From: Yuukianura sp. NJ FZ-2021
Lineage: Eukaryota
NCBI GenBank assembly: GCA_046563655.1
Contig: CM102288.1
Location: 6,076,001 to 6,140,000, forward strand
Direction: 5' to 3'
Length of the DNA: 64,000 nucleotides
Part shown: positions 1-64,000 of the stretch, in pieces
How positions within the stretch are numbered: the stretch's first letter is position 1
How the letters are laid out: every line of letters begins with the position of its first letter
The notes under the pieces: model-generated
The model's database searches: none
The model's input: only the letters and a program-made list of their open reading frames with translations
Told to the model about the DNA's origin: nothing
Made by a program: the position numbers and the translations under genes

Positions 1-7
1 CTCAAAA

Positions 8-2828
8 TTAGACATGTAACCCGTTTGTCCAGCGCCGTCCCTCCCGCAGTATCTCTGAGTTGACCAAGGACGGTGTTTGGGTATGCGGAGAGGGCGGAGC
101 CAGCATCGTAGGGGGAGGAGCCAGCATTGAGTTGATGAGGTCATAGGTTCCTCCAAGCGTTAGAGGCACAAAGTGATGTGAGTTCAACTCCCGCTCTTGG
201 AGATACTCGGGTTCAAATGTCGGTGGAGTATTGTTGTAAGTGGAATTCAAATTTTGAAAGTTGGCGCCATTTCGAGCAATGGGCGGAATCCACTCTGGAA
301 CGTCATAATTAAACGGAGACTCCGCCTGTCGCACCATCATCAAAGGAGGAGGTTCTGGATCGCTCTGAAATGTTTCAAAATGGCACCCATTTCGAAATTT
401 CTCAAAATCAATTTTGAGTTCAAAGGTTTCGAAATTTTAAAAACTCAAAAAAATAGAAAACAAAAAGAAATAGGAAAGTCAAGAGGAAAACACACAGCAG
501 GGGGAATTAAACCACAAATTGATTCTCGGAATTCAAAAAAAAAACCCAGGAAAACATCAAAGCATTTCCAATTTGAAACCAAAAAAAAAAAGCTAAGCGA
601 TGCTTGAAGTAGTTTTTTGCAACGATTTTTTTTTCAAAAACTGACCTTAAATTCGGTTCGCGTTTCCTTCGGAGGTTTTCGGATTCTACGAAAGCAGAGA
701 CATAGGAGTATGATGAGTAAAATAGTAAGCGTAAGCAAGGCTCCAAGACAAATGATCAAAATCCAGAGCCAGGATTGGCTGGGTACCAAAACTCCGCCTC
801 CAGCTCCGCTTCCTGCTCCAGCTCCACCAATAAGCGCTCCAAAATTCAAAGTTATGTTCCGCTCCACACTTCCAGCTGAAATTTACAAACAAAAAACACG
901 TTTTAGCGACAGAAATTTGAAATTCGAACGGCAAAGAATTTCCAGGAAATTTTTTCGCGTTTTTTTGAGCCTCAATATAATGTGAGCTGAGATAGCGCCC
1001 TCCATCCTTTGTAGAATGGAGCCTGATAGCCTAAGGGTTAGAGTGCTACCCGGATAGAAGAGCTATGGGTTCGAATCCCATTCGGTCCGTTATTTCTTTT
1101 TACACTCTAGTTCTTTGTCTGTCAAGTCATGTGACCCCTGAACGTAGCAGTAACAAGCTCACCTTTGTTTTCTCCAACACAAGTGTAGTCTCCGGCATCA
1201 CCAAAACTAGTTTTCGTAAAGGTCAAGTTGACCCAGCGGTCGCCCTCTCCGCTGACTTGCACAAAATACGGCTTCCCATTGGCTGTCGCCGTGCTGTTCG
1301 TCATTCCAATGGAATCCTTGATCCAGCGAACTTCCGCTGGAGGATTTGCTCTAACGAGACATTCCAGTCTCACTGCTGGTCCAATGTCGCCGGCGACATA
1401 CGTTCCTGATGTCGCCTGATGCCCACTGACCGTCACTGCCACGATTTCTGGAGGACAAGCAAAGTGTGAGGTAAGAAGTTGCGTCCACTCAAAATTTGCC
1501 AATCGGTCTGGTTGTGAGCACTTCGGAGGCTGGATTCCGAGGAGCTTGTTTCTTAGGGCCCAGTCCCTTAATCCCTGCAACTTACAGTCGCAGTGCCAAG
1601 GGTTGTCATGGAGACTAACAGCTTTTAGCTTAGACAAGTTTTCAAATAGGAGATCGCTCAGAGTGTGGAACTGGTTCCCACTGAGGTCAAGTTGCTCCAA
1701 AGAGGTCAACTGCTCAAAAGTTTTTGGCGGAATACTGCTTAAGTTACACCCACGAAGCGATAGTTTTTGAAAATGCTGAAGCGGCGGGAAACCGGCTCCG
1801 AGAAGGCGCGAAATCGGGTTTCCCGAAATTTGAAATTCCCGCAATCGGTCGTTTGTGTCGAACGAATCCATGCTCCACTCTTTAATGTTGTTGTCACCTG
1901 CAATTAAAAATAATTCCAATACATTGCATTGGTCCAATTACATAAGTCTTACGTAGTTATCAACAGAGATCCCAGAAATATTTAGTCCCCATCCTGTAAT
2001 GTTAACAAAATCAATATTTCGGGCTTTTTTGTTTGTAAATATTTATTGATTTTCCCATGCCCTTATAAAAATGTAAATACTTCAACGTTTTTCAATAAAT
2101 AAATTAAATATATAAATATTTCGGCTGTTTTTAGAAAATATTTCTGGGACCTCTGGTTATCAATTATCAAAGGCCGGAAAAGAATCTTCTAAAAAAAAAG
2201 GAATTTTCCTTAAATTATACTCTAAATTTCATATTAAATTTCTAGCTTTTTGAAATTTGGAATTTTCCTTTTATTTTTTTTTTAATTTCTGTATCTACTA
2301 AAGATTTTAAAGTCCTAAAAAATTTATGTTAATTTTCCGGCCTATGTTAATTTCTTACAGATAAGTTGTGCCTACACTTTGTACTTTGTTAATTTGTTAA
2401 ACATTATGCAAATTATAGTTTTTACATAAATTTTTTTTAAACGAATTTGAAATGAAAGTTGAACACTTACTTAAATCCAGTTCCACGAGTATCTTGAGAT
2501 CTGCAAATGCGTAACGCTCCACTCTAGCGATTTGGCAGTGCGTCATTTTTAGTTTGTGGAGATTCACTAACCCGGCATCACGAAAAGCATAGTTGCGTAG
2601 AGTCGAAATTGCATTTCCACGCAGATCCAGAATTTGCAACTCTTCGCTCAATCCGTTCGGTACTGTCGTGAATCCAGCATCACGACATTCTGCCGTCTTC
2701 CGTCCACCAATCCACATGCAAACACAGCCAGAAGGACAACCGTGGGTCCACTCAGCCACCGAGCCACCAAAAAGTCCCACCAAAACCAGCCCCACTAAAA
2801 TCCACTTTTTAAATTTCATACACCGCAT
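8..2828 (-). CDS. Kekkon-family LRR-Ig transmembrane protein (4 exons: 2828-2471, 1897-1163, 875-646, 364-8)
   Basis: Signal peptide, LRRNT (CPSGCVCMWIGGRKTAEC), LRRs, LRRCT (NPWHCDCKL...PPKCSQP), Ig domain (DAGDYTCVGENKAGSVERNITL), TM helix (WLWILIICLGALLTLTILLIILLCLCF) and Pro-rich tail. All GT-AG junctions keep frame. Confidence 0.9.
1019..1143 (+). mobile_element. tRNA-derived SINE-like repeat, family A (intron 2 of the Kekkon-like gene)
   Basis: A-box TAGCCTAAGGG, B-box GGTTCGAATCCC, T-rich tract and tail CAAGTCATGTGACCCCTGAACG shared with the copy near 59.4 kb. Confidence 0.75.
1964..2155. mobile_element. hAT-like MITE
   Basis: TIRs CAGAGATCCCAGAAATATTT / AAATATTTCTGGGACCTCTG; perfect 8-bp TSD GTTATCAA at 1956-1963 and 2156-2163. 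Confidence 0.85.
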
Positions 2829-5562
2829 TTTTCTTAATCACTTTCTGCAAAATTAGGCTTAAAATCCAGGCATGGCCATCAAAAAACCATTTCTCGCCAT
2901 TTTTTTTTTTCAAAAATGAAATGAAAAATGTGTTTTAGAAGAAAGTCTATGTTTCCCATTAAAGTTGTCACTTGTTGCACACGAGTGGCTTTGAAGCTGG
3001 ACTATTAATCAAAATGAGACAAGTTAAGTTGGCGGGAGGTCATTGACCTCAGAGGTCATTAATTTGAAAACTTTGAAATTTGAAAAGTCCCGCGTGCTAA
3101 TGAATTCTATTATTCAGTGAAGTGTTTTGTTGACTTTTGAGGAAACCTTGTCTCATTTCCATTTTCAGTTCCACACGCACATTCAACGATCCTCATCCAT
3201 AATTTGCGACGTCGCTGGAACTTCACACGACTTTAAAATTTGAAACACGCAAACCGCCGTTTCCATGTAACAAAGTTACTGAAGACTTTACACTTTTGAC
3301 GGAAGGTCAAACCATCACACTTCCTGAGGTCACACAATCCACTTTTGTCACTAGACGCTTCTCCAGGTCACAAACGTGATTTTGAGTTACACTTTACACA
3401 AAGTTACACTTTATGTCGTAAGTTACACAATCCGAATTTGCTGTTACTCACAGTTTATGTCGTAGATCACACAATTAGTCGCAATTGTCGCTAGTTATGT
3501 GTTTTAGAAGAGCGGTGACCTCTGACCTCTGCTCTAAAAATTGATTCCATTTCCATGTTCACAGTAAGACATAAAGTTGTTCAATGTTCAATGTTCAAAA
3601 AGACAGAATTTTTTTTGAAATTTTTTCTTTCGGAATTCTTGTTTCTGTTTCTGTTTTTTTTTCTTTTTTGAAAAACTGTTCCATGCAGCATGTGACTTGG
3701 AATGCAAAGTTATTTTTGTGTTTGCCAGTCCACTTGTGTTTTAAAGTGAAACAGAAAGCAGATGACCCCTGAGGAGCAGAAGACGTTTTAGAACTGAAAT
3801 CGATATTTTAGAACAAAGAAAAAAGTAACATTTGTAGCAGTTTTTGAAGCGTGGGATTTGTTCAAGTGTGTGCTGGAATGCGAGAGTGGAGGGGCATAAG
3901 GTCAACGTCAACTCAACCGAAAGGTCATGCAGACGAATTTGAAATTTGAATGACGAAGCTCTTCTTCTTCCCGCACTTTTCCAAGAAATCTGTTCAAAGA
4001 AGAGATAAACAGCAAATTAGTTCCGAGTAATTCCTAGCAAAAAAAAAAAAACGACCAAAAAAATTTCCCGCGGTAATAACTTTTCATTTCTTTAAATTTG
4101 TGGGGAGTTTCAAGTGCAAAATTTCCAAAGTAGACACATGACCTTTGACATTTTCTCACGCCACGCTTAAACATTTTTAAAAAGTTTCTTTTTTGGAAAT
4201 GTCTTTTTCAAAAAGTAGTTCTTTGAAAAGAGCTTAAGTGGATTAGTTCTTAATTGGTGAGATTTTAAGTTTAATTTACGGCTTCTTCCGAAGCCTTTCT
4301 TGGTAAATTTCGCCTCAAGGCGAAACGCAGAAGAAGAAACCTTTCAATTTTTATTGACTCACAAAACGCTTCTTCTTCTCTTCAGCTTAAATTTTCTGCT
4401 CCGTGCAGAACGAATTCAAGCGGAACAAAAATTTCTAGTGCTACAATCACCTACAGACACACACGAAACTTCAACCTTTTACAGATAGTCACGAAACATA
4501 AATTTAAGTCCACTTTTTGCTCAATTTCCACAAAATCAACAATTAGTTTCGCAAAATAATTATAAAACAAAACATAAACTAAACTAAACTATAAACTAAA
4601 CTAATTTGTTAGTGTTAGTTAAAAAGTAAAAAAAAAGTTTTAAATTTCTTAGGTAGCACGAACATACACTCAATTACACAAGTTGTATTTACATAAAAAA
4701 ATGCAGTAAACAGATGTAAGACAAAACGGAGTTAGAGAAGTAGCGAACACAAAAAACAAAATTTCAAATATAGAGAATAATTGTTTTTGAATTAGAGTGA
4801 AAGCATGGGTTATAAGTTAATTTAGGTTGGCTACATTAGTTACATTAGGAATGTTACACTAAGTTAGTATAGCATTACGAAATATTTAGTGTAACACTAC
4901 ACTCTTAACTCAATTTAAGATTGTATTGAGTTAGTTTTACTACATTACGATAGCGATACATAATCGATACCATTGCTCCCTGAACGGTTTTTTGATACAC
5001 TTTGCCCTAGACGTGCCAAAATTTGAAAATATTTGTGAAAATTTTTGTTGGGAAACTCGCAGCAGCCATCGAAACTTTTTTTTCGTTTTGTTCTAAACCC
5101 GGGAGGTTTCGAAATCTCCGGGGAGTCAGTTTACTTGTTTGAATCGTGTCATGAACAACAGCTTGTGACACAAATTTTCCCATTTTTTTTTCAAATTTTT
5201 TTTTTTCATTTTTTCCCCAAAATAGGGCGTATGATGAGTAAGTGGGATAGATTGTTAATTGTGTTGCATTGTGTATTCACCTGGCCCTTGTCTCAAAGTC
5301 AATTTATACTTATCAACCCCAGTCTCCTAAATACACAAATACAACATCCCATAATTCAAAAAAACAGGGAAAGCGGGAAATTAGGAAAATCCTAAAATGC
5401 ATCTGTCTCTGTACTTCGTAAACTGCTGGAAAGTAAATAGAAAAGCAACGGGTGGGAAGGAAATCAGAACAGAACATGAATCTATCAACAACGATTCATT
5501 AGGGACCACATACACACAATTAGAACAGCAAACAGTACCCCCCCCCCCCTTCTTTTCCAAAA

Positions 5563-5785
5563 CAAGGTTCTTCAACAAAAAGGAAACTTTTTCTACATCA
5601 GGTTTTCCAATAACTCAAACGTTTAAAGTGTGTTTGGAAGTAGCAAATCTGCCGTTCCATGGTAATTTTTTGCATGTAATGTAAACGGGATTGGCGCTAA
5701 AAATGCTTTGAAGCAAGACTTTTGAAAACCATGACTTATACGAAAACCTGTTGTAGAAAATACAGTCCGGTTGTCAGGGAACCTT
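5563..5785. mobile_element. MITE of the CAAGGTT-TIR family
   Basis: Starts CAAGGTTC and ends GAACCTTG with imperfect TIRs. A related left end is at about 8434, with related copies at 13.6, 30.5 and 58.1 kb. Confidence 0.6.
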
Positions 5786-8700
5786 GGTTTTAAAATAACT
5801 TTTGGAATCCATTTTGAAAGTCGTTTGAGAGGGAAGTGGAGCAGAACGAAAGTTGAAAAGCGGATTACGTGTGACCTTTGACCTGGGCGTTTGTGAAGAC
5901 TTGCTGCGTCTGGCGTCATGTCAACCTTACTATCTTCATCTCTTAGCTTTAATCTCTTCTCTGCGTCACTTTCATTACAATTTGCCGCTGGAAAATTTTT
6001 ATGCTTTAAAGAACAGTCACGCAGTGATCCACTAAATTATTCTAAGCTAAAAAGCTACTTCAGTTGAAAAACAAATGCTGCTTTGAAGCAAATTTAAAAA
6101 CGCAAACATAACAAAAAACTTGAATTCTGAAATGCAATTTTTAAAACTATGAACGAATTTTTTGATTGAAACAATTTTCAGGCAATGAAAATCTGAAAAA
6201 AGAGTTTTAGTCCCCTAAAGCCTAAATCTAAAATCAAAACTTTGGAGAAAAAAAAATTGAGTTGGATTTGACATCCTGAGTCACGGGAAAGTTCAAACTT
6301 ATTTTTTGACTTTTAGTTGATTCGGAAAACAGGAGTAATAAAAAGTAGTGAAATCAAAAGTTGAATTCCAGCTGCTCAGAAGTTGCTGAACGAGTTTTAT
6401 AAAGGCAATTAAGACTAAAGGCTTGAAACAGCAGACAGTAACGAAAACAAAAGCGGATTTTAATAAAAGCGTTGAAAACGACGTTACAAAAGTAGCGACA
6501 GTGACACAGTTTTCAAGAAGTTTTCAGAAGAAAAAAATCCAATTGTGGAAAGATGTTTTGTTTTTTACCGCTTTAGTTTATGCGTTACTCATGACAGGCA
6601 GACAGACAGATAGTGGGACGGACGGACAGACAAACAGAGGGACAAAGGTAAACCATAAAGTAGCTCCCGGCAGTTAATGATGAAGATTCTTCAAAACCGA
6701 AAGTTTACACAAAAACAGGAACAAAGACGTTAGAGAAAAGATGAAAATTTAGAAAGACAGAAGTGTGACGGCAGAGATTGTGATGCAAGTGTAATAAATT
6801 ATGAAGAGCTGCACTCCGAACAACTTAAAATTCATGTCAGAATTAAATTCTGAACGAGTCCTCTCCCAAATTTCAACACTTCTCTACTTTGAATTCCTAA
6901 ATTCAATTCTCAACTTCACAAATTCACACTTTAAAGTTTACCAAACCTCCAATTCCCAACTTTCCAAATTCTAAATTTTAGATTTCAGCTTTAGCTTTCA
7001 AAATTTTATAAATTTCGCGAAGGTTTCAGTAAATTTCTTTCTGTCTTACCAAAAATGTTAAATTGAGTTCAAGCTTAAAGTTTCCGGTTAATATTTCTTA
7101 CAGGGTGCGGCGTAAACTGAAAGGGGTCTCAGTAGGAGCTTTACGGTACTTTTACTACTTTTGTGGAACTTTACGGTACTTTTCTTCCGAAGAACGACCA
7201 CTTCCACGCCCTACCACGACCACTGCTCGTTCACAACTGAACCTCACGATCTCTTTTGCTTCTGGAAAAACGAAGATCATGCACAGGACAAACTGCTGCG
7301 CCTTTTCCACGCCACCCACCACACGAACAAAACAGTCTCCAAAACTGGTTTTCAAAAAAAAAAGTTTTCAAAAAAATTATGGAAAAGAAGTTTGGGGTCA
7401 GCGGGGTCGAATTATAAAAATTTTGCGTTTAAATACACCTGATTAGAAATAAATTCGTCTTAAGTTTCCAATTTTTTTTTTTTCAGCTTTTTGGTAGTTT
7501 TTGAAAATGTTTTGATTTGATCGGTTTTCCTTTTAAGAAAATCTCAACTTGCCCCGGGAATTTTGGGTGAAATTTTCCGAAATCGTTTTTCTTCTAGAAC
7601 ATGAAAGTATATATCGACATGACCTTTTGGAGAGAAAAGATTTATGTTTTTCCGTGCAGATGAAGTTGATGGGGCTTCTTCCTATTACTTCTGTCCGCCC
7701 TCCCGAAAACTGTTGTGTTGTCACAGGAACCACGAAGGCAGGGGATCGCTTCAACCTCCCCCCACCAGAAAAAAAAATAAACTTTTAGTTCCTTTCAACA
7801 AACAGTTTTCGGGTAGTACGTGCAGCAAAAAAGGCAGAAAACTTGAAAAACTTTGATAAAGGACCAAAATATGGTTCAAACTGACAGAAAAATTCCGACT
7901 TTTGATTAAAATCGAAACAATGCTGTCATAATTAGAAAAACATTGCAAAAAGTTCCTTCTTTTGTGCAATTTTTTTCCTACCATGTGCCTAACCAGCCAT
8001 TTTTTTGCGCTCCGCGTGTTCAAATCCTGTAACCATCAATTTTTTTTGAAAAGAAGTCTGAAAATGGAATTAATTGCAGAGTTACTCCAGCTCATTGCCC
8101 AAAGTGTCACAAAAAAAGAGTAAAAAGTGGGTATGAAATCATACCTATTAATTTCTTTGCAATTTTCGTAACCTTGGACCAAGTTTTACTCACCCAATTG
8201 TGCACAAAATTACTCCCTGCAGACAGACAACTGCACAACTCAACACTTTTGTTCCAAAAACCAGCAGATTAAGACTTATAGTCCAAAATTGCACACTTTC
8301 ACGCGTCACATAACTTGCACAATGTACAAAATTTAGCAAACTTATCAGAATTGATACAATAATTTCTAAAAATATCACACTTTTGTTAAAAAATTAAAAT
8401 TTAGTACACACTCTTTCTTCAAACGGGTACAACAAGGTTCGTCAACAAAACAAAAAACTTTTTTCCACATCAGGTTGTCTAATAACTGGAAGTTTTAAAA
8501 TTTGATAGAACAAAATCTGATCTTCTATGGTAATTGTTTGCACTTTCGTTTTAAACTGCAAGATTAATTTGACTTTTGACTTATACTTTCACACTTTTAA
8601 CTTTTAATTGCTGCGCATTGAGTCTAGCCCACTGTTAATGTTGGTTTTAACTTTGTGTTATTTTAACCTTTTAACATTAAGTTTAACCTGAACATAGGTT

Positions 8701-10485
8701 TTGCGTTAGGTTAGGAGTGTGGGAAGTAGCAGACTGAGGTAGGAGAGTGAAGTTGAAATGGAAGTAGGCTAGGAAAAGAGGGGGGAAACTCAATTAGGCA
8801 AGGATGGCGGTGGATCTGGTCCAAATTCACATTCACCCTCCAGCCACCAACCGAAAACACAAAAAATAGAAGCCATAACTCACGTTTCCACATGCATCTC
8901 AATCCAGGTGAGGTTTAGTGGCGGCAAATTTCAACTCCCTAAATCCTTCCCACAGGACACAGAAATATAAAAGAGAGGCAACATATACAGCGTGGTTCAC
9001 CTTTTTTAGAAACTGAAAATACTGTACTAAGAATGAAATTAGGTGTATTCCTAAGGTTTTTTAATTTTGGGTCACGGTGTACAACAGGAGACGAGGAAGA
9101 CGCTTAAACGTGCGGATTTGTGTGGAGTTGTTTTGGTTCTTCTGAGTTTGTGAGAGTAAAAGTTGTGAGGTAGAATTGAGATTTGGGGCAAGTTGAGACG
9201 TGTGCCTGCCAGCCAGTGGTTGAGGTTTCTGTGGCTTTCGTTTCCATGACTACGAATGCGGATCTCCCCAGGTTACGACTTGGCTAATTGGGAACAGGTG
9301 AGAAACTCACTTTTAGCCTCATCTTCACTAACACATAAACAGGAGGAGGATTAGAAATATCAAATTAAATATTTTAATTTAATATTTAAATTAAATATTA
9401 TTAAATAAATTCAAACTGAGGTGGAAAATTCAAACCATGATTCAAGCTGTTGCGGAAAATTAAAAATGGCAGATTAAAAGTCCATGCGGAAATTCAAAAT
9501 AGGGAGATTAAAAATATAGCGGGAAATTCAACATGCTGTGTTATGACAAGGTTTGTTAAGTTTCAGAATAAAAGAGATTAGTAACAAAACCCATTGTGTT
9601 ACACTGTCCTTCTCGCGTTTCAGTTTCAACCAAATTTTGAAATGGCGGGATTCTCAGAAAATTGCCGTCTTTTATATTCTATGTCAATTTAAATTCGACA
9701 ACTTTGAACATTTTCTCTCAGCAGCAAATTACTCGCTCATTTGAAAACGGAAATTAAAACCAAAATTTTCTGAAAACTTTTTGAATCCATAATTTAAAAC
9801 TGTTTCTACAAAGTGTGCGTTACGCAACATAGAACAAGTTTTTTCGTAAAAGTTGTGAACTTGTTGAAGATAAGACTTCGTCATGTGCGTATAAGTGCAA
9901 AGGCGCCAAAGTTTCAATTTAAGTTGCACAGTGACACGCAGAAGGCGGGAGATGACAGAAATTTGAAACTTTTTCTGTAACACTTTCATGATCAAACAAA
10001 AAAATTTGATCAAGTTTGATGAAATTTTGTTTCAGCATGGAGTTTTTCACGACGCTTAGATCCAATTACTTTCGCTTTTCTGCTTTTTTTTTCGTTTTTG
10101 ATACTTTTTGTGTTTTTTGCAAAATCAGAAATTGAATCCACTTTGAAAAGAAAAGTTGAAACCCGTTTTTTTTTAACAGGAGCAAAGGGCGGTACAGTTT
10201 AAAAGAAAGTCTTTATTTTTTTAAGTAAAAGTAAGAAAAAAAGAAGAGAAATTTTTAAATGATGCCGTTGTAGGCCTCTGGGCTGCTTTTTAGCCAAAGT
10301 TTGCAACAAAAAATGGCTTTTTTGTTCCAGAATTAGACGCGGTAAATTTTGAATTTGAAACTTTGCCTCCTCCTTGGTCCCACTAGAGTGCTTCTGGTGA
10401 ATGGACTCTTGAGAAAGTTGGAAGAAAGGAATGTGTGAAAGTGCAGGTATTCTGCTGGAGTAGGAGATCAGTTTACATTATTTCT

Positions 10486-10516
10486 GGAGGAGGAGGAGGA
10501 GGAGGGAGGAGGAGGA
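10486..10516 (+). repeat. (GGA)n microsatellite
   Basis: About 10 GGA units read directly. Confidence 0.9.
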
Positions 10517-13500
10517 AAGTCCATAAGTTGAAAACTCACACTTTTAAAATTTCCCGCTCCCATCCGGGTTTTGGCGCTCCGACAGTGTAATCAGTGCAAT
10601 TTGTAAATTATAGATGAACCTTGGCACATTTCACCTCCGTGCAATGCCCATCCTCAACGCTCCTCCATTTTTAAAATACATAAAATAGGTAGTTAGGCTG
10701 GCTGGAATGGAGTTGTGCAGAGGTGCGCAGGCGCAGATTGCTGCACGTAATTGCTAGCACACGAGTCCTCTGGAATTATTTCATACTTGTCCAAAAACTT
10801 ACAAAAAACGCAAGAAAGTTCTTGACGCATACAGCAGCACTGTTACACGGTTTACATAAACACAAAAATACAAACAAGACAACGTGAATTTTTCAAAATT
10901 TCTTATTAAATCTTTTATTAATTATCATGTAAGAGCATAGAAAAAAAGGACATAACATGTGAAAAACCGAATTTTGCTTTGACATCATACTGAAATAGCT
11001 TTTATTTTGTGTTGCATTGACCTTTGACATTGATTTGACTTTTGACCCGACAGTACTAAAGGTCACAAGGGGATTCACGTAAAACGAAGTGTGAAAAAAT
11101 TAGATTTGTTTAGGGATTTACGGAGAAAGGTCTCGTCATTCCTCATCACCAGAAATCTCTTGAGCAAAGATCCTCACAGAACTTTCTCTACGCTAAAAGT
11201 GATTTCTACGCATGCCCACCACAAAATTAGATCCTATCAGAGTCAATGTTAATTCAACATTAAGTTGGATTAATCCAACATCAAAATTGTTATTACGTTC
11301 ATTTTTAAAAGTCAAAACATAGGTAATCTTATAGTAAAACCTTTGTAATTTTATATGACCAATTTTTCAAAATTCTTGTAATACAAATTTCAAAATTTTG
11401 TAGAAATGGTGAAAAATTTGCATCTGAGCTTAGTATTTGTAAGTAAGTGTGAGATTGATTAGAACAGATTAAGTTAACATTTTTAAAATTTTTCAAAATT
11501 ATAATGAAATTTATTGTTTGTTGTTAGGATTATATTAAGTTTTGGAATCGTTAGACTTTTGATGAACAGTTTTGCAGAGAAATACAGTGAAATGGCGGGA
11601 TAATTTAAACCCAAAAGGGCGCCAAATGTAGGAAGTTGATTAAATCTGTTCGAAATAGGCCATGATAATCCTTGCTCCATCAGTCACCATTAGGTTCCAA
11701 GGGAGTGTAGACTACGGGAGGTCAATGACATTCCGCAAGATGAAAAGTTAGCTTATGTAGACCAAGTTAGGGGAAAAGCAAACAAAGTGGAATGTGACCT
11801 GGGACCAACCAGTTGGCTCACCAGTTGATTAAACCCGCTAAACTTCAAAGTTTAACGTAAACAAAAATTTCAACTTTCTCTCTTCACAATTCGCCCTCAT
11901 AAACTCAGTTTTATGAGGGCGGAGAAAGTTCAAAGAGAAAGCAACAAGTTCATGAACAGTCAAAAACTTTTTTCCGTAGTATTTCGAAGCATATGCTCTA
12001 AATGTGCATTAAAAATATTAAAAAAGTGCAACTCATCGTTTCCAAACTACAGGTTTGAAATTTTAAATTTTGTTTATAAACTTTTAAAATTTTTGTAAAT
12101 TTGTGAATTTTTGTTTCAAATTACTTTCCGACGTGGATTTTGATCGTGTCAGGGATCAACTGCGAGGGGTCGAAATTGCAGACGAAAACGAAATATATAT
12201 ACTTGAAAGCGTCTCATTTCCGGAAGTTGAGATTTGGGTGAAAGTAAAATTGAAAGTTAGAAGCATTATGTTAGAATTGAGCTGGGGAAAGCAGGAGAAA
12301 GTGATTCAGAAATGGACTTTCTCCCCTACGCCTCCAACCAGATAAGATACAGGCAGGGTAGCTCAGTTCCCCTCCTCCCTCTTTCTGCTGGGTGAAATTA
12401 GGTTTTTAAATTTTTGAGTTTTTGAACCGGGTTTTTGAATTTAAAAATTACAGTCGTATTCAGGAATGGAATGGGACGTAGCAATTCCTCATCCCGAAGA
12501 ATTTCCTTTCTTTCTTGCACATACAGTCGGTGTAAACCAACTGTGCGTCCATTTCAGCGCCCAGTGTTGGAAAAAACAGTTTAGGGTGCTGTCTAAACCT
12601 GGGAAAAGAGGGAAATAATAACACAGACCAGATTTTATAAAGTTGCGGAGCGAAGGAAGTTGGTAAGTTATTTTGTAGACAGGGAAGAAATAGGAAATAA
12701 ATTGAACCTCCCCTCATCTCCTTTAATTTACATGGAAATCCAACGTCAGCCATTTTTACAAAGGCTAATCAACTTCACGTATTCTTTACATGCAAATTCT
12801 TCTCAAATTCCGAAACCATAAAAACAGTTCTTAGAAAAAATAGACAGATTTTTTTTTAAAGAAGGAGTCTATTTTTTAAAAAAGCAGACTTCGCTCAACT
12901 TCAGTCTTCAAAAACAAACTTTCCGAGAATTCCGACCATTAGTCATCCCCTGTAGCCTCATCAGCGTTATTTTTTATGTCATGTGACATGACATGATAAA
13001 GATGACAGGTCATTGACATCCATTCCGACGCAGCCTAATGATCTTCGACAACTCTGAGGAATAGACAGGCCTTTTTTTAATTCTGAGGAATAGACAGGCC
13101 ATTTTTTCTCCAAAGTCAATGCGTCTCCTTAAGTTATAGCACTTTAAATTAAAAATTTTGCAATTAAAATTACTTTCGGTTAATTGACTATTCTTTGAAA
13201 CTCTTTTGCTAAAAATGGATTTTCGGCGGGAAATTTTGAAATTTCAGGAAATCGAAATGCTTCTCTACCTCCATCCAATTTTCTTGTAAATTTAACGCTC
13301 TTAGTTTCCAATGTTAAGTCATATATTATGATGTTATGGAGCAGAGCAGAGGTCAAAGGTCACAGATTTCTCCTGTGCCAAAACTTTAGCCGTTGGGGGA
13401 AGGAGTTTTAATTGGAAGCGTAAATGGTCCAGGAGGACTCTTTGAAGATTTATTTGTCCGTGGAGCACTTGAGCATAAAATTAGAATTTTGAAACAATAG

Positions 13501-13597
13501 GCAAAGTTTCCGTTCCGAAACCCGCACCTCCTCGGGTCTGCGTAGTTACATAAAAGTGAATGACTGCGTTAGATCAATTACATTAGTTATAAATATG

Positions 13598-13892
13598 CAA
13601 GGTGTCTTGACAACCAGATCCTTTTTCTTTATAGGCTAGACAATAACTCGATCCTAAAAAAAACGCAAAAATAACAAAGTCTAGAATCAACTTTGTTTAC
13701 GAGTTAAAAAAAACCATTTCAGCTAACAATTTAATTTTCTTACCAATTTTGACCTTCTGGTTCTTTTTTAAATTCAAATTGCCATGATGACAAAGAATGA
13801 ATTTGGATGAATTCAGTTTACGCAAAAAATTAGAAACTCGAGTTATTGTCTAAGCTGTTAAAGAAAAAGTATTTCTCTGTTGATCAACCTTG
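13598..13892. mobile_element. MITE of the CAAGGTT-TIR family
   Basis: About 50-bp imperfect TIRs (CAAGG...TTTTTCTTTA..GCT(T)AGACAATAACTCGA). Confidence 0.7.
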
Positions 13893-14870
13893 GTTACATG
13901 AAAGTAAATGACGGCTTTACATTAATTATATAAATTACATAATATGTAACATGTAGTTGATCTAATATGATGTAATGCTTAAAATTTGTATTGATCATCC
14001 AGGGAAAAGTGACTTTGGAGCTGGAATAGACACAAGTTGGTTCCGGTTGTTCCCAAAAGCATTGGTTGATTTTGGCGCGTTATTACGAAATTTGGAATCT
14101 CTTAACGAATCTCTCTTTTGGTCGGATTTCCCCAGAGTCTTCTTTCTGCCTTGATTATCTCCACTCGGTTTGTCCTTGGATCCTTTGACTCTAACTTATG
14201 GACTTCCAATGTCCAAACTCCCAAAACTTTCCCTTAATAACTAAATTTCAAAATTCAAAAGAGATTATTTCCTCTTTCTCCAAAAACTTTCACTTTGTCA
14301 TCCAAAACTTCCTTTTCAAACTTTGGTTTTGGCGGGAAACTTTGAAGACTTCTGGAATTTGGGTGACAATGACACTGAGGACGAGCAGAAGATTGCCCAT
14401 TAAGACACACACCACCAGTTCAAATGGCCAAGGTGAGGTTAACCTAACGTTAACACATTACTTCCGAATGAGGAAACTCCTAAACCTACCTCTAGCCTAA
14501 TCTTAGCCTAACCTTAACCTAATGGGCAGAGAGAGCAGAGTTTGGTCCAAATAAAAACATTCATGAGGCCATAACCCTTCGTCACGTCACTTATAAACGT
14601 CAGGTTTCAATTGACCGCGGAACAAAGTCGGCAACAGGAGAAAGTCTAAGCATTTTCATCTCAACTTTCACTCTTTCTAAACCATACACGAAATTGCAAA
14701 GAAAAAACTTTTGAAACTAATTATTTAAACTCTAGGTTTTTTTTCCAAATTTCAGTTTTAGATCACATTTTAGATGAAAAACAAAGAAAAGGAGGAGTGT
14801 TTTGTTGAAATTGTTTTGTTATTATTAAAATAAGATGGAAAACATTAATTGAGTGTTAAATGATTAGTAT

Positions 14871-17800
14871 TTACTCGTGGAATCTTCTGGCTATTGAGCC
14901 CGGTTTTCTCTGAGCTTTGAGTCTGCTTAGAATTGGATTCAATGACGGAGCGGGAGACGGACTCGGAGCGACATCTAGTGGCTGGAAAGAGTCCGGCACT
15001 TCTTCGGATTCACTCACGACACTCGATACCTATCAAACAGAGTGTTACGAGATATTTGAAGTGTCCAATGTAATTTTACTGCTTTACATAAAAAAATTCA
15101 TATGTTGATGTAATTTTTTTTATGTTACGCATGGCAAATTAGTTAGACATTACCTGAATAATGACTCCGTTGGCTGGAATCGTTTTTTGAGACGCTGATC
15201 CAGTATCCGACGCTGCAAAAGCGTCGAAATCCGTCGGTCCTTTTGTCGTAGACGCAAGTTTTCGTCGGTTCAGAATACCGCCAACTCTGCTCGGTTTCCG
15301 TTCGGTAGTTGTCGATACGACTTCGGGTTGGGCAGTAGTTGAGGGGGTGGGGAGTCCCTTTGAACGACTGCGTAACCGGCCTAGACACATTTTCAAAAAA
15401 AAATGTTTTCAAAAAATGAAAATTTCAAAAAAAATTCTTAAAAATTTTTACAATTCAAGATTGGTTAAACATTACCGAGCACTCCAGCGATTCCTTTTTT
15501 CGGCGGTTCGGCTTCGGATTCCGAAACGGTAGTGGAGGAAGAAACGCTGATTTTCTGGGAAACGGCTCCAGTGTTAGTGGGTTCTTCTACTAATTGAGCC
15601 GTTGGTGCTGGATCGCTGGATGGCTGAATCGCTGGATCGCTGGATTCTGGAAGTGTTGGAGCCACTGTCTCGAGTGGATCGCTGGAAGCGATTGGCTCAA
15701 TCGCTTCTTCAACTACTACTGTTGGCAGGGGCGTAGTAGTTGTTGTCGTGGACGTTCGACCGCTGCGAAGTAAGTTTGGTCGTGCTCTGCCTCTGGTCCG
15801 GTTTGATGTCGGACGATTGATTAGCTCTGGAATTCAAAAGATTTTCAATTTCAAGTTTCAAAATTTTGAATTTAAGTTTCAAAATTTTGAATTCCGCGGT
15901 TTCTAAACCTGGTGTAGGTGCTGGAGCTGGAGGAGAGTCAATGACTTCTGCTGATGCTTGAGTGTGTTCTGGAATCGGAGTTGATGTCGAAATGCGTCTG
16001 CGTTGATACGGTCCCCGCTCGGCCGGTCCTCTGTTCAGTCTTTCTCGTTTCGGTTTGCTCTCGATTTCTGTAGTCAGTGGAGTTGAGGAAGGTGCCTAAA
16101 TCAAAATTTGAAAAAAGTAATATGAATTTTTAAAGTCATATTTCAAAATTTTGAAAAAAAGAAAGTCCAGTACCTGAGTTGTGGAAGACCTTTGTCTAGT
16201 GGCAAACCGGTTTCTAACAGGAGCTAGTGGAGCATGGGAAGAAACGCCTTCGGCTGTAGACTCTTGAGAATTTATAGGCTGATGAGATGCCGGTTCAGAG
16301 TTTGTTCGTACCGATGCCGGTCTTGTGAAGTTCCGGTTTCGTCCGGCAAATCTGTGATGCTAGCAAAACACAACACAGTTAACTAAAAAATTTTTAAACT
16401 TAAAAAAACTGATGTTACAGCAAAACCCCTCATTGTGCAACAGGAAAAAAAATGCTCAGTTGTTACCGTAAAGTTCCGAGTTACGCATAGCAAGCTGAAA
16501 ACTCAAGTCACTGATACCAATTTTTTTTTTTTCGAAACGTTTAAAAGTTAAAATTTTTCCAAAAAAATATTCAGCTGAACAATTTTTCCGCCTTTAAGCG
16601 AAGGAGGAAAAAAAGGCGTGTGAAGTGAAATGGTTAAAAAACAATTTGATCAAAAAGTGAAAAGGTCAAAAGCGAAAATGCCAACCATTGCAAATAGTGA
16701 CTTATATGTTTGGTTTTCTTGTTTGACCTTTTCACTTTTTGACAAAATTGTTTTTGACCATTTTACATTTTTTAACTAAAAAAAAGTTGCACAATGGGGG
16801 CTTTACTGTACTGAACTTTTAGCATTTTCTTTTGTATTCGTCAGTACTTACTGTTCGTCTAGGCGGTTCTTCAGTGGAAGTTGACGTTGTTGACGAAGTG
16901 GAAGTTCGATCTCGGTTTCTCAACCGACTTGACGGTCCGAACCGCGGTTCGGTTGCTAAATTCGGTTGAATTGAGGTCGGTTGTTGTGATGACGGCAGAA
17001 TGGAAGTTGTAACTTCAGTTGTAGTTGTGTAAGGCACTCTCTGGACTTCGGCTGTTGAAGCTAGCGATCCAGGTAAAGCAAAAGACGAAATCGTAGTAGA
17101 CTCACTTTCTTGCATCGGTTCTTCGTAGAGTGTAGTAGCTTCCGATACGCGACCAAAATCTCCAAAAGTTTGTGGAGGTGGAGATGCTAAATTTCAAAAT
17201 TTCAAAAAAAAAAAAAAAAATTTTGAAAAAAATGTTTCAGAAAATTTAAAAAACGAAACGCAAGTACTGGTACCTGGTGAGTCTGCTTTCTTATCAGGAA
17301 TTTTTGTATTGATTGCCAGTTGGTGGAGACGAGACAGAGCGTACAAGTCGTTCACAGATTTTTGCCTTGCAGCAAAATCCTCTTGTGATCTTTGCCTTCC
17401 AGCAAAATTTTCTTCTGATCTTTGGCTTGCAGCAAAGTTCTCTTCTGGTTTTTGCCTTCCACCAAATCTCTCTTCTGATTTTTGCCTTGCAGCAAAATTC
17501 TCTTCTGGTTTTTGCCTTGTAGCAAAACTCTCATCTGGTTTCCGCCTCCGAGCAGAATTTTCTTCTGGTTTTTGCCTTACAGCAAAATTCTCTTCTGATT
17601 TTTGACTTGCAGCAAAATTCGCTTCCGGTTGTTCTGATTTTTGCCTTACCGCAAAATTTTCTTCAGCAAATTTGTCTACGTATGGATATTTCTGTTGATG
17701 TGCTGGAGTTGGTTCAACATGCGGTGCTGAAGGAGTTGACGAATGTCGGAATTGTGAGTTTCGTAAAGTGGGCGTGGCTAGTGTGCGTTGTGATTGGATT

Positions 17801-20800
17801 GGCTGCTCGGCTGATTCCTGATGCTGGGCAGTCGGCGGCGGTCGCTGCTGCAGTTCCGGCTCTGTTTCGGCAGCAGGTTGAGGTCTCCGTGGTCGTTGCC
17901 GCCTGAAAATGAGTTCAACGTTAGAAAAATTTGACAAACAGTTCAAAACTTTTTTTAAAACTTTAAAATACTGACTTTTTCCAAAATTCCTCCTGTAGAA
18001 AGTGAGAAGGTGTGATGGTATTTTGAAAAAACAATATTTTGGAAAATGTCAATTTTTCATGAATAAGGAAAATACATTTTTGGGAAATTGTTAGGCTAAT
18101 CCTGACTGAGATACTCACCTTGGCGTGGGAACTTCTGGAGGCGGAGCTTTCTTTTCAGGTTCCGGTCCAGCGTCAAGTTGATTTTGTTGGACCTGTGCTC
18201 TTCCGTGTGGTTTGAACTCCTGAGTTGGCAGAGATGAGTGCGCAGAAGCAGATTGAGGCGACTGCGCAGTAGCAGAGTTGTCCAAAACCTGGAACTGGAT
18301 CACTGGTGGTACGAAGGTATTGACTTGCGCAGATTCGCGTTGACGATCCACCGTATAAACGTCGTTGGCAACCGGTGCTACTGTTTTGGTTTGGTATTCT
18401 CCAAAATTCTGGAAAGTCGAAGGAGTTTCCTGCGTCTGCGCTGTAGGACGGAAGTTCATTTCGGGAATATTGGATTGCTTGATGACGATTGGTCGATTGT
18501 TGGGTTGTTGCACCGTGACAGGAAATGTAGTCGGTGGATCTGTTTGCAGAACAACTGTTGGACCAACTGTAGTCACTGGCGATTTGTTCGGTGTTCTTTG
18601 CCGCTCAATCGCACCAAAATTCGAATCTAATTCCGCATCTAAAACACAAAAAAAATCCGTTTTCAATATACTGAAAAATTAAAAATTACGTGATTGGCTA
18701 AAATTTTGTATCGAATGACGCGATTGGCTAATCGATTGTCCAACCTGTATAATGAGGTAGTTCCGTTCTTGTTCTGACATCTGAAGATTGAGTTGACGTT
18801 GGTGGAGTTGGTGAAGTGGTGTTGTCATCGTCATCGTCATAGTAATAGTAGATGTACTCATATTCATAGTTTTTCCCAGACGAAGCAGGTCGAACGTTGA
18901 CACGAGCCGGTTGACTACTTTCAGCTCCAACTAAATTTGTTGGCAAATCCTCAAAATCCGGGAATTCTTCTCCCTTGAACGACTCTGTCAGTGCTCCTTC
19001 CTTCATTGGTTGAATTGACGTCGACGCATTGGCTGTGTCGTTGTCACTTGCGTCAATTTCTGATGGCTGTGGTGTCTGTGTCGTCATGGGAACAGCAAAC
19101 GGACCTTGCGTTGTAAATTCCGAAGAAATCGGAGCCTCCGTTCCATTTTCCGGACTGTCAGTCGAAATATCTGGAAGAAAAAAAATATAAATTACTAAAA
19201 AAAAAACAACTGTTAGGGAGTATGCGTTATAAATAATTTATAGAATTTATAGAAACAAAAGTTAGGAAAGTGACGTCACGGGTTTGGAAATCGACCAATC
19301 ACGGAAGCCGTAACAAAACGGGTGAAGAAAGGTGGGACTTGCTAAATTCTATACGTTCTATAAATTTTATAAATTATTTGAAACGCAAACTCCCTAAAAA
19401 TCTCAAACGCTCAAAAACTCATTAAAAAGCAACACTTTTTTTGAACATTGTCTCACCTTCATCGAATTGTTGTTGTGTCTTGTCATCTTCTTCGTTGGTA
19501 AGAAAGACTGGACTGATGTTCAACCTTTGAGGACTGATTGATTGTCGTAGAGCGGTGACTTGCGTCCGTCCAGAAACCGGTTTCTGGTTGATCACCGTCA
19601 AAATCCCATCGGATTCTCGGAAATCTTCGGCAGAAGTCGGTGCAGCTTCATGCAATTGTTCCCGAATTCTACTGACTTCCGAATCTTCCCAAGATGCTAA
19701 ATTAATCGGTTGCCATGGCGACTGCGTAGGGACGAAGGGCGAGGATCCTTGGTCAGTGGCTCTGCTGTAGATGTTCTGGAAGGGCCCAGCAGTGGCTGTG
19801 TTGGCAATAGAAGTGAAGCGAAGGGCCTCTGACTTCTCGTTGAGCAATTTAGAGAATCTGACATTAGAAGAATTGGCACCACAAGTGACGATGAGCACAA
19901 CGAGCCACGCCCTCAACAATTCACAATTTGGCACCCTATAAAAAATTAACAAAAACAAAAATTAGCATTGCAAATTGGACCAATTTTGGCGACAAGTTAT
20001 ATGTCATTGCCATGCACTTTGTTCAACCTCATTCTAATATGCAAATGAAAATAATAAATAATAGTAATAAATAACTAATCCAAATAATATCCAAAATTTG
20101 AAATGCTCCCGATCCTTCATACTTTTCAAAGTGATCTTTTTTTACAAATCTGCCTCAAAATTTTGAAATTCTGCGAAACACACACCGGTGAATGTTCTTT
20201 TTCCATTCAGTCAAATTTTGCCAAAATTTTTTTTTCGTTTTTCAAAAAATCTGATAGTAGCAATCGTAATTTCAGTAATTTTAAATTTGTGTCAAACTTT
20301 TGTCTCGTGGTTTAGAATTCTCCAAACAAAATTTTTTTCAAAGTTGAGTCGAGCGTCTTTTTCAATCAAAATTAGAAAAATTTCAATTATCAGTAAGAAT
20401 TCAAAAATCAATTTTCAGCGAACCGAATTGAGAAAATCATGAATTGTTAGTAAAATTTTGTCCCCCCGTTAGCATGACGGGCCTTAACAAGCGTGTGATT
20501 AAAATGGAATACACTTAAGGGCTACCCGTTTTCATTGTTAAATTTCTCATCAGAGTAATTTCACAGTTGAGCGTCGCATCTCGCTCACCTTGTCAACGAC
20601 CTTGGTCTCCGCCCTATGCAGTACACCAACAATATCGATTTGAAATTCAAGTCATTTGTCACTTTCGATCACTAACTTTGACCTCAAATACCAAAATTAC
20701 TCCACCTTTTACTCATTCAGAAGCAGGAGTTGACTAACAACTTAAAATACTCATGCGCACAACGGAATTTCCATGTTTCATTCTGGGATGGCCGGTCTTC

Positions 20801-21733
20801 CAATGGCTCCATCCCGAAATATTCGAGGAAGAGCCCGATAGCTCAAGGGTTAGAGCTCTTCCCGGATAGGAAAGACGAGGGTTCGAATCTCCCTCGGTGC
20901 TTATTTTTCCATACTATCTTTCATTCCGTTCTCAACCCAATGTGAGCCCTGTAAGAATCTTCATAATCCGCACTACGAAACTTCGATGTTTCAAATGCAC
21001 TATGGAATTTGGATGTTTCATTTGATCCTAATTGGGGCTCAGTGATGCTCAACTTAACTCGAAAATTTTGAGTTGTGTTAAAATCAACCATCACCCCAAA
21101 TCTCCATCCAACCAAAATTTCATTTTGTAGAGCCCACGCAGTGGAGAAAGTACGACGATTAGCCTTAAATTTTACGTTTTCAAACCAACCCAATTGCGCA
21201 AACTAAAGAAATTTTGTAATTACTTAAACCACTCACAAAGTTTTCCAAATTCAAATCCTATAATGGACTGTAAAAGTTACATTTAAGACTTTGTTGCACA
21301 ATGGACAGACTTAAAAAAAATGAAACTAAAGTAATTTCCTTTGACCACATAAGGAAAAATGGGGTGTCAGAGTATGGTATACTTCCGGTTGCAGTACTAA
21401 ATACTTGCCAGTATAGTGCAGAATGCTTGCAAGTACATGAAGATGCTCTAATGCGTAATCCGTCTGCCACCTCAACTTACAAGTTACACATTTTAGCTTG
21501 TAACTTATTGTAACTTGCAATCATTTGACGCCCTACACCAAGAATTTCCTTGTGAATTATGTAAATTGTCAATGAAAACGAAAGTGAAGAAGAGCATCAT
21601 GACCTCATTCCAAACTCAGAGTGCAAAAAAGTGGCAAAAACAGTCATTTTTCAAAAGATTTTTTTCCCAAAACATCATTTTTTTTTCAAAAGATTTTCAA
21701 AAACATTTATTTTAGGTTTTCAAAAACTCACAT
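14871..21733 (-). CDS. Secreted Ser/Thr/Pro/Gln-rich mucin-like or cuticle-associated protein, about 1166 aa (11 exons: 21733-21732, 19935-19457, 19170-18745, 18638-18119, 17902-17274, 17186-16852, 16359-16174, 16095-15909, 15826-15476, 15380-15154, 15029-14871)
   Basis: Exon lengths sum to 3501 nt in frame. Signal peptide MVPNCELLRAWLVVLIVTCGA, low-complexity body, YEYEYIYYYYDDDDD patch and 10-aa repeat block. Confidence 0.8.
16418..16808. mobile_element. Tc1/mariner (pogo-like) MITE with a nested internal hairpin
   Basis: TA-flanked TIRs CAG(C/T)AAA(A/G)CCCC(T)CATTGTGCAAC; second inverted repeat at about 16626-16766. Confidence 0.75.
17352..17665 (-). repeat. Coding 30-bp tandem repeat (consensus EENFAARQKS/P, about 10 units)
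   Basis: Visible in the DNA (GCAAAATTCTCTTCTGATTTTTGCCTT) and in the translation. Confidence 0.95.
19216..19394. mobile_element. PIF/Harbinger-like MITE
   Basis: About 40-bp TIRs beginning GGGAGT, flanked by TTA and TAA. Confidence 0.7.
20831..20952 (+). mobile_element. tRNA-derived SINE-like repeat, family A
   Basis: GAGCCCGATAGCTCAAGGGTTAGAGC...GGTTCGAATC...T tract...ATGTGAGCCCTG. Confidence 0.75.
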
Positions 21734-22746
21734 TTTCGTGATTCCGTTTGCGTCAAAAAGTTTTTTTTTTTGACCTTGGGCTTTTCCTTTTCAGAATTTC
21801 TTTTTGTCCTTTCTGAATCGAGGTTTCACTTTTTCAAAGTCACGATTTCACTGTCCGTGAGAATTCTTTTTCAAAAGAAATCGATTCCCTTTTCCTCTGA
21901 ATTGTCAGATTTCGAGCACTTTCGCCGGAATCACGTATAACCAAACTGCGCAGACTCAGAAGTCAAAGTCAAAATTGACTATGGGCGTTTCCCAGTTGGT
22001 TTGTGCAACTTATTGTTTCAAGGCCACTCAATTCACCTCGCTCCAATTACAAACTTCAAAACCTTGAACTTTTCTTCAAAATTTTGAAATTTTGAAATCT
22101 TGAAATTTGGAACTTTTTAGTTTGGCGGGAAGTTGTGAGAGGGTCGACAGCGTCAGGGATGCTAAGATCATTCCGGCACGTCCGGCTGGAAAATTTTGAC
22201 GCCCGAGACGATCGACGTTCTTGTCGAACAGACTTTGACGACTGCGGGATAAGTTGTGAAGAGTTGAAATTTGAGAAGGGAGATTGGGGGGCCCTGAAGT
22301 GCCCCCTTGCTGGTCATTCATCATAGTCACTGGGGGAGCCCTGAGGTGTTGCCGACAACCAATCATGAGCAACGACTTGTTCACTCTTCCTTTTCTCATC
22401 CTGACCCACTTATGCCCAATCCAAAGATCTCTCCTCGCTCACTCACAATAAATCCCACAAATCCTGCCAAGTATGCACAAATGCTGCCAAGTACGCACAC
22501 TCCTCAAATTGCTCCTCCCAATGATGCCTCATTTGGTTTTGGTTGGCTTCGATCCGCTTTACCTAACACAAAAACACAAGTTGTTATACATAGCATAAAT
22601 AACAAAGTACAGCCGAAAAGTCCAATTTTTTGTAAACTTACGGATTACAGATAGACGCTACTACCGTATTTCCTCGCAAATAATTCGCAAGTACCGTCTC
22701 ACTGTGTCTCAGGAAATACGGTAAGAGAGGCCACTGCTCGTAAGCT

Positions 22747-22865
22747 TTAAGGCTCACATGGCTTGCGAGAGAATGACTGTGTAGGACAAAAATTAAGAAC
22801 TGAGTGGGATTCGAACCCATATCTCTTCAATCCGGCAGGAGCTCTATCCATTGAGCTATAAGGAT
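22747..22865 (-). mobile_element. tRNA-derived SINE-like repeat, family A
   Basis: Reverse complement reads TAGCTCAATGGATAGAGC...ATGGGTTCGAATCCCAC...CAAGCCATGTGAGCCTT. Confidence 0.75.
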
Positions 22866-22976
22866 ATTTTTTTCGTTTTTGACAAGACAAATTGCTCTTA
22901 TTCTGTAATTTTTTTTTTTAGAGAAAACAAGTAGAAATTCGGTTTTTAGTTTGGTTTTAACAGATGCTTGTCCATG

Positions 22977-25163
22977 TCAGTCATTCTTGGAGTGCAGAGT
23001 TGCCAATTTCAGATCTTCTTCGGTCAGAGTCTCCCCTTTCAACAACTTTTTCGTTACTTCTGGAGGATGGACTCTGGTCTTACGGTAGTGTTGTCTCAAG
23101 TTGCATCTCCGCTTAAACTCTGAAAACAAATGTAACATCAAACATCTTTCTAAATCTTTCGGACTTGGAATGAAATACACAGAGATTTTGGAAAGAAGGA
23201 GCAAGTTGCTTGTAACGACTTACTTTTGGGACACAAAGCGCATGGATATCTGTAGTCGTCCTTGTGGACTAAATTGTGATGAATCAGAGCCCTATAAAAA
23301 GTCACATTAGCCTTAATACAACTTAAGCATAACTCAATCTACTATATGTAGTTTAGTGATATGATTTTTATATGAAAAGAAGTATTGAAATTGAAATTGA
23401 AAATAAATTACTTGTTATGCTTGAAAGTCATTCCACACAGCGTGCAAAGATAGTTTCGATCCGAACTATGCTTTTCCAAATGAACCTATTCAAAAAAAAT
23501 ACAACTTCAAAAAAAAAACGAAAACAATTTTCAAACGCTTTTATATGTTAGATTAGGTTGAAGTTAAGGTTAGTTTAAACACTTTCCTACTGAAACGTAC
23601 AAAGGCCGTGGTCCTGTTGACCGTACTTACCTTAAGCATTGAGTTCGATTCAAAAATTTTGCCACAATGGGTACAATGAAGTGGAGGAGGCAAAGTGGCA
23701 AGGTCATTGTCAGGAAGGTCATCTTGAGATGTGGATTCAACAGTGTCTGTATTGTGACACATTTTCTCATGCCATGTCAAGTGGGAACTCCGCAGAAACG
23801 TTTCTGTACAGTCTGGAAACGAACATTTGAGAAAGTTGCGGTCGTGAGTCCGGGAATGCTGGTGCAGACTGGCATTGCACGACAGCGAGAAGTTGCAGTA
23901 GCCACACAACACATTCTTCCCATCACTTTTTTGGCAAAAGTGCGTTTTCAACATTTCGGAATCAAAAGTAGAAAAGTTGCACTTGGCACATTTTAGAGGC
24001 TCTTTGTTCTCGTGATCCTAAAAATCAAACAAAGTTGGGAATCAGTTTTCACAATTTCAAAAATTAGGCTTATGTTAGTTTAACAAAAGTTGAAATGTTT
24101 TTTTTATTTTTACCCGTTGAACATGATAGTGCATGTACCAGTGATACATAAACGTTGCAGGGCATCCTTCCACTGAGCACGGCACTCTCTCATGTCTGAT
24201 CTTCCGTTTCTCCGGTCTTGGTTTTCTTTCGCTCGGTGGCTTTTTAGGAGCTGTAGCCCACAGTGGGGCATTCCAAGTGGGATCCAATTCTTCTTCCGGG
24301 ATTGCTTCTTCCTCCTCGGAACTTGAATCGTCCCAGGAAAGAAATGAGTCAGAGTCTGACGATTCATCTTCACTCGAGTCTTCACTGATCGAATTGGTCC
24401 TGGATTTCTTATAAGGCTGTTTGGAAGTTTGGTGTGAATCTTCATTGTGTTGGCGATTAAGTATTCGACCACTTCTTCTCGTGACAGGATGTTCCACTTC
24501 CAAGGGAACAAACGTTTCATGATCGCTTGGCCAGGAATCCATAGTCTGTGTATTGTCATAGTCATTCTCATGTTCCTCTGTCTCCGCAAATCCAGAAAAC
24601 GACGTTGTATTGACGTCGATGTTGTTTCTTACGTTGACTTTGAGCTGAGTAACTCCAGGTTCAGGTTCAGCGTATAACTGAAGAGCAGCGTCCACCAATG
24701 CCGTAAATGAATCCGGTGTCATCAGCTGACCATGTCTAGATTCCTTTGAACTTGTTCGGCGGTGCCATTCTCCAATTCGAGGCATGAGTTGACAAATGTA
24801 AGCAGAAGGATGAGAGACTCTGACAAGGTCGATGAACGATCCGTAAACGTTTGACAGAATTTCGGAACATCTGAGACACATTGACAGTTGATGGACTGTA
24901 TCCGCATTTTTCTTGAGATCCACTAAACCCGATTCGGAAAAAATACTGAGCAGGGCATCCAAAATTGTTATGTTTGCAACTTCGGAGTCTTGGATGGCTG
25001 GTTTTTGATCTCCATCGGTTGGCTCTGAGTCGGAATTAGCTTCTGGTAAAAACGAAACGACAATGTTACGAACTGGCTCCGCTTCGACGAAGCGTGTATA
25101 ACAGTTGATGCATTTCTTCTTTTTGAAGCGGCTATGTTGCACCCTTTCAGTTTGAACACTCAT
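22977..25163 (-). CDS. ZAD-like/C2H2 zinc-finger protein (exons 25163-24114, 24017-23631, 23485-23412, 23291-23224, 23119-22977)
   Basis: N-terminal CxxC...CxxC (CINC/CLRC), acidic linker and about 7 C2H2 fingers; splice junctions keep frame. Confidence 0.85.
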
Positions 25164-26143
25164 TTCGCCAACGGACAACAGACTTGGGTAAAAGAATGAA
25201 ACTAACCAAAGGTCAAATTCAAATTTATTTCTGATTATTTGTAATTTGTAATTGCTTTGATATTTAAATATTTACCATTCCTTACCGTTTACTCCTTTAC
25301 TCTCCAATTCCAGACAAGTGGAGTTCTTCGAATCACCAAAATGTGTCTGGCCACTACTCGAATGTTAGCTTTCGCTTGAACTGGGCGGGGTGACGAAGGC
25401 GATGATGACCAATAATATGACACAATTACTTTACTAATTAGTAAGATTAAGATAGCGTACGAACTAATCAACAATCAACTAAATAAAACCAATTTCTCCC
25501 ATTGTATTTTAGTTTTTGTTTTGCTTAAGTCATGTGTTGGACTCCTTCCTAGATTGATTTCCCGCCGGCTGTATAACCCAGCAGGGGAACCGGTGAGCAC
25601 TAATCCTGTGACTTGCTGAATTACCGATATCTCGAGAAGAGTATCTCAGAAATATCGCAAGCCGAGAAGAGCCTGTCACTAATGTCGCGAGTAGTGTATC
25701 CCAAATATATCTTTCAAATAACTCGTGATAATAATGGCCAAGAACGTCCAGAAGGATATCTGAAGCATATTGCAATGGAGATACTTTTTCTGAGGTATTT
25801 TGGCCGTAGTTTTTTTTTTTTCACTTGAGAGGAGACTAGACACAATGGGATCTTGCTTTTCGAAAAATAATCGTTCTAGAATCGTAGTGCTAACCTAATC
25901 AGTGCTAATCTGGGAAAAATGTGGTAAACTCTAGTTTAAATCTAGTTTAAATTTTAATCTAATGTTAATTAATCAAATCCAGCATTTTTGGCATGGTTCT
26001 GGTTCCTGGCAACTCAAATTATCACGGTTTGTTGTCGAAGGTATTTTCCAGAATTTCGGGGTGCGTCTTATACACGAGAGCGTCTTATAGGAGAACGAAT
26101 ACGGTACCACTGTAAGCCCTTGGTTTTGACATGCAGTGTGACC

Positions 26144-28696
26144 TCATACGAAAAGCCACCAAAACGCGTTTTTTACACTAGAGACTAAAATCGGCGTTAA
26201 TTCAACGCTCAAAACGAGGAGGCAAAAAAAGAAGCAAACTCCGCAAACCATAAAAAGTGTTTGGATGTTAGACGACAATTGAACGGGTTTGACGTGATTG
26301 GCCACCTTGCGTGACAAATGAATTTCTTCATTTGGATCAATATAAATAGTTGGCTTAATCCGCCGATGCCACTGGAACCACTGCGGCAGAATTCCAGATT
26401 GCATCAGGAGATGAAACTGTCGGTACATTCTGGCAGTGGCTGGTCGATGAAAATGAGGCAACAGGAAAGCGTTCCACATCTTGAAGAGCTGTGACTCCCC
26501 TTTTTTATAAGGCCCATGACCCTTCTCCTCTGCAATGGCCATGATAGTGTCCAAGTTGTCGTCATAGTCAATGTACCCCACATTGTCACATGATTTGGTG
26601 AGGTTGACAATGTCCTCATAGTACGAACGGAGACTTTGTTTGGGAACAGTTGAACCCCACCACAGCCCTTGTCTGCTTTGAATTACAATAAATGCATGAG
26701 CAAATGGCACGGGCGTGGCGCCCAGCGACTTCTGCAGACCCTCCTTCCAAGCCACGACCATAATCGAGTCGCAGAAAACTGATGAATTTGGATACCAAAT
26801 TAAACGGTTTTCTCGGTAAGCAAGATCCAGCATTTTGACTTTATGATCATCTTCGTTGTATGAGCAGAAGCCCGGAGGCATTTTTGTCGGAATGGATAGG
26901 TTCATCATGTCAAAAGTATTGCGCAGTAAGGAACAATTTTTACCTGGACTGCCGTAGTTGTGTCCATCCCAATTCGAGCAAAGGGCACCCACACCACCCT
27001 TGTTCAGTCTCGTGATTTCCGCGTTGAGCTCCGGATAACAAATACAATTGCGTAGATTTGTAATGAAGTTCCAATCTTGCCCGTACGGTTGAAGAACGTA
27101 AGGGTTTTGCTCAACTAAAGTAATGTGCATGTCCTTGTAGGTTTGGGTGGCATAGAAAAGGAACCCTGGCATCTCCGTGACGTTGACGTGCGTCGCGGTG
27201 ACGTTTGCGGGCAATGTCAATTCCGAAGTAACGATTCCCTTGTAAGCCCCGGCTAGAACGATCATCAGAAGTAGCCAACTTCCAAGTACGAATTTAGTCG
27301 CCCGCATTGCCCCAGGAACGTTTTGGAGGCTGTGTGGAAAGGTTTCGCCAATGTCGAATGTTCCTGCGACATTAAAGAACAAAACTTCGTTCATGAGCTG
27401 GACATTTTGACGCCATGTAGCTGGTGCTGCCAAACTCAATTTCCTGTATAATATTACGACAAGGGGAAAAATTACGAGGATGCAAGCAACATAGACGATC
27501 CATGTGGTCATGTCGTAAGGTGCTACGTAGAAAAAGAAGTTTAGGCGTTGCTGAACCCCGTCACAGGTCATAAAGGTCATCCATCGCTGCCCGAGTTGTA
27601 GTACCGACCGGTGGACACGGAATTTGTCATCAACAAATGGCGAGTAGGCCAGGTCTTGCAGTTGAATTTTGTCCAACATATTGGAGCTTGCGATTGTCAA
27701 TTGTATCTCCAATTCTTTTACGGATTTGGTATCGCTTTCGAAAAAAATCCTTAGGTCAACTCCTTCCAGTAGGAGCCATTGGGTCAATGTGACGATACTC
27801 GTATGATTATAGACTTCTGGCTTTGACCTACCCGGTGACCCAATGTGTATCCGCGTAATGTCCTTGATATGTTGAAACCTCGGGTCATTTAGTAACAATG
27901 ATCGATTTCTGTACAACTCGGTTGCATTCGCTGAGCAGTTTGCGTTATAATCCAACGCCACCGTACATTGTCCAGAATAGTTGCCCGGGACAACTATCAA
28001 TCCGTCCAGAAACGGTTCCATGATCTTGTCAACCGTGGATCTACATGATGAGTATCCTGTCGACCCATTGTGGCATCTTCCCATTTCTACTTTCTGCGAG
28101 AAGGACGTCCACCAACCAAAAGGAGGCATTAAATAATTGGAGTACGGTACGTTACCAAACGTCATCGTTGCGTCCATGAGCTCATAGTAACTGGTCATTA
28201 TACTTTTCCGTTCGGCATGCCTCCGATACACATAATGCGTCATGAACAAGTTTTGCCGCGGTAACCTATGTAGTTCAAGCAGTTCTTCATCTTTAATCAG
28301 TTTTCGATATGGGTCGTCTAGCAGTACATTGACGTACATGGACCGGTAAGCTTCGGGATCCGGGTAATAGGGATGGAAGAAATCCCAAAAATCATCATTC
28401 TTCTCCAACACAGCTTCTGGATACACTATGAATAATGCAATTGAGTAATTACTCTTTCGCCATGACCTGTGAACTTCGAATTTTCGTATTGGCAGCTCAA
28501 CCATCATCGAGGGAACAGAAGTAATCGGCCCCACATCAAGGTCGTATGAGGAATTTCCGACCTTGAGAATAAGAACTTCCGAGTCTGCGTATTCTGCTAC
28601 CAGTTCATTCACGCCTTCCAAAAACCGCACTTCCTTGGTTTCCGATAATGCAAGGAAACAGGCCGTAAAGATGAGCAGAGTTTTGAGAAAAATCAT
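26144..28696 (-). CDS. Divergent intronless ionotropic-receptor-like (IR) protein, 850 aa
   Basis: Signal peptide; TFMTC...FYVAPYDMTTW before M1; M3 WLLLMIVLAGAYKGIVTSELTLP; LMQSGILPQW; C-terminal M4 IQTLFMVCGVCFFFCLLVLSVE. Confidence 0.8.
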   Translation of the reverse strand: MIFLKTLLIFTACFLALSETKEVRFLEGVNELVAEYADSEVLILKVGNSSYDLDVGPITSVPSMMVELPIRKFEVHRSWRKSNYSIALFIVYPEAVLEKNDDFWDFFHPYYPDPEAYRSMYVNVLLDDPYRKLIKDEELLELHRLPRQNLFMTHYVYRRHAERKSIMTSYYELMDATMTFGNVPYSNYLMPPFGWWTSFSQKVEMGRCHNGSTGYSSCRSTVDKIMEPFLDGLIVVPGNYSGQCTVALDYNANCSANATELYRNRSLLLNDPRFQHIKDITRIHIGSPGRSKPEVYNHTSIVTLTQWLLLEGVDLRIFFESDTKSVKELEIQLTIASSNMLDKIQLQDLAYSPFVDDKFRVHRSVLQLGQRWMTFMTCDGVQQRLNFFFYVAPYDMTTWIVYVACILVIFPLVVILYRKLSLAAPATWRQNVQLMNEVLFFNVAGTFDIGETFPHSLQNVPGAMRATKFVLGSWLLLMIVLAGAYKGIVTSELTLPANVTATHVNVTEMPGFLFYATQTYKDMHITLVEQNPYVLQPYGQDWNFITNLRNCICYPELNAEITRLNKGGVGALCSNWDGHNYGSPGKNCSLLRNTFDMMNLSIPTKMPPGFCSYNEDDHKVKMLDLAYRENRLIWYPNSSVFCDSIMVVAWKEGLQKSLGATPVPFAHAFIVIQSRQGLWWGSTVPKQSLRSYYEDIVNLTKSCDNVGYIDYDDNLDTIMAIAEEKGHGPYKKGESQLFKMWNAFLLPHFHRPATARMYRQFHLLMQSGILPQWFQWHRRIKPTIYIDPNEEIHLSRKVANHVKPVQLSSNIQTLFMVCGVCFFFCLLVLSVELTPILVSSVKNAFWWLFV

Positions 28697-29457
28697 GTTT
28701 CAAGATTCAAAGTTTGGTTCAGGAACTGTTTTTTATATTGTGCTTTAGGTCTTGGATAGTCTTAGAGGAAAATATTCTTCAAGCCACACCTAGCAACAAA
28801 ATGGCGAAGTGAGGAAAAGCTTACGAAACATGCAATGAAACTTAAATTATTAATTATTATCATTTTAATTACTAAGAGTGTTGTTGCATGCTGGGAAATT
28901 AGCATCTTGCCGGGAATGGGGAGGGATTCAGTGACTATTGACTTTTACTTTTACAAAAAAATTTGAAATTTTCACCAATCCTGAAAGTGAGTACAAGCAG
29001 AAGTGTTATGCTTTTTGTTCTCTTTTTAGACAAAAAATTTTGAAATGCTTATCATAACTAATAGCTATCATAAAACTATCATATCTTATCTGTCATAACT
29101 ATCTATCATAGCATGTGTAACTATCATAATGAGGTGTAATGTAAAATGACCTATCTTTATCGCACTACGGAGCGTGGCTTCAACCTTCAGGGCGGACGGA
29201 CAGACAGACAAGTTCAATCCATAAAGTAGCCTCTGCTAAGCTTAAATTTTAACCAATTTTATTAAAATTATCAACCTTAGACACAAAAACTGTTGATTTT
29301 TGGTAAGAGGTAAAACATATAGTTAAAAATTAAAATTCAAATAATATTTTAAGGTATTGGCGAGAAATGTTAACGGAGAAGAATAAAATGATGGTTGGAG
29401 TAAACCAGAGTTGCATCTGCTGTAACCACTGCCGCCATGTTTACAACCAAATAGTGG

Positions 29458-32400
29458 TTACAGGCGGGAAAAGGTTTCCTTGTTATTTTTAGAATCAGTA
29501 TGTTCTGACTCAAAAGACATCGTAGTTGGGAATGTCGTACCGTAGAATCCAGTCGGTGTTGGATTCAAATGGAAGTTCAACGGCATGGTTTGTGCCAGTG
29601 TTGTCGCTGGAAGTGTCGTCGCTGAGACATTGCGACTACTACGCTTTCTGTAGGCAAGTATTCGTGGCCTGGCAACAACTTTTGGAACGACTTGATGGAG
29701 ACATGATGGCAACAGGGTGGGTCGGAGGCGCCGTGTCACGGGTTCGACGGCCACTTCGCTACTACTTCCAGTACTTCCAGCATATGTACTTCCAGTACAA
29801 CTTATCTTCTCGTCCAGGAAACTGTACACTGGTATAGTTGGTGATACAAAGACCAGATCTCTCAGGATTTCACTCTGGGACAGTTTGGACGTAGACATCA
29901 AATCTGAAGACAGGACAAAGTGACGAAAGTCCGCATTTTTATGTTCGTGCCAAAGTGTGTCCAAGTGTAAGCGATCAAGCGTTTTCCTCCAGTCTAAGGT
30001 GTGTCTCCACCTAGAAAAAAAGCACAGATCACTAAAAAATTCAGTAACTAATAATATAGAAACTTCTTATCGAGGTTATCCCGTTATCCAAAACTTTATC
30101 CAAAAACCAAACACTAAATTATCTTAAGTTATTGAAGTCTATCGTTAGTTTTTTCTTTTTTTTTGTACCTTGCTTCGAATCCTCCAATCATGAGATCAAA
30201 CAATTCCTTGGAGTTGAGTCCAAGAATTCTGGAAAAGGACCATTCCGAAGGGATCGTGGGCCCTTCAAGGGACAAATCTTGAGCAAAATTCCTCTTCGGA
30301 AAGAGAGACCGATGTGTCCAGTGAGGATCGTAAATGCAAAGCTGATTCGGAAACATTCGGCGTCTTTCGGGCGGAAGTTCACACAAAAGTCCATTGTCAA
30401 ACAGAATCGCTGGGTACAAACTCCAAGGCAGCGTCATGTAAAACGAATGCTTTCGCTTTCGGTTCTCGTCTGGATCACTCTGCGTCTAGAATTATCAAAA
30501 TCCATTAGGAAAACCAATAAAAATAATTTGTTCTTATAAGTTAGGTTAAGGCAAGGTTCCTATAGAAACATAATAGAATTTCTTTAACAGGTTAGACACG
30601 GTCTAACCTGTTAAAGTCCCGGTTTCAGAAAAATCTCTGCCAACCTTTTTTTTTCACAAAGAGTTGTTTATCGCTTGTCTTGTCTTGTCTTGATTGTCTT
30701 TTCGTTTTTGAAATGGATAAAATTGTTTTGAAAAAATTAAAAACAAAAGCGACGTATTGCCTAACCTGTGAAAGAAAAAACTATTCTCTTGTTTACGAAC
30801 CTTGACTTACGGTTCTTCAAATTTTTTTAAATTTCGCATGGATTGTTTTTATTATTTGCTTTTAGTTAATTAGTTTATAAAGAGGATTAATTAATTTGTA
30901 CCTCTCTGAGTCGGATTGGTGTTGTCAGTCTATTCCCAACGTCCGAATGAATTAAATGCTTGACGGGGAACCATCTCCGGGTCAAGTTCGGACTTCGTTC
31001 CTTGACTTCTACAAAAAACAATTCAAGATTTAGGGTTAAATTACGAAAAATCCTTAGATTAAGAAAAGTTGTCCTTACCTATGGACACGGACTGTTCATT
31101 TCCAGAATGCGGACTAGCAGCATGGAATTCCATCTTATCTGCCCTCTCGTGAGCAGCATCTTGGTCATGTATCGGTCTGAAGCAATGTCTTATCTCTGCC
31201 AGTATTCCAGAACGCAGCGGTGGTTCAGCTCCCGATTGTTGCAAATAGTCAGAGCACATACTGGCAAGTTGCTTGGTGCGAGAAAGAACTTTGTTGTGCA
31301 AAACCGACCGGATACGAGACACCTACAACCAAAAAAAAAAAACACCAAAGCTTGAAATTTTGATGTACTGGAATACTTGAAAGTACTGGATACTAGGAAG
31401 TACTTGAATACTTACTCGCAGCACTTCGTCTCTGCACATGTGGACGTAGATTCTTCTGCGTTTCAAGTTCAGCATTTGGACCATCTTGGCCTCTTTTTGC
31501 CCCGCGACGGCCCTGACACCGCTTCCGCTTAAAATTTCCGAGGCAATTGACATTCCACTGTCGTCATAGGAAGACGAAGAGTCCACAATTTCCACAGAGT
31601 TGAGTGGTTCATGGATTGGCGGCGGTGGACAGACGACATGTGACACTGGCGACATCGGTGACTCTGCAGAGGCAGTCAGTTCGTCAGCATCGAATTTGAA
31701 GTAAGTGTCCAAGTTGAGGGCCGATGTCGCCGTGATGTTCATGTAGTCGCTCAGACTGTCGTCGTCTTCGTCCATTTCCTCGATTCTCTTCCTCTCTCCA
31801 GTGTCAACACACTCTTCATCGTTGTCTTCACGAGCAGTTTGGTTTAAATTTAACTTGTCATGTGTGATAGAACGCTTCATACAATCACGAAAGTCACCGT
31901 AAGTGTGTAACAGCTTATCCGGATCGTCTTTAAGTTTTAGCTCCCCTCCTATTCCGGTTTCATCAACTCCGATTCCGGTTTCGTGAACTCCGAGTCCCGG
32001 TACCAGCAAGGTGTCGTCCGGAATCAAGTCTCCGGTGACCGAACCGAAACGTTTTGAGATCGTTATGTCTGGAATTCCACCTGGAGATGGGCATTTGAGT
32101 TTGATGTCACAAATGGAGCTGGAGTGGCTGTCATTCCATTTTCGTTTTCTCTTGTGATCAGAACTGGATCCGAGGAATGACATCAAGTAGTCGTCCGCTG
32201 GTGAGTTTAGAGTTGGAGTTGACTTGTCCAAGTAATTGTGTAACTCTAAATCAGAAAGAGGGAATGCTGGATCTGTTTGCACTTTGACATTGTCACTGTC
32301 GTTGGATATCGGCGAGAGACCGAGGGAAGAGTAGCAGTTTGAGGGTGAAAAGGCTCCGGGGGATTGCTGTTCCAGCTTTTCGTTGAAGTAGGCCCGTTGA

Positions 32401-32858
32401 CGAGCGACACCCATTAGGTTCAGGGTGTGGATTGCTTCGTTAACAACGGTAACGGTACGCTTGTCATTCTCAATTTTCAACTGAGGTTGTAGTTGTATGG
32501 GCAGTGGAGCATTGGATTCATCGTCAGAGCCACTGGAATCACTTGAATGTCAGACAGAAAAAAGAAGATAAAATTGAAATGATTGATGAATGTTGAAAAT
32601 TGATTGATTAGGTTAGATTGATTGATTTCAAAAACTTTACCTCAGTCTCCCGGCAAAGAGTTCGCCCAAATAGTCCAGGTACGGTTTCAAATTGAGGGCT
32701 CGTCGGACTCGTTCTTCGTAGGGCAATGCTCTCTCGGCGGCTAACCTTTCTGCAACTGTTAACTTATTGTTCGGAACCAGCCGACTACTGGAGTTATTAG
32801 CTGATCTAACCGAACTGTCCCACCGCTGTTGGCACCGAGGAGCTCCTCCGTTCATCAT
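29458..32858 (-). CDS. INO80-derived protein lacking the Snf2 ATPase, 854 aa (exons 32858-32641, 32541-31416, 31322-31079, 31008-30902, 30485-30169, 30010-29458)
   Basis: Exons sum to 2565 nt, open, with GT-AG introns. Colinear blocks resemble the recalled INO80 N-terminus (VRRALNLKPYL; LSDLELHNYL), HSA/DBINO start (LNLKRRRIY...KQLASMC) and insertion domain (HRSLF...WSFSRILGLNSKELFDLMIGGFEARW; LRDLVFVS; PTLLPSCLHQVVPKVVARP). No Walker A, DEAx or HELICc motifs. Confidence 0.8.
30552..30804. mobile_element. MITE of the CAAGGTT-TIR family, in intron 4 of the INO80-derived gene
   Basis: CAAGGTTCC...TCTTTAACAGGTTAG at left and its inverse CTAACCTGTGAAAGA...GAACCTTG at right. Confidence 0.7.
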
Positions 32859-33118
32859 TTCTGAAAAGGCCTTCACAACTTTCAATGTAAAAGTGGATTT
32901 GAATACTGCAAACGTTTTTTCAAACACTATGGTTGCTAACCAACCTGAATTTGATATGTGAGATGTCAATTTTCATTAATCGTCACAACACAAGATCGGC
33001 CAGTTTCTAGTGCTTCAGAATGATAAATGACCCCAATGATTAATTCACAATTATTGAACTGACAAGAGAACAAATCGATCAGTGTCCTTTTTCATGCTAA
33101 GTGCTAAGAAAGCCTTAA

Positions 33119-33262
33119 CCGTGTGGTATTTTGCGAACGGGAATGACAAGGGTCTGACTATTCCCCTGACATGTGTTTTCTCTCATTGAGGTAAAGGAGA
33201 AAAACCACGTGTCATGGGAATAGTCTGACCCTAGTCATTCCCGTTAGCAAAATACGACACGG
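33119..33262. mobile_element. Palindromic MITE-like element
   Basis: About 60-bp arms CCGTGTGGTATTTTGCGAACGGGAATGAC... / ...GTCATTCCCGTTAGCAAAATACGACACGG. Confidence 0.75.
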
Positions 33263-33666
33263 TATTCAATATTCAATTGCTACTTATAAATATAGGTATT
33301 TTAGGTATAAATTCAATTCATGTTTACAAAAAAACGAGACAACTTTCGCTGGTAAGTTTTCCAACACAAAAAAAAGTACTTGGGTTGCCTATTCCTGGGA
33401 TATCGCAGAGACGGCTAGATAAATAAGCTGCGATTTTCAACAGAAAATATGCGATCTCAGAAGCGGACTTGTTTTTTTTTTTAGTTCACCTTTACTTCTA
33501 CGTAGCAAAATTTGTGAGTTCCACTTTGACCTGACCGTTGGTCATGATGAAGGTTATTGAAGGTCATTGAAACCTATATTTCCTGCTAGATTTCTCGATG
33601 CGTGTGTGGATCCGTCTTTTCACAGTATAGGCCGCAATAATCCGCGATCCGCCTTTTAGGGAGACC

Positions 33667-33752
33667 CTAAAGTCCGCTGTAATCTGTGAAATCGCAACCA
33701 CCTGGTTGAACTTGTTTCTACTTTCTAAACAAAAAATTCAAAGAGTAGAACC
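33667..33752 (+). repeat. Copy 1 of an ~85-bp dispersed direct repeat (copy 2 at 36298-36375)
   Basis: CTAAA.TCCGC...GAAATCGCAA...CCTGGTTGAA.TTGTTT...AAACAAAAAA...CAAAGA.TAGAACC in both copies. Confidence 0.8.
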
Positions 33753-34078
33753 GAACACAATCCCAACGGACAAAATTCTTGTGTCTTGTGTCGGTTCGGT
33801 TGGCTCACACCGTATTAAGTTTGATCGGGTTTTCAGTGATCACGATCGGTGAAGCCGCGTCACTCATAGGACTTTGTCACTGCTTAGTGTCGCTACTACC
33901 GACTTCGTCGCCTACAACGGAAGCTCACGTCTAGCGACGACGACTAACCTAAAACCATATGTACGCTCCGGGGTGTAAAGTATGGACTTTCGAAAATATT
34001 AATGGCATGCAACGGTTGAGTCAAGCGAAAGTAGTCGGAGTAGTCCATACCGGTATGTTATTTTTGATTTTCTGTAAC

Positions 34079-34272
34079 CATAGAATCTGCTCACCCACTT
34101 CCTCTTACACAAGAAGATGGGGGGCTTAGGCAAAAAGTGAAGCAAAACTCAACAATTGCACTCATTAGTGCAATAATGGACCAGGCTTATTGTCGATAAA
34201 ATGTTTCGCTACACTTTTTCTCCAAGGCCCTCATCTTCTTGTGTAAGAGGAAGTGGGTGAGCAGATTCTATG
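34079..34272. mobile_element. MITE with 8-bp TSD (hAT or P superfamily), recent insertion
   Basis: About 40-bp perfect TIR CATAGAATCTGCTCACCCACTTCCTCTTACACAAGAAGATG; TSD TCTGTAAC at 34071-34078 and 34273-34280. Confidence 0.9.
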
Positions 34273-34330
34273 TCTGTAACTGATGAATTTTTGGCTTCTT
34301 TTCCCCATTTCGAGTTATTGGTAAGGTTAA

Positions 34331-34465
34331 GGGGGAGGGTGCCAATTGTAACACCCCGTCGTAACCCCCCTATTGTAACACCCGAGGTAGGTTTGGTTTG
34401 TTCTCATTTTTTAAACTTCTGAATAACTGATTACATCTCGGGGGCTACAATTGGCACCCTCTCCC
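34331..34465. mobile_element. PIF/Harbinger-like MITE
   Basis: TIR GGG(G/A)GAGGGTGCCAATTGTA, flanked by TAA and TTA. Confidence 0.75.
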
Positions 34466-34502
34466 TTACTCGGTGTTTTTTTTTAATTTTTTACGGTTTA
34501 CG

Positions 34503-35864
34503 ATGTTCACGATGTTAAGGGTTTCGGGTATTTTAAACCATAATCCTTTAATTGAAAAAAAAACCGCTACTTCACCGAGCACCGGGGTATCTGAAAGTAA
34601 GAACTAGAACGAATATTAATTATTGTTTTTTTTTTATTGTGTTGTTTATAGAGGACGTTTTTGTTGTGGAATTCCAAAATGGAATTACTGAACACAAAAC
34701 ATTCCAACAATTAGTATTAGTACCACTTGAAGACTATCCAGAAACGCAAGAACTGACGGCTACTTCCTCATCATCCGGAAATCATGCCTCATCTGCTAAC
34801 ATGGGAGAACCATCTGAGCAGCAGGTCAGATTAAATATAGAAAATAATGTGAATCAAATCATTTATCAATGTTTCCCTCCCTATTCTAATTGTTTAAGCG
34901 TGTCCAGTTAAAGAAACTAAGCAAAACAGCAGTGGTTTATTTGAGTTAAAGTATTTTTTTAGGCAAAGTCGATGAGGCGAAACTAAATTTTGCTTGGAGT
35001 GAGGGGAGTGAACAAGTTTACGAAATCGTTAAAAGTTGACGCTTTCCTTAGATAACGTACCGTTAATTTTAACGAAGTACTTATTTCTTTGAACTCTTCA
35101 GTTTTTCATTCCTTTTTTATTTGTTTTAGTTATGATTAGTTTAACTGAAACCTCCAAAACCTTTCCGACCCTTAACAATGAAAATACGTCAAAATGATAC
35201 ACGTTTTTGTATAAAGCAGGTCAGTACGCCAAGACGTCGATTGATAACTTCACAAGAGTCAGAAGTGGCGACTACACGTCGTCGGGATGAAACCTGCGAG
35301 GAATCCACCGCTAATCTTTCTTCTCCATCTACTGAAACTTCCGACACTGTTACTGTCGTGAAACGATCACCTCGCAAAAGAAATGCTCCTGTGCGTTATG
35401 AGGCTAGTGGATACACATCCCCGCTTAAATCACCACGGCGAAACGACAAAAGAAAAGGTATCGTAAATCTCCAGAATGCATAAACACTTTGGACGTATAA
35501 TTAAAATAAATCTTTTTGTTTAGTGAGACCTCAAACTGCCAAGAACACGTCGAAACCTAACGCTGCACCAACGGACGGAAACGGTTCTCCAGGTCCCATG
35601 AAACGTGGGAAAACAAATGAAAGTGGGAATTCTGGTGAAGATGTCACACCAAACATACGAGAAGATGATTCTGATGATGACGACGCCACACAGCTTGAAA
35701 ATGATGCCAGCTTGGAAGGAAGTGTTGCTCGTAGTAATTCCTCTTGTGTACAGTGCATAAAAATTTCCCAAGAAATAGCAGAACTAAAAAAATTTTTTGA
35801 AGAAAAACTAGAGCAACTAAGTTCTGAACTCGTGGAACACCGGAAGCAGACCCACAGCAACTAA
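34503..35864 (+). CDS. Uncharacterised low-complexity protein with a C-terminal CxxC and coiled coil, about 280 aa (exons 34503-34596, 34652-34824, 35220-35457, 35524-35864)
   Basis: Four ORF segments join in frame through GT-AG introns; basic NLS-like SPRKR motifs; CVQC...EIAELKKFFEEKLEQL. Confidence 0.55.
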
Positions 35865-36523
35865 AACGTAAAACGTGACAATTATCTGATGTCTTTTAGA
35901 ACCCGCTTGCATATTAAGCTTATTACTAATTTTAATTATACCTTTTAATTTTTAATTTTAATTTTAATTAACCTTAAAATTAGTATTCATTTGCTGTGTA
36001 CTTCCGTACCTTCATTTTACCGTTGTCGGCCATGGTGCATTGTGGCTCATCGTTATGTGCCGTATGAGCACCCGTGTGCGATTGCAGCACCTTTTGCTAC
36101 TTTCGTACACTCCGTATTACGACCGGATTAATTATTAACTCATTTTACCAATAATAATAAATACGCTTACTAATTAATTAGTAAGTAAAATATTGACGAT
36201 TGTCAGACTATGAAGTGTCATTTCATTTCCAATTTTGGAATGGCCTGATGGCACGGAGGTTTACTTCAGCGTCACTCAGAGAAAATTTCTCTGCAGTCTA
36301 AAATCCGCCGAATCAGCGAAATCGCAAGCCCCTGGTTGAAATTGTTTGTAAACAAAAAAAACAAAGAATAGAACCCCACCTTCAATCGTTCAATCAGGAA
36401 TAAGGATGAGTCAGAGATCAGACATTTAATTATTTGGGTCTCATCTGGATCAGCAGATTAATTAATTACTAAGGCATCAATTGAAAACCCGACCGCAATT
36501 AACGTAGAACAGTTAGCTAAAGT

Positions 36524-37151
36524 ATGAAGTTGGTTGGATTCTGCTTTACTTTCACCTTACTGTGGAGATTCAACGGTAATCAAGTAACTTGATTCAAGTT
36601 GTATTTGAAATCACGCGTTAAATCTTACTCGTTTTTCAATCGTAAGTCAAGGGTTTCGATTTTTTTTTCAAGAGTCTATCCGATGCTACCAGTGCAGCTC
36701 TGCCGAGGACAAGAAAAATGACAACTGCGGCGTGTACTCTAACTTTGACCGAGAACGCAACATTCCAGTGGACTGCCAGGGTGACGAGGCAGTTACGCCA
36801 GGGACATTCTGTGCCAAATTTACGCAGCAGAGTCCACGCAGCTTCATTTGGGATGGCAGGTTTGTACTGTAGAATAAACACGTTTTTCAGTCGTCCGCTA
36901 ACGATTACACTACGTTTATTTTCAGATGGCGTCAAGTAATACGACGATGTGCTTCCGTGTCTGATACTGGAGTTACTGGAGTATGCAACTGGGGAGTTTA
37001 TGAAAATGGGGTTTACTGGGAAGAGTGCTACTGCTCCGAAGATTCTTGCAACTCTTCAAGTCGTCTTGTTCCAGCGTCAATCGCTGTCAATCCCATCCTC
37101 ACCTTGACTTTTATGATCGTCTACTACGCAGCATCTAGATGTTGGATTTGA
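36524..37151 (+). CDS. Ly6/uPAR three-finger GPI-anchored protein, Drosophila CG6329-like (exons 36524-36575, 36673-36859, 36926-37151)
   Basis: Signal peptide, IRCYQC...FIWDGRWRQVIRRCASVSDTGVTGVCNWGVYENGVYWEECYCSEDSCN and a hydrophobic GPI tail. Confidence 0.9.
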
Positions 37152-37998
37152 CATTCCGAAGCCTTTAAATTTCCATGTGTTCACCATTCCGTCCATTGTA
37201 AGGAGTGGAGCTAAACAATTTCTCTCTAAGAAAACAAATGACAGACATTCCAGCAGCCCAAGGCCAACTTTTATACATTTCTATAGCTTTAATAAACAAA
37301 TATTCTAGATACTCATAATAAGTTCATTCACTCCTAATTAAATAATTAAATTAGCTCTTGTTCTAAACGAAATTATCCGAGAAAACAGTGGTTGCAATCC
37401 TGCCGGAAAATCTGACTATTCTTAGGATTAGCGAAGCCTACCATTCACCAAACACAGAAGGAAAACGTTGAAGTAAGGCTATTAACCACATCATGTAATC
37501 GTTAGGTTTACGTAATGCGTGCAATTTTCTCATAATTTAGTAGCTTACTTATTATAAAACAATTATATTCTTATTATACTATTATATTTATATATCATTA
37601 TTATATTGTTATATTATTATATTTATATGTTATTATTATATTATTATATTATTATAGTATAGTTATGTACTTATTTGATTATTTTATCATTGATTTCATT
37701 TACTAATCTAATCCTACTTTTGTCCTAATCTAATCAAAATGAATTTTAATTGGAACAGATGCTGTGCCTTGCAATTTGTGGGTACAATGGAGGACTATAA
37801 CCTAGCATTTTTTATCCTCAAGTCAGCTGTTTTTTTTCGAGCATTTTGTGCTCGGTTTTTCATAATGTTTTTCATAAGGTCTTCTCCATCTCCTAATCTA
37901 AATTGGTAATTTACGTTTACCTTCCAACAATTGTACATTAATCCAATGTTTTTTAAGTTGTACGGATACAGCATTGTTCAAGACGAGTAACGGCTGAC

Positions 37999-38372
37999 AT
38001 GGGTTACCATGTTATTCTAGTGAAGCCGGATAGTCCGGGTCACAAGGCGGGATTTGAAGTAAGAAAGATTTCCAGCAAACAACGATTTCCAACTAATGCA
38101 AAACGTTTTGTCCTGCAATTTTGTTCTGTTTACAGGCATTTTTTGATTTCATTGTTGCCATCAATGGAGTTCAGTTGGACAAGGTGAAGGATGCAGAACT
38201 AAAAAATGTGTTGGGTAAGAACGTCGATGGAACGATCCAATTTGTCATCTACTCATGCCGGACGAGGAAGATCCGAACAGTGGTCGTCACTCCTTCGGAT
38301 GGACCGATCCTCGGGATTTCCCTTCGACCTTGCTCTCACCGCCAATGTCAAGTGGAGCCAAGAACTCTTTAT
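37999..38372 (+). CDS. GRASP55/65-type PDZ domain exons (37999-38058 and 38136-38351 or -38372), probably the 5' end of the SCAPER gene
   Basis: [34 protein letters not shown]...IYSCRTRKIRTVVVTPS...LGISLRPCS matches the recalled GRASP PDZ1; only one PDZ is present. Confidence 0.8.
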
Positions 38373-38447
38373 GTCTGTCACATTGTCTTAGCTCTATCAA
38401 TCACTTACACTTACCAATTCAATTTCTAACAAACTTCTTATTTCCAG

Positions 38448-41400
38448 ATTGACTTTTGTGATATGGAGACAGTGACTGTAGAAAAGACATTGGAAGACAT
38501 AGACATCGAATGTCCAGAGTTGTCCGAGGGCAATACAAGAACTATTGGGCTCCAAGTGGACTTTGAGGATCCTGACATCTACTACTTCGCTGGTGGACGA
38601 CACGTAGCTCTCCAGACGGACAGCACAAACGAAGACTTTGGTCCACTCGATTCTTGTCCAGAACCCACTCCAACACCTCCAAAGACTATCGAGAAGTCCG
38701 TTACAGCACCAGACATGTCTTCCAGGGTTCGTCAGCAAGAAGTTCGTCCAGAAAGAAGTTCCAAGACACTCCCTAATGCTAGTACTATCAAAAGTAGGCC
38801 AATTCCTGGGAGTTTATCTCATTTTGTGCCTCGTCTGCCCAATTCAACTTCCACTTCGAAGCGGTTTGCTCAAACACGCTGCAGCCAGACACAAATTCAA
38901 GATCGACTTCGTTCTGCTCCGGTGGTTCCCGCGAAAACTCAGACCAAAACTTCCACTGCTATAAAACGTGATATCGGAGAAGGTGAGCTGTTTTTTTCTG
39001 AAACTTTCAGAATTCATTAAAAAAAAAGTTGTTTGAAAATTTTGGTAAATTGTTTTTTTTTTGTAGATGGGTGGGAAACAGTGCGAAGTCGTAACAGTCG
39101 TTCCAAATGGTCGCTATCCAGTCCCTCTTCATCTTCCTCGAACAATGATCTAACTATGAGTAGCACTAATGCTGTCGACATCGGAGTGGGAGTGCCAGGA
39201 GATGATGCTCTGGAGTGGAAGAAAGTTGAGGAGACCGTGGCTGCTGAGGAGGAACGTATCCAGGAGAAGGATGTGGCGCTGGATAATGCCATTAGAGAAG
39301 AGGAGTTGATTGAACAAGAACTTCGTCAAGTGGAAATGGACTTTCAGCAGATTGAAAACGAAGGAATCTCATCTCAGAAGTCAAGAGTGTGTGATTTGGA
39401 GTCAAAGATACCCGAAACGGAGGTGTCACCAAGTCCAACTCCGGCTGAAACAGGAACGTCGACAGTCGAAGCTGAAACTGGAACGAGAATGGAAGTGACA
39501 GGAGGTGGCAGCGGTGACGAAGTGGACGATTTCTTCTTCATTGACCTTGCGATTGGCAACAATTCGAACTCCAAAGGTAAATTCAACAACACTTTACATT
39601 TCCGGTATTGTAACCTTACATAATTTTACATTGACGTTTTACTTTTCCACACTTTTACTTTAACACACTTTTATTTTTCCATACTTTTACTTTTACATAA
39701 TTTGCTATTGTGTGTTTTTTTACAGGTGGAGAAGATACACAGATGAAAGATTCAGACCGAATTCTGGCACTGCGTGAGAAATTAATGTCGCCAGCCAAAT
39801 GTCGTGACTCTGCTGAGACACTGCGGCGACATCAAGCTAAACTAGCAAAAGCAGAGATGAACCGAGAAAGACTGCTGGAGGCCAAATACAATCGATACGT
39901 CGAGTTGAGCGAACGTGTAAGTAAAAGTGCTAAACTTCGACTAAAAGTCAAAATTTCAAAAGCTAGAACTTCAAAGTAGCCTTTTTGTCAATTTTTTTTT
40001 TCAGTTTCAAACTTTAAATGAGACAATGCGGAAGTTGGTTGAGGAACGTTCAGAGTTGATAGCACGAGCGGAGGATCGTCGTAAGCGAGCAGTGGAGAAG
40101 CGACAACAAGTGCTGCTGGATATCAAACGGAAAGCACATGATGAAGAATCTAAAGCGAAGGAAATTGCTTTCATCAACTTCCTGGAACTGCAAATCAAGC
40201 GGATTGGATTTCTGTCGTCAGCTCATGCCAAAGAAATAGTAACGTCAAAGGTCATGCAATTTGAAATTTTGAATTTCAATTAGAAATTTTGAAAAAGGAA
40301 GTCGGTGGACGGCTGCAGTCGAGAGAGGAGGAGAGAAAACTCAAGTTGGAAGACAGATTTCAAAAACTGGCAGCAGTGCTGGAGAGGCAGTCAAAAATTA
40401 AACGGGATTGGGAGGTAGGATTTGAAATTAAATATTTTTTTTTTTTATAAATTCTGTACGATTCATGTCATATTTTTTTTTTTTTTTTAAATGTAGCAAA
40501 AGTTGGCTTTGATGCAGGACAAGAGAGGACGCACTTCAGAACGGATTTTGAGAGAACGACAGAAAAGGGCGAAGGAACGGACAGAGTTGGCTCAAGAAAA
40601 AGCACGGTAGGTCTCAAAATTTTTGATACAAATTCAAAAATTTTGAGTTTGTATTAAAAATGTTTGTGACTTTTGGATAAATTTTTGTATAAAATTGAAT
40701 TTCTAAAAAAGTATTGCTGATTTTTTTTTGTTTTTGTTTCAGGGGAAGGAATGAGAGAATGTCAGCTCTGAATGCTGCCAAATTGGCAAAGAAGGAGGAG
40801 CTAAAGAAGACGATTGCGCAGAAACAGCAGGATACTGCCAGAAGACACGAAGAAAACATCGAACACATTCGGCAGAGAGCAATCGAACTCAGCGTTCCGC
40901 GCGTTTCCGACGAAACGACCGTTCGGATCTGCACACTCTGCAAAGTTGTAGTACGTTTTTTTTCTGATGTTGAATTTGTGACTTTTTGAAATTCTGAGAT
41001 GGTTTGAATTTTTGAAATTTTGAAATGATGCCAATTTCGAAGGCAACCTTTTAAAATATGTTGGTCTTTTTAGATTCAATCAGAAGTGCAGGAATTAGCC
41101 CATTTGAGAGGCAGAGCTCACTTGGACGCCGTGAAGAAAATGGACAAGCAGAGTGGGACGGCTGCCAGCATTCCGGTGGGAAGTGGGGCCGTTGCCACCG
41201 GCCAATCAGAGACTTTTGGACTCAAGTTCATTGCGGACGTCCAGGAAGAAAAAGTAGAGCCAGGAGTGACGAATGACAGGAATCGACTCAAGCTCAGAAA
41301 GAAACACTGCAAAAAACTCCTCCAGAAATTGGCAACCAGGTAAACTTAAAAAAAGATTTTCTTCTTGAAGTTTTTCAACATTTTAAAACAAAGATTCAAA

Positions 41401-43684
41401 AAAAAAAGTTTTTTTTTTCAGTGGAAGTGAGTTTGAGGCTGCTGAAATTCGTGGAGTTGTGACTGGAAAGGAGCAAATGGCAAGCAGAAGTCAAATTCAA
41501 CGAAACATTCGAGAGTTGGACAGACTTGTGAATCTGTTCAACGCCCAGCGTGGAACAGTTTCGCTCGCGAATACTTTGGATCGACTTCTGGTCGACACGC
41601 GAAAAGCTGCTGTTAAGGTTTGTCACTTTCTCGTATTTTATAAAGATTTTTGAAAATTTTTGAACGCTAAGATTCAAAATTTCAGAAGTTGTCAATTGCT
41701 GTTTATTTTTCTTTTGGTATGCTATTTTTAGTGTCGTGTTATCCAAGATTCGTTGGTTGGAATGAGTTTGTTTCCGGTTCTTCAAAAAATTTATGCTTGC
41801 AAGTCACCCGATTTGAGAAGCAGGTTAATTACATAGTATATAAATAATACATAATTACATAAATGATGTAATATGGAAATGTTATGCAATTATGTAATTG
41901 AACTCGAAGTGATGTAATGATATGCTATTGTTTGAGCAGAGTGTTGGTGAGTGCGTGTAATCTTCTTGTGGGAGCAGCTTTCCGTAATCTGTACAACGCA
42001 GTCTATGTCATCCGCAGCTCAGTCATTTGCAGCATTCTGGAACTGGCAGCTACTCGATGGGAGGTAATGTAAAGACAAAAATATTTTTTAAAAAGGATTT
42101 TTTTTTGAAAAAAGTATTTTTTTTTTGAAAAAAGTATTTTTTTTTTTTGAAAAAAGTATTTTCTTTTCTAACTGAAAAATTTTACTTGTTTTGCATTAGA
42201 TGTTCATACCGGACGGACATCGTTGGCTCGCGGGGTCACCAGTGGCTCACACAGACCAGCTTCCAGTTGATCCCGTTGTGGGTAAATCAGAAACAAACTT
42301 AACTTTTCAGCATTTTTAGTAATTTTTTGTCAGTAAGTTCTAAATTCAGTAAACTTTTTTTTTGAATGTAGCTGCCTTAAATGAAGCTTTGTTCACCGTG
42401 TTGAACGTAATTCCTGATCCGTTCGACGGAATTAGCAGCCCGAAACAAACTTTTTTGAACGAAGCGAACATCGCGTCAGTGCGTTCACGTAATTTGAGTA
42501 TCATCAGCTACATTGTGGGCTCTGGAATTGTGGATCGATTGGCCATTTACTGCAGTGGTGTGCGCGGAACAGTCGAAGACCAGTCGCATGTCGCCAGTTT
42601 ACTAAAAGATTCCATTGATCTCATGACCATGTTGGTGTACTCTCTCCAAACATCGTAAGGAAATCAATATGTATTGAATTGAATGTTGAGTTTGAAACTT
42701 CAAACAACATCTTTAAAAAAAAAATCAAAAGTGTGACTTCGTTTCGGCTAAATTTGACTTGATTTGAAGAAATTGTGTGCTGATGTTGTAGGTGGGATCC
42801 AAAGAAGCAAGAAACGACACAACTACTGGCAGCTTTAGAATCTTCTGACATTGTTGGATCCATTTCTATGTGCTACACTCTGTTACTACACAAAGATGCT
42901 CCCACAAGACCACGAGCACCAAGCTGTCCACTCAACGTACCTCCGCCGCCTGGACCTGTCTGTGCATCTCTCGTTTGCTCAACACTGTCACTCATCAATG
43001 CTTTTGCAAAGTTGGACATCACTAGACTTCAAGTAAGTTTCATTTTTTGATACAAACGTTTTTTTTTTTTGATTTCTTCAACTGATTTTACTGCAATCTT
43101 TTTTGCTGCAACTGATTTCTGAATTTTACTCTAATTTTTTTTTCTGTGATTTGCAGCGTGTGCTTGGATCTGAAGCGATGTCTTTGCAGTTTCGCCATAT
43201 TGCGAGTCAGTTGTTGTGGCAGGTAGTGCCTCATGCAGAAACTCAACCGAACTGTGCTCGTCTTCTGCACGAGTTACTAATCGCTCTAGGGAACTTTGCT
43301 GTTGGGAACAACACTAATCAAATGACAATCCAAGCAGGACAAACACCCACAGTTCTCCAGCAACTCTGTACTCTTCCAACCACTTACTTCACTGACATCA
43401 AGTTGTCTTGCTTCCTCCTTCCCACACTCATCGCAGCAACTTTCGGATGTCCAGAGAACCAAGACATTCTGAAGCAACAGAACGTCTCTGTAGAGGTCAG
43501 CAGCATTTGAACGTAAATAACTTCTATTTTTGTTACATGATTCTACTTAACTTTCACTTTTCAGATGCTAAACCGCTTTCTGGACTCCGACATTGGGAAA
43601 AGACATCCAGTTTGTAAACGAATTCGTCCAACGCATAAACCATCACTATCAAATGAGCAACCAAATCCAAAGACTAACGACTGA
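38448..43684 (+). CDS. SCAPER: SCAPER (S-phase cyclin A-associated protein in the ER; ssp3-like), about 17 exons
   Basis: DGWETVR motif, long coiled coil (RKAHDEESKAKEIAFINFLE), U1-type zinc finger (CTLCKVV...AHLRGRAHLDAV) and C-terminal helical region (LQFRHIASQLLW; QAGQTPTVLQQLCTLP); stop at 43682-43684. Confidence 0.88.
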
Positions 43685-44000
43685 AATCACTTAATATTAA
43701 AAATTTAGAATGTAACTTACATAATCAAGTCCTTTGTGTAACCTCAACGCGCTTCCTAGTTGCATTTACATAACTTTACATAAGTTGCTATTCCATAAGC
43801 ATAGTTTACATAACGAACACAACCATACTAAGTCACACTTACACTCACACATTGGAATAAAAAAAAATTGGAATCAGAAATACAATTTTGTAGCTCAGAC
43901 TCGTTTTTATGCACCGACTCCACATTTCTATTTTTAGATTTGCATGAGACATTGCTCATACAAAAGTCCTGACTCGATTAACACCAAACTAACTAAAGTA

Positions 44001-44117
44001 CAGTCAATCCTCTAATTGGGAAAGGTGCAACAACTAATTTTTTTAAAAAGTTAACTTTTACGTTATCCCAATGTCACGTGAATGAAAAAAAAAGTTTCCC
44101 AACTAAAGGCTTGACTA
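44001..44117. mobile_element. Tc1/pogo-like MITE
   Basis: TA|CAGTCAATCCTCTAATTGGGAAA ... TTTCCCAACTAAAGGCTTGACT imperfect TIRs. Confidence 0.55.
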
Positions 44118-44380
44118 AAAGTGTTCGAACATTGCTCGTTCTATTTTTACAACTTGTTTGTGTCCATAGCTTCAACGTTTGAAAAGCGTTTCTTAAACGG
44201 TTTGAAAACGAATCGCTACCAAATTAAAACAAAATTAGTACTAACGGTTTCAGCTGCAGTAAATAGACTAAAATTAATTACAGGGTGATGTTTCATTCAT
44301 TACAAGCTAAGTTTGAACAGCTTATAGAAAAACTACATGACATTATAAATACTTCTGACTCAAGAGATTCCCGTTACGGT

Positions 44381-45169
44381 TTACTTGATTTGTTTGTCAA
44401 TGGCTTCCACATAATTTACACCGAGTGACACGAGTGCGTAGGCTGTGGTCACAGCGATGAAGAACTTAAACTGCGGAGCATTCACATCGGCCGTCCCTAG
44501 AACCATACGATTCATTAGTGTTGTTTTAATTGATGTAAGTGCTAAATAAGGCTCATGTAGGGTTACAGACTGACAGCGAAAGTTCCAATTGGCAATTAAA
44601 TCTGAATCAGCAGGTTACCTGATCGAATAATTGCCCATAACAGTAGCGATCCTAGATTGAACGTGGCGGAGGCAAAGAGGCTGAAACCAATAATAAAAGT
44701 ATTATCTCAACGTTATGTCAACATTAGATCATTTGCCTTGTTTGAAAAGTGTTGAAACGTCGCTGGATGCCAATGTTTACCTTAATTTCCATCTGTCTCC
44801 GTCCTTGACTTGACTCAAGTGTTTCCGATTGTACAAATAGAGAAATGTGCTGCCAATGCTTGACGCCAGAAAGAAATTTGTCAAGTCGTTTGTTGGGCTA
44901 ATTCTGAAAAAGAGTAGAAACTTTAAATTAGTATTCAGAGTAGTGTAAACCCACACTTTAAGTTCAGCTCAGACTGAACGCATCGTTGCAAATCACAACT
45001 AACTTTGGAATTGTTTCGAATCGATTAAAGTAATTTGAAAATGTACTTACCGTCGTAAGAGGCTCGGCTGTATTACGCTGACTGCGAGACCACCATAAGA
45101 TATGGTTCCAGCCAGTGGAACGTAGTGTCCAAGCAAGTTGGACTTCGTCAATGGTTTGTCTGTCAACAT
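44381..45169 (-). CDS. Small multi-pass membrane protein, about 140 aa (exons 45169-45051, 44903-44781, 44680-44619, 44496-44381)
   Basis: Not in the ORF track. Manual splicing gives MLTDKPLTKSNLLGHYVPLAG...DLTNFFLASSIGSTFLYLYNRKHL...FNLGSLLLWAIIRS...YVEAIDKQIK*, resembling a recalled conserved uncharacterised arthropod family. Confidence 0.8.
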
Positions 45170-45527
45170 TTTACGAAAATATGCTAATGAAGCCATTGAT
45201 TAAATCGGAATTTACAGTGAACTTTTGTTTAAATTCTATAAATTGGTCAACTTTTGGAGTGGTGTACCTAATCCTCGGACTCCAGAGATTCTTCACCCGC
45301 GTGAATTTGGATCGCCGTCGCAGGCTACGACTCGCAGCATAAGCGCGGTTGCCGTATGATGTGTTGCGAACTCAAAAAAACTTGTCAATTTTGAGAATTC
45401 GGACTTAACCCCTGAAATTTTTTTATTGGGTGCTCTATTTAAAAGTTAATACGAATTCTAATATAATGTTAACACGCTGGTTTACTAGTGTTTTAGTCTA
45501 CTAATCTAAGTTAAAAATTGACTTCAC

Positions 45528-46962
45528 TTAGAAAACCATAAGTAATTTGGCTGTGTAGAATACGACAAAACCAAAGACTCGTAGAGCGTAGTACTTGCGC
45601 ATAAAAAACATAGCGGCTGAGCTATATAAAAGAGGTCGACAGGACCGAAGTGCCTGAGCATTCCATCTTCGGAGGTTGAATTTAGTTGTGGTGGAAACGA
45701 GAGGAACTAAGTTTTTGGATTTGACGAACCTGGTAGAGAGTAGTTGTATGTCGGCTAACATAGGAAAGAAGTAGGCATTCAGAACACTCGTCGTCAGCAG
45801 TCGGAGAGGGATTCGGATGAATTCGTTGAGCGGTAAGTGATCGTGGAGTCGGATCGTCATGAAGAATGGCACAATGTTGAGTAAAATCAAAGCAAACTGG
45901 ACCACGGGTATTGCAACTTTTCCAACACTTCCACGGAATTCAAGTGTCATCAACTGCAGGCATCGGTAAATCCGAACATTTTCCAGCGGTGTACCACTCG
46001 ATGCTCTAAAAAAATGTACGTTTTCATAAACAATTTTTGGAAATGTTCAAAAAACTTCAGTTTTTCTGAACTTTTAGAAAAACAAAATCATTTTACGAGA
46101 TGCTTTTGAGCCAGTCACCAGTCCCGGTTCCAGAGATAACAGAAATTGTCAGGGCGGTGATAACGACTGTCCAGTAGTTGATGGAATCCATAAGAAACGA
46201 AAGAGCGAAGATCGGAAGCAGAACGATTCCAAAACGATTTGCGATGTCGGGATTCAAGATCGAATAGTAGTAGCTCAGCATTCTCGGCCTGCGAACAAAC
46301 GCCACAAAAGACAAGCTCGTTTGCAAGAATCCCGCAAAGATAAAAAGCTTGACCAAATCTGCACACACATCCCGCTTCTCCTTGTGTTTGTCAATCTTGG
46401 CCATCACATGTGAGCTTCTGTGCAAAACAAAAATAGAAATAATAGTCGCCTCATAAATAACTCAAAAACTTATTATTCGGGGCACGTTTCTATAACCTTT
46501 CAAAAAAAAATCCCCTTCCCGGAAGATTCGACCCCGCACCCCCAATATCAGCCTCTAAGCCCTAACCATTATGCCGTAGCAATTCCTTAGAACTTACTTT
46601 TCCTGAATAGCAGACATGTTGAATGAGAGTACCCTGTTGATATAAGACACTGCTTTGTCTCCTTCGATCAGAAACACTGTTTGACATGTACAGCCAACCA
46701 GAAGCCTGATAATTTCCAGAAGTTGGACAAAAACGAATTTCCCGGGCGTTGTTGGATCGCTCATTTTGTTCACAGTTTGTCTAATAAGGAAAAAAAAGAA
46801 AATCCACTGTTTCAAGCATAGAAATACTGTGAAAATTTTAGTCCAATCTGAAATCGGTTTCATTATACACATGACTCGATCCCAGTACATTGGAAACACA
46901 TGGAAAATACTGGCAATAGAAAATACAAAACTTATAACACTTAGCAGAGGAGGGGACAACAT
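45528..46962 (-). CDS. Divergent gustatory-receptor-like 7TM protein (exons 46962-46598, 46417-46097, 46005-45528)
   Basis: About 390 aa with multiple TM helices, IYRCLQL motif and C-terminal LRSCRPL...VVFYTAKLLMVF. Confidence 0.75.
46510..46582 (-). mobile_element. tRNA-like repeat, family C (intronic)
   Basis: Reverse complement ACGGCATAATGGTTAGGGC...TTGGGGGTGCGGGGTCGAATC then a T run; similar to the copy at 50125-50202. Confidence 0.55.
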
Positions 46963-48783
46963 CCTTCCAGTTTTCTTTTGAGAAAGAGTTCAAAAAATTC
47001 CTGATTCAAAACTTTTGTTAAGTTATCCAAAAATTCTTGATTCAAAAATTGTGAAGATTTATCCAAAATCTTTTCCATTTTGCATGTCTTAATGGTAATC
47101 GAGGGACTTTTGGTTTGGAGTTGAAATGGAACTGATTCCAAATCGTAATTAAAAGTGGACTGAGGAAGCGGATAGCAGAAACTTTGCTGCCCTCACTTCG
47201 TTTCAAGCTACAAGAAATCTAAATGAAAAATAAATATTTAAGAATCCAATCAACACAAAAAAGCGTATAGCATTTCGAAATTTCGAAATTAGAAACCTAC
47301 CTATCTAAACAGAAAAACAAACGTGAGTATCATGAATCCTATCAAGCCCAGAACCAATGAAAAATACAGATGACCTAGAGCTTGACCTTGGCCTCGTAAA
47401 GCTTCATAAACTAAATCAAACGATGGCCTAAAATTCCTTATGCCATTGGTTGACGTTGGAGAGAAGATGTCGTGCCGACGGACGGACAAACAACTCGCAC
47501 ATTTCATTAGTTATATTAAAAATATGGGGCCTGCAAATGGAGAGAATCGGCAAACAAAGGATTTGGACAATTCCTTCTACAATTTAAAAATTGTGTTGGA
47601 TGTTCAAATATTTCCTGAAGGAAAAAGTAATCGAACGTTACAAAGCATAACAAAAAATAAGGAAAACGTGAAACTACTGCTAAAATTAGAAACGCCAGAA
47701 GCTATAGTTGGCCATGCATTACTTAACTTTTGAACTAGACTCACCAGTTGAGTTATTGAGGTCACGTTAGGTAGATAAACGGAGTAAATAGTGTAAACTA
47801 TCCACTGCCATTCAGTTCCACTGTCATTCTTAATAGCCAGTAGTCGTTGAATTCTACAGAAGCTGGATTGGCCCTTCGACATGTCCAAATTCATCACCGG
47901 ATTAACCGTGTTGGCCGTTGGAATCTGCCTCTTCGCCATCTTCCTGTCACAGAGTAAGTAAATTACAAGTTAATCAGAATGCTAATTACATTTTCATGAA
48001 TAATCATAAGTTAAGTGCAAGTTCTTACCATAAATTGAGTTAATTTGTACTGTTTAGCAGATGGAGATGATAACAACTGCAAATGGAGTTGGGGCGGATC
48101 CATCCCTGGGACAAGATGTATCGAACTGTGCTACATCGGCAGGATTCCCTTTGGCCACTGCCAACCTGGATACGACTGCTGTCTCAAAACCTAATTAATC
48201 AATTAACAGTTAATCAATTAGTAATGCCTTCATAAGGAATTAAACGTAAAAAACGTTTCGCAAACTGTGCTTTACCATTTCACCTCTCCTATTATGGAAT
48301 CTCTCCTAAGTCATCGTCGAGAGTTCTACTCCGTGTTTCGTTACAAATACGCCTCACAACATGCGAGATTTGAATTAGATTAGAATTCTTGTTCCATTCC
48401 AATGAATGATCTGCGTGACTCATGAGACTCATGAATCTCATGAGTCATGATTCACGAGTCAGAATTTGTAAAGTATTATTACATAGTCTTTATCTCAAAT
48501 CGGTTTAGTTGACCTTAATAAAAAAAAACAGTAAAACTTTGAACATTGAAGATCCATTCGTGGATTCTAAGCAAACAAAGCTTAACACAGCGCGTATTAG
48601 CACAAGACGAGACTAGATGTGTTTCTGAGCCGATTAATAATTAACACCGTGAGGTTGCTAATTATAATTACAATTAATTAACATCAAATTACTTGAAATA
48701 CAACTAATTAATCTTAGCTTACTTTTAGTACAACAGAGGATCTTCTGAACTTGAATCAATCGATGTACAGGCTGCAAAAAATT

Positions 48784-51271
48784 CTACAGAACAGTAAGGT
48801 TGGAGTGTCCGCCATTGTCACCATGCGTGACTTTTGGGGGGCCCTTAAGGCATCCCCCGCTCCCTCCTGGCCCTTGACAACTTAAGTACCCCCCTTGTCC
48901 CCTTAAGTACTTGCTTTCGAATCCTGTCACCCTCTGTGACTCCTCTTCCGTGTAGTTATGAATAGAAATCAAGTGGAGATAAAGCTGTTTCCTCCGAACA
49001 TAACTCCGGTTGCAAATGTGGCAAATCGTCTTCGGTTTCAAGTTCGGCTTTTCCTTAAAAACTCGATCTCCGTTCGGCAGCACTCGGAAAATTGAAGGTT
49101 GGCGCATTTTGGCAGCAATGCGAGCCTCTTCTTTGTCCAACTTGTGGGTTGCCATTAGATGGTTCTTGAGATCATCTTTGAAAGCGTAGCCTTTGCCACA
49201 GAAGGAGCAGAACTCATCTACAATGGCCTTCTTCTCGTGCGTGTACTTTTTGTGCTGGTTTAAATGCGTTGCCAACTTGAAAGTGTTGCCACAAATGTCA
49301 CAAATGAAGTTCCGAGCGTCGTTGTGCGCAGAAGCAATGTGCATCTTCAGCCGATGGCGACGCTCGTACTTCTTCCCACAAAAGTCACATGTAAATCGCT
49401 TCCCTTCTCCGTCCACATCTCGATGCGTTTTTTCATGAACTTCAAGTCCACCTAGAAAAATTTCAAGAAAATAAAATTTAGTCTCCATTCTGACTTTAAC
49501 AATTTTTTGGCGGGTCATTCAAACTTCTCCAATAATTGGCGGGAAGATTCAACTTTTTTTCAAAAATTGGTGGGAAAATTATGAAAATTGGCGGGAAATC
49601 TTTTTCTTACCTCTGGAAGTGAAGCTGGAGCCGCAGAGGGAGCAGAGGAACATGCGTTGTTGGTTGCCATGGACGATGCTTGTGTGATGGAGGAGTGACT
49701 GCTTGGACATGAGGACTTTGTGACACAAATGACACTGGAACTCCGTCAGATGAAGGTGGACACACTTGATGTGTTCGATTAGCCTTCTCTGTGCTTTGTA
49801 CTTTTTGCCACACTGGGGACACGGGCGGTAGAGCCCTTCTGAAGGGACGACTGTCTCCATTTGGTCCACTTGACCATAACCCATGACCTCTTTGTGACAA
49901 TTCTCCTGATGAAGAATCCAGTCTTTGAAATTTGGAAAGCATAGGCTCTGCTGAGCACAGCCTTCGCATCTGTACTGGTCAGTCTTCAATAGTTCTGCGT
50001 CTGCGGCCAGCATCAATCGCTGTTCCAACGGGTTCCGCTTCTGTCTAGTCCTCCGAGTGGCCTAAAATATTTAAATAATTAATATAATATAAATAATTAA
50101 TTCATAAACTTTCAAAAACAAATCCTTATTGGAGGAATAGAACAATAGACCCCGCGTCCCCCAAAGTCATGCCCTACGCTCTAACGACTATGCCGTCACG
50201 CTCTTTTTCGTAGTTACCATGACAGATGGATCCAGTGGGTGACATTGCCGCTTATGTCGAGTGAGATTCTTGAAATTAGTGAAAGATGCTCGGCAGAGGT
50301 CGCAACCGACAGGTCGTGACCCCGCGTGCCTGTCCAAGTGAGATCGAAGTCTCAGCTGCGTAGAGAACTTTTCACAGCAAATTCCACACGCGAAAGAGCC
50401 TTGTTCCTGGAAATCAAAATGAAAGCGCTGAATTAGTTACGTCATTGATACTTAAACTTATTATACAGAATTGATTATTACATTTAAACAATTAATCGAT
50501 TACTTTACTTACCGGTTCCTTCTTAATTTCTTTCCGTGGTCTACCAGGACGTCGTTTGACTTTATCAGCCGTTTTTCCCGGATTCTGCTTTTTGGGTGAC
50601 GGAGGATGACGTCCGCTGTCAATTTCTTCTTCACCTTCAAACTCATCTGTCCCCTCATCAGCTGATTCGGCAGTGTCACTAGCCGAATGACTCAAGTTGG
50701 CTCCAAATGTGTCACGGTCAACGTCAGTATCCTTGATCCGAGACGAATGTCTCTGTGACCTCCTGACCTTGTCCTGAGTTGTACTCTGTCCAAACTGATT
50801 CACGTCGGATGTATTACAGCTATCCTCAAGTTCAGTTTCTTCCAACAGGCATTCCACTTTAACTGGTAGTATTTCATCCCCTGCTTGGAAGTTTTTGTTG
50901 ACTAGTTTTTGTACAAAGGAGTCTTCTACGGCCGTCTGGATGAAGTCTAAGTAAAGTTGAAGTAGGGTTTGGAACTTCTCACTGCAGAGGTAGCACAACT
51001 TGACCTGTTGAGATACACCTTCTTTCCCAAGGTCATCCGGTTGACACTGGCGGTTTTTGAACACAAGGAGGAGCCCTTGGAGGACAGTCAGAGTAGGAGA
51101 GCCCTTGAGATTATAAGAAGCGACATGGGAACTACTATTGGATGACAAGAGTACTAAACAGTGAGCACAAAATGACTGAGGTAGATCTGTAAGAGTGTCG
51201 TTCTGCAGTGGTTCCAGTTCGGATTCCATAAATGGTTGTGCACATGGTGGAAGTGAATCAACGTACTCCAT
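48784..51271 (-). CDS. ZAD-like/C2H2 zinc-finger protein (exons 51271-50513, 50406-50218, 50061-49611, 49451-48784; exact ends uncertain)
   Basis: CAHC...CYLC N-terminal domain, AT-hook-like RRPGRPRK and about 10 C2H2 fingers. Confidence 0.85.
50125..50202 (-). mobile_element. tRNA-like repeat, family C (intronic)
   Basis: Reverse complement ACGGCATAGTCGTTAGAGCGTAGGGC...TTGGGGGACGCGGGGTC. Confidence 0.5.
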
Positions 51272-51980
51272 TTTCACAATCTACATAAAAAACGTACCAA
51301 AAACGTAATAAAAACATTGTGGTTAAGTAGAATAACTTTGCTTATGGTTTTACACAAATACATTTACCACTTGTATCCAGTTATCGCGTACTGTCCATTC
51401 CTCAACTTCCGTTGAGCCGACAAACTTACTTTTCCTTGGTAGTAATTCGCATAATTCCAATCTAGATTAATCGAACAAACTAGTTAATTGGCACCCTTAG
51501 TTTTATTAATTGAAATCAACTGACAAACTTACCATCTTTGCTTCCTTACTTAATTTCATTTGATACTGCTCTAACTGCTAAGCTACACTGCAGCGTTTTT
51601 AATTGATTTTTTAATTTTATGTATTTTAAATTTCTTACTTTTTGAATTTTTCAAATAAGTTCCCGCTGCATCGCCTTTTGTAATGATTATGGACTGTCTA
51701 AATCTCAGAAATAACGGATAATCTATTAACGCGTTACTGACGTTTCTGAATTCCGAGGATTAGACACATGCGTTGCGGTGTCTAATTCTCAGAATAGCGG
51801 ACACACTCATGCAATTCTTTGTCTACGTCGTTTGTGCTCTCGGATACGTAATTCCGCGTTCCCTGTCGTACTTCGTAATTGGATTGTAAATAAATGAATT
51901 TTTGGATTGCGTTGGTAGTAATTTTGACTTTTTAATGTTTAATTAATATGTCGACTTTTGTATCTTATATCTAGATTCTT

Positions 51981-54900
51981 TCAGTCTTCACTAGTGTCGT
52001 CAACAAGAATAGACGGATGTGAACTTTGAATTGAGAGATGGCTGATTCGACTGCCTTTGCGCAGAGCAGCTTTGGCGAATTGCTTCCGCTTGTAAGATTC
52101 GTGCCATTTCTCAATTGCACAAGCGACACCACCGAAAAAGTGCCCAAACAGGACCAAAACGAAACACAGTTTGAGATGGTTCAAGGTCAAACCGTGTGAC
52201 TTCTGGGCCTTCTTCTTCAAGTTTGGATTCTTGATCATCGCTTCATACATGATGTCGCGGTGCCACTTTTCAATCAATCCGGCGTTCTGGAATCGTCGCA
52301 GTAACTGAAACATAAAGGTCCAAGTCCTTTAGGTCAGTGTCGTTTCAAAATTGTATCGATACCGTACCGACACTTTTGTACAAAGTGAACGGTACTTACC
52401 GTGTTGACTCTTTCGAAGTATGGAGATCCAATGGGCATGACGAATCCTACATTGTAGGTAGTTGGACACTCTTTGGTGATGTGGAGTGCCGAGCTGTATC
52501 CGTTAAAGTACGTTACCTTGGCAGCATACTCCAGAAATCGCTCGCTTTCCAGAATGGCAAAGTCACCTTCCGTTGCCACTCGATCCAAAGCAGCAGTTAT
52601 GTTCGTAATTGGGAAAAAACGGAAGAACAGCTTCTGGTCCGTTCTGTCAGTCGTGTTCGTAAACGTTTTCAAAACTTCCTACAATTTAACAGGAAGTACA
52701 TTAGCCAATTTGAATTTGCCACACCTTGAACCTAATCAATACTCTATAAATTAATCGATTAATTGAAAGTGTTTTACCTCGTAGCCACCCCACTCCAGTC
52801 CTGACCTGGCTAGCTGATCCATACTGTCGATCTTATAGTCGCTTGGCCCGATTGTCAAGGACACGATGAGAGCAACCTAGCACGTTTTTGTAACTTATCT
52901 TTAGTAAGTTAAGTTACATAAACCTTACGTTATTTCTTAATCCTAGGTTACTTGTTAACGGTACCCGATAAATGATGCAAGAGAGCCAGCAAAAGACGAG
53001 CCAAGCGATGATGAATGACCGAAGAGCAGAGCTGAAAATCCAGAAAAAATACTAGGCAGCATGTAACTTGTCCAGGAAGAACGAGCCATTTGTGGTACCC
53101 ATGACAGAGTAACCATGGCAACAATGACGTCACTTACGTTTTGGATGCACTAACCTGTTGGCTTTTGGAGCTTGTTGTGCAGAAATCATTGCTCCCAAGG
53201 CATACATAATTCCGCGTCCAACAGAGATCGACTTGTCCATTTTCAGCGGACTGAAACACAAATTTTTTTTTAAATTAATTGACAAAGTCAATTAATTCCC
53301 GTTTCAACGGAAGTTCAAAAGTTGGACTTCAAATTTTGAAGTTACCGTGTGATCATGCTGAACATGGGGCCAGCCACTATTGCCATGGCGACAAAGCAGG
53401 CCCACACTTGCCAAGAGAAAGGGAGGACGAGGCCGAGCCAATGCTGCAGCGCTTCTGGACTTGGCACTGCAAAACAACCGCGATCCTGATCGTACGGATC
53501 TGTCACCTCAACAGCCTAAAAACGTTTTCAAAGTTTGTTTATTGTTTTTTTTTTCAAACGCCATCACACCTTCTAACTTTCTAGCTTTTTACTTTTGGGA
53601 GAAAAGTGTATTTTCAGAACTTATGCAGAATTTAAAAAATTGCAAAATATTGTTTTTTTCAAACGCCATCACACCTTCTAACTTTCTAGCTTTTTACTTT
53701 TTGGAGAAAAGTGTATTTTCAAAACTTATGCAGAATTTCAAAAATTCCAAAATATTGTTTTTTTCAAACACCATCACACCTTCTAACTTTCTAGCTTTTT
53801 ACTTTTTGGAGAAAAGTGTATTTTGAAAACTTATTTAGAAATGTTTGAATTTGGAACCTTTTCTCTGTTGTCCAGTAGGAAGACACTTCCGAACCCAATG
53901 TGTGCCTTGCTCTGAGCCACTTCTCCGATGAGTCCATTCCAACTAGCATTGTCAACTTCCTTCCCATATCGTTCTCCCTCCGGCGATTCGTAGATTTCGT
54001 ACGTGAAGTTGATGTACTTCGCTAGTTGATCTAAAATCAAAATCTCCAGTCCAGTGTACGTCACCTCCCCCTGTGGCCCCACCTCTTTAATCACGAGTGG
54101 TGGGAACACGAAGACGCTCACACGCAGTTTGAACCCACGCAAATTGTCTGTTTTGTCCATGAAAATGGGGCGGAGGGAATTGAGCTTCCCGTCAGCATAG
54201 CGACCCACGAAAAACTGGGTGGGACTGCCGGGGGCAGGGTAGGGGTCAAGAGCAGCGATTTGCAGTGCTGTTTGGACGTCGACCTAAAAAAAAAATTTTT
54301 TTTTTGAAATTTTGAAAATTTTAGAAAAATTTTGATTTACTTTGTCTAAGGCATCCTGTTCGGGTACGTCGGCCTGTGCAAGGGCAGTAACGTTTTCTCT
54401 TACTGCTACCTCAGTGACCACGACGCCACTAAACATTTTCTCAGCTTCCATCAAATTCAAAATTCCCTTTCAAAATATCAGAAATTTCAAAATTCAAAAT
54501 CGAAAATATAAATTTTGATTTTTTTTTAAATTGAACTATACTTTGGTAGGTTCAAGTGCCTTTTCCTTGACCAAGACGAGCAGTCTAGCACGAATGTTCC
54601 ACCAGGGATAAGCTGACATGAGGCGCAAAATATTTGAAAATCCGTTTTCATCTTTGACGAAAATCACAAACGAATTGGCCTTCGGAATCTTCTTGTGCGA
54701 TTCGTCTTCTGGTGGCTCTGCAAAATCCATAAGTATGTCCAAAAAAATCAGTTTTCAAAAAAAGTTGAAAATTTTTTGAAATTTTTCTGTTTTTTTCTTA
54801 GTAACATCCTCACTTGAAGTGATTCGTTGTGCCAGTGCTGGATCCAGTGGAAGAAAGTACAGAACAAAAGATTTGCTCGTCGTAGCTCCCAGTTTCTGCA

Positions 54901-55215
54901 CCATTTCGTTAATCTCCCAAGATTCGTCGTACAGCACAATCACCTGCGAAATTTTGAAATTTGAAAATAAAATTTGGAACAGTGTTGTTTTTACATTTGT
55001 GGATTTCCTAGGTTGAGCCTTACCTGTTTGGTGTCTGTAAAGTAGTCATTGGCCACTTTCATGACGAATTGTGCCACTTCCCTGATGCCAGCCCCACCCT
55101 CTTGTTCTTCTAAACACTTTGCAATTGACATAGCCAACACAAATCCAGTCAAATTGAGAGCTGGAGATTGATAATAGTCGAAACATGTCACGTTCTGAGG
55201 AATATTTGAAGCCAT
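51981..55215 (-). CDS. Ionotropic receptor (multi-exon, IR68a/IR21a/IR40a-like; orthology unresolved)
   Basis: S1 DKTDNLRGFKLRVSVFVFPP...WNGLIGEV; LVLPFSWQVW; M3 LRSFIIAWLVFCWLSCIIYR; S2 HITKEC...NAGLIEKW; LTLNHLKLCF before M4. Start codon uncertain. Confidence 0.85.
53535..53832 (+). repeat. Intronic tandem repeat, 105-bp period, about 3 copies
   Basis: CCATCACACCTTCTAACTTTCTAGC recurs at 53561, 53666 and 53771. Confidence 0.95.
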
Positions 55216-55529
55216 CTTCCTCCCGCCAAAGTTCAAATCCAAATGAAATTCAAATCTAACCCTGCTTTTTAACATTCGTGGGCCAAAAATTATTCTACTA
55301 CATCCAATTCCGACAGCAAAAAAAAAATCGGACGTTTTATAGACAAACTTGTCGATAAATCAGTGATTCCTTGGCGAATTGGAATTTGGTGGAAAATCGA
55401 CAGAATTGATTTTGGATTGGTTTCTTTTTCGGAAACTTTTTCAAAGTTTTTTTTACTAAAAGGAAAATTTTGTCTTACTTTTGTCGTAAACTCCAAATTT
55501 TAGAAAATTGTTTTTAGTAAACTGGAAAT

Positions 55530-56514
55530 TCAGTTGATTTCAGAAATCATCCAGCATTCAAAAGTTTTGACCTGAAAAGGAGATTCGTGAATCCTTGCGT
55601 TCTGTTCGCCTTCAGTGCAAGCGTACTCTTCGCTTCTTCCATGTCCAAATGTCCTGTCCAGCCACATTCCAGCCTTTCCGCTGAAAAGCAAACTACAAAT
55701 TTCACTTTGAACTGCAAAATGCTGGCAGCATTCCAACATTCCATCAAATGCTGGCAGCACTTAAGCAGCATTATGCTGCTGCAACTTTTTTACACCTTTA
55801 CTCTCACCTCTTGTCTACAAACGACATAAACTCGGTTCCAGTGAAGACAACAAGCGGTTCGCCTGTCACGCCGTCAAAACGTTTCAGGAGGGGGCGGACA
55901 TGAAAAAGTTCCGCACCCCTCTCCTCCCCCTGCAGAAGTTCCGCACCCCTCTCCTCCCCCTGGAGAAATTCCACCCTCTGGGGGTCTGGGGAGAGGTACG
56001 GGACAAATATGCATCGTACCGCCTTGGCGGTGTCCTTGACCAGCAGTATAAGCGGAACTTCCGTGGCAGAAACGTAGCTAAGCCGGGCGTAGAAATCGGC
56101 TAAAGTCCGCTTGTGCAGCGAAGAAGAGTAAGCAAGAGACCATGCACAGGAACGCCTAGGCAAAAGTCCACCAAAATTATTGTGGAAAACGTTTTCCAAA
56201 ATTTTGAACAATGTTTGTGTTTTTTTTACGCTTTAACAACGTGTTGGACGATTTTGGAAATGTCGTCGACATCCAGAATTTCTGAAATTCCGACAATCAG
56301 TTCCGGTTTTCGAATTCTGTCGAGTGAAAAGACGCGTTTGAGCTCTTCACTCAGTGAAACGTTCTGTCAAAAATGTAGAGCATTTACAATTTTCAGTAGT
56401 TTTTTTTTTCTAAAATATGTTGCAAGTATGAAATATGAAAATGAGTGAGTTCTTAGTTCTCACGTAAGTAGAAACGGAATCGTTTTGCTTTGACTTTTCA
56501 AATCTTGTCACCAT
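55530..56514 (-). CDS. Stand-alone TLDc-domain protein (OXR1/NCOA7/mustard-derived), 227 aa (exons 56514-56464, 56363-56230, 56155-55808, 55680-55530)
   Basis: 684 nt in frame. SLSEELKR...PELIVGISEIL...WSLAYSSSLH...LILLVKDT...GKAGMWLD...GRSE...FQVKTFECW follows the recalled TLDc consensus. Confidence 0.8.
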
Positions 56515-57780
56515 TTCTTTGCCCAACTTTCCAAACGAAAATTCAAATGTTTGAAAATGTTGATCTGTTCAAAATTTTGAAAAGTTTGAGCCAAAATTGG
56601 TATGGACGACCTGCTTATGCTTCCAACTGCCCGCAAAAGTAACTGATAACTTTGGACTTTAAAATTAAACCAAATGCAGTGCACTGTAACAACTATGTCG
56701 TGCGAAGGAATCGTTAGGAAAAACCTAATTAACAAATTAGCAATTACAAACATCCGTAAAGAGGATGACGTCACTAGAAATTTCCAATTTCAACAACATC
56801 AAAATTTCAGATTGTCAATTCTTCAAATTTTTAAACATTTCTTGAAAATGGGAATCCGAAATCCGTAGGTCAAATTTCAGTTTTTGAATGAGTTTCAAAA
56901 TTTGATAAACTATAATTTTTTTTGTGGAAACCAACAAAGTATAACCAAATTCTCGAATAAAAACTGTGTAAAAGATTTAATTTCTGCTTTTATGAAAAAC
57001 CAAAATTAAAAAAAAAACTGAGTTTATATTACAGATGTAAAGCGGTATGTTGTTCAAAGAACAAATCAAAAAAAATAACTTTTTCAGCCAAAAGCGTTAT
57101 CTGTGACCTTTGACTTCCAGCTCTCATCTCGATTGCTCCACTTTGATCACTTTTTATGCAATTCACTCAATCAAGTTGTTCGCTTCAGTGAAAAATCTAA
57201 AGTACTTTTGCAAACTTTTCAAAATTTTATCAAAATTTGTACAACAATTTCACTCTTGTTAGTACTACTAATCTCCACCTGTACTTGTTCTCTGACTAAT
57301 GCTTGTGCGAATGCACTCACTGCAGTCGTGACAATTTTGAAGTTTAGTAAAAATTGAAATTTTGAAAATATTTTGGTTTTGTTTTTGAGATAAAATGGAC
57401 GTCAAGTGGTGCATATGTGATGGTTTTTAATCTGGAAAAGTGTGAAGCGAATTAAAATCAGTTGTCTTCAACCAACCTAATCTCAACCTCCACTAAATGT
57501 CACTTTAAAACCAACTTTGTAATTTTTAACACACATGAAATTTTGAAAATTTCTGAAACCCGAAATTTGAAACTCAAAGAAGTTTGAAATCAAGCCAGAT
57601 CAGCGTTGAGGTTTGCTAAAAGTCACCCACAGCTTAGAACTGAAATGGAAAATCACGACGAGGGTAAATGGCATTGCCAAGTTAAAAAAAACCTCAAAAA
57701 ATGTTAGTTTTTTTTGAAAAGGTTGTACAAATCTTATTATTTTTTTTTTAGAGAAATCTTGCAAATGCAAGTGCCAGGAC

Positions 57781-58050
57781 ATGGCCTACCACCGTCGTCT
57801 GCTGAGTGGGAAGCTGACTGGCGCAGAAGCGTGCAAACTCATAGCCCTCGGCACTCTGATTGGTCTCATCGTCATGACAACGTTTGCGCTGATAGTTTTT
57901 GGTGCAGGTTATTACGTTTACACACTCATCCACGTACCTCCACTCAAGCTTGCTGGGAACGCCTGGGGCAATATGACGATCAAACTATTTGGTATCACCT
58001 ACAATTTATTTCCAAACATATCCATAGACGGCGAAGTCATCATTGGTTAA
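57781..58050 (+). CDS. Small single-pass membrane protein, 89 aa
   Basis: ATG ORF downstream of a plausible splice acceptor; hydrophobic helix LIALGTLIGLIVMTTFALIVFGAGYYVY. Confidence 0.5.
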   Translation: MAYHRRLLSGKLTGAEACKLIALGTLIGLIVMTTFALIVFGAGYYVYTLIHVPPLKLAGNAWGNMTIKLFGITYNLFPNISIDGEVIIG

Positions 58051-58262
58051 CGCCAATCATCGTCTTAACACAAGGTTCCTAGAGCAACGGAATAGTTTTT
58101 CTTTAACAGGTTAGGCAATAAGTCAAAAAAATTTCCTACACTCTATTTCCAAACATCTCCATAGACGGCGAAGTCATCATTGGTTGACGCCCATCATATT
58201 GTTAGACAAAGGTTCCTAGAGTAAAGGAATAGTTTTTCTTTAACAGGTTAGGCAATAAGTCA
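57997..58262 (+). repeat. Tandem duplication of about 137 bp (3' end of the small ORF plus MITE left end)
   Basis: TATTTCCAAACAT.TCCATAGACGGCGAAGTCATCATTGGTT...AAGGTTCCTAGAG...CAGGTTAGGCAATAAGTCA occurs twice. Confidence 0.9.
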
Positions 58263-58420
58263 AATTCTTAAGATAAGTTAAAGCTAGCATTCCCAAAAAA
58301 CGAGAGTTACCGGTGCAGCTATGCTATTTAATTTTTGAAATTTCGAGTAGTAAAACATATAAAAGTGACTTATTGCCTAACCTGTTAAAGAATAAACTAT
58401 TTTTTTTGTTTACAAACTTT
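58071..58420. mobile_element. MITE of the CAAGGTT-TIR family with duplicated left end
   Basis: Left TIRs at 58071 and about 58208; inverse TIR TGACTTATTGCCTAACCTGTTAAAG at about 58366-58420. Confidence 0.7.
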
Positions 58421-58854
58421 AGGTTAGACCTAAGCACCAATGATGGCGTTCACAAAGGATGGTGTGAACGAATCACGGGTTTAATGTGAATTAGATGTTA
58501 TTAACGTTAAAATTAACTAATGTTAATTAGCTTTTTAACAAATGCTGAATGTATTGAACGTAATCAAGAAAAGCGAAGCTCTGCATACTTAATCCATTTA
58601 ATTTCATTTTTTTTTTCATTTTAGCGCTAATGATATTAAATTTGAATTGATTTTGTATTTAATGACACGCAATTAGTTAATTATCCTCTTAACTTCAAAT
58701 GGTTAACGACCTTATACATCAGTGGTTCTTTTTTTCTCAAAATTTTCAGTTTCATTTTTTAGTATAAATAAAACAAATTTTTGAAAAGTAGAATCATTCA
58801 AACAGCCTTTTCCAAAGTATCGAAGAAACCACGAAGTTTAAAAAAAACGAGAAA

Positions 58855-59848
58855 ATGATGTTTGCGGTCGTTTTAATCAGCACCCTTGCCCTGGTAAGTT
58901 TCAAAACACCATTTTCAAAAAAAATTGAAAACTTTTTAATTTTTCTTCGAAAAAAAAACATTTTGTTTTTGATAAATTCTTATAGATGAGCGTCCAAGGA
59001 GCTCAAGGCTATTTCTTCGATACGGCCGTCGGTGCTGTCGCTCAGGTAGGCACAGCAACTTGCTACTTAACAAAAAATAATTATTTTATATACAAATTCA
59101 TTATTTAGTTATGTTTATCATTTAATTAATTAATTAATTAATTATGTTTAACATTTAATTAATTAATTGATATATTTAGGTGGGTAGCCAGCTTCTTCCA
59201 GAAGAGTCGATGCGAGAAGGCTGTCGTTCCGTTAATTTTTACAATAAGGAGAAGGACGGCGGTCCCCTCAGAAGCCAACCCACCGGAAATCCAAGTAAGT
59301 GACCCCCTCATCAAGGGTCAAGGTCAAATCCTTTGGGGGTCAAAGGTCAAGGTAAAATTCTCTCGAGGGATGGGTTGTGGCGTTCAGGGGTCACATGCCT
59401 TGAGAGAACAAAAAACGAGAGTGTAAAAAAATAATGGACCCAGTGGGATTGGAACCACATCTTTTCTATCTGGGAAGCACACTCTAACCCTTGGGCTATC
59501 AGGCTCATCTCTTCCGTGCATTCCTCATCTTGTGGCAAGTGGGAGTGGAACTGTTCCCAAACGCTACAGGGTCAAAGTTCAAGGCCAAATTCCCCCTCGG
59601 GGTCAAAGGTCAAGGTCAAATCCTCTCGGGGGTCAAAGGTCAAGGTCAAATCCTATTAAATTTGTTATTATTTTTCAAAAATAGTCACGTGGAGTGCATC
59701 TGGACTGGCTCGGATAGGTGGAGTGCTGCTATCGAAGAGTGGAATGGAAAAAGGCTGCACCGATGCTGGATTCTACGACAAGGACTTGGACACGAAACCC
59801 ACCAATGTCAACATTGACATCACCGTCCAGAACCCAGAGCATCACTAG
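58855..59848 (+). CDS. Small secreted protein with two internal repeats, 125 aa (exons 58855-58893, 58986-59045, 59180-59294, 59685-59848)
   Basis: 378 nt in frame; signal peptide MMFAVVLISTLALMSVQGAQG; repeats AQVGSQLLPEESMREGCRSVNFYNKE and ARIGGVLLSKSGMEKGCTDAGFYDKD. Confidence 0.8.
59370..59567 (-). mobile_element. tRNA-derived SINE-like repeat, family A, inserted in a GGTCAA minisatellite
   Basis: tRNA-like core at 59436-59506; tail CAAGGCATGTGACCCCTGAACG; GGGGTCAAAGGTCAAGGTCAAA units on both sides. Confidence 0.75.
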
Positions 59849-60077
59849 ACTTCGACTCTTGGTAAAAAAAAAATTTAGAAAATTTTTTCCAAAATTTTCA
59901 AATTTTCAAATTCGGCCCAACTCAAAAATACTTCCTTTCCCATCCGTTTGAATTGAAAATAAAAACTAAAATTTCAGCATCCAAAACGTCGTGACATGTG
60001 AGACTGAAAAGTTTAATTTCGACTACGACTTTTTCAATTTCGCGGGAAATTTTTGTCCTGGTTCGAATTTTCACACT

Positions 60078-63000
60078 TTACTGCAGTTCAGCAGCGCCGT
60101 GCGACTGCTCTTGGTGGTTGTTGTGATGGTGGAGCGTGTCAACAATTGATCTTCTGCGTGACATGACCTCGCCTGAGGCCATCTTTGCCAGTCGCTTGGC
60201 AATTGCTTTGTCATGGTACCTCCTCACGTCCAGAAGTTCCTTCATTTCCTCCTTCTCATCCTCCGTTTGGTTCAATCTTAACACGAGTGCACGAGATCCG
60301 TCGGCCATTGGCTGAGAATATTGACCTTGACGAAGGTGTCGCTCATGCGGACTCACTCCGCGTTCCACCACCAACACAATGCGAGCCCACTGAAAATTAA
60401 AGTGAGCGTAACATTAGGTTAGTGCGAGGTTCATATGCATTGAAAAACAAAAAATTAAAGCACAAAAGATAAAGAACCGAGCGGGACTCGAACCCACATC
60501 TCTTCTTTTCGGGAACGCGCTCTCTACCATTGAGCTGTCAGGCTCTAATCACCGGATGGAATCGGCAGGAAGCCCTAACAGCCGCTGCTCTTTCCATACA
60601 CCTCCATCCTTACATTTTTTGACAGGGAAATATTGGGAATATTCGGAAATACTGGGAAATATTGGGAATATTCGGAAATACTGGGAAATATTGGGAAATA
60701 TGGAGAAATGCTGGGAAGTATTGGTGATCAGCTGACCTGTCGCTGCCACTCGTTCCTTGTTTCAGCTATTTTGGTGTAAGTGTTGCCCATCATGGCGATG
60801 AGCATGTTGATGAGGAGAATAGCCACTATGGCCATGTAGAGGACAAACAGGAACCAAGCCATTTCTTCGTGGTCCGTATGCTGGAAGGACTCAAATGTCG
60901 TGTCGAAGGAGGACAGTGACATCATGAACATGGCGATCACAGATTCTGCTGCAGATGACATGGGGTTAGGAGTCTTCGGTTTTTTGTAAGATCGGAAGAT
61001 GATGAAAAACGCTTGAGAGAAACCCATGACAAAGACGAGGTAAATGATCACGAACCGTAGCAGGTCACCGGTAATCATCCGGTAAATCATGACCACGAAC
61101 GGACCCACTGTCTTGAACCTAATCAACAATCAATTTAGCTTGTTAGGCTAAGATTAGGTTAAGATTACGTTAGGTTGTTAGGTTAACCCGCGACAGAAGA
61201 AGAGAAAGTAGGGAGCAGTTGTTAGCATGACGAAAACAGCAGTCAAATCCTCAACTTCCCGCCAGCACAAAATCCGAAACAGGGCCATCAGCAGAACCAA
61301 AATTCTGCCGATCAGGAAAATCACCCGTGAAGGTACAGTTGCCTAAAGAAGAGGAAAAAAATAGAAAGAATGTAAAAGTTTTTCGAAATTTTAACTTTTT
61401 ATAAAAATTTTGAATACCAAATTTTCGAAAAACATTGAAGCACCCAAGTAGTGACTCTCCCGAGCAGCACCTATTAGGTACGTACAAGCTCCCACAAACA
61501 TGATTCCTTCTGCGATGGTTCTGATATAGTCAGCAGGCGTTTTCATTTCATCGAGACACGACGCTTTTCCCGCCTCTTGCGTCAAGTTCAAATCTCGTGC
61601 CATCACATCACTTCCGTTTCCAAACAGAGTTTCATTGCTATCCATTTGCGATACCTTAGATAAAGTGAATACAAGAAAAAAATGTTCTGAGAGAGGGATT
61701 TGAACCCACGTCTGTCTTCTCCTGGAAGATGCTCTAATCCACACACCTTCCAAGCACTTTTTTTGATAACTACCTGTTTTTTCTCTAAAACTTTCTTGCG
61801 TAAAATTTCCTTTTCTCTTTTTTGAAACTTTATAAGCTATTTAGCCTACTTTGAAGCTTCTTTGATACTTTTATCAAACTTTTTTTGAAACTTACGTTCA
61901 AAAATGTTGAGTTGAGTGCTTTTGGTGGTATGTTATGAAGTGGTCTGAGGACGAATGCTGCTGCTGTAACGAGGAAGTAGAGTGCAAATAGGATGAACTG
62001 GCGGTAAAATCGTGATTTTATGAAAGTATTCCACTTTGTCTGCAAAAGATCATCTACTGGACCTTCCATCAACTCCAAGTGCATCGTAGTTTCTCCAAAA
62101 ACGATTAAATTCAATGCAGATTCTTTCTGAATTCCGCCAGTCTCTATGTCAATTGTGTCAAAAACTCCTAACGGGTAGGCAGCACAAGTGACACTCCCAA
62201 TTTGCCAGTAGATTTCCCGCGAAATATTCAAAATGTGGAAAAACAGCTCTTTTCGCGCCAATTTCGCTGCGAGAGTCAGCGGAGTCAGGTTCAACTTGTT
62301 CTTGTATTCCATGTCTGCTCCCAACTCATACGCCGTGTTGAACATGGGCTGAAATTAGGTTAAGATTAGGCTATTGTTAGATTGTTAGCCTAATCTTAGC
62401 CTAAGGCTAAGAACCTAATTAAGGTAATATTTTGGAACCTTTTTGTCGTGTATGACGAGCATGTGGAGTACAGTGTTGCCGTTGGAGTCTTGTGCATTTG
62501 GATCCGCCCCTTTTGCAAGTATGAGGCGATAACATTCCTCCTGTCCCAAACATGCTGAAAAAGATGCTGGATACTCTCCCCAGTACACCAACCTGTAATT
62601 CAATTAAAAAAAAAATAAATGTAGGTCCCAGAGTTCGAACCCACGGCCTCAGAGAACCGAATGGTGAACGGTTCCACGTCCTTCAAAGCATTTTTTGTTC
62701 AAAAAAAAGATTCTAGAGTAGATATTTAGCTTTAACAAACGTAACTTCTGCAACTTGGAATTGAACCTTTTTCTAAATTTTCACTTCGACCGAATTGTTT
62801 TCGATCCCTTTCATTGAACAAACGGTGTCATACCCACTGTAGTTGGTTTGGATGTCGCAAATGGCATGTTCTTGGTCGAGAGTGTCCATGCGGGAGGCCT
62901 TCTGGTCATCGGGTGACATGAATGCTCCTGTACACCTTTCGTTGACATTGACCTGGATTAATTAATTCATACTTAAATTAATTAATCTATATTTATATTA

Positions 63001-63858
63001 ATTAATTTATGTTTACCCCACAGTCGAGGAAGTACTTGACCATTTGTGGATCTTCATTGACTATGGCCCAGTGAAGTACGTTCTCTCCGTAGTACTCGTC
63101 ACTAATGTAAATGTCGTTGATCAGTTTAGGATAAAAGTGGAGCAATCGCTTGGCCAAGTCAGCCGTAACTGAATTTGCAGCTAAGATGCATATATGTAGA
63201 CACGTCTCTCCAACGTTACCGCGCTGATCAAGTCTCCAGCACACGTCTCGGTACATACTCGGATCTCGGACAAAGAGAAATAGAATAAAAATAAGGGACC
63301 GAGAGGGACTCGAACCCAAATCTTTTCTATTTTAGAAGCACTCTAACCATTGAGCTATCAGGCTCATCTCTTTCATGCAATCCTCACCCTGTCGCAAGTT
63401 CATGGATTTCATAATTAACTTACATTTATATAAATTCGTTACCTTTTGAATCGCTCTGTGGCTCCACATAGTTGTCAAACTGAGTTTCGTTTTTGAAAAT
63501 GTGCTTGTGTTTGGACCGCTCTCGGTTGCGCATGAGTACCAATTTTGAAATGTGGAATTCCTTGCCCTGTCCATTGTTGTACAGAAAGGGCTCCACACGA
63601 GTTTTGATGGCTTCGTCTAGTGCTGCATAGTTTTTAGTAGTCGAAGCCTGTTTGGCCAAATCCACCAAAATTCCACCACCTTGGGGAAGAAACACTAGAT
63701 TAATTTCACATTTCAAAATTTATTGGTTCCAATTTCACAATTCAAAATTTTAATTCTGGACCTTTCAAATCAACCAACTGATACAACGGCTGTGAAGTGG
63801 CTCCGCCCTCAGCCTGCTTTTTGACGCCACTAGTAACATCAGACGCAGTATTCCCCAT
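60078..63858 (-). CDS. nan: TRPV channel Nanchung (10 exons: 63858-63762, 63679-63443, 63264-63017, 62952-62834, 62592-62439, 62348-61896, 61654-61418, 61342-61188, 61118-60737, 60389-60078)
   Basis: [17 protein letters not shown]-terminus, ankyrin repeats ([33 protein letters not shown]), [16 protein letters not shown] and [37 protein letters not shown]. Confidence 0.96.
60418..60545 (-). mobile_element. tRNA-derived repeat, family A (nan intron 9)
   Basis: Reverse complement GAGCCTGACAGCTCAATGGTAGAGAGC...GTGGGTTCGAGTCCCGC then a T tract. Confidence 0.75.
60624..60724 (+). repeat. About 10-bp minisatellite (GGGAAATATT)n
   Basis: Read directly in nan intron 9. Confidence 0.85.
61683..61757 (-). 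mobile_element. tRNA-like repeat, family B (nan intron 6)
   Basis: Reverse complement GCTTGGAAGGTGTGTGGATTAGAGC...CGTGGGTTCAAATCCC, followed by the polypyrimidine tract. Confidence 0.6.
62623..62690 (-). mobile_element. Degenerate tRNA-like repeat, family B (nan intron 4)
   Basis: Reverse complement TGCTTTGAAGGACGTGGA...CGTGGGTTCGAACTC, then a T tract and the splice acceptor. Confidence 0.5.
63265..63400 (-). mobile_element. tRNA-derived repeat, family A (nan intron 2)
   Basis: Reverse complement GAGCCTGATAGCTCAATGGTTAGAGT...GGGTTCGAGTCCC; the 5' extension TGAGGA.TGCA..AAGAGATGAGCC is shared with the 59.5 kb copy. Confidence 0.75.
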
Positions 63859-64000
63859 TACGTTTACTCTAGTAGAATTTCGTCAACCCAATTTACTCCT
63901 TAGATTTTCAAAATTTCAAAAAACTAAAGGATTATCAAATAATTTCAGTTTACTTTCTACGTCTCTAGTAGAGAAAATATAGCATCGGTTGCATGGACTT

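Follow-up and report, generated by a model that had tools for sequence, protein, structure and literature searches.

Sequence comparison demonstrates that a six-exon, single-copy gene of Yuukianura sp. NJ FZ-2021 (32858-29458, minus strand) descends from the Snf2-family remodeller INO80. Positions refer to the window, i.e. the whole 64-kb stretch of DNA that was analysed, and the gene lies entirely within it. Both halves of the ATPase have been lost, but the N-terminal region is kept together with the segment on which RUVBL1/2 normally docks, and for this reason the gene product is probably a non-catalytic scaffold. A preliminary description of the locus had already proposed descent from INO80 with loss of both RecA lobes, and the present analysis bears this out. 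With moderate confidence we propose that the protein would serve as a non-catalytic adaptor or decoy tying the RUVBL1/2 ring into a remodelling-dead assembly, and that it arose from INO80 by stepwise loss of the motor.

The spliced coding sequence comprises 2565 nt and encodes 854 amino acids followed by a stop codon. The five introns measure 99, 93, 70, 416 and 158 bp and are bounded by GT..AG in 5/5 cases, with the weak-looking donor sequence GTACAA at two of them. The six GT-AG exons, the 854-residue frame and the intron lengths of the preliminary description were all reproduced by this gene model. The next ORF on the same strand begins near 28699 downstream, leaving an intergenic gap of about 758 bp, and an Rfam search at the locus returned no matches. 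The parts of the locus are collected in Table 1.

Table 1. Parts of the INO80-derived locus, in window coordinates.
Feature	Position	Strand	Description
Exon 1	32641..32858	-	Start codon; protein start MMNG as in L001; conserved N-terminal INO80 motif
Exon 2	31416..32541	-	N-terminal region, aa 73-448; final ~23 residues open the HSA/DBINO region
Exon 3 (fused)	31079..31322	-	5' part resembles L001 exon 3 (HSA start); 3' part resembles L001 exon 8, decayed
Exon 4	30902..31008	-	Decayed equivalent of L001 exon 9 (segment ending ...QLRK before CNHP); now linker
Exon 5	30169..30485	-	Spacer insertion, first half; acceptor same as that of the L001 exon starting VCNHPD
Exon 6	29458..30010	-	Spacer insertion, second half, then TDSK, 9 residues and stop
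TDSK	29488-29499	-	Sits where INO80 has DSGK
Stop codon	29458-29460	-	
Linker, aa 486-575	30456..31211, including introns 3 and 4	-	Probably what is left of the post-lobe-1 part of the motor; sequence close to random, still open
High-copy repeat in intron 4	30744..30889	.	Seen from contig depth
3' flank to next gene	28700..29457	-	Without lobe-2 relic; repeat at 29138-29283

In blastp the spliced protein matched sea-cucumber INO80 (P0004) with an E-value of 4.6e-16 (aa 502-727 against 800-1022), and a second, colinear block was found at 8.8e-4 (aa 427-511 against 333-426). The same sea-cucumber protein was placed onto exon 5 by tblastn with an E-value of 2e-6. Profiles built from canonical INO80s alone were then scored against the protein, with 1000 shuffles of it as control. 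The insertion profile gave 80.3 bits (aa 588-786; 29665-30419) where the best shuffle reached 5.1, and the HSA-start profile gave 13.9 bits (aa 426-475) where the best shuffle reached 5.4; the match to the N-terminal-domain profile was weak, at 9.6 bits (aa 49-114) with a best shuffle of 7.3. For none of the three profiles did any of the 1000 shuffles attain the score of the protein itself, and the order of N-terminal domain, HSA start and insertion is identical to that in INO80. The resemblance to INO80 noticed earlier is thus significant by both blastp and the shuffled controls. The colinear blocks that had been identified against human INO80 are real too: in a 20-sequence alignment chimpanzee INO80 (P0043) carries all of them, with one residue differing in the IQ.SLF block, and each is aligned with the window residues that had been assigned to it.

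Pfam searches with single exon frames (5/5) gave nothing at threshold; the sub-threshold matches, to DUF4196 (E 0.024), DUF6399 (0.077) and Consortin_N (0.035), were unrelated and were set aside. Exons 2, 5 and 6, taken singly, had no phmmer match in the PDB at E-values up to 10, and when exon 5 was compared with longer proteins in a word-indexed homology search, none of the 37 candidates had an E-value of 0.01 or below. The protein Atlas returned for exon 5 bacterial clusters alone (scores of at most 0.88, low recognition) and was uninformative. Exon 2 has motifs common to three species in a three-species alignment, and a search of 1.84 billion representatives brought up just two relatives of it (E 2e-74 and 1.5e-29).

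The nearest relative of the window gene is an INO80-like gene on the metagenome contig L001, for which 16 exons were modelled (at least 1403 aa). In this gene Pfam finds DBINO (3.6e-13) and SNF2-rel_dom (8e-21), both lying between exons that it has in common with the window gene. Among PDB entries it comes closest to human INO80 (3.5e-28), and its equivalent of exon 5 aligns to human INO80 residues 809-904. Window exons 1, 2, 3, 5 and 6 are matched in L001 with E-values of 1.3e-7 to 2e-80, the exon-wise values being 1.3e-7 for exon 3, 2.6e-19 for exon 5, and 1.3e-11 and 0.003 for exon 6. The two proteins are 51% identical over exon 1 and 54-56% over the N-terminal exon; for the HSA start the figure is 57%, for the insertion 36%. 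All five window introns correspond in position and phase to L001 introns, namely 1, 2, 8, 9 and 10. The fused exon 3 is 244 nt long where L001 has 99+141 nt, and the intron that follows it keeps the position and the phase 1 of L001 intron 8; exon 4 has 107 nt as against 110 nt, and its flanking introns are L001 introns 8 and 9 by position and phase. On the 3' side, 0/21 downstream ORFs match. Since 3' synteny with L001 is absent, orthology of the two genes can only be presumed, and the 3' truncation may mark the breakpoint of a rearrangement.

Unlike the window gene, the L001 gene keeps DBINO and both lobes, but with altered hallmark motifs, and it has other downstream neighbours. Walker A has GKR in place of GKT, a TGTP has become TGRP, and alterations are found in motifs III, V and VI as well. 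The L001 lobes are 48-54% identical to canonical INO80s, compared with 69-98% among the canonical ones. They keep 126 of 187 near-invariant columns, as defined by a 17-of-18 rule that absorbs one poor member per column in the canonical set of 18, whereas at least 98.9% of the columns are kept in 13/18 canonical sequences. In a leave-one-out control 82% of the conserved lobe columns were kept by a shortened chimpanzee isoform, 81% by an Allomyces protein and 69% by an Ophiocordyceps protein in which DBINO gave no match, these being the three poor members of the set. The L001 motor was compared with fungi, sponge, molluscs, echinoderm and vertebrates only, with no arthropod INO80 as control; no arthropod source appears among the named proteins in the 120 matches listed. 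The fragment P0003, followed as a lead to arthropod INO80s, proved not to be arthropod.

Compared with INO80 (human, PDB 7zi4_G and 6hts_G; sea-cucumber P0004), the window protein has the N-terminal motif, the start of HSA/DBINO and the long insertion in the same order, but measures 854 aa against about 1500-1600 aa and is missing the lobes, most of HSA/DBINO, the post-HSA and the tail; it cannot serve as an ATPase. RecA lobe 1 (SNF2-rel_dom, motifs I-III) is absent, and so is RecA lobe 2 (Helicase_C, motifs IV-VI), the ORF ending nine residues past TDSK, in agreement with the figure of about 10 given earlier. Searches of the 64-kb window by tblastn with canonical INO80 and with 19 L001 exon pieces found neither of the two lobes nor the distal DBINO. 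In the same searches neither the 29 kb downstream of the gene nor the 31 kb upstream of it showed any lobe sequence, and the 3' flank gave no significant match to a lobe-2 relic on the gene's strand. The statement in the preliminary description that a helicase domain is lacking was in this way confirmed, both by tblastn over 64 kb and by the empty Pfam results for five of five exon frames. The long INO80-type spacer insertion (aa ~566-800) is retained whole.

DBINO/HSA (PF13892) has no Pfam match in the window gene, and the profile recognises its first ~50 positions only, with 13.9 bits against 87.8 for L001; in the alignment the rest of the HSA helix, the post-HSA and the C-terminal tail are missing too. 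With about 50 HSA residues left, binding of the Arp8 module is unlikely. The earlier suggestion that Arp8/Arp4/actin binding had been retained found no support, the rest of HSA/DBINO being deleted.

Relative to L001, the gene is missing exons 4-7 (distal DBINO, post-HSA and lobe 1 motifs I-III) and everything from exon 13 onward. The edges coincide with L001 exon boundaries, and this arrangement supports two separate losses with frame and introns kept, as had been put forward before, all five introns having counterparts in L001. Within exon 3 the HSA start is followed directly, without an intervening intron, by the post-motif-III segment. A precise skip from exon 3 to exon 8 was considered as the origin of the fused exon and rejected, since in L001 it shifts the frame (exons 4-7 = 1108 nt); window exon 3 is 4 nt longer than the two L001 exons summed. 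The stretch between HSA start and insertion had been described as an unrelated linker of about 105 aa. A linker it is, but not a fully unrelated one, as part of it appears to be a decayed motif III-CNHP segment in which two introns equal L001 introns 8 and 9. A profile of the post-lobe-1 segment found no match in the window protein, so the support for reading the exon 3 tail and exon 4 as remnants is limited to their colinear order, the exon lengths, and the position and phase of the introns.

The signs of constraint are suggestive, not strong, and the selection signal is borderline. Variants were taken from contigs at 90% likeness or more, and some may come from other individuals. Among the best-supported 40 of 90 variants, 19 are coding, with 8 synonymous changes over 586 sites and 11 nonsynonymous ones over 1976, giving a pN/pS of about 0.41 (one-sided binomial p = 0.049). 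The single coding indel among the same 40 is 15 bp long and in frame, and the noncoding indels among them measure 1, 2, 3, 5 and 17 bp. Against canonical metazoan INO80s, the insertion of the window protein shows 23-27% identity and that of L001 22-27%, compared with 30-33% between canonical phyla, and the insertion profile scores of the two proteins are level (78.9 bits for L001). For the leftover motor segment the corresponding identities are 12-22%, 49-56% and 75-78%; since the segment has diverged almost to randomness, the loss of the motor would be old. The chance that the 90 codons of this segment would stay open if unconstrained is about 0.005. Exon 2 shows 42 unique changes in the window lineage and 20 in L001 (chi-square 7.8), a doubled rate that fits relaxed constraint as well as a new role. 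Selection for a non-catalytic role, which the preliminary description had inferred, is thus weakly supported, by the pN/pS value, the in-frame 15-bp indel and an insertion score equal to that of L001.

An assembly or gene-model artefact, whereby ATPase exons were collapsed out of the assembly or lie far off and are spliced in, is largely refuted and hardly credible. High-copy repeats do break many contigs at the locus: at 30744-30889 the summed X1 contig depth is 22934 as against ~220 alongside, with many loose ends at 30745-30807, and at 29138-29283 the contig depth is 1772. The independent sample X5 has no contig over 29062-29714, where the stop codon lies, or over 30164-30413. In run X5, moreover, 33087 is joined head to tail to 30414. 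However, a second-haplotype contig of 4012 bp from run X2 spans 29344-33050 and hence the whole gene, one X5 contig is unbroken over 30414-31340 and bridges the lobe-1 gap, X1 and X5 contigs join exon 3 to exon 5 with no extra sequence, and an X3 contig crosses the stop codon (28912-29513). The uninterrupted passage within exon 3 from HSA start to post-motif-III segment, and the absence of lobe sequence from the surroundings of the gene, speak against an artefact too.

It is unlikely, though considerably less so, that the gene is a decaying partial copy, i.e. a duplicated or rearranged INO80 fragment that has lost its motor, is non-functional and has an open frame by chance. The roughly twofold faster change of exon 2 relative to L001, the missing 3' synteny, the repeats in intron 4 and the 3' flank, the two weak-looking donors and a pN/pS that is borderline below 1 among the best 40 of 90 variants are all in line with decay. 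Yet 854 codons are open over six exons with 5/5 GT-AG introns in conserved phase, the insertion still scores as in L001, the linker has stayed open since an old loss, and the sole coding indel among those 40 variants is in frame. A third reading, improbable in our view, takes the gene as the only INO80 gene of the genome, the lineage having given up INO80 remodelling or moved the motor, with L001 as a half-way state of the same orthologue. It draws on the erosion of the motor in L001, the only full-length relative found, and on a contig depth at the locus that equals that of the flanks. It draws also on the two relatives of the N-terminal exon among 1.84 billion representatives, by which no second, more canonical copy from the group turned up; the databases for this group, however, consist mostly of gene calls on metagenome fragments, so that such an absence means little. 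INO80 is moreover conserved and important in the animals studied, which counts against this reading.

Within INO80 the RUVBL1/2 ring organises Ies2 and Arp5-Ies6. Published work assigns binding of the RUVBL1/2 ring to the insertion and that of the Arp8 module to the HSA (PMC13720256), and describes an N-terminal module made up of metazoan-specific INO80 subunits (PMC4560432). A non-catalytic adaptor or decoy of the kind we favour would neither bind nor hydrolyse ATP, would not translocate DNA, and would hardly be able to hold the Arp8-actin-Arp4 module. Its retained insertion would dock the RUVBL1/2 ring, and its retained N-terminal region, which is of metazoan type, could possibly bring the partners of the N-terminal module. 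It would probably act beside a normal INO80 encoded elsewhere. As to its origin, erosion of the motor would have come first, with the domain still in place as it is in L001, and the motor exons would then have been lost by two deletions. A more far-reaching version, which we hold only tentatively, describes a pseudo-remodeller made stepwise in an arthropod lineage from INO80 or a copy of it, by erosion of motifs followed by excision of both RecA lobes and the Arp8-binding helix, and selected as a linker between N-terminal module and RUVBL1/2 that may function as decoy, assembly factor or RUVBL1/2 regulator; in its boldest form it would be the sole INO80 of the genome.

Among known proteins, EP400NL, the human EP400 N-terminal-like protein, is similar to the window protein in the idea of a motor-less scaffold, but belongs to the EP400 subfamily and to vertebrates, and the two are likened by description only. 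EP400NL keeps the N-terminal region and is not known to keep more, the RUVBL-binding insertion included. It is a natural INO80-family remodeller paralogue without ATPase, and a NuA4-like complex without the EP400 ATPase has been reported (bioRxiv 10.1101/2021.05.30.446361). The portions of the literature that the search covered contained no naturally occurring paralogue, pseudogene or motor-free version of INO80, the nearest case being EP400NL from the other subfamily. For yeast proteins in vitro, Rvb1/2 ATPase activity is stated to be 16-fold higher on Ino80 binding (PMC11118528, citing its reference 37). Compared with that in vitro system of Ino80 and Rvb1/Rvb2, the gene described here would supply the insertion in a natural form free of the motor. 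The study behind the 16-fold stimulation reportedly used the isolated insertion.

Work on the insertion and N-terminal region of INO80 usually treats them as components of the enzyme, and a natural protein with just these would amount to a separation-of-function form. Such a protein could show what the unit of RUVBL1/2 and insertion does, together with the N-terminal module, when there is no remodelling, and whether the retained modules sequester shared subunits from the active complex. It could also show a path from essential enzyme to pseudoenzyme in which motif erosion comes first and domain excision later.

The minus-strand gene at 29458-32858 is an INO80-lineage gene by descent. Joining its exons by script gave a coding sequence of 2565 nt (854 codons and a stop) with introns of 99, 93, 70, 416 and 158 bp, GT..AG in 5/5, which reproduced the six-exon open frame and intron sizes of the preliminary description; the distance to the next gene, put there at ~700 bp, was measured as ~758 bp from the stop to a same-strand ORF beginning near 28699. 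Single exons revealed little of the ancestry: phmmer searches of PDB with exons 2, 5 and 6 gave no chain at E <=10, and a word-indexed homology search with exon 5 gave no match. The blastp comparison with INO80 that had been proposed earlier was significant. Against P0004, a sea-cucumber INO80 of 1612 aa returned by search, the spliced protein aligned over aa 502-727 (P0004 800-1022, E 4.6e-16, 26% identity), with a second, colinear match of aa 427-511 to 333-426 (E 8.8e-4).

An exhaustive HMMER search of 1.84 billion representatives with window exon 2 returned two relatives only, P0001 (E 2e-74, 54% identity) and P0002 (E 1.5e-29, 44%), each a single-member cluster from metagenomes and a single-exon gene call that stops at the exon 2 boundary of the window. 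The 11,139-bp metagenome contig containing P0001, L001, has counterparts of window exons 1, 2, 3, 5 and 6 in the same order, and in addition ~2 kb that separates the counterparts of exons 3 and 5, and more coding sequence beyond exon 6. Pfam gave matches in 5 of the 13 pieces submitted, with DBINO at E 3.6e-13 and four consecutive pieces matching SNF2-rel_dom (8e-21, 1.6e-11, 2.6e-7 and a sub-cut-off 2.6e-4). For the first lobe-1 exon the top PDB match was human INO80 (7zi4_G, E 3.5e-28). The insertion exon drew 11 PDB matches, 10 of them INO80 chains, and its human alignment extends into a block quoted in the preliminary description. Judged by their sequence, the extra pieces are parts of INO80. 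The L001 gene was modelled with 16 exons, an open frame of 1403 aa and GT-AG at every intron, and its introns 1, 2, 8, 9 and 10 share position and phase with the five introns of the window gene.

In an alignment of 20 sequences (L001, the window protein and 18 proteins obtained by search), the chimpanzee INO80 row contained all the colinear blocks earlier quoted for human INO80, each facing the named window residues and with one residue different. Regions were then scored with profiles built from canonical sequences only, with 1000 shuffles as control (see table). Since the window gene fails 3/4 defining features of the INO80 enzyme family, it is not to be filed as an INO80 ATPase.

Coordinates of features and, where profiled, scores in bits
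Feature	Position	Window	L001	Best of 1000 shuffles
Insertion profile	window aa 588-786	80.3	78.9	5.1
HSA-start profile	window aa 426-475	13.9	87.8	5.4
N-terminal domain profile		9.6	9.1	7.3
Motor-leftover segment	window aa ~486-575			
Acidic N-terminal motifs	31500-32300 (exon 2); L001 570-1749; also in P0002			
L001 INO80-like gene	L001 272-5773			
Next gene downstream	26144-28699, minus			
MITE-like inverted repeat	33118-33263			
High-copy repeat, intron 4	30744-30889			
High-copy repeat, 3' flank	29138-29283			

Window exon 3 (244 nt) equals L001 exons 3 and 8 (99 + 141 nt) fused with no intron between, and L001 exons 4-7 (1108 nt), which encode the distal DBINO/HSA, the post-HSA and lobe 1 motifs I-III, have no window counterpart. 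Exon 4 (107 nt) corresponds to L001 exon 9 (110 nt), and exon 5 and the L001 exon opening VCNHPD share their acceptor. TDSK stands at the place of INO80 DSGK and the stop follows 9 residues on, close to the 10 or so described before; L001 exons 13-16 and beyond (lobe 2, tail) are without counterpart in the window gene. Lobe or DBINO relics were sought in all 64 kb with 19 L001 pieces and INO80, and nothing significant was found; Pfam found no family at threshold in 5/5 single exon frames, in line with the earlier statement that the locus holds no helicase domain. None of the 21 ORFs downstream on L001 matched the window, and positional orthology is therefore unproven; the 3' truncation may be the mark of a rearrangement.

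An apparent loss of this kind could also arise if ATPase exons had been collapsed out of the assembly. The locus was present in five DNA runs from two studies (X1-X5), the contigs of which were aligned to 28700-33050. A 4012-bp X2 contig covers 29344-33050 with 22 substitutions relative to the window, and thus represents a second haplotype. Exon 3 to exon 5 is bridged by X1 contigs and by a contig of the independent run X5 (30414-31340), the stop codon is crossed by an X3 contig (28912-29513), and contig depth at the locus equals that of the flanks, which together make a collapse very unlikely. Another X3 contig, at 31409-31651, had a depth of 8x (vs 50-250x), was 5% diverged and had an intron 2 shorter by 69 bp; possible sources are a more distant second allele or a related individual in the same sample. 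In X5, which comes from organism B, a 2699-bp contig of depth 142.9, with neighbouring contigs at 2-5, joins 33087 directly to 30414. The resulting 2.67-kb head-to-tail unit, either a tandem array or a circle, runs from the upstream region through exons 1-4 and 72 nt into exon 5, and differs from the window by 9 substitutions, the low-depth X5 flanks being ~1-4.5% different.

Variants were taken from contigs aligned at >=90% likeness. Among the best 40 of 90, 19 were coding (8 synonymous in 586 sites, 11 nonsynonymous in 1976 sites; pN/pS ~0.41, one-sided binomial p = 0.049) and 21 fell in 1786 noncoding bases; the only coding indel listed was of 15 bp, and the noncoding ones of 1, 2, 3, 5 and 17 bp. 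The motor-leftover segment, 75-78% identical between canonical phyla, retains 49-56% identity to canonical INO80s in L001 and 12-22% in the window, where no profile match was obtained, a divergence indicating that the motor was lost long ago. The insertion is 23-27% identical to canonical INO80s in the window and 22-27% in L001 (30-33% between canonical phyla); it has been kept as INO80-like as that of L001 while the leftover motor segment decayed. The decayed segment is still open (probability ~0.005 if unconstrained), the N-terminal motifs are 54-57% identical to L001, and all splice sites are intact. The polymorphism, the comparison of leftover with insertion and the intact splice sites point to constraint; against it count the changes unique to each lineage in exon 2, 42 in the window and 20 in L001 (outgroup P0002; chi-square 7.8), and the restriction of the polymorphism figures to 40 of 90 variants from contigs of >=90% likeness. 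Acidic N-terminal motifs, such as DDDSLS.YMNITA...LD..FKFD.DELT and LK.K.DPDKLL, are sharply conserved in the three species and do not occur in the canonical INO80 alignment rows.

As described in PMC13720256, the HSA of INO80 recruits actin, Arp4 and Arp8, and the RUVBL1/2 ring, bound by the spacer insertion, organises Ies2 and Arp5-Ies6. The N-terminal module of the complex is reported to consist of metazoan-specific subunits (PMC4560432), and Rvb1/2 ATPase activity to rise 16-fold on binding to Ino80 (PMC11118528). The window protein has lost the motor and almost the entire HSA but still contains the N-terminal region and the insertion. Binding of the Arp8 module through the HSA, as proposed earlier, is accordingly not supported. 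The insertion would provide a putative dock for the RUVBL1/2 ring, and the N-terminal region a putative contact with N-terminal-module partners. The best-supported interpretation is that of a remodelling-dead adaptor or decoy, predicted to bind these two sets of partners. Its closest analogue in the sources cited is human EP400NL, likewise a motor-less remodeller relative, related to EP400 and reported in a NuA4-like complex without the ATPase (bioRxiv 10.1101/2021.05.30.446361). Within the collection of papers searched, queries for INO80 paralogues, pseudogenes and truncated natural forms returned engineered truncations only.

The L001 gene is a full-length INO80-like gene from a related organism. 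Its frame is open across all 16 exons, and the motor domain has thus been retained. Of 187 lobe columns in which 17 or more of 18 canonical sequences agree, it keeps 126; this comparison set covered fungi, a sponge, molluscs, an echinoderm and vertebrates. In a leave-one-out control 13/18 kept >=98.9% of such columns, the outliers being a shortened chimpanzee isoform (82%), an Allomyces protein (81%) and an Ophiocordyceps protein without DBINO (69%). Compared with 15 canonical INO80s, the L001 lobes show 48-54% identity, against 69-98% among those INO80s themselves. Walker A is changed from GKT to GKR and motif III from TGTP to TGRP, with further alterations in motifs V and VI. In Drosophila INO80 the motifs are canonical. 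The L001 motor is probably catalytically impaired, making the gene a candidate pseudo-ATPase in its own right.

Downstream of the window gene, the next gene is a single-exon ORF of 851 aa that contains hydrophobic stretches and had no Pfam match at E <=0.001. The neighbourhood also includes C2H2 zinc-finger genes, an LRR-Ig gene and exons of ionotropic-receptor type, one having arthropod, IR75a-like sequences as nearest Atlas clusters, which makes an arthropod host probable. Many contig ends fall in both high-copy repeats, with summed contig depths of 22934 (vs ~220) in intron 4 and 1772 in the 3' flank. The MITE-like repeat, ~260 bp 5' of the start codon, has 70-nt arms that are 87% complementary and 6 nt apart.

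Follow-up and report, generated by a model that had tools for sequence, protein, structure and literature searches.

A probable chimeric GRASP-SCAPER gene in a probable springtail

Most invertebrates have one GRASP, and the proteins described in this family are GRASP55 and GRASP65 (GORASP2 and GORASP1). SCAPER, the product of a human disease gene, is the adaptor through which nascent tubulin, once recognised, triggers mRNA decay. A gamma-tubulin-recruiting activity has also been reported for it, and its N-terminal domain is the part whose role is least understood. Chimeric genes can arise when part of a neighbouring gene is duplicated (exon shuffling), so that its 5' exons and a hybrid intron of compatible phases are followed by the body of another gene. 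In human cells, according to a published account (PMC10403363), the central helices and the C-terminal domain of SCAPER are required for TTC5- and CCR4-NOT-dependent tubulin mRNA decay, and the N-terminal 350 residues are dispensable for tubulin autoregulation. No published fusion of SCAPER with GRASP or a PDZ domain was found in literature searches in which items were mostly judged by titles and abstract openings. In one paper that contains both 'scaper' and 'grasp', the latter word occurs solely within a cited title.

We analyzed a stretch of 64,000 nucleotides (64 kb) from Yuukianura sp., here called the window, which probably carries a chimeric GRASP-SCAPER gene of a probable springtail. 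With the donor at 38373 in use, the gene model runs from 37999 to 43684 on the + strand in 18 exons and comprises 1317 codons (3954 nt), with the terminal TGA (43682-43684) as its sole stop. All coordinates given in a preliminary description of this DNA were confirmed. Judging from the sequence, it is likely that the gene encodes a GRASP PDZ1-SCAPER chimera of ~1317 residues, that the arrangement was inherited and originated by an inverted duplication, and that the job of the SCAPER core has been kept.

The window gene resembles GRASP55/GRASP65 in that its exons 1 and 2 are homologous to the first PDZ domain, as judged by Pfam, PDB and Foldseek comparisons and by intron positions. It differs from these proteins in being without PDZ2, the Ser/Pro-rich tail and the Gly2 site, and in being attached to a protein of unrelated kind. 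The second relative is canonical SCAPER (human SCAPER, C. elegans SCPR-1): SCAPER-named proteins are collinear with the window gene over its putative central helical region, its putative split C2H2 finger and its C-terminal domain. However, neither the window nor contig L001 of a second species yielded the SCAPER_N domain (PF16501), which proteins P0004 and P0005 carry, and a GRASP PDZ1 occupies the N-terminus. Three other proteins (P0068, P0076 and P0084) likewise combine GRASP PDZ with unrelated domains in one predicted polypeptide. In contrast to the window gene, they contain both PDZ domains of a complete GRASP, with unrelated sequence before or after, and look like merged gene predictions.

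Exon 1 (37999-38058; 20 codons, ending in phase 0) begins with the first in-frame ATG past a stop at 37954-37956 and encodes the first strand and the SPG loop of PDZ1. Intron 1 (38059-38135, 77 nt, GTAAGA...TTTACAG; donor GAA|GTAAGA at 38059) is positioned as in canonical GRASP genes, after ..GLE and before AFFDF. The remainder of PDZ1 is encoded by exon 2 (38136-38372, 79 codons), which ends in phase 0 with ..PRTLY. By tblastn, exon 1 is 50-58% identical to GRASP residues 16-34, and it is 56-58% identical to both GRASP copies on L001. Exon 2 matched the Pfam family GRASP55_65 with 30.2 bits (E 6.4e-7; cut-off 27.7 bits). All 8 matches in a PDB sequence search with the window PDZ were GORASP1/2, the top match being GORASP2 (3rle_A, E 6.4e-12) over residues 37-106, i.e. 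PDZ1. An AlphaFold model of exon 2 (pLDDT 72.6) had only GRASP55/65 among its best 11 Foldseek matches. Thus, the previous reading of the two exons as one GRASP-type PDZ was borne out. Note that the GC content of the PDZ exons (0.47-0.48) falls within that of the other exons (0.40-0.59), compared to 0.35 for intron 1 and 0.33 for intron 2. An HMMER search with the PDZ gave 107 matches, none of which included SCAPER exons. The best two, P0007 and P0010, are bacterial repeat proteins and were rejected as spurious; the others were ordinary GRASPs or exon fragments. When exon 2 was compared with longer proteins in a word-based search, 33 candidates were obtained, none significant.

The preliminary description had seen neither a second PDZ nor a Ser/Pro tail, and this was upheld: tblastn with 9 GRASPs gave nothing with E <0.01 outside 37960-38399 in the 64 kb, and the PDZ2 parts of these proteins aligned weakly and solely at the PDZ1 locus. 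Downstream of PDZ1 lie SCAPER exons, where GRASP has its C-terminal Ser/Pro-rich regulatory region. A SCAPER gene nested in a GRASP intron was considered and dropped, because tblastn detected no later GRASP exons in the window. The window protein starts MGYHVIL, and the module had been described as one that 'still begins Met-Gly'. This did not withstand alignment. The Gly belongs to the GYHV strand motif and does not correspond to Gly2; the ..PGGG.EGYHV leader is absent in the window, with no homologue of the 20-residue leader of L001 upstream of exon 1. The fused copy in L001 has kept the ancestral leader and starts Met-Asp. Tyr3 and Ile6 of the window protein are, we assume, incompatible with the N-myristoylation pattern PROSITE PS00008. 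As read from these alignments, the Met-Gly start of the window protein is not an ancestral myristoylation site. The term 'Golgi-tether module' likewise had to be given up, as it overstates the capacity of a lone PDZ1 without lipid anchor and PDZ2.

The SCAPER-derived part begins with exon 3 (38448-38982, ending in phase 1), which encodes an acidic linker, a conserved block TIGLQVDFEDPDIYYFAGGRHVALQTD and a disordered Ser/Thr/Pro-rich stretch, and matched no Pfam family. Its residues 1-71, including those before an ATG at 38463, are 53% identical to L001 6001-6219. Exon 4 (39067-39576) contains a DGWETV motif, which is also read in exon 4 of L001, and the first coiled-coil stretch of SCAPER. 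It truly ends at 39576 and is 51% identical to L001 7100-7555. The GWETV matches residues 648-657 of the insect-like SCAPER P0005, a match that is weak alone (E 6). Exons 5-18 (39726-43684; 50-87% identity to L001) encode the SCAPER core, consisting of a putative central helical domain that contains ..KAHDEESKAKEIAFINFLE.., a putative C2H2 finger over exons 9 and 10, and the C-terminal domain. Orchesella cincta SCAPER (P0002, so named by NCBI) is collinear with the window over 39872-43498 in tblastn, which identifies the gene downstream of the PDZ exons as SCAPER. Over the C-terminal exon at 43157-43495, identity amounts to 64% with this protein and to 44-49% with three more distant matches, one named SCAPER-like and two with PF16501. 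Exon 6, which carries ..KAHDEESKAKEIAFINFLE.., shows 53-60% identity to the corresponding stretch of P0002, P0004 and P0005; a putative CNOT11-binding helix in it was set by eye against F628, I629 and L632 of the human protein (PMC10403363). Intron 9 interrupts the putative C2H2 finger (CTLCKV|..SEVQELAHLRGRAH), to which P0002 has a matching sequence; Pfam on the separate pieces gave only zf-U1 (E 0.086).

SCAPER_N had been reported as not found, and the same result was obtained here. With E values of up to 10 allowed, tblastn matched the N-domains of P0004 and P0005 neither to the window (both strands) nor to L001, and SCAPER_N had no Pfam match in 33 window ORF pieces or 8 L001 pieces. Nothing in the window protein can be aligned with the position of the human cyclin A motif (RSL 199-201). 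A word-based protein search with exon 5 returned one 162-residue fragment and no full-length relative showing the N-terminus.

Comparison was made with one other species, related to the window species and represented by the metagenome contig L001. The layout is that of the window, with two GRASP exons (5398-5514, with GT at 5515, and 5612-5860) followed by a homologous SCAPER exon from 5995, all in the phases of the window gene. Exon 2 ends ..WRTLY at a strong donor (TAC|GTAAGC) homologous to 38373, and intron 2 (134 nt) ends TTTTTTAG. Since the TAG of its acceptor would be read in frame as a stop and exon 3 contains no Met before residue 28, this exon cannot open the protein at its 5' end. 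The fusion, sought in a related genome, is thus seen there with the same two GRASP exons, consensus sites and the homologous SCAPER exon, suggesting that the arrangement was inherited and is not an accident of the window genome. This layout, together with the pattern of coding divergence described below, supports the central claim of the preliminary description, namely an in-frame fusion of a GRASP PDZ with the N-terminus of a SCAPER without SCAPER_N.

L001 also contains a canonical complete GRASP gene on the minus strand (ATG at 3644), with PDZ1, PDZ2 and a GYGYLHRIP motif (Pfam, 3e-28 and 5e-24). It is located head-to-head with the fused gene at a distance of 1.75 kb, and the PDZ exons therefore look like an inverted partial copy of the neighbour. 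Exons 2 and 1 of the canonical GRASP are related to the fused exons by inverted repeats (257 nt, 74%, and 77 nt, 81%), and intron positions are the same in both copies. In L001 the duplication may continue into GRASP exon 3, as suggested by 31 nt with a score reached by 1 of 300 shuffles; this extension is absent in the window. In contrast to other partial-duplication chimeras, here the donor gene is still adjacent and inverted in one of the two species, which makes the mechanism readable.

In the window, the GRASP-derived and SCAPER-derived parts meet at intron 2 (38373-38447, 75 nt), which has a weak donor, a pyrimidine tract and a final CAG. The donor at 38373 (TAT|GTCTGT) has a PWM score of 1.4. 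The remaining 16 donors of the gene all score higher when self-scored (2.0-9.3), and only 1 of their 16 leave-one-out scores (-0.8 to 8.6) is lower. Two donors had been proposed previously, 38373 and 38352 (CAA|GTGGAG, score 2.5). Both are indeed phase-0 GT sites, and 38373 is homologous to the strong L001 donor, but a third phase-0 site at 38385 (ATT|GTCTTA, score -1.8) had been missed. The acceptor TTATTTCCAG|ATT, which sets the start of exon 3 at 38448, is good, and a branch-like motif (TTCTAAC) is present at 38424-38430. We infer from the sequence that splicing from 38373 to 38448 would join PDZ and SCAPER in frame. The two frames are identical, parted by one in-frame TAA at 38427-38429, where translation would stop upon retention of intron 2.

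The same TAA would be the end of a single-PDZ protein of ~118 residues if the PDZ exons were a separate small gene, with SCAPER starting independently from 38463. Reading through the donor leads to a stop in both species, and AATAAA is present in intron 2 of L001, as this alternative would have it. However, in the window the stop is just 33 nt from the SCAPER ATG, with neither AATAAA nor ATTAAA in the 75-nt intron, and the read-through tails of the two species are unrelated (VCHIVLALSITYTYQFNF versus VSISLQEIPKLNKLQ). Moreover, the SCAPER exon of L001 follows a consensus acceptor and lacks a start codon close to its 5' end. The gap between PDZ exon and SCAPER exon (75 nt in the window, 134 nt in L001) is within the intron range of the gene (47-149 nt), too short for a separate gene to fit in. 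The named relative that comes closest belongs to the hexapods, which are not known to have trans-spliced operons. A separate gene is therefore extremely improbable. Reading the locus as a nematode operon, in which an acceptor 18 nt past the stop would serve trans-splicing, was dropped, the closest named SCAPER being from a springtail.

Divergence between the fused copies of the two species indicates coding constraint on the PDZ, with identities of 0.585/0.755/0.309 at codon positions 1/2/3 (pN 0.33, pS 0.84). Exon 2 of the window is 38.5% identical to the L001 fused copy and aligns with z 8.2, compared to weak alignment of intron 1 (z 2.8) and none of intron 2 (z 0.4). In a three-point calculation, dN was 0.35 on the window branch and 0.09 on the L001 fused branch. 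The PDZ has accordingly evolved ~4-fold faster in the window lineage than in the L001 species, and may be under relaxed constraint. This difference and the weak donor at 38373 would also be expected of a relic, that is, of an ancestral fusion whose PDZ exons are decaying in the window lineage. Translation of SCAPER would then begin at the ATG at 38463 or at a start within or downstream of the PDZ exons, or these exons would serve as an untranslated leader. Pointing in the same direction, the window PDZ has the lowest Pfam score of the three copies (30.2 bits versus 73 and 99), four residues of its conserved WGGQG loop are deleted, and its N-terminal leader is gone. In addition, the in-frame ATG at 38463-38465, five codons into exon 3, has a good context (G at -3, G at +4) and is a possible alternative start; L001 does not have it at that place. 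On the other hand, 99 codons are open, the two indels that set the window PDZ apart from other GRASPs both have lengths divisible by three, and the intron 1 sites are consensus. The pN of 0.33 is far below saturation, whereas pS is saturated, indicating that most of the window branch was under constraint. With ~4% of random substitutions producing a stop, we estimate the probability of the frame being open after 0.2 neutral changes per site at <0.1. The residues preceding the ATG (xDxxD), moreover, match those of L001. Taken together, we consider a relic PDZ rather unlikely.

The phylogenetic position of the window PDZ could not be fixed in trees, where its branch amounted to 1.1-1.4 changes per column. 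It did not group with the L001 fused PDZ, which was sister to the canonical GRASP of L001 (support 97/96). The latter two share 40 of 74 synonymous codons, with 26.6 expected at saturation, an excess greater than that between the SCAPER exons of the two species (138 of 332, with 119.7 expected). These observations are in line with two independent fusions, in which the window and L001 lineages each copied GRASP exons 1 and 2 ahead of SCAPER. Yet the junction is the same in both, after GRASP exon 2, in phase 0 and within two codons in the homologous SCAPER exon, and SCAPER_N was found in neither. Exon 2 ends RTLY in both fused copies versus RILD, RILE or HIL in canonical copies, and both have YSC versus YSS in most canonical copies. 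The AU test rejected neither a clade of window and L001-fused PDZ (p 0.62) nor a clade of the trio (p 0.90). We thus regard two fusions as very unlikely. For a single inherited fusion, the tree placement and the synonymous codon excess require gene conversion or a younger duplication in L001, and gene conversion between the inverted copies, which are 1.8-2.1 kb apart, explains the L001 pattern.

In the origin we propose for the inherited chimera, the 5' end of a neighbouring GRASP gene would have been partially duplicated and inverted, landing ahead of SCAPER. The former GRASP intron 2 would have become a hybrid intron with phase 0 on both sides, and the ancestral SCAPER N-terminus would then have been lost. 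The SCAPER core may retain its adaptor job between TTC5-marked ribosomes and CCR4-NOT, with PDZ1 taking the place of the N-domain and supplying a handle for peptide binding or localisation. Its ligands could be motifs of the type bound by GRASP PDZ1, whether C-terminal or internal. It is conceivable, but in our judgement quite unlikely, that PDZ1 functions in localisation, docking the TTC5-SCAPER-CCR4-NOT machinery, or the gamma-tubulin-recruiting activity, on Golgi membranes via golgin C-termini or canonical GRASP. If this were true, these animals would have linked tubulin mRNA decay or microtubule nucleation with the Golgi, superseding the role that the SCAPER N-domain has elsewhere.

The locus is a clean example of the making of a chimeric gene, with the donor adjacent and inverted in L001, intron positions kept and a phase-compatible junction intron. 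Automatic gene predictors are likely to split or shorten the GRASP-SCAPER gene, and annotations of the group need checking. The replacement of the N-domain by the PDZ of a Golgi protein represents a natural domain-swap experiment, and suggests that the SCAPER N-terminus is an exchangeable targeting or partner-binding module.

Exon 2 of the candidate fused gene (window 37999-43684, + strand) matched the Pfam family GRASP55_65 at 30.2 bits (cut-off 27.7). All 8 solved-structure sequences it matched were GORASP1 or GORASP2, the best match spanning residues 37-106, which correspond to PDZ1. A predicted model of exon 2 alone (pLDDT 72.6) retrieved GRASP55/65 structures as all of its top 11 Foldseek hits, with modest scores because the model is without its first strand. 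Farther downstream, the exon at 43157-43495 shares 64% identity with the NCBI-named SCAPER of the springtail Orchesella cincta, and this protein is collinear with window 39872-43498. Both halves named in the preliminary description, a GRASP-type PDZ and SCAPER downstream of it, were thus recovered. The source organism is accordingly likely to be a springtail or close to one, and an initial reading of the locus as a nematode operon was wrong.

Exon 1 starts with the ATG at 37999 and runs for 20 codons to a GTAAGA donor at 38059; intron 1 (77 nt) ends with TTTACAG at 38135. The exon 2 frame, if unspliced, extends from 38136 to a TAA at 38427-38429. Exon 3 begins 18 bases after this TAA, at 38448, as set by a pyrimidine tract and CAG, with a branch-like TTCTAAC motif 18 nt before the acceptor AG. 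The PDZ frame is also the frame of the next exon, separated from it by the TAA only. When donor 38373 is used, the 18 exons give 3954 nt (1317 codons) with one stop, which is terminal. Exon GC is 0.40-0.59 (PDZ exons 0.47-0.48), that of introns 3 to 17 is 0.15-0.30, compared to 0.35 for intron 1 and 0.33 for intron 2.

Donor 38373 (TAT/GTCTGT) is the weak point of the gene model. Its score was 1.4 on a small matrix derived from the gene's 16 other donors, compared to 2.0-9.3 for these donors (-0.8 to 8.6 leave-one-out), in agreement with the weakness noted in the preliminary description. The coordinates in that description were all exact when re-checked against the window sequence, and the two phase-0 GT sites it listed (38352 and 38373) are joined by a further one at 38385. 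Other poor donors used within the same model are GTTTGT, GTTAAT, GTCAGC and GTCATG. The last of these marks the apparent end of exon 6 (AAG/GTCATG, 40251); exon 7 apparently starts at 40298 after a purine-rich acceptor (GAAAAAG/GA), leaving an intron of 47 nt (region 40239-40297) that is the least certain of the model. Use of the better-looking acceptor TTTCAATTAG at 40283 would break the frame.

Outside 37960-38399, tblastn with nine GRASP proteins gave no match in the window with E below 0.01. Hence neither PDZ2 nor the Ser/Pro tail is present, as first described, and the window contains no canonical GRASP gene in the 38 kb before or the 20 kb after the fused gene. The lack of SCAPER_N was likewise upheld within the window: tblastn of both strands with the N-domains of two SCAPER proteins carrying PF16501 (P0004 and P0005) returned no match up to E 10, nor did Pfam scans of window pieces detect the family. 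A two-exon Quiver/Ly6-uPAR-type gene (36609-37148, +; Pfam QVR with E 2.7e-5 and 1.8e-4, narrowly missing the cut-off in both cases) is the next upstream gene on the same strand and leaves little room for hidden SCAPER exons. The 850-nt spacer between it and the PDZ ATG contains an AT-rich tandem array (37562-37687; units of 8, 19, 27 and 35 nt). Other neighbours are ordinary: an LRR and immunoglobulin-domain gene at the left end of the window (1122-2834, -) and a downstream C2H2 zinc-finger gene (48784-50058, -). No Pfam family was matched at E 0.001 by three long open frames (26144-28696, 24075-25268 and 31323-32546, all -), which measure 850, 397 and 407 residues.

When the first SCAPER exon was used to scan metagenome contigs, one of 305 pattern matches was confirmed, a contig of a related species (L001). 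Here too, two GRASP exons precede the homologous SCAPER exon, in support of the chimera originally proposed. The first exon reads MDRLDEVKVPGVGGGGRGTEGYHVLGVQEKSPGAEAGLE and is followed by an intron at the identical position. The second, which spans AFFDF to WRTLY, is closed by a consensus donor (TAC/GTAAGC). Next come a junction intron of 134 nt ending TTTTTTAG and the homologue of window exon 3, with 53% identity in a stretch of 71 residues that contains the block TIGLQ[VI]DFEDPDIYYFAGGRHVALQTD. Intron phases are equal in both genes, and the next L001 exon reads DGWETV. Since both sequences read RTLY/GT and the strong L001 donor falls exactly at the position of 38373, the latter is the homologous splice site. 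Exon 3 of L001 has its first Met at residue 28, and the TAG of its acceptor is a stop in the same frame, so the protein cannot open there; splicing to the PDZ exon is the simplest reading. The SCAPER exons of the two genes are 50-87% identical, PDZ exon 2 42% (tblastn) or 38.5% (multiple alignment). About 30-40 residues past the PDZ, the conserved block TIGLQ[VI]DFEDPDIYYFAGGRHVALQTD..[DE]FGPL (window 38526-38650, L001 6100-6219) matched no Pfam family and none of the other SCAPERs compared.

On L001, the fused gene has a complete canonical GRASP gene (2325-3644, minus strand, ATG at 3644) as its head-to-head neighbour, with 1.75 kb between the two ATGs. The canonical gene encodes a Met-Gly start, PDZ1, PDZ2 (domain content confirmed by Pfam), a GYGYLHRIP motif and then a His-rich stretch; beyond it lies a PAP2-type phosphatase exon (L001 390-578, +; E 2.3e-9). 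Its first two exons recur as inverted repeats in the fused gene, at 81% over 77 nt for exon 1 and at 74% over 257 nt for exon 2, and its introns occupy the same two positions. These features suggest that the 5' end of a neighbouring GRASP gene was partially duplicated in inverted orientation, whereby intron 2 of the duplicate would have become the junction intron. A 31-nt match (24/31 bases) links L001 3017-3047, inside the canonical PDZ2 exon, with 5987-6017, where the acceptor of fused exon 3 and its opening codons lie. This match is collinear with both exon repeats, and a single one of 300 shuffles equalled its score. The duplication may have extended into exon 3, the acceptor being made from former coding sequence.

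The L001 fused PDZ groups with the L001 canonical GRASP (support 97/96 in a careful tree of 30 of the 80 rows). The two share 40 identical codons at 74 identical residues (26.6 expected at saturation); for the window and L001 SCAPER exons the value is 138 of 332 (119.7 expected). The window copy found no stable placement in PDZ trees, and AU tests rejected neither a clade of the window and L001 fused copies (p 0.62) nor the trio clade (p 0.90). A separate, parallel fusion in each lineage is unlikely, given that the junction is identical, RTLY ends exon 2 in both copies, YSC occurs in both, and both genes are missing SCAPER_N. Instead of a second fusion, we read the likeness of the L001 copies as gene conversion between adjacent inverted repeats; the large drift of the window copy would then reflect that no neighbouring GRASP is there to convert it.

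Codon positions 1, 2 and 3 of the window and L001 fused PDZs have identities of 0.585, 0.755 and 0.309 (pN 0.33; pS 0.84, saturated). Exon 2 aligns with z 8.2, intron 1 weakly (z 2.8) and intron 2 not at all (z 0.4), and both length differences of the window PDZ from other GRASPs are in frame. Together, these patterns indicate that the PDZ was a coding exon during most of the time after the species split. Its evolution is uneven between branches: dN, calculated from three pairwise values, is ~0.35 on the window branch versus 0.09 on the L001 fused copy, and the window PDZ has lost four WGGQG-loop residues and the entire leader preceding GYHV. The main alternative, that the PDZ is decaying in the window lineage with translation from the in-frame ATG at 38463, we consider improbable. 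A real, inherited chimeric gene, in which GRASP PDZ1 is placed on a SCAPER without its N-domain, is the probable reading. Searched against a library of 1.84 billion representatives, the PDZ matched 107 proteins, none of them with SCAPER sequence, and no report of a GRASP-SCAPER fusion was found in the literature searched.

The preliminary description had envisaged a Golgi-tether module still beginning Met-Gly. The window G belongs to GYHV and the L001 fused protein begins Met-Asp; with both the Gly2 lipid anchor and PDZ2 missing, PDZ1 alone cannot be a GRASP-style membrane tether. In human SCAPER, residues 2-350 (N-domain and cyclin A site) are reported to be largely dispensable for tubulin autoregulation, the essential parts being central helices that bind CNOT11 and a C-terminal domain that binds TTC5-ribosome complexes (PMC10403363). 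The window SCAPER retains this C-terminal domain and appears to retain the helices. Thus, its core job is expected to be unchanged. SCAPER has also been reported to bring gamma-tubulin to non-centrosomal organising centres (preprint PMC12632806), which makes a Golgi-directed SCAPER an attractive, hypothetical idea. We expect the fused PDZ1 to be a putative exchangeable module for partner binding or targeting.
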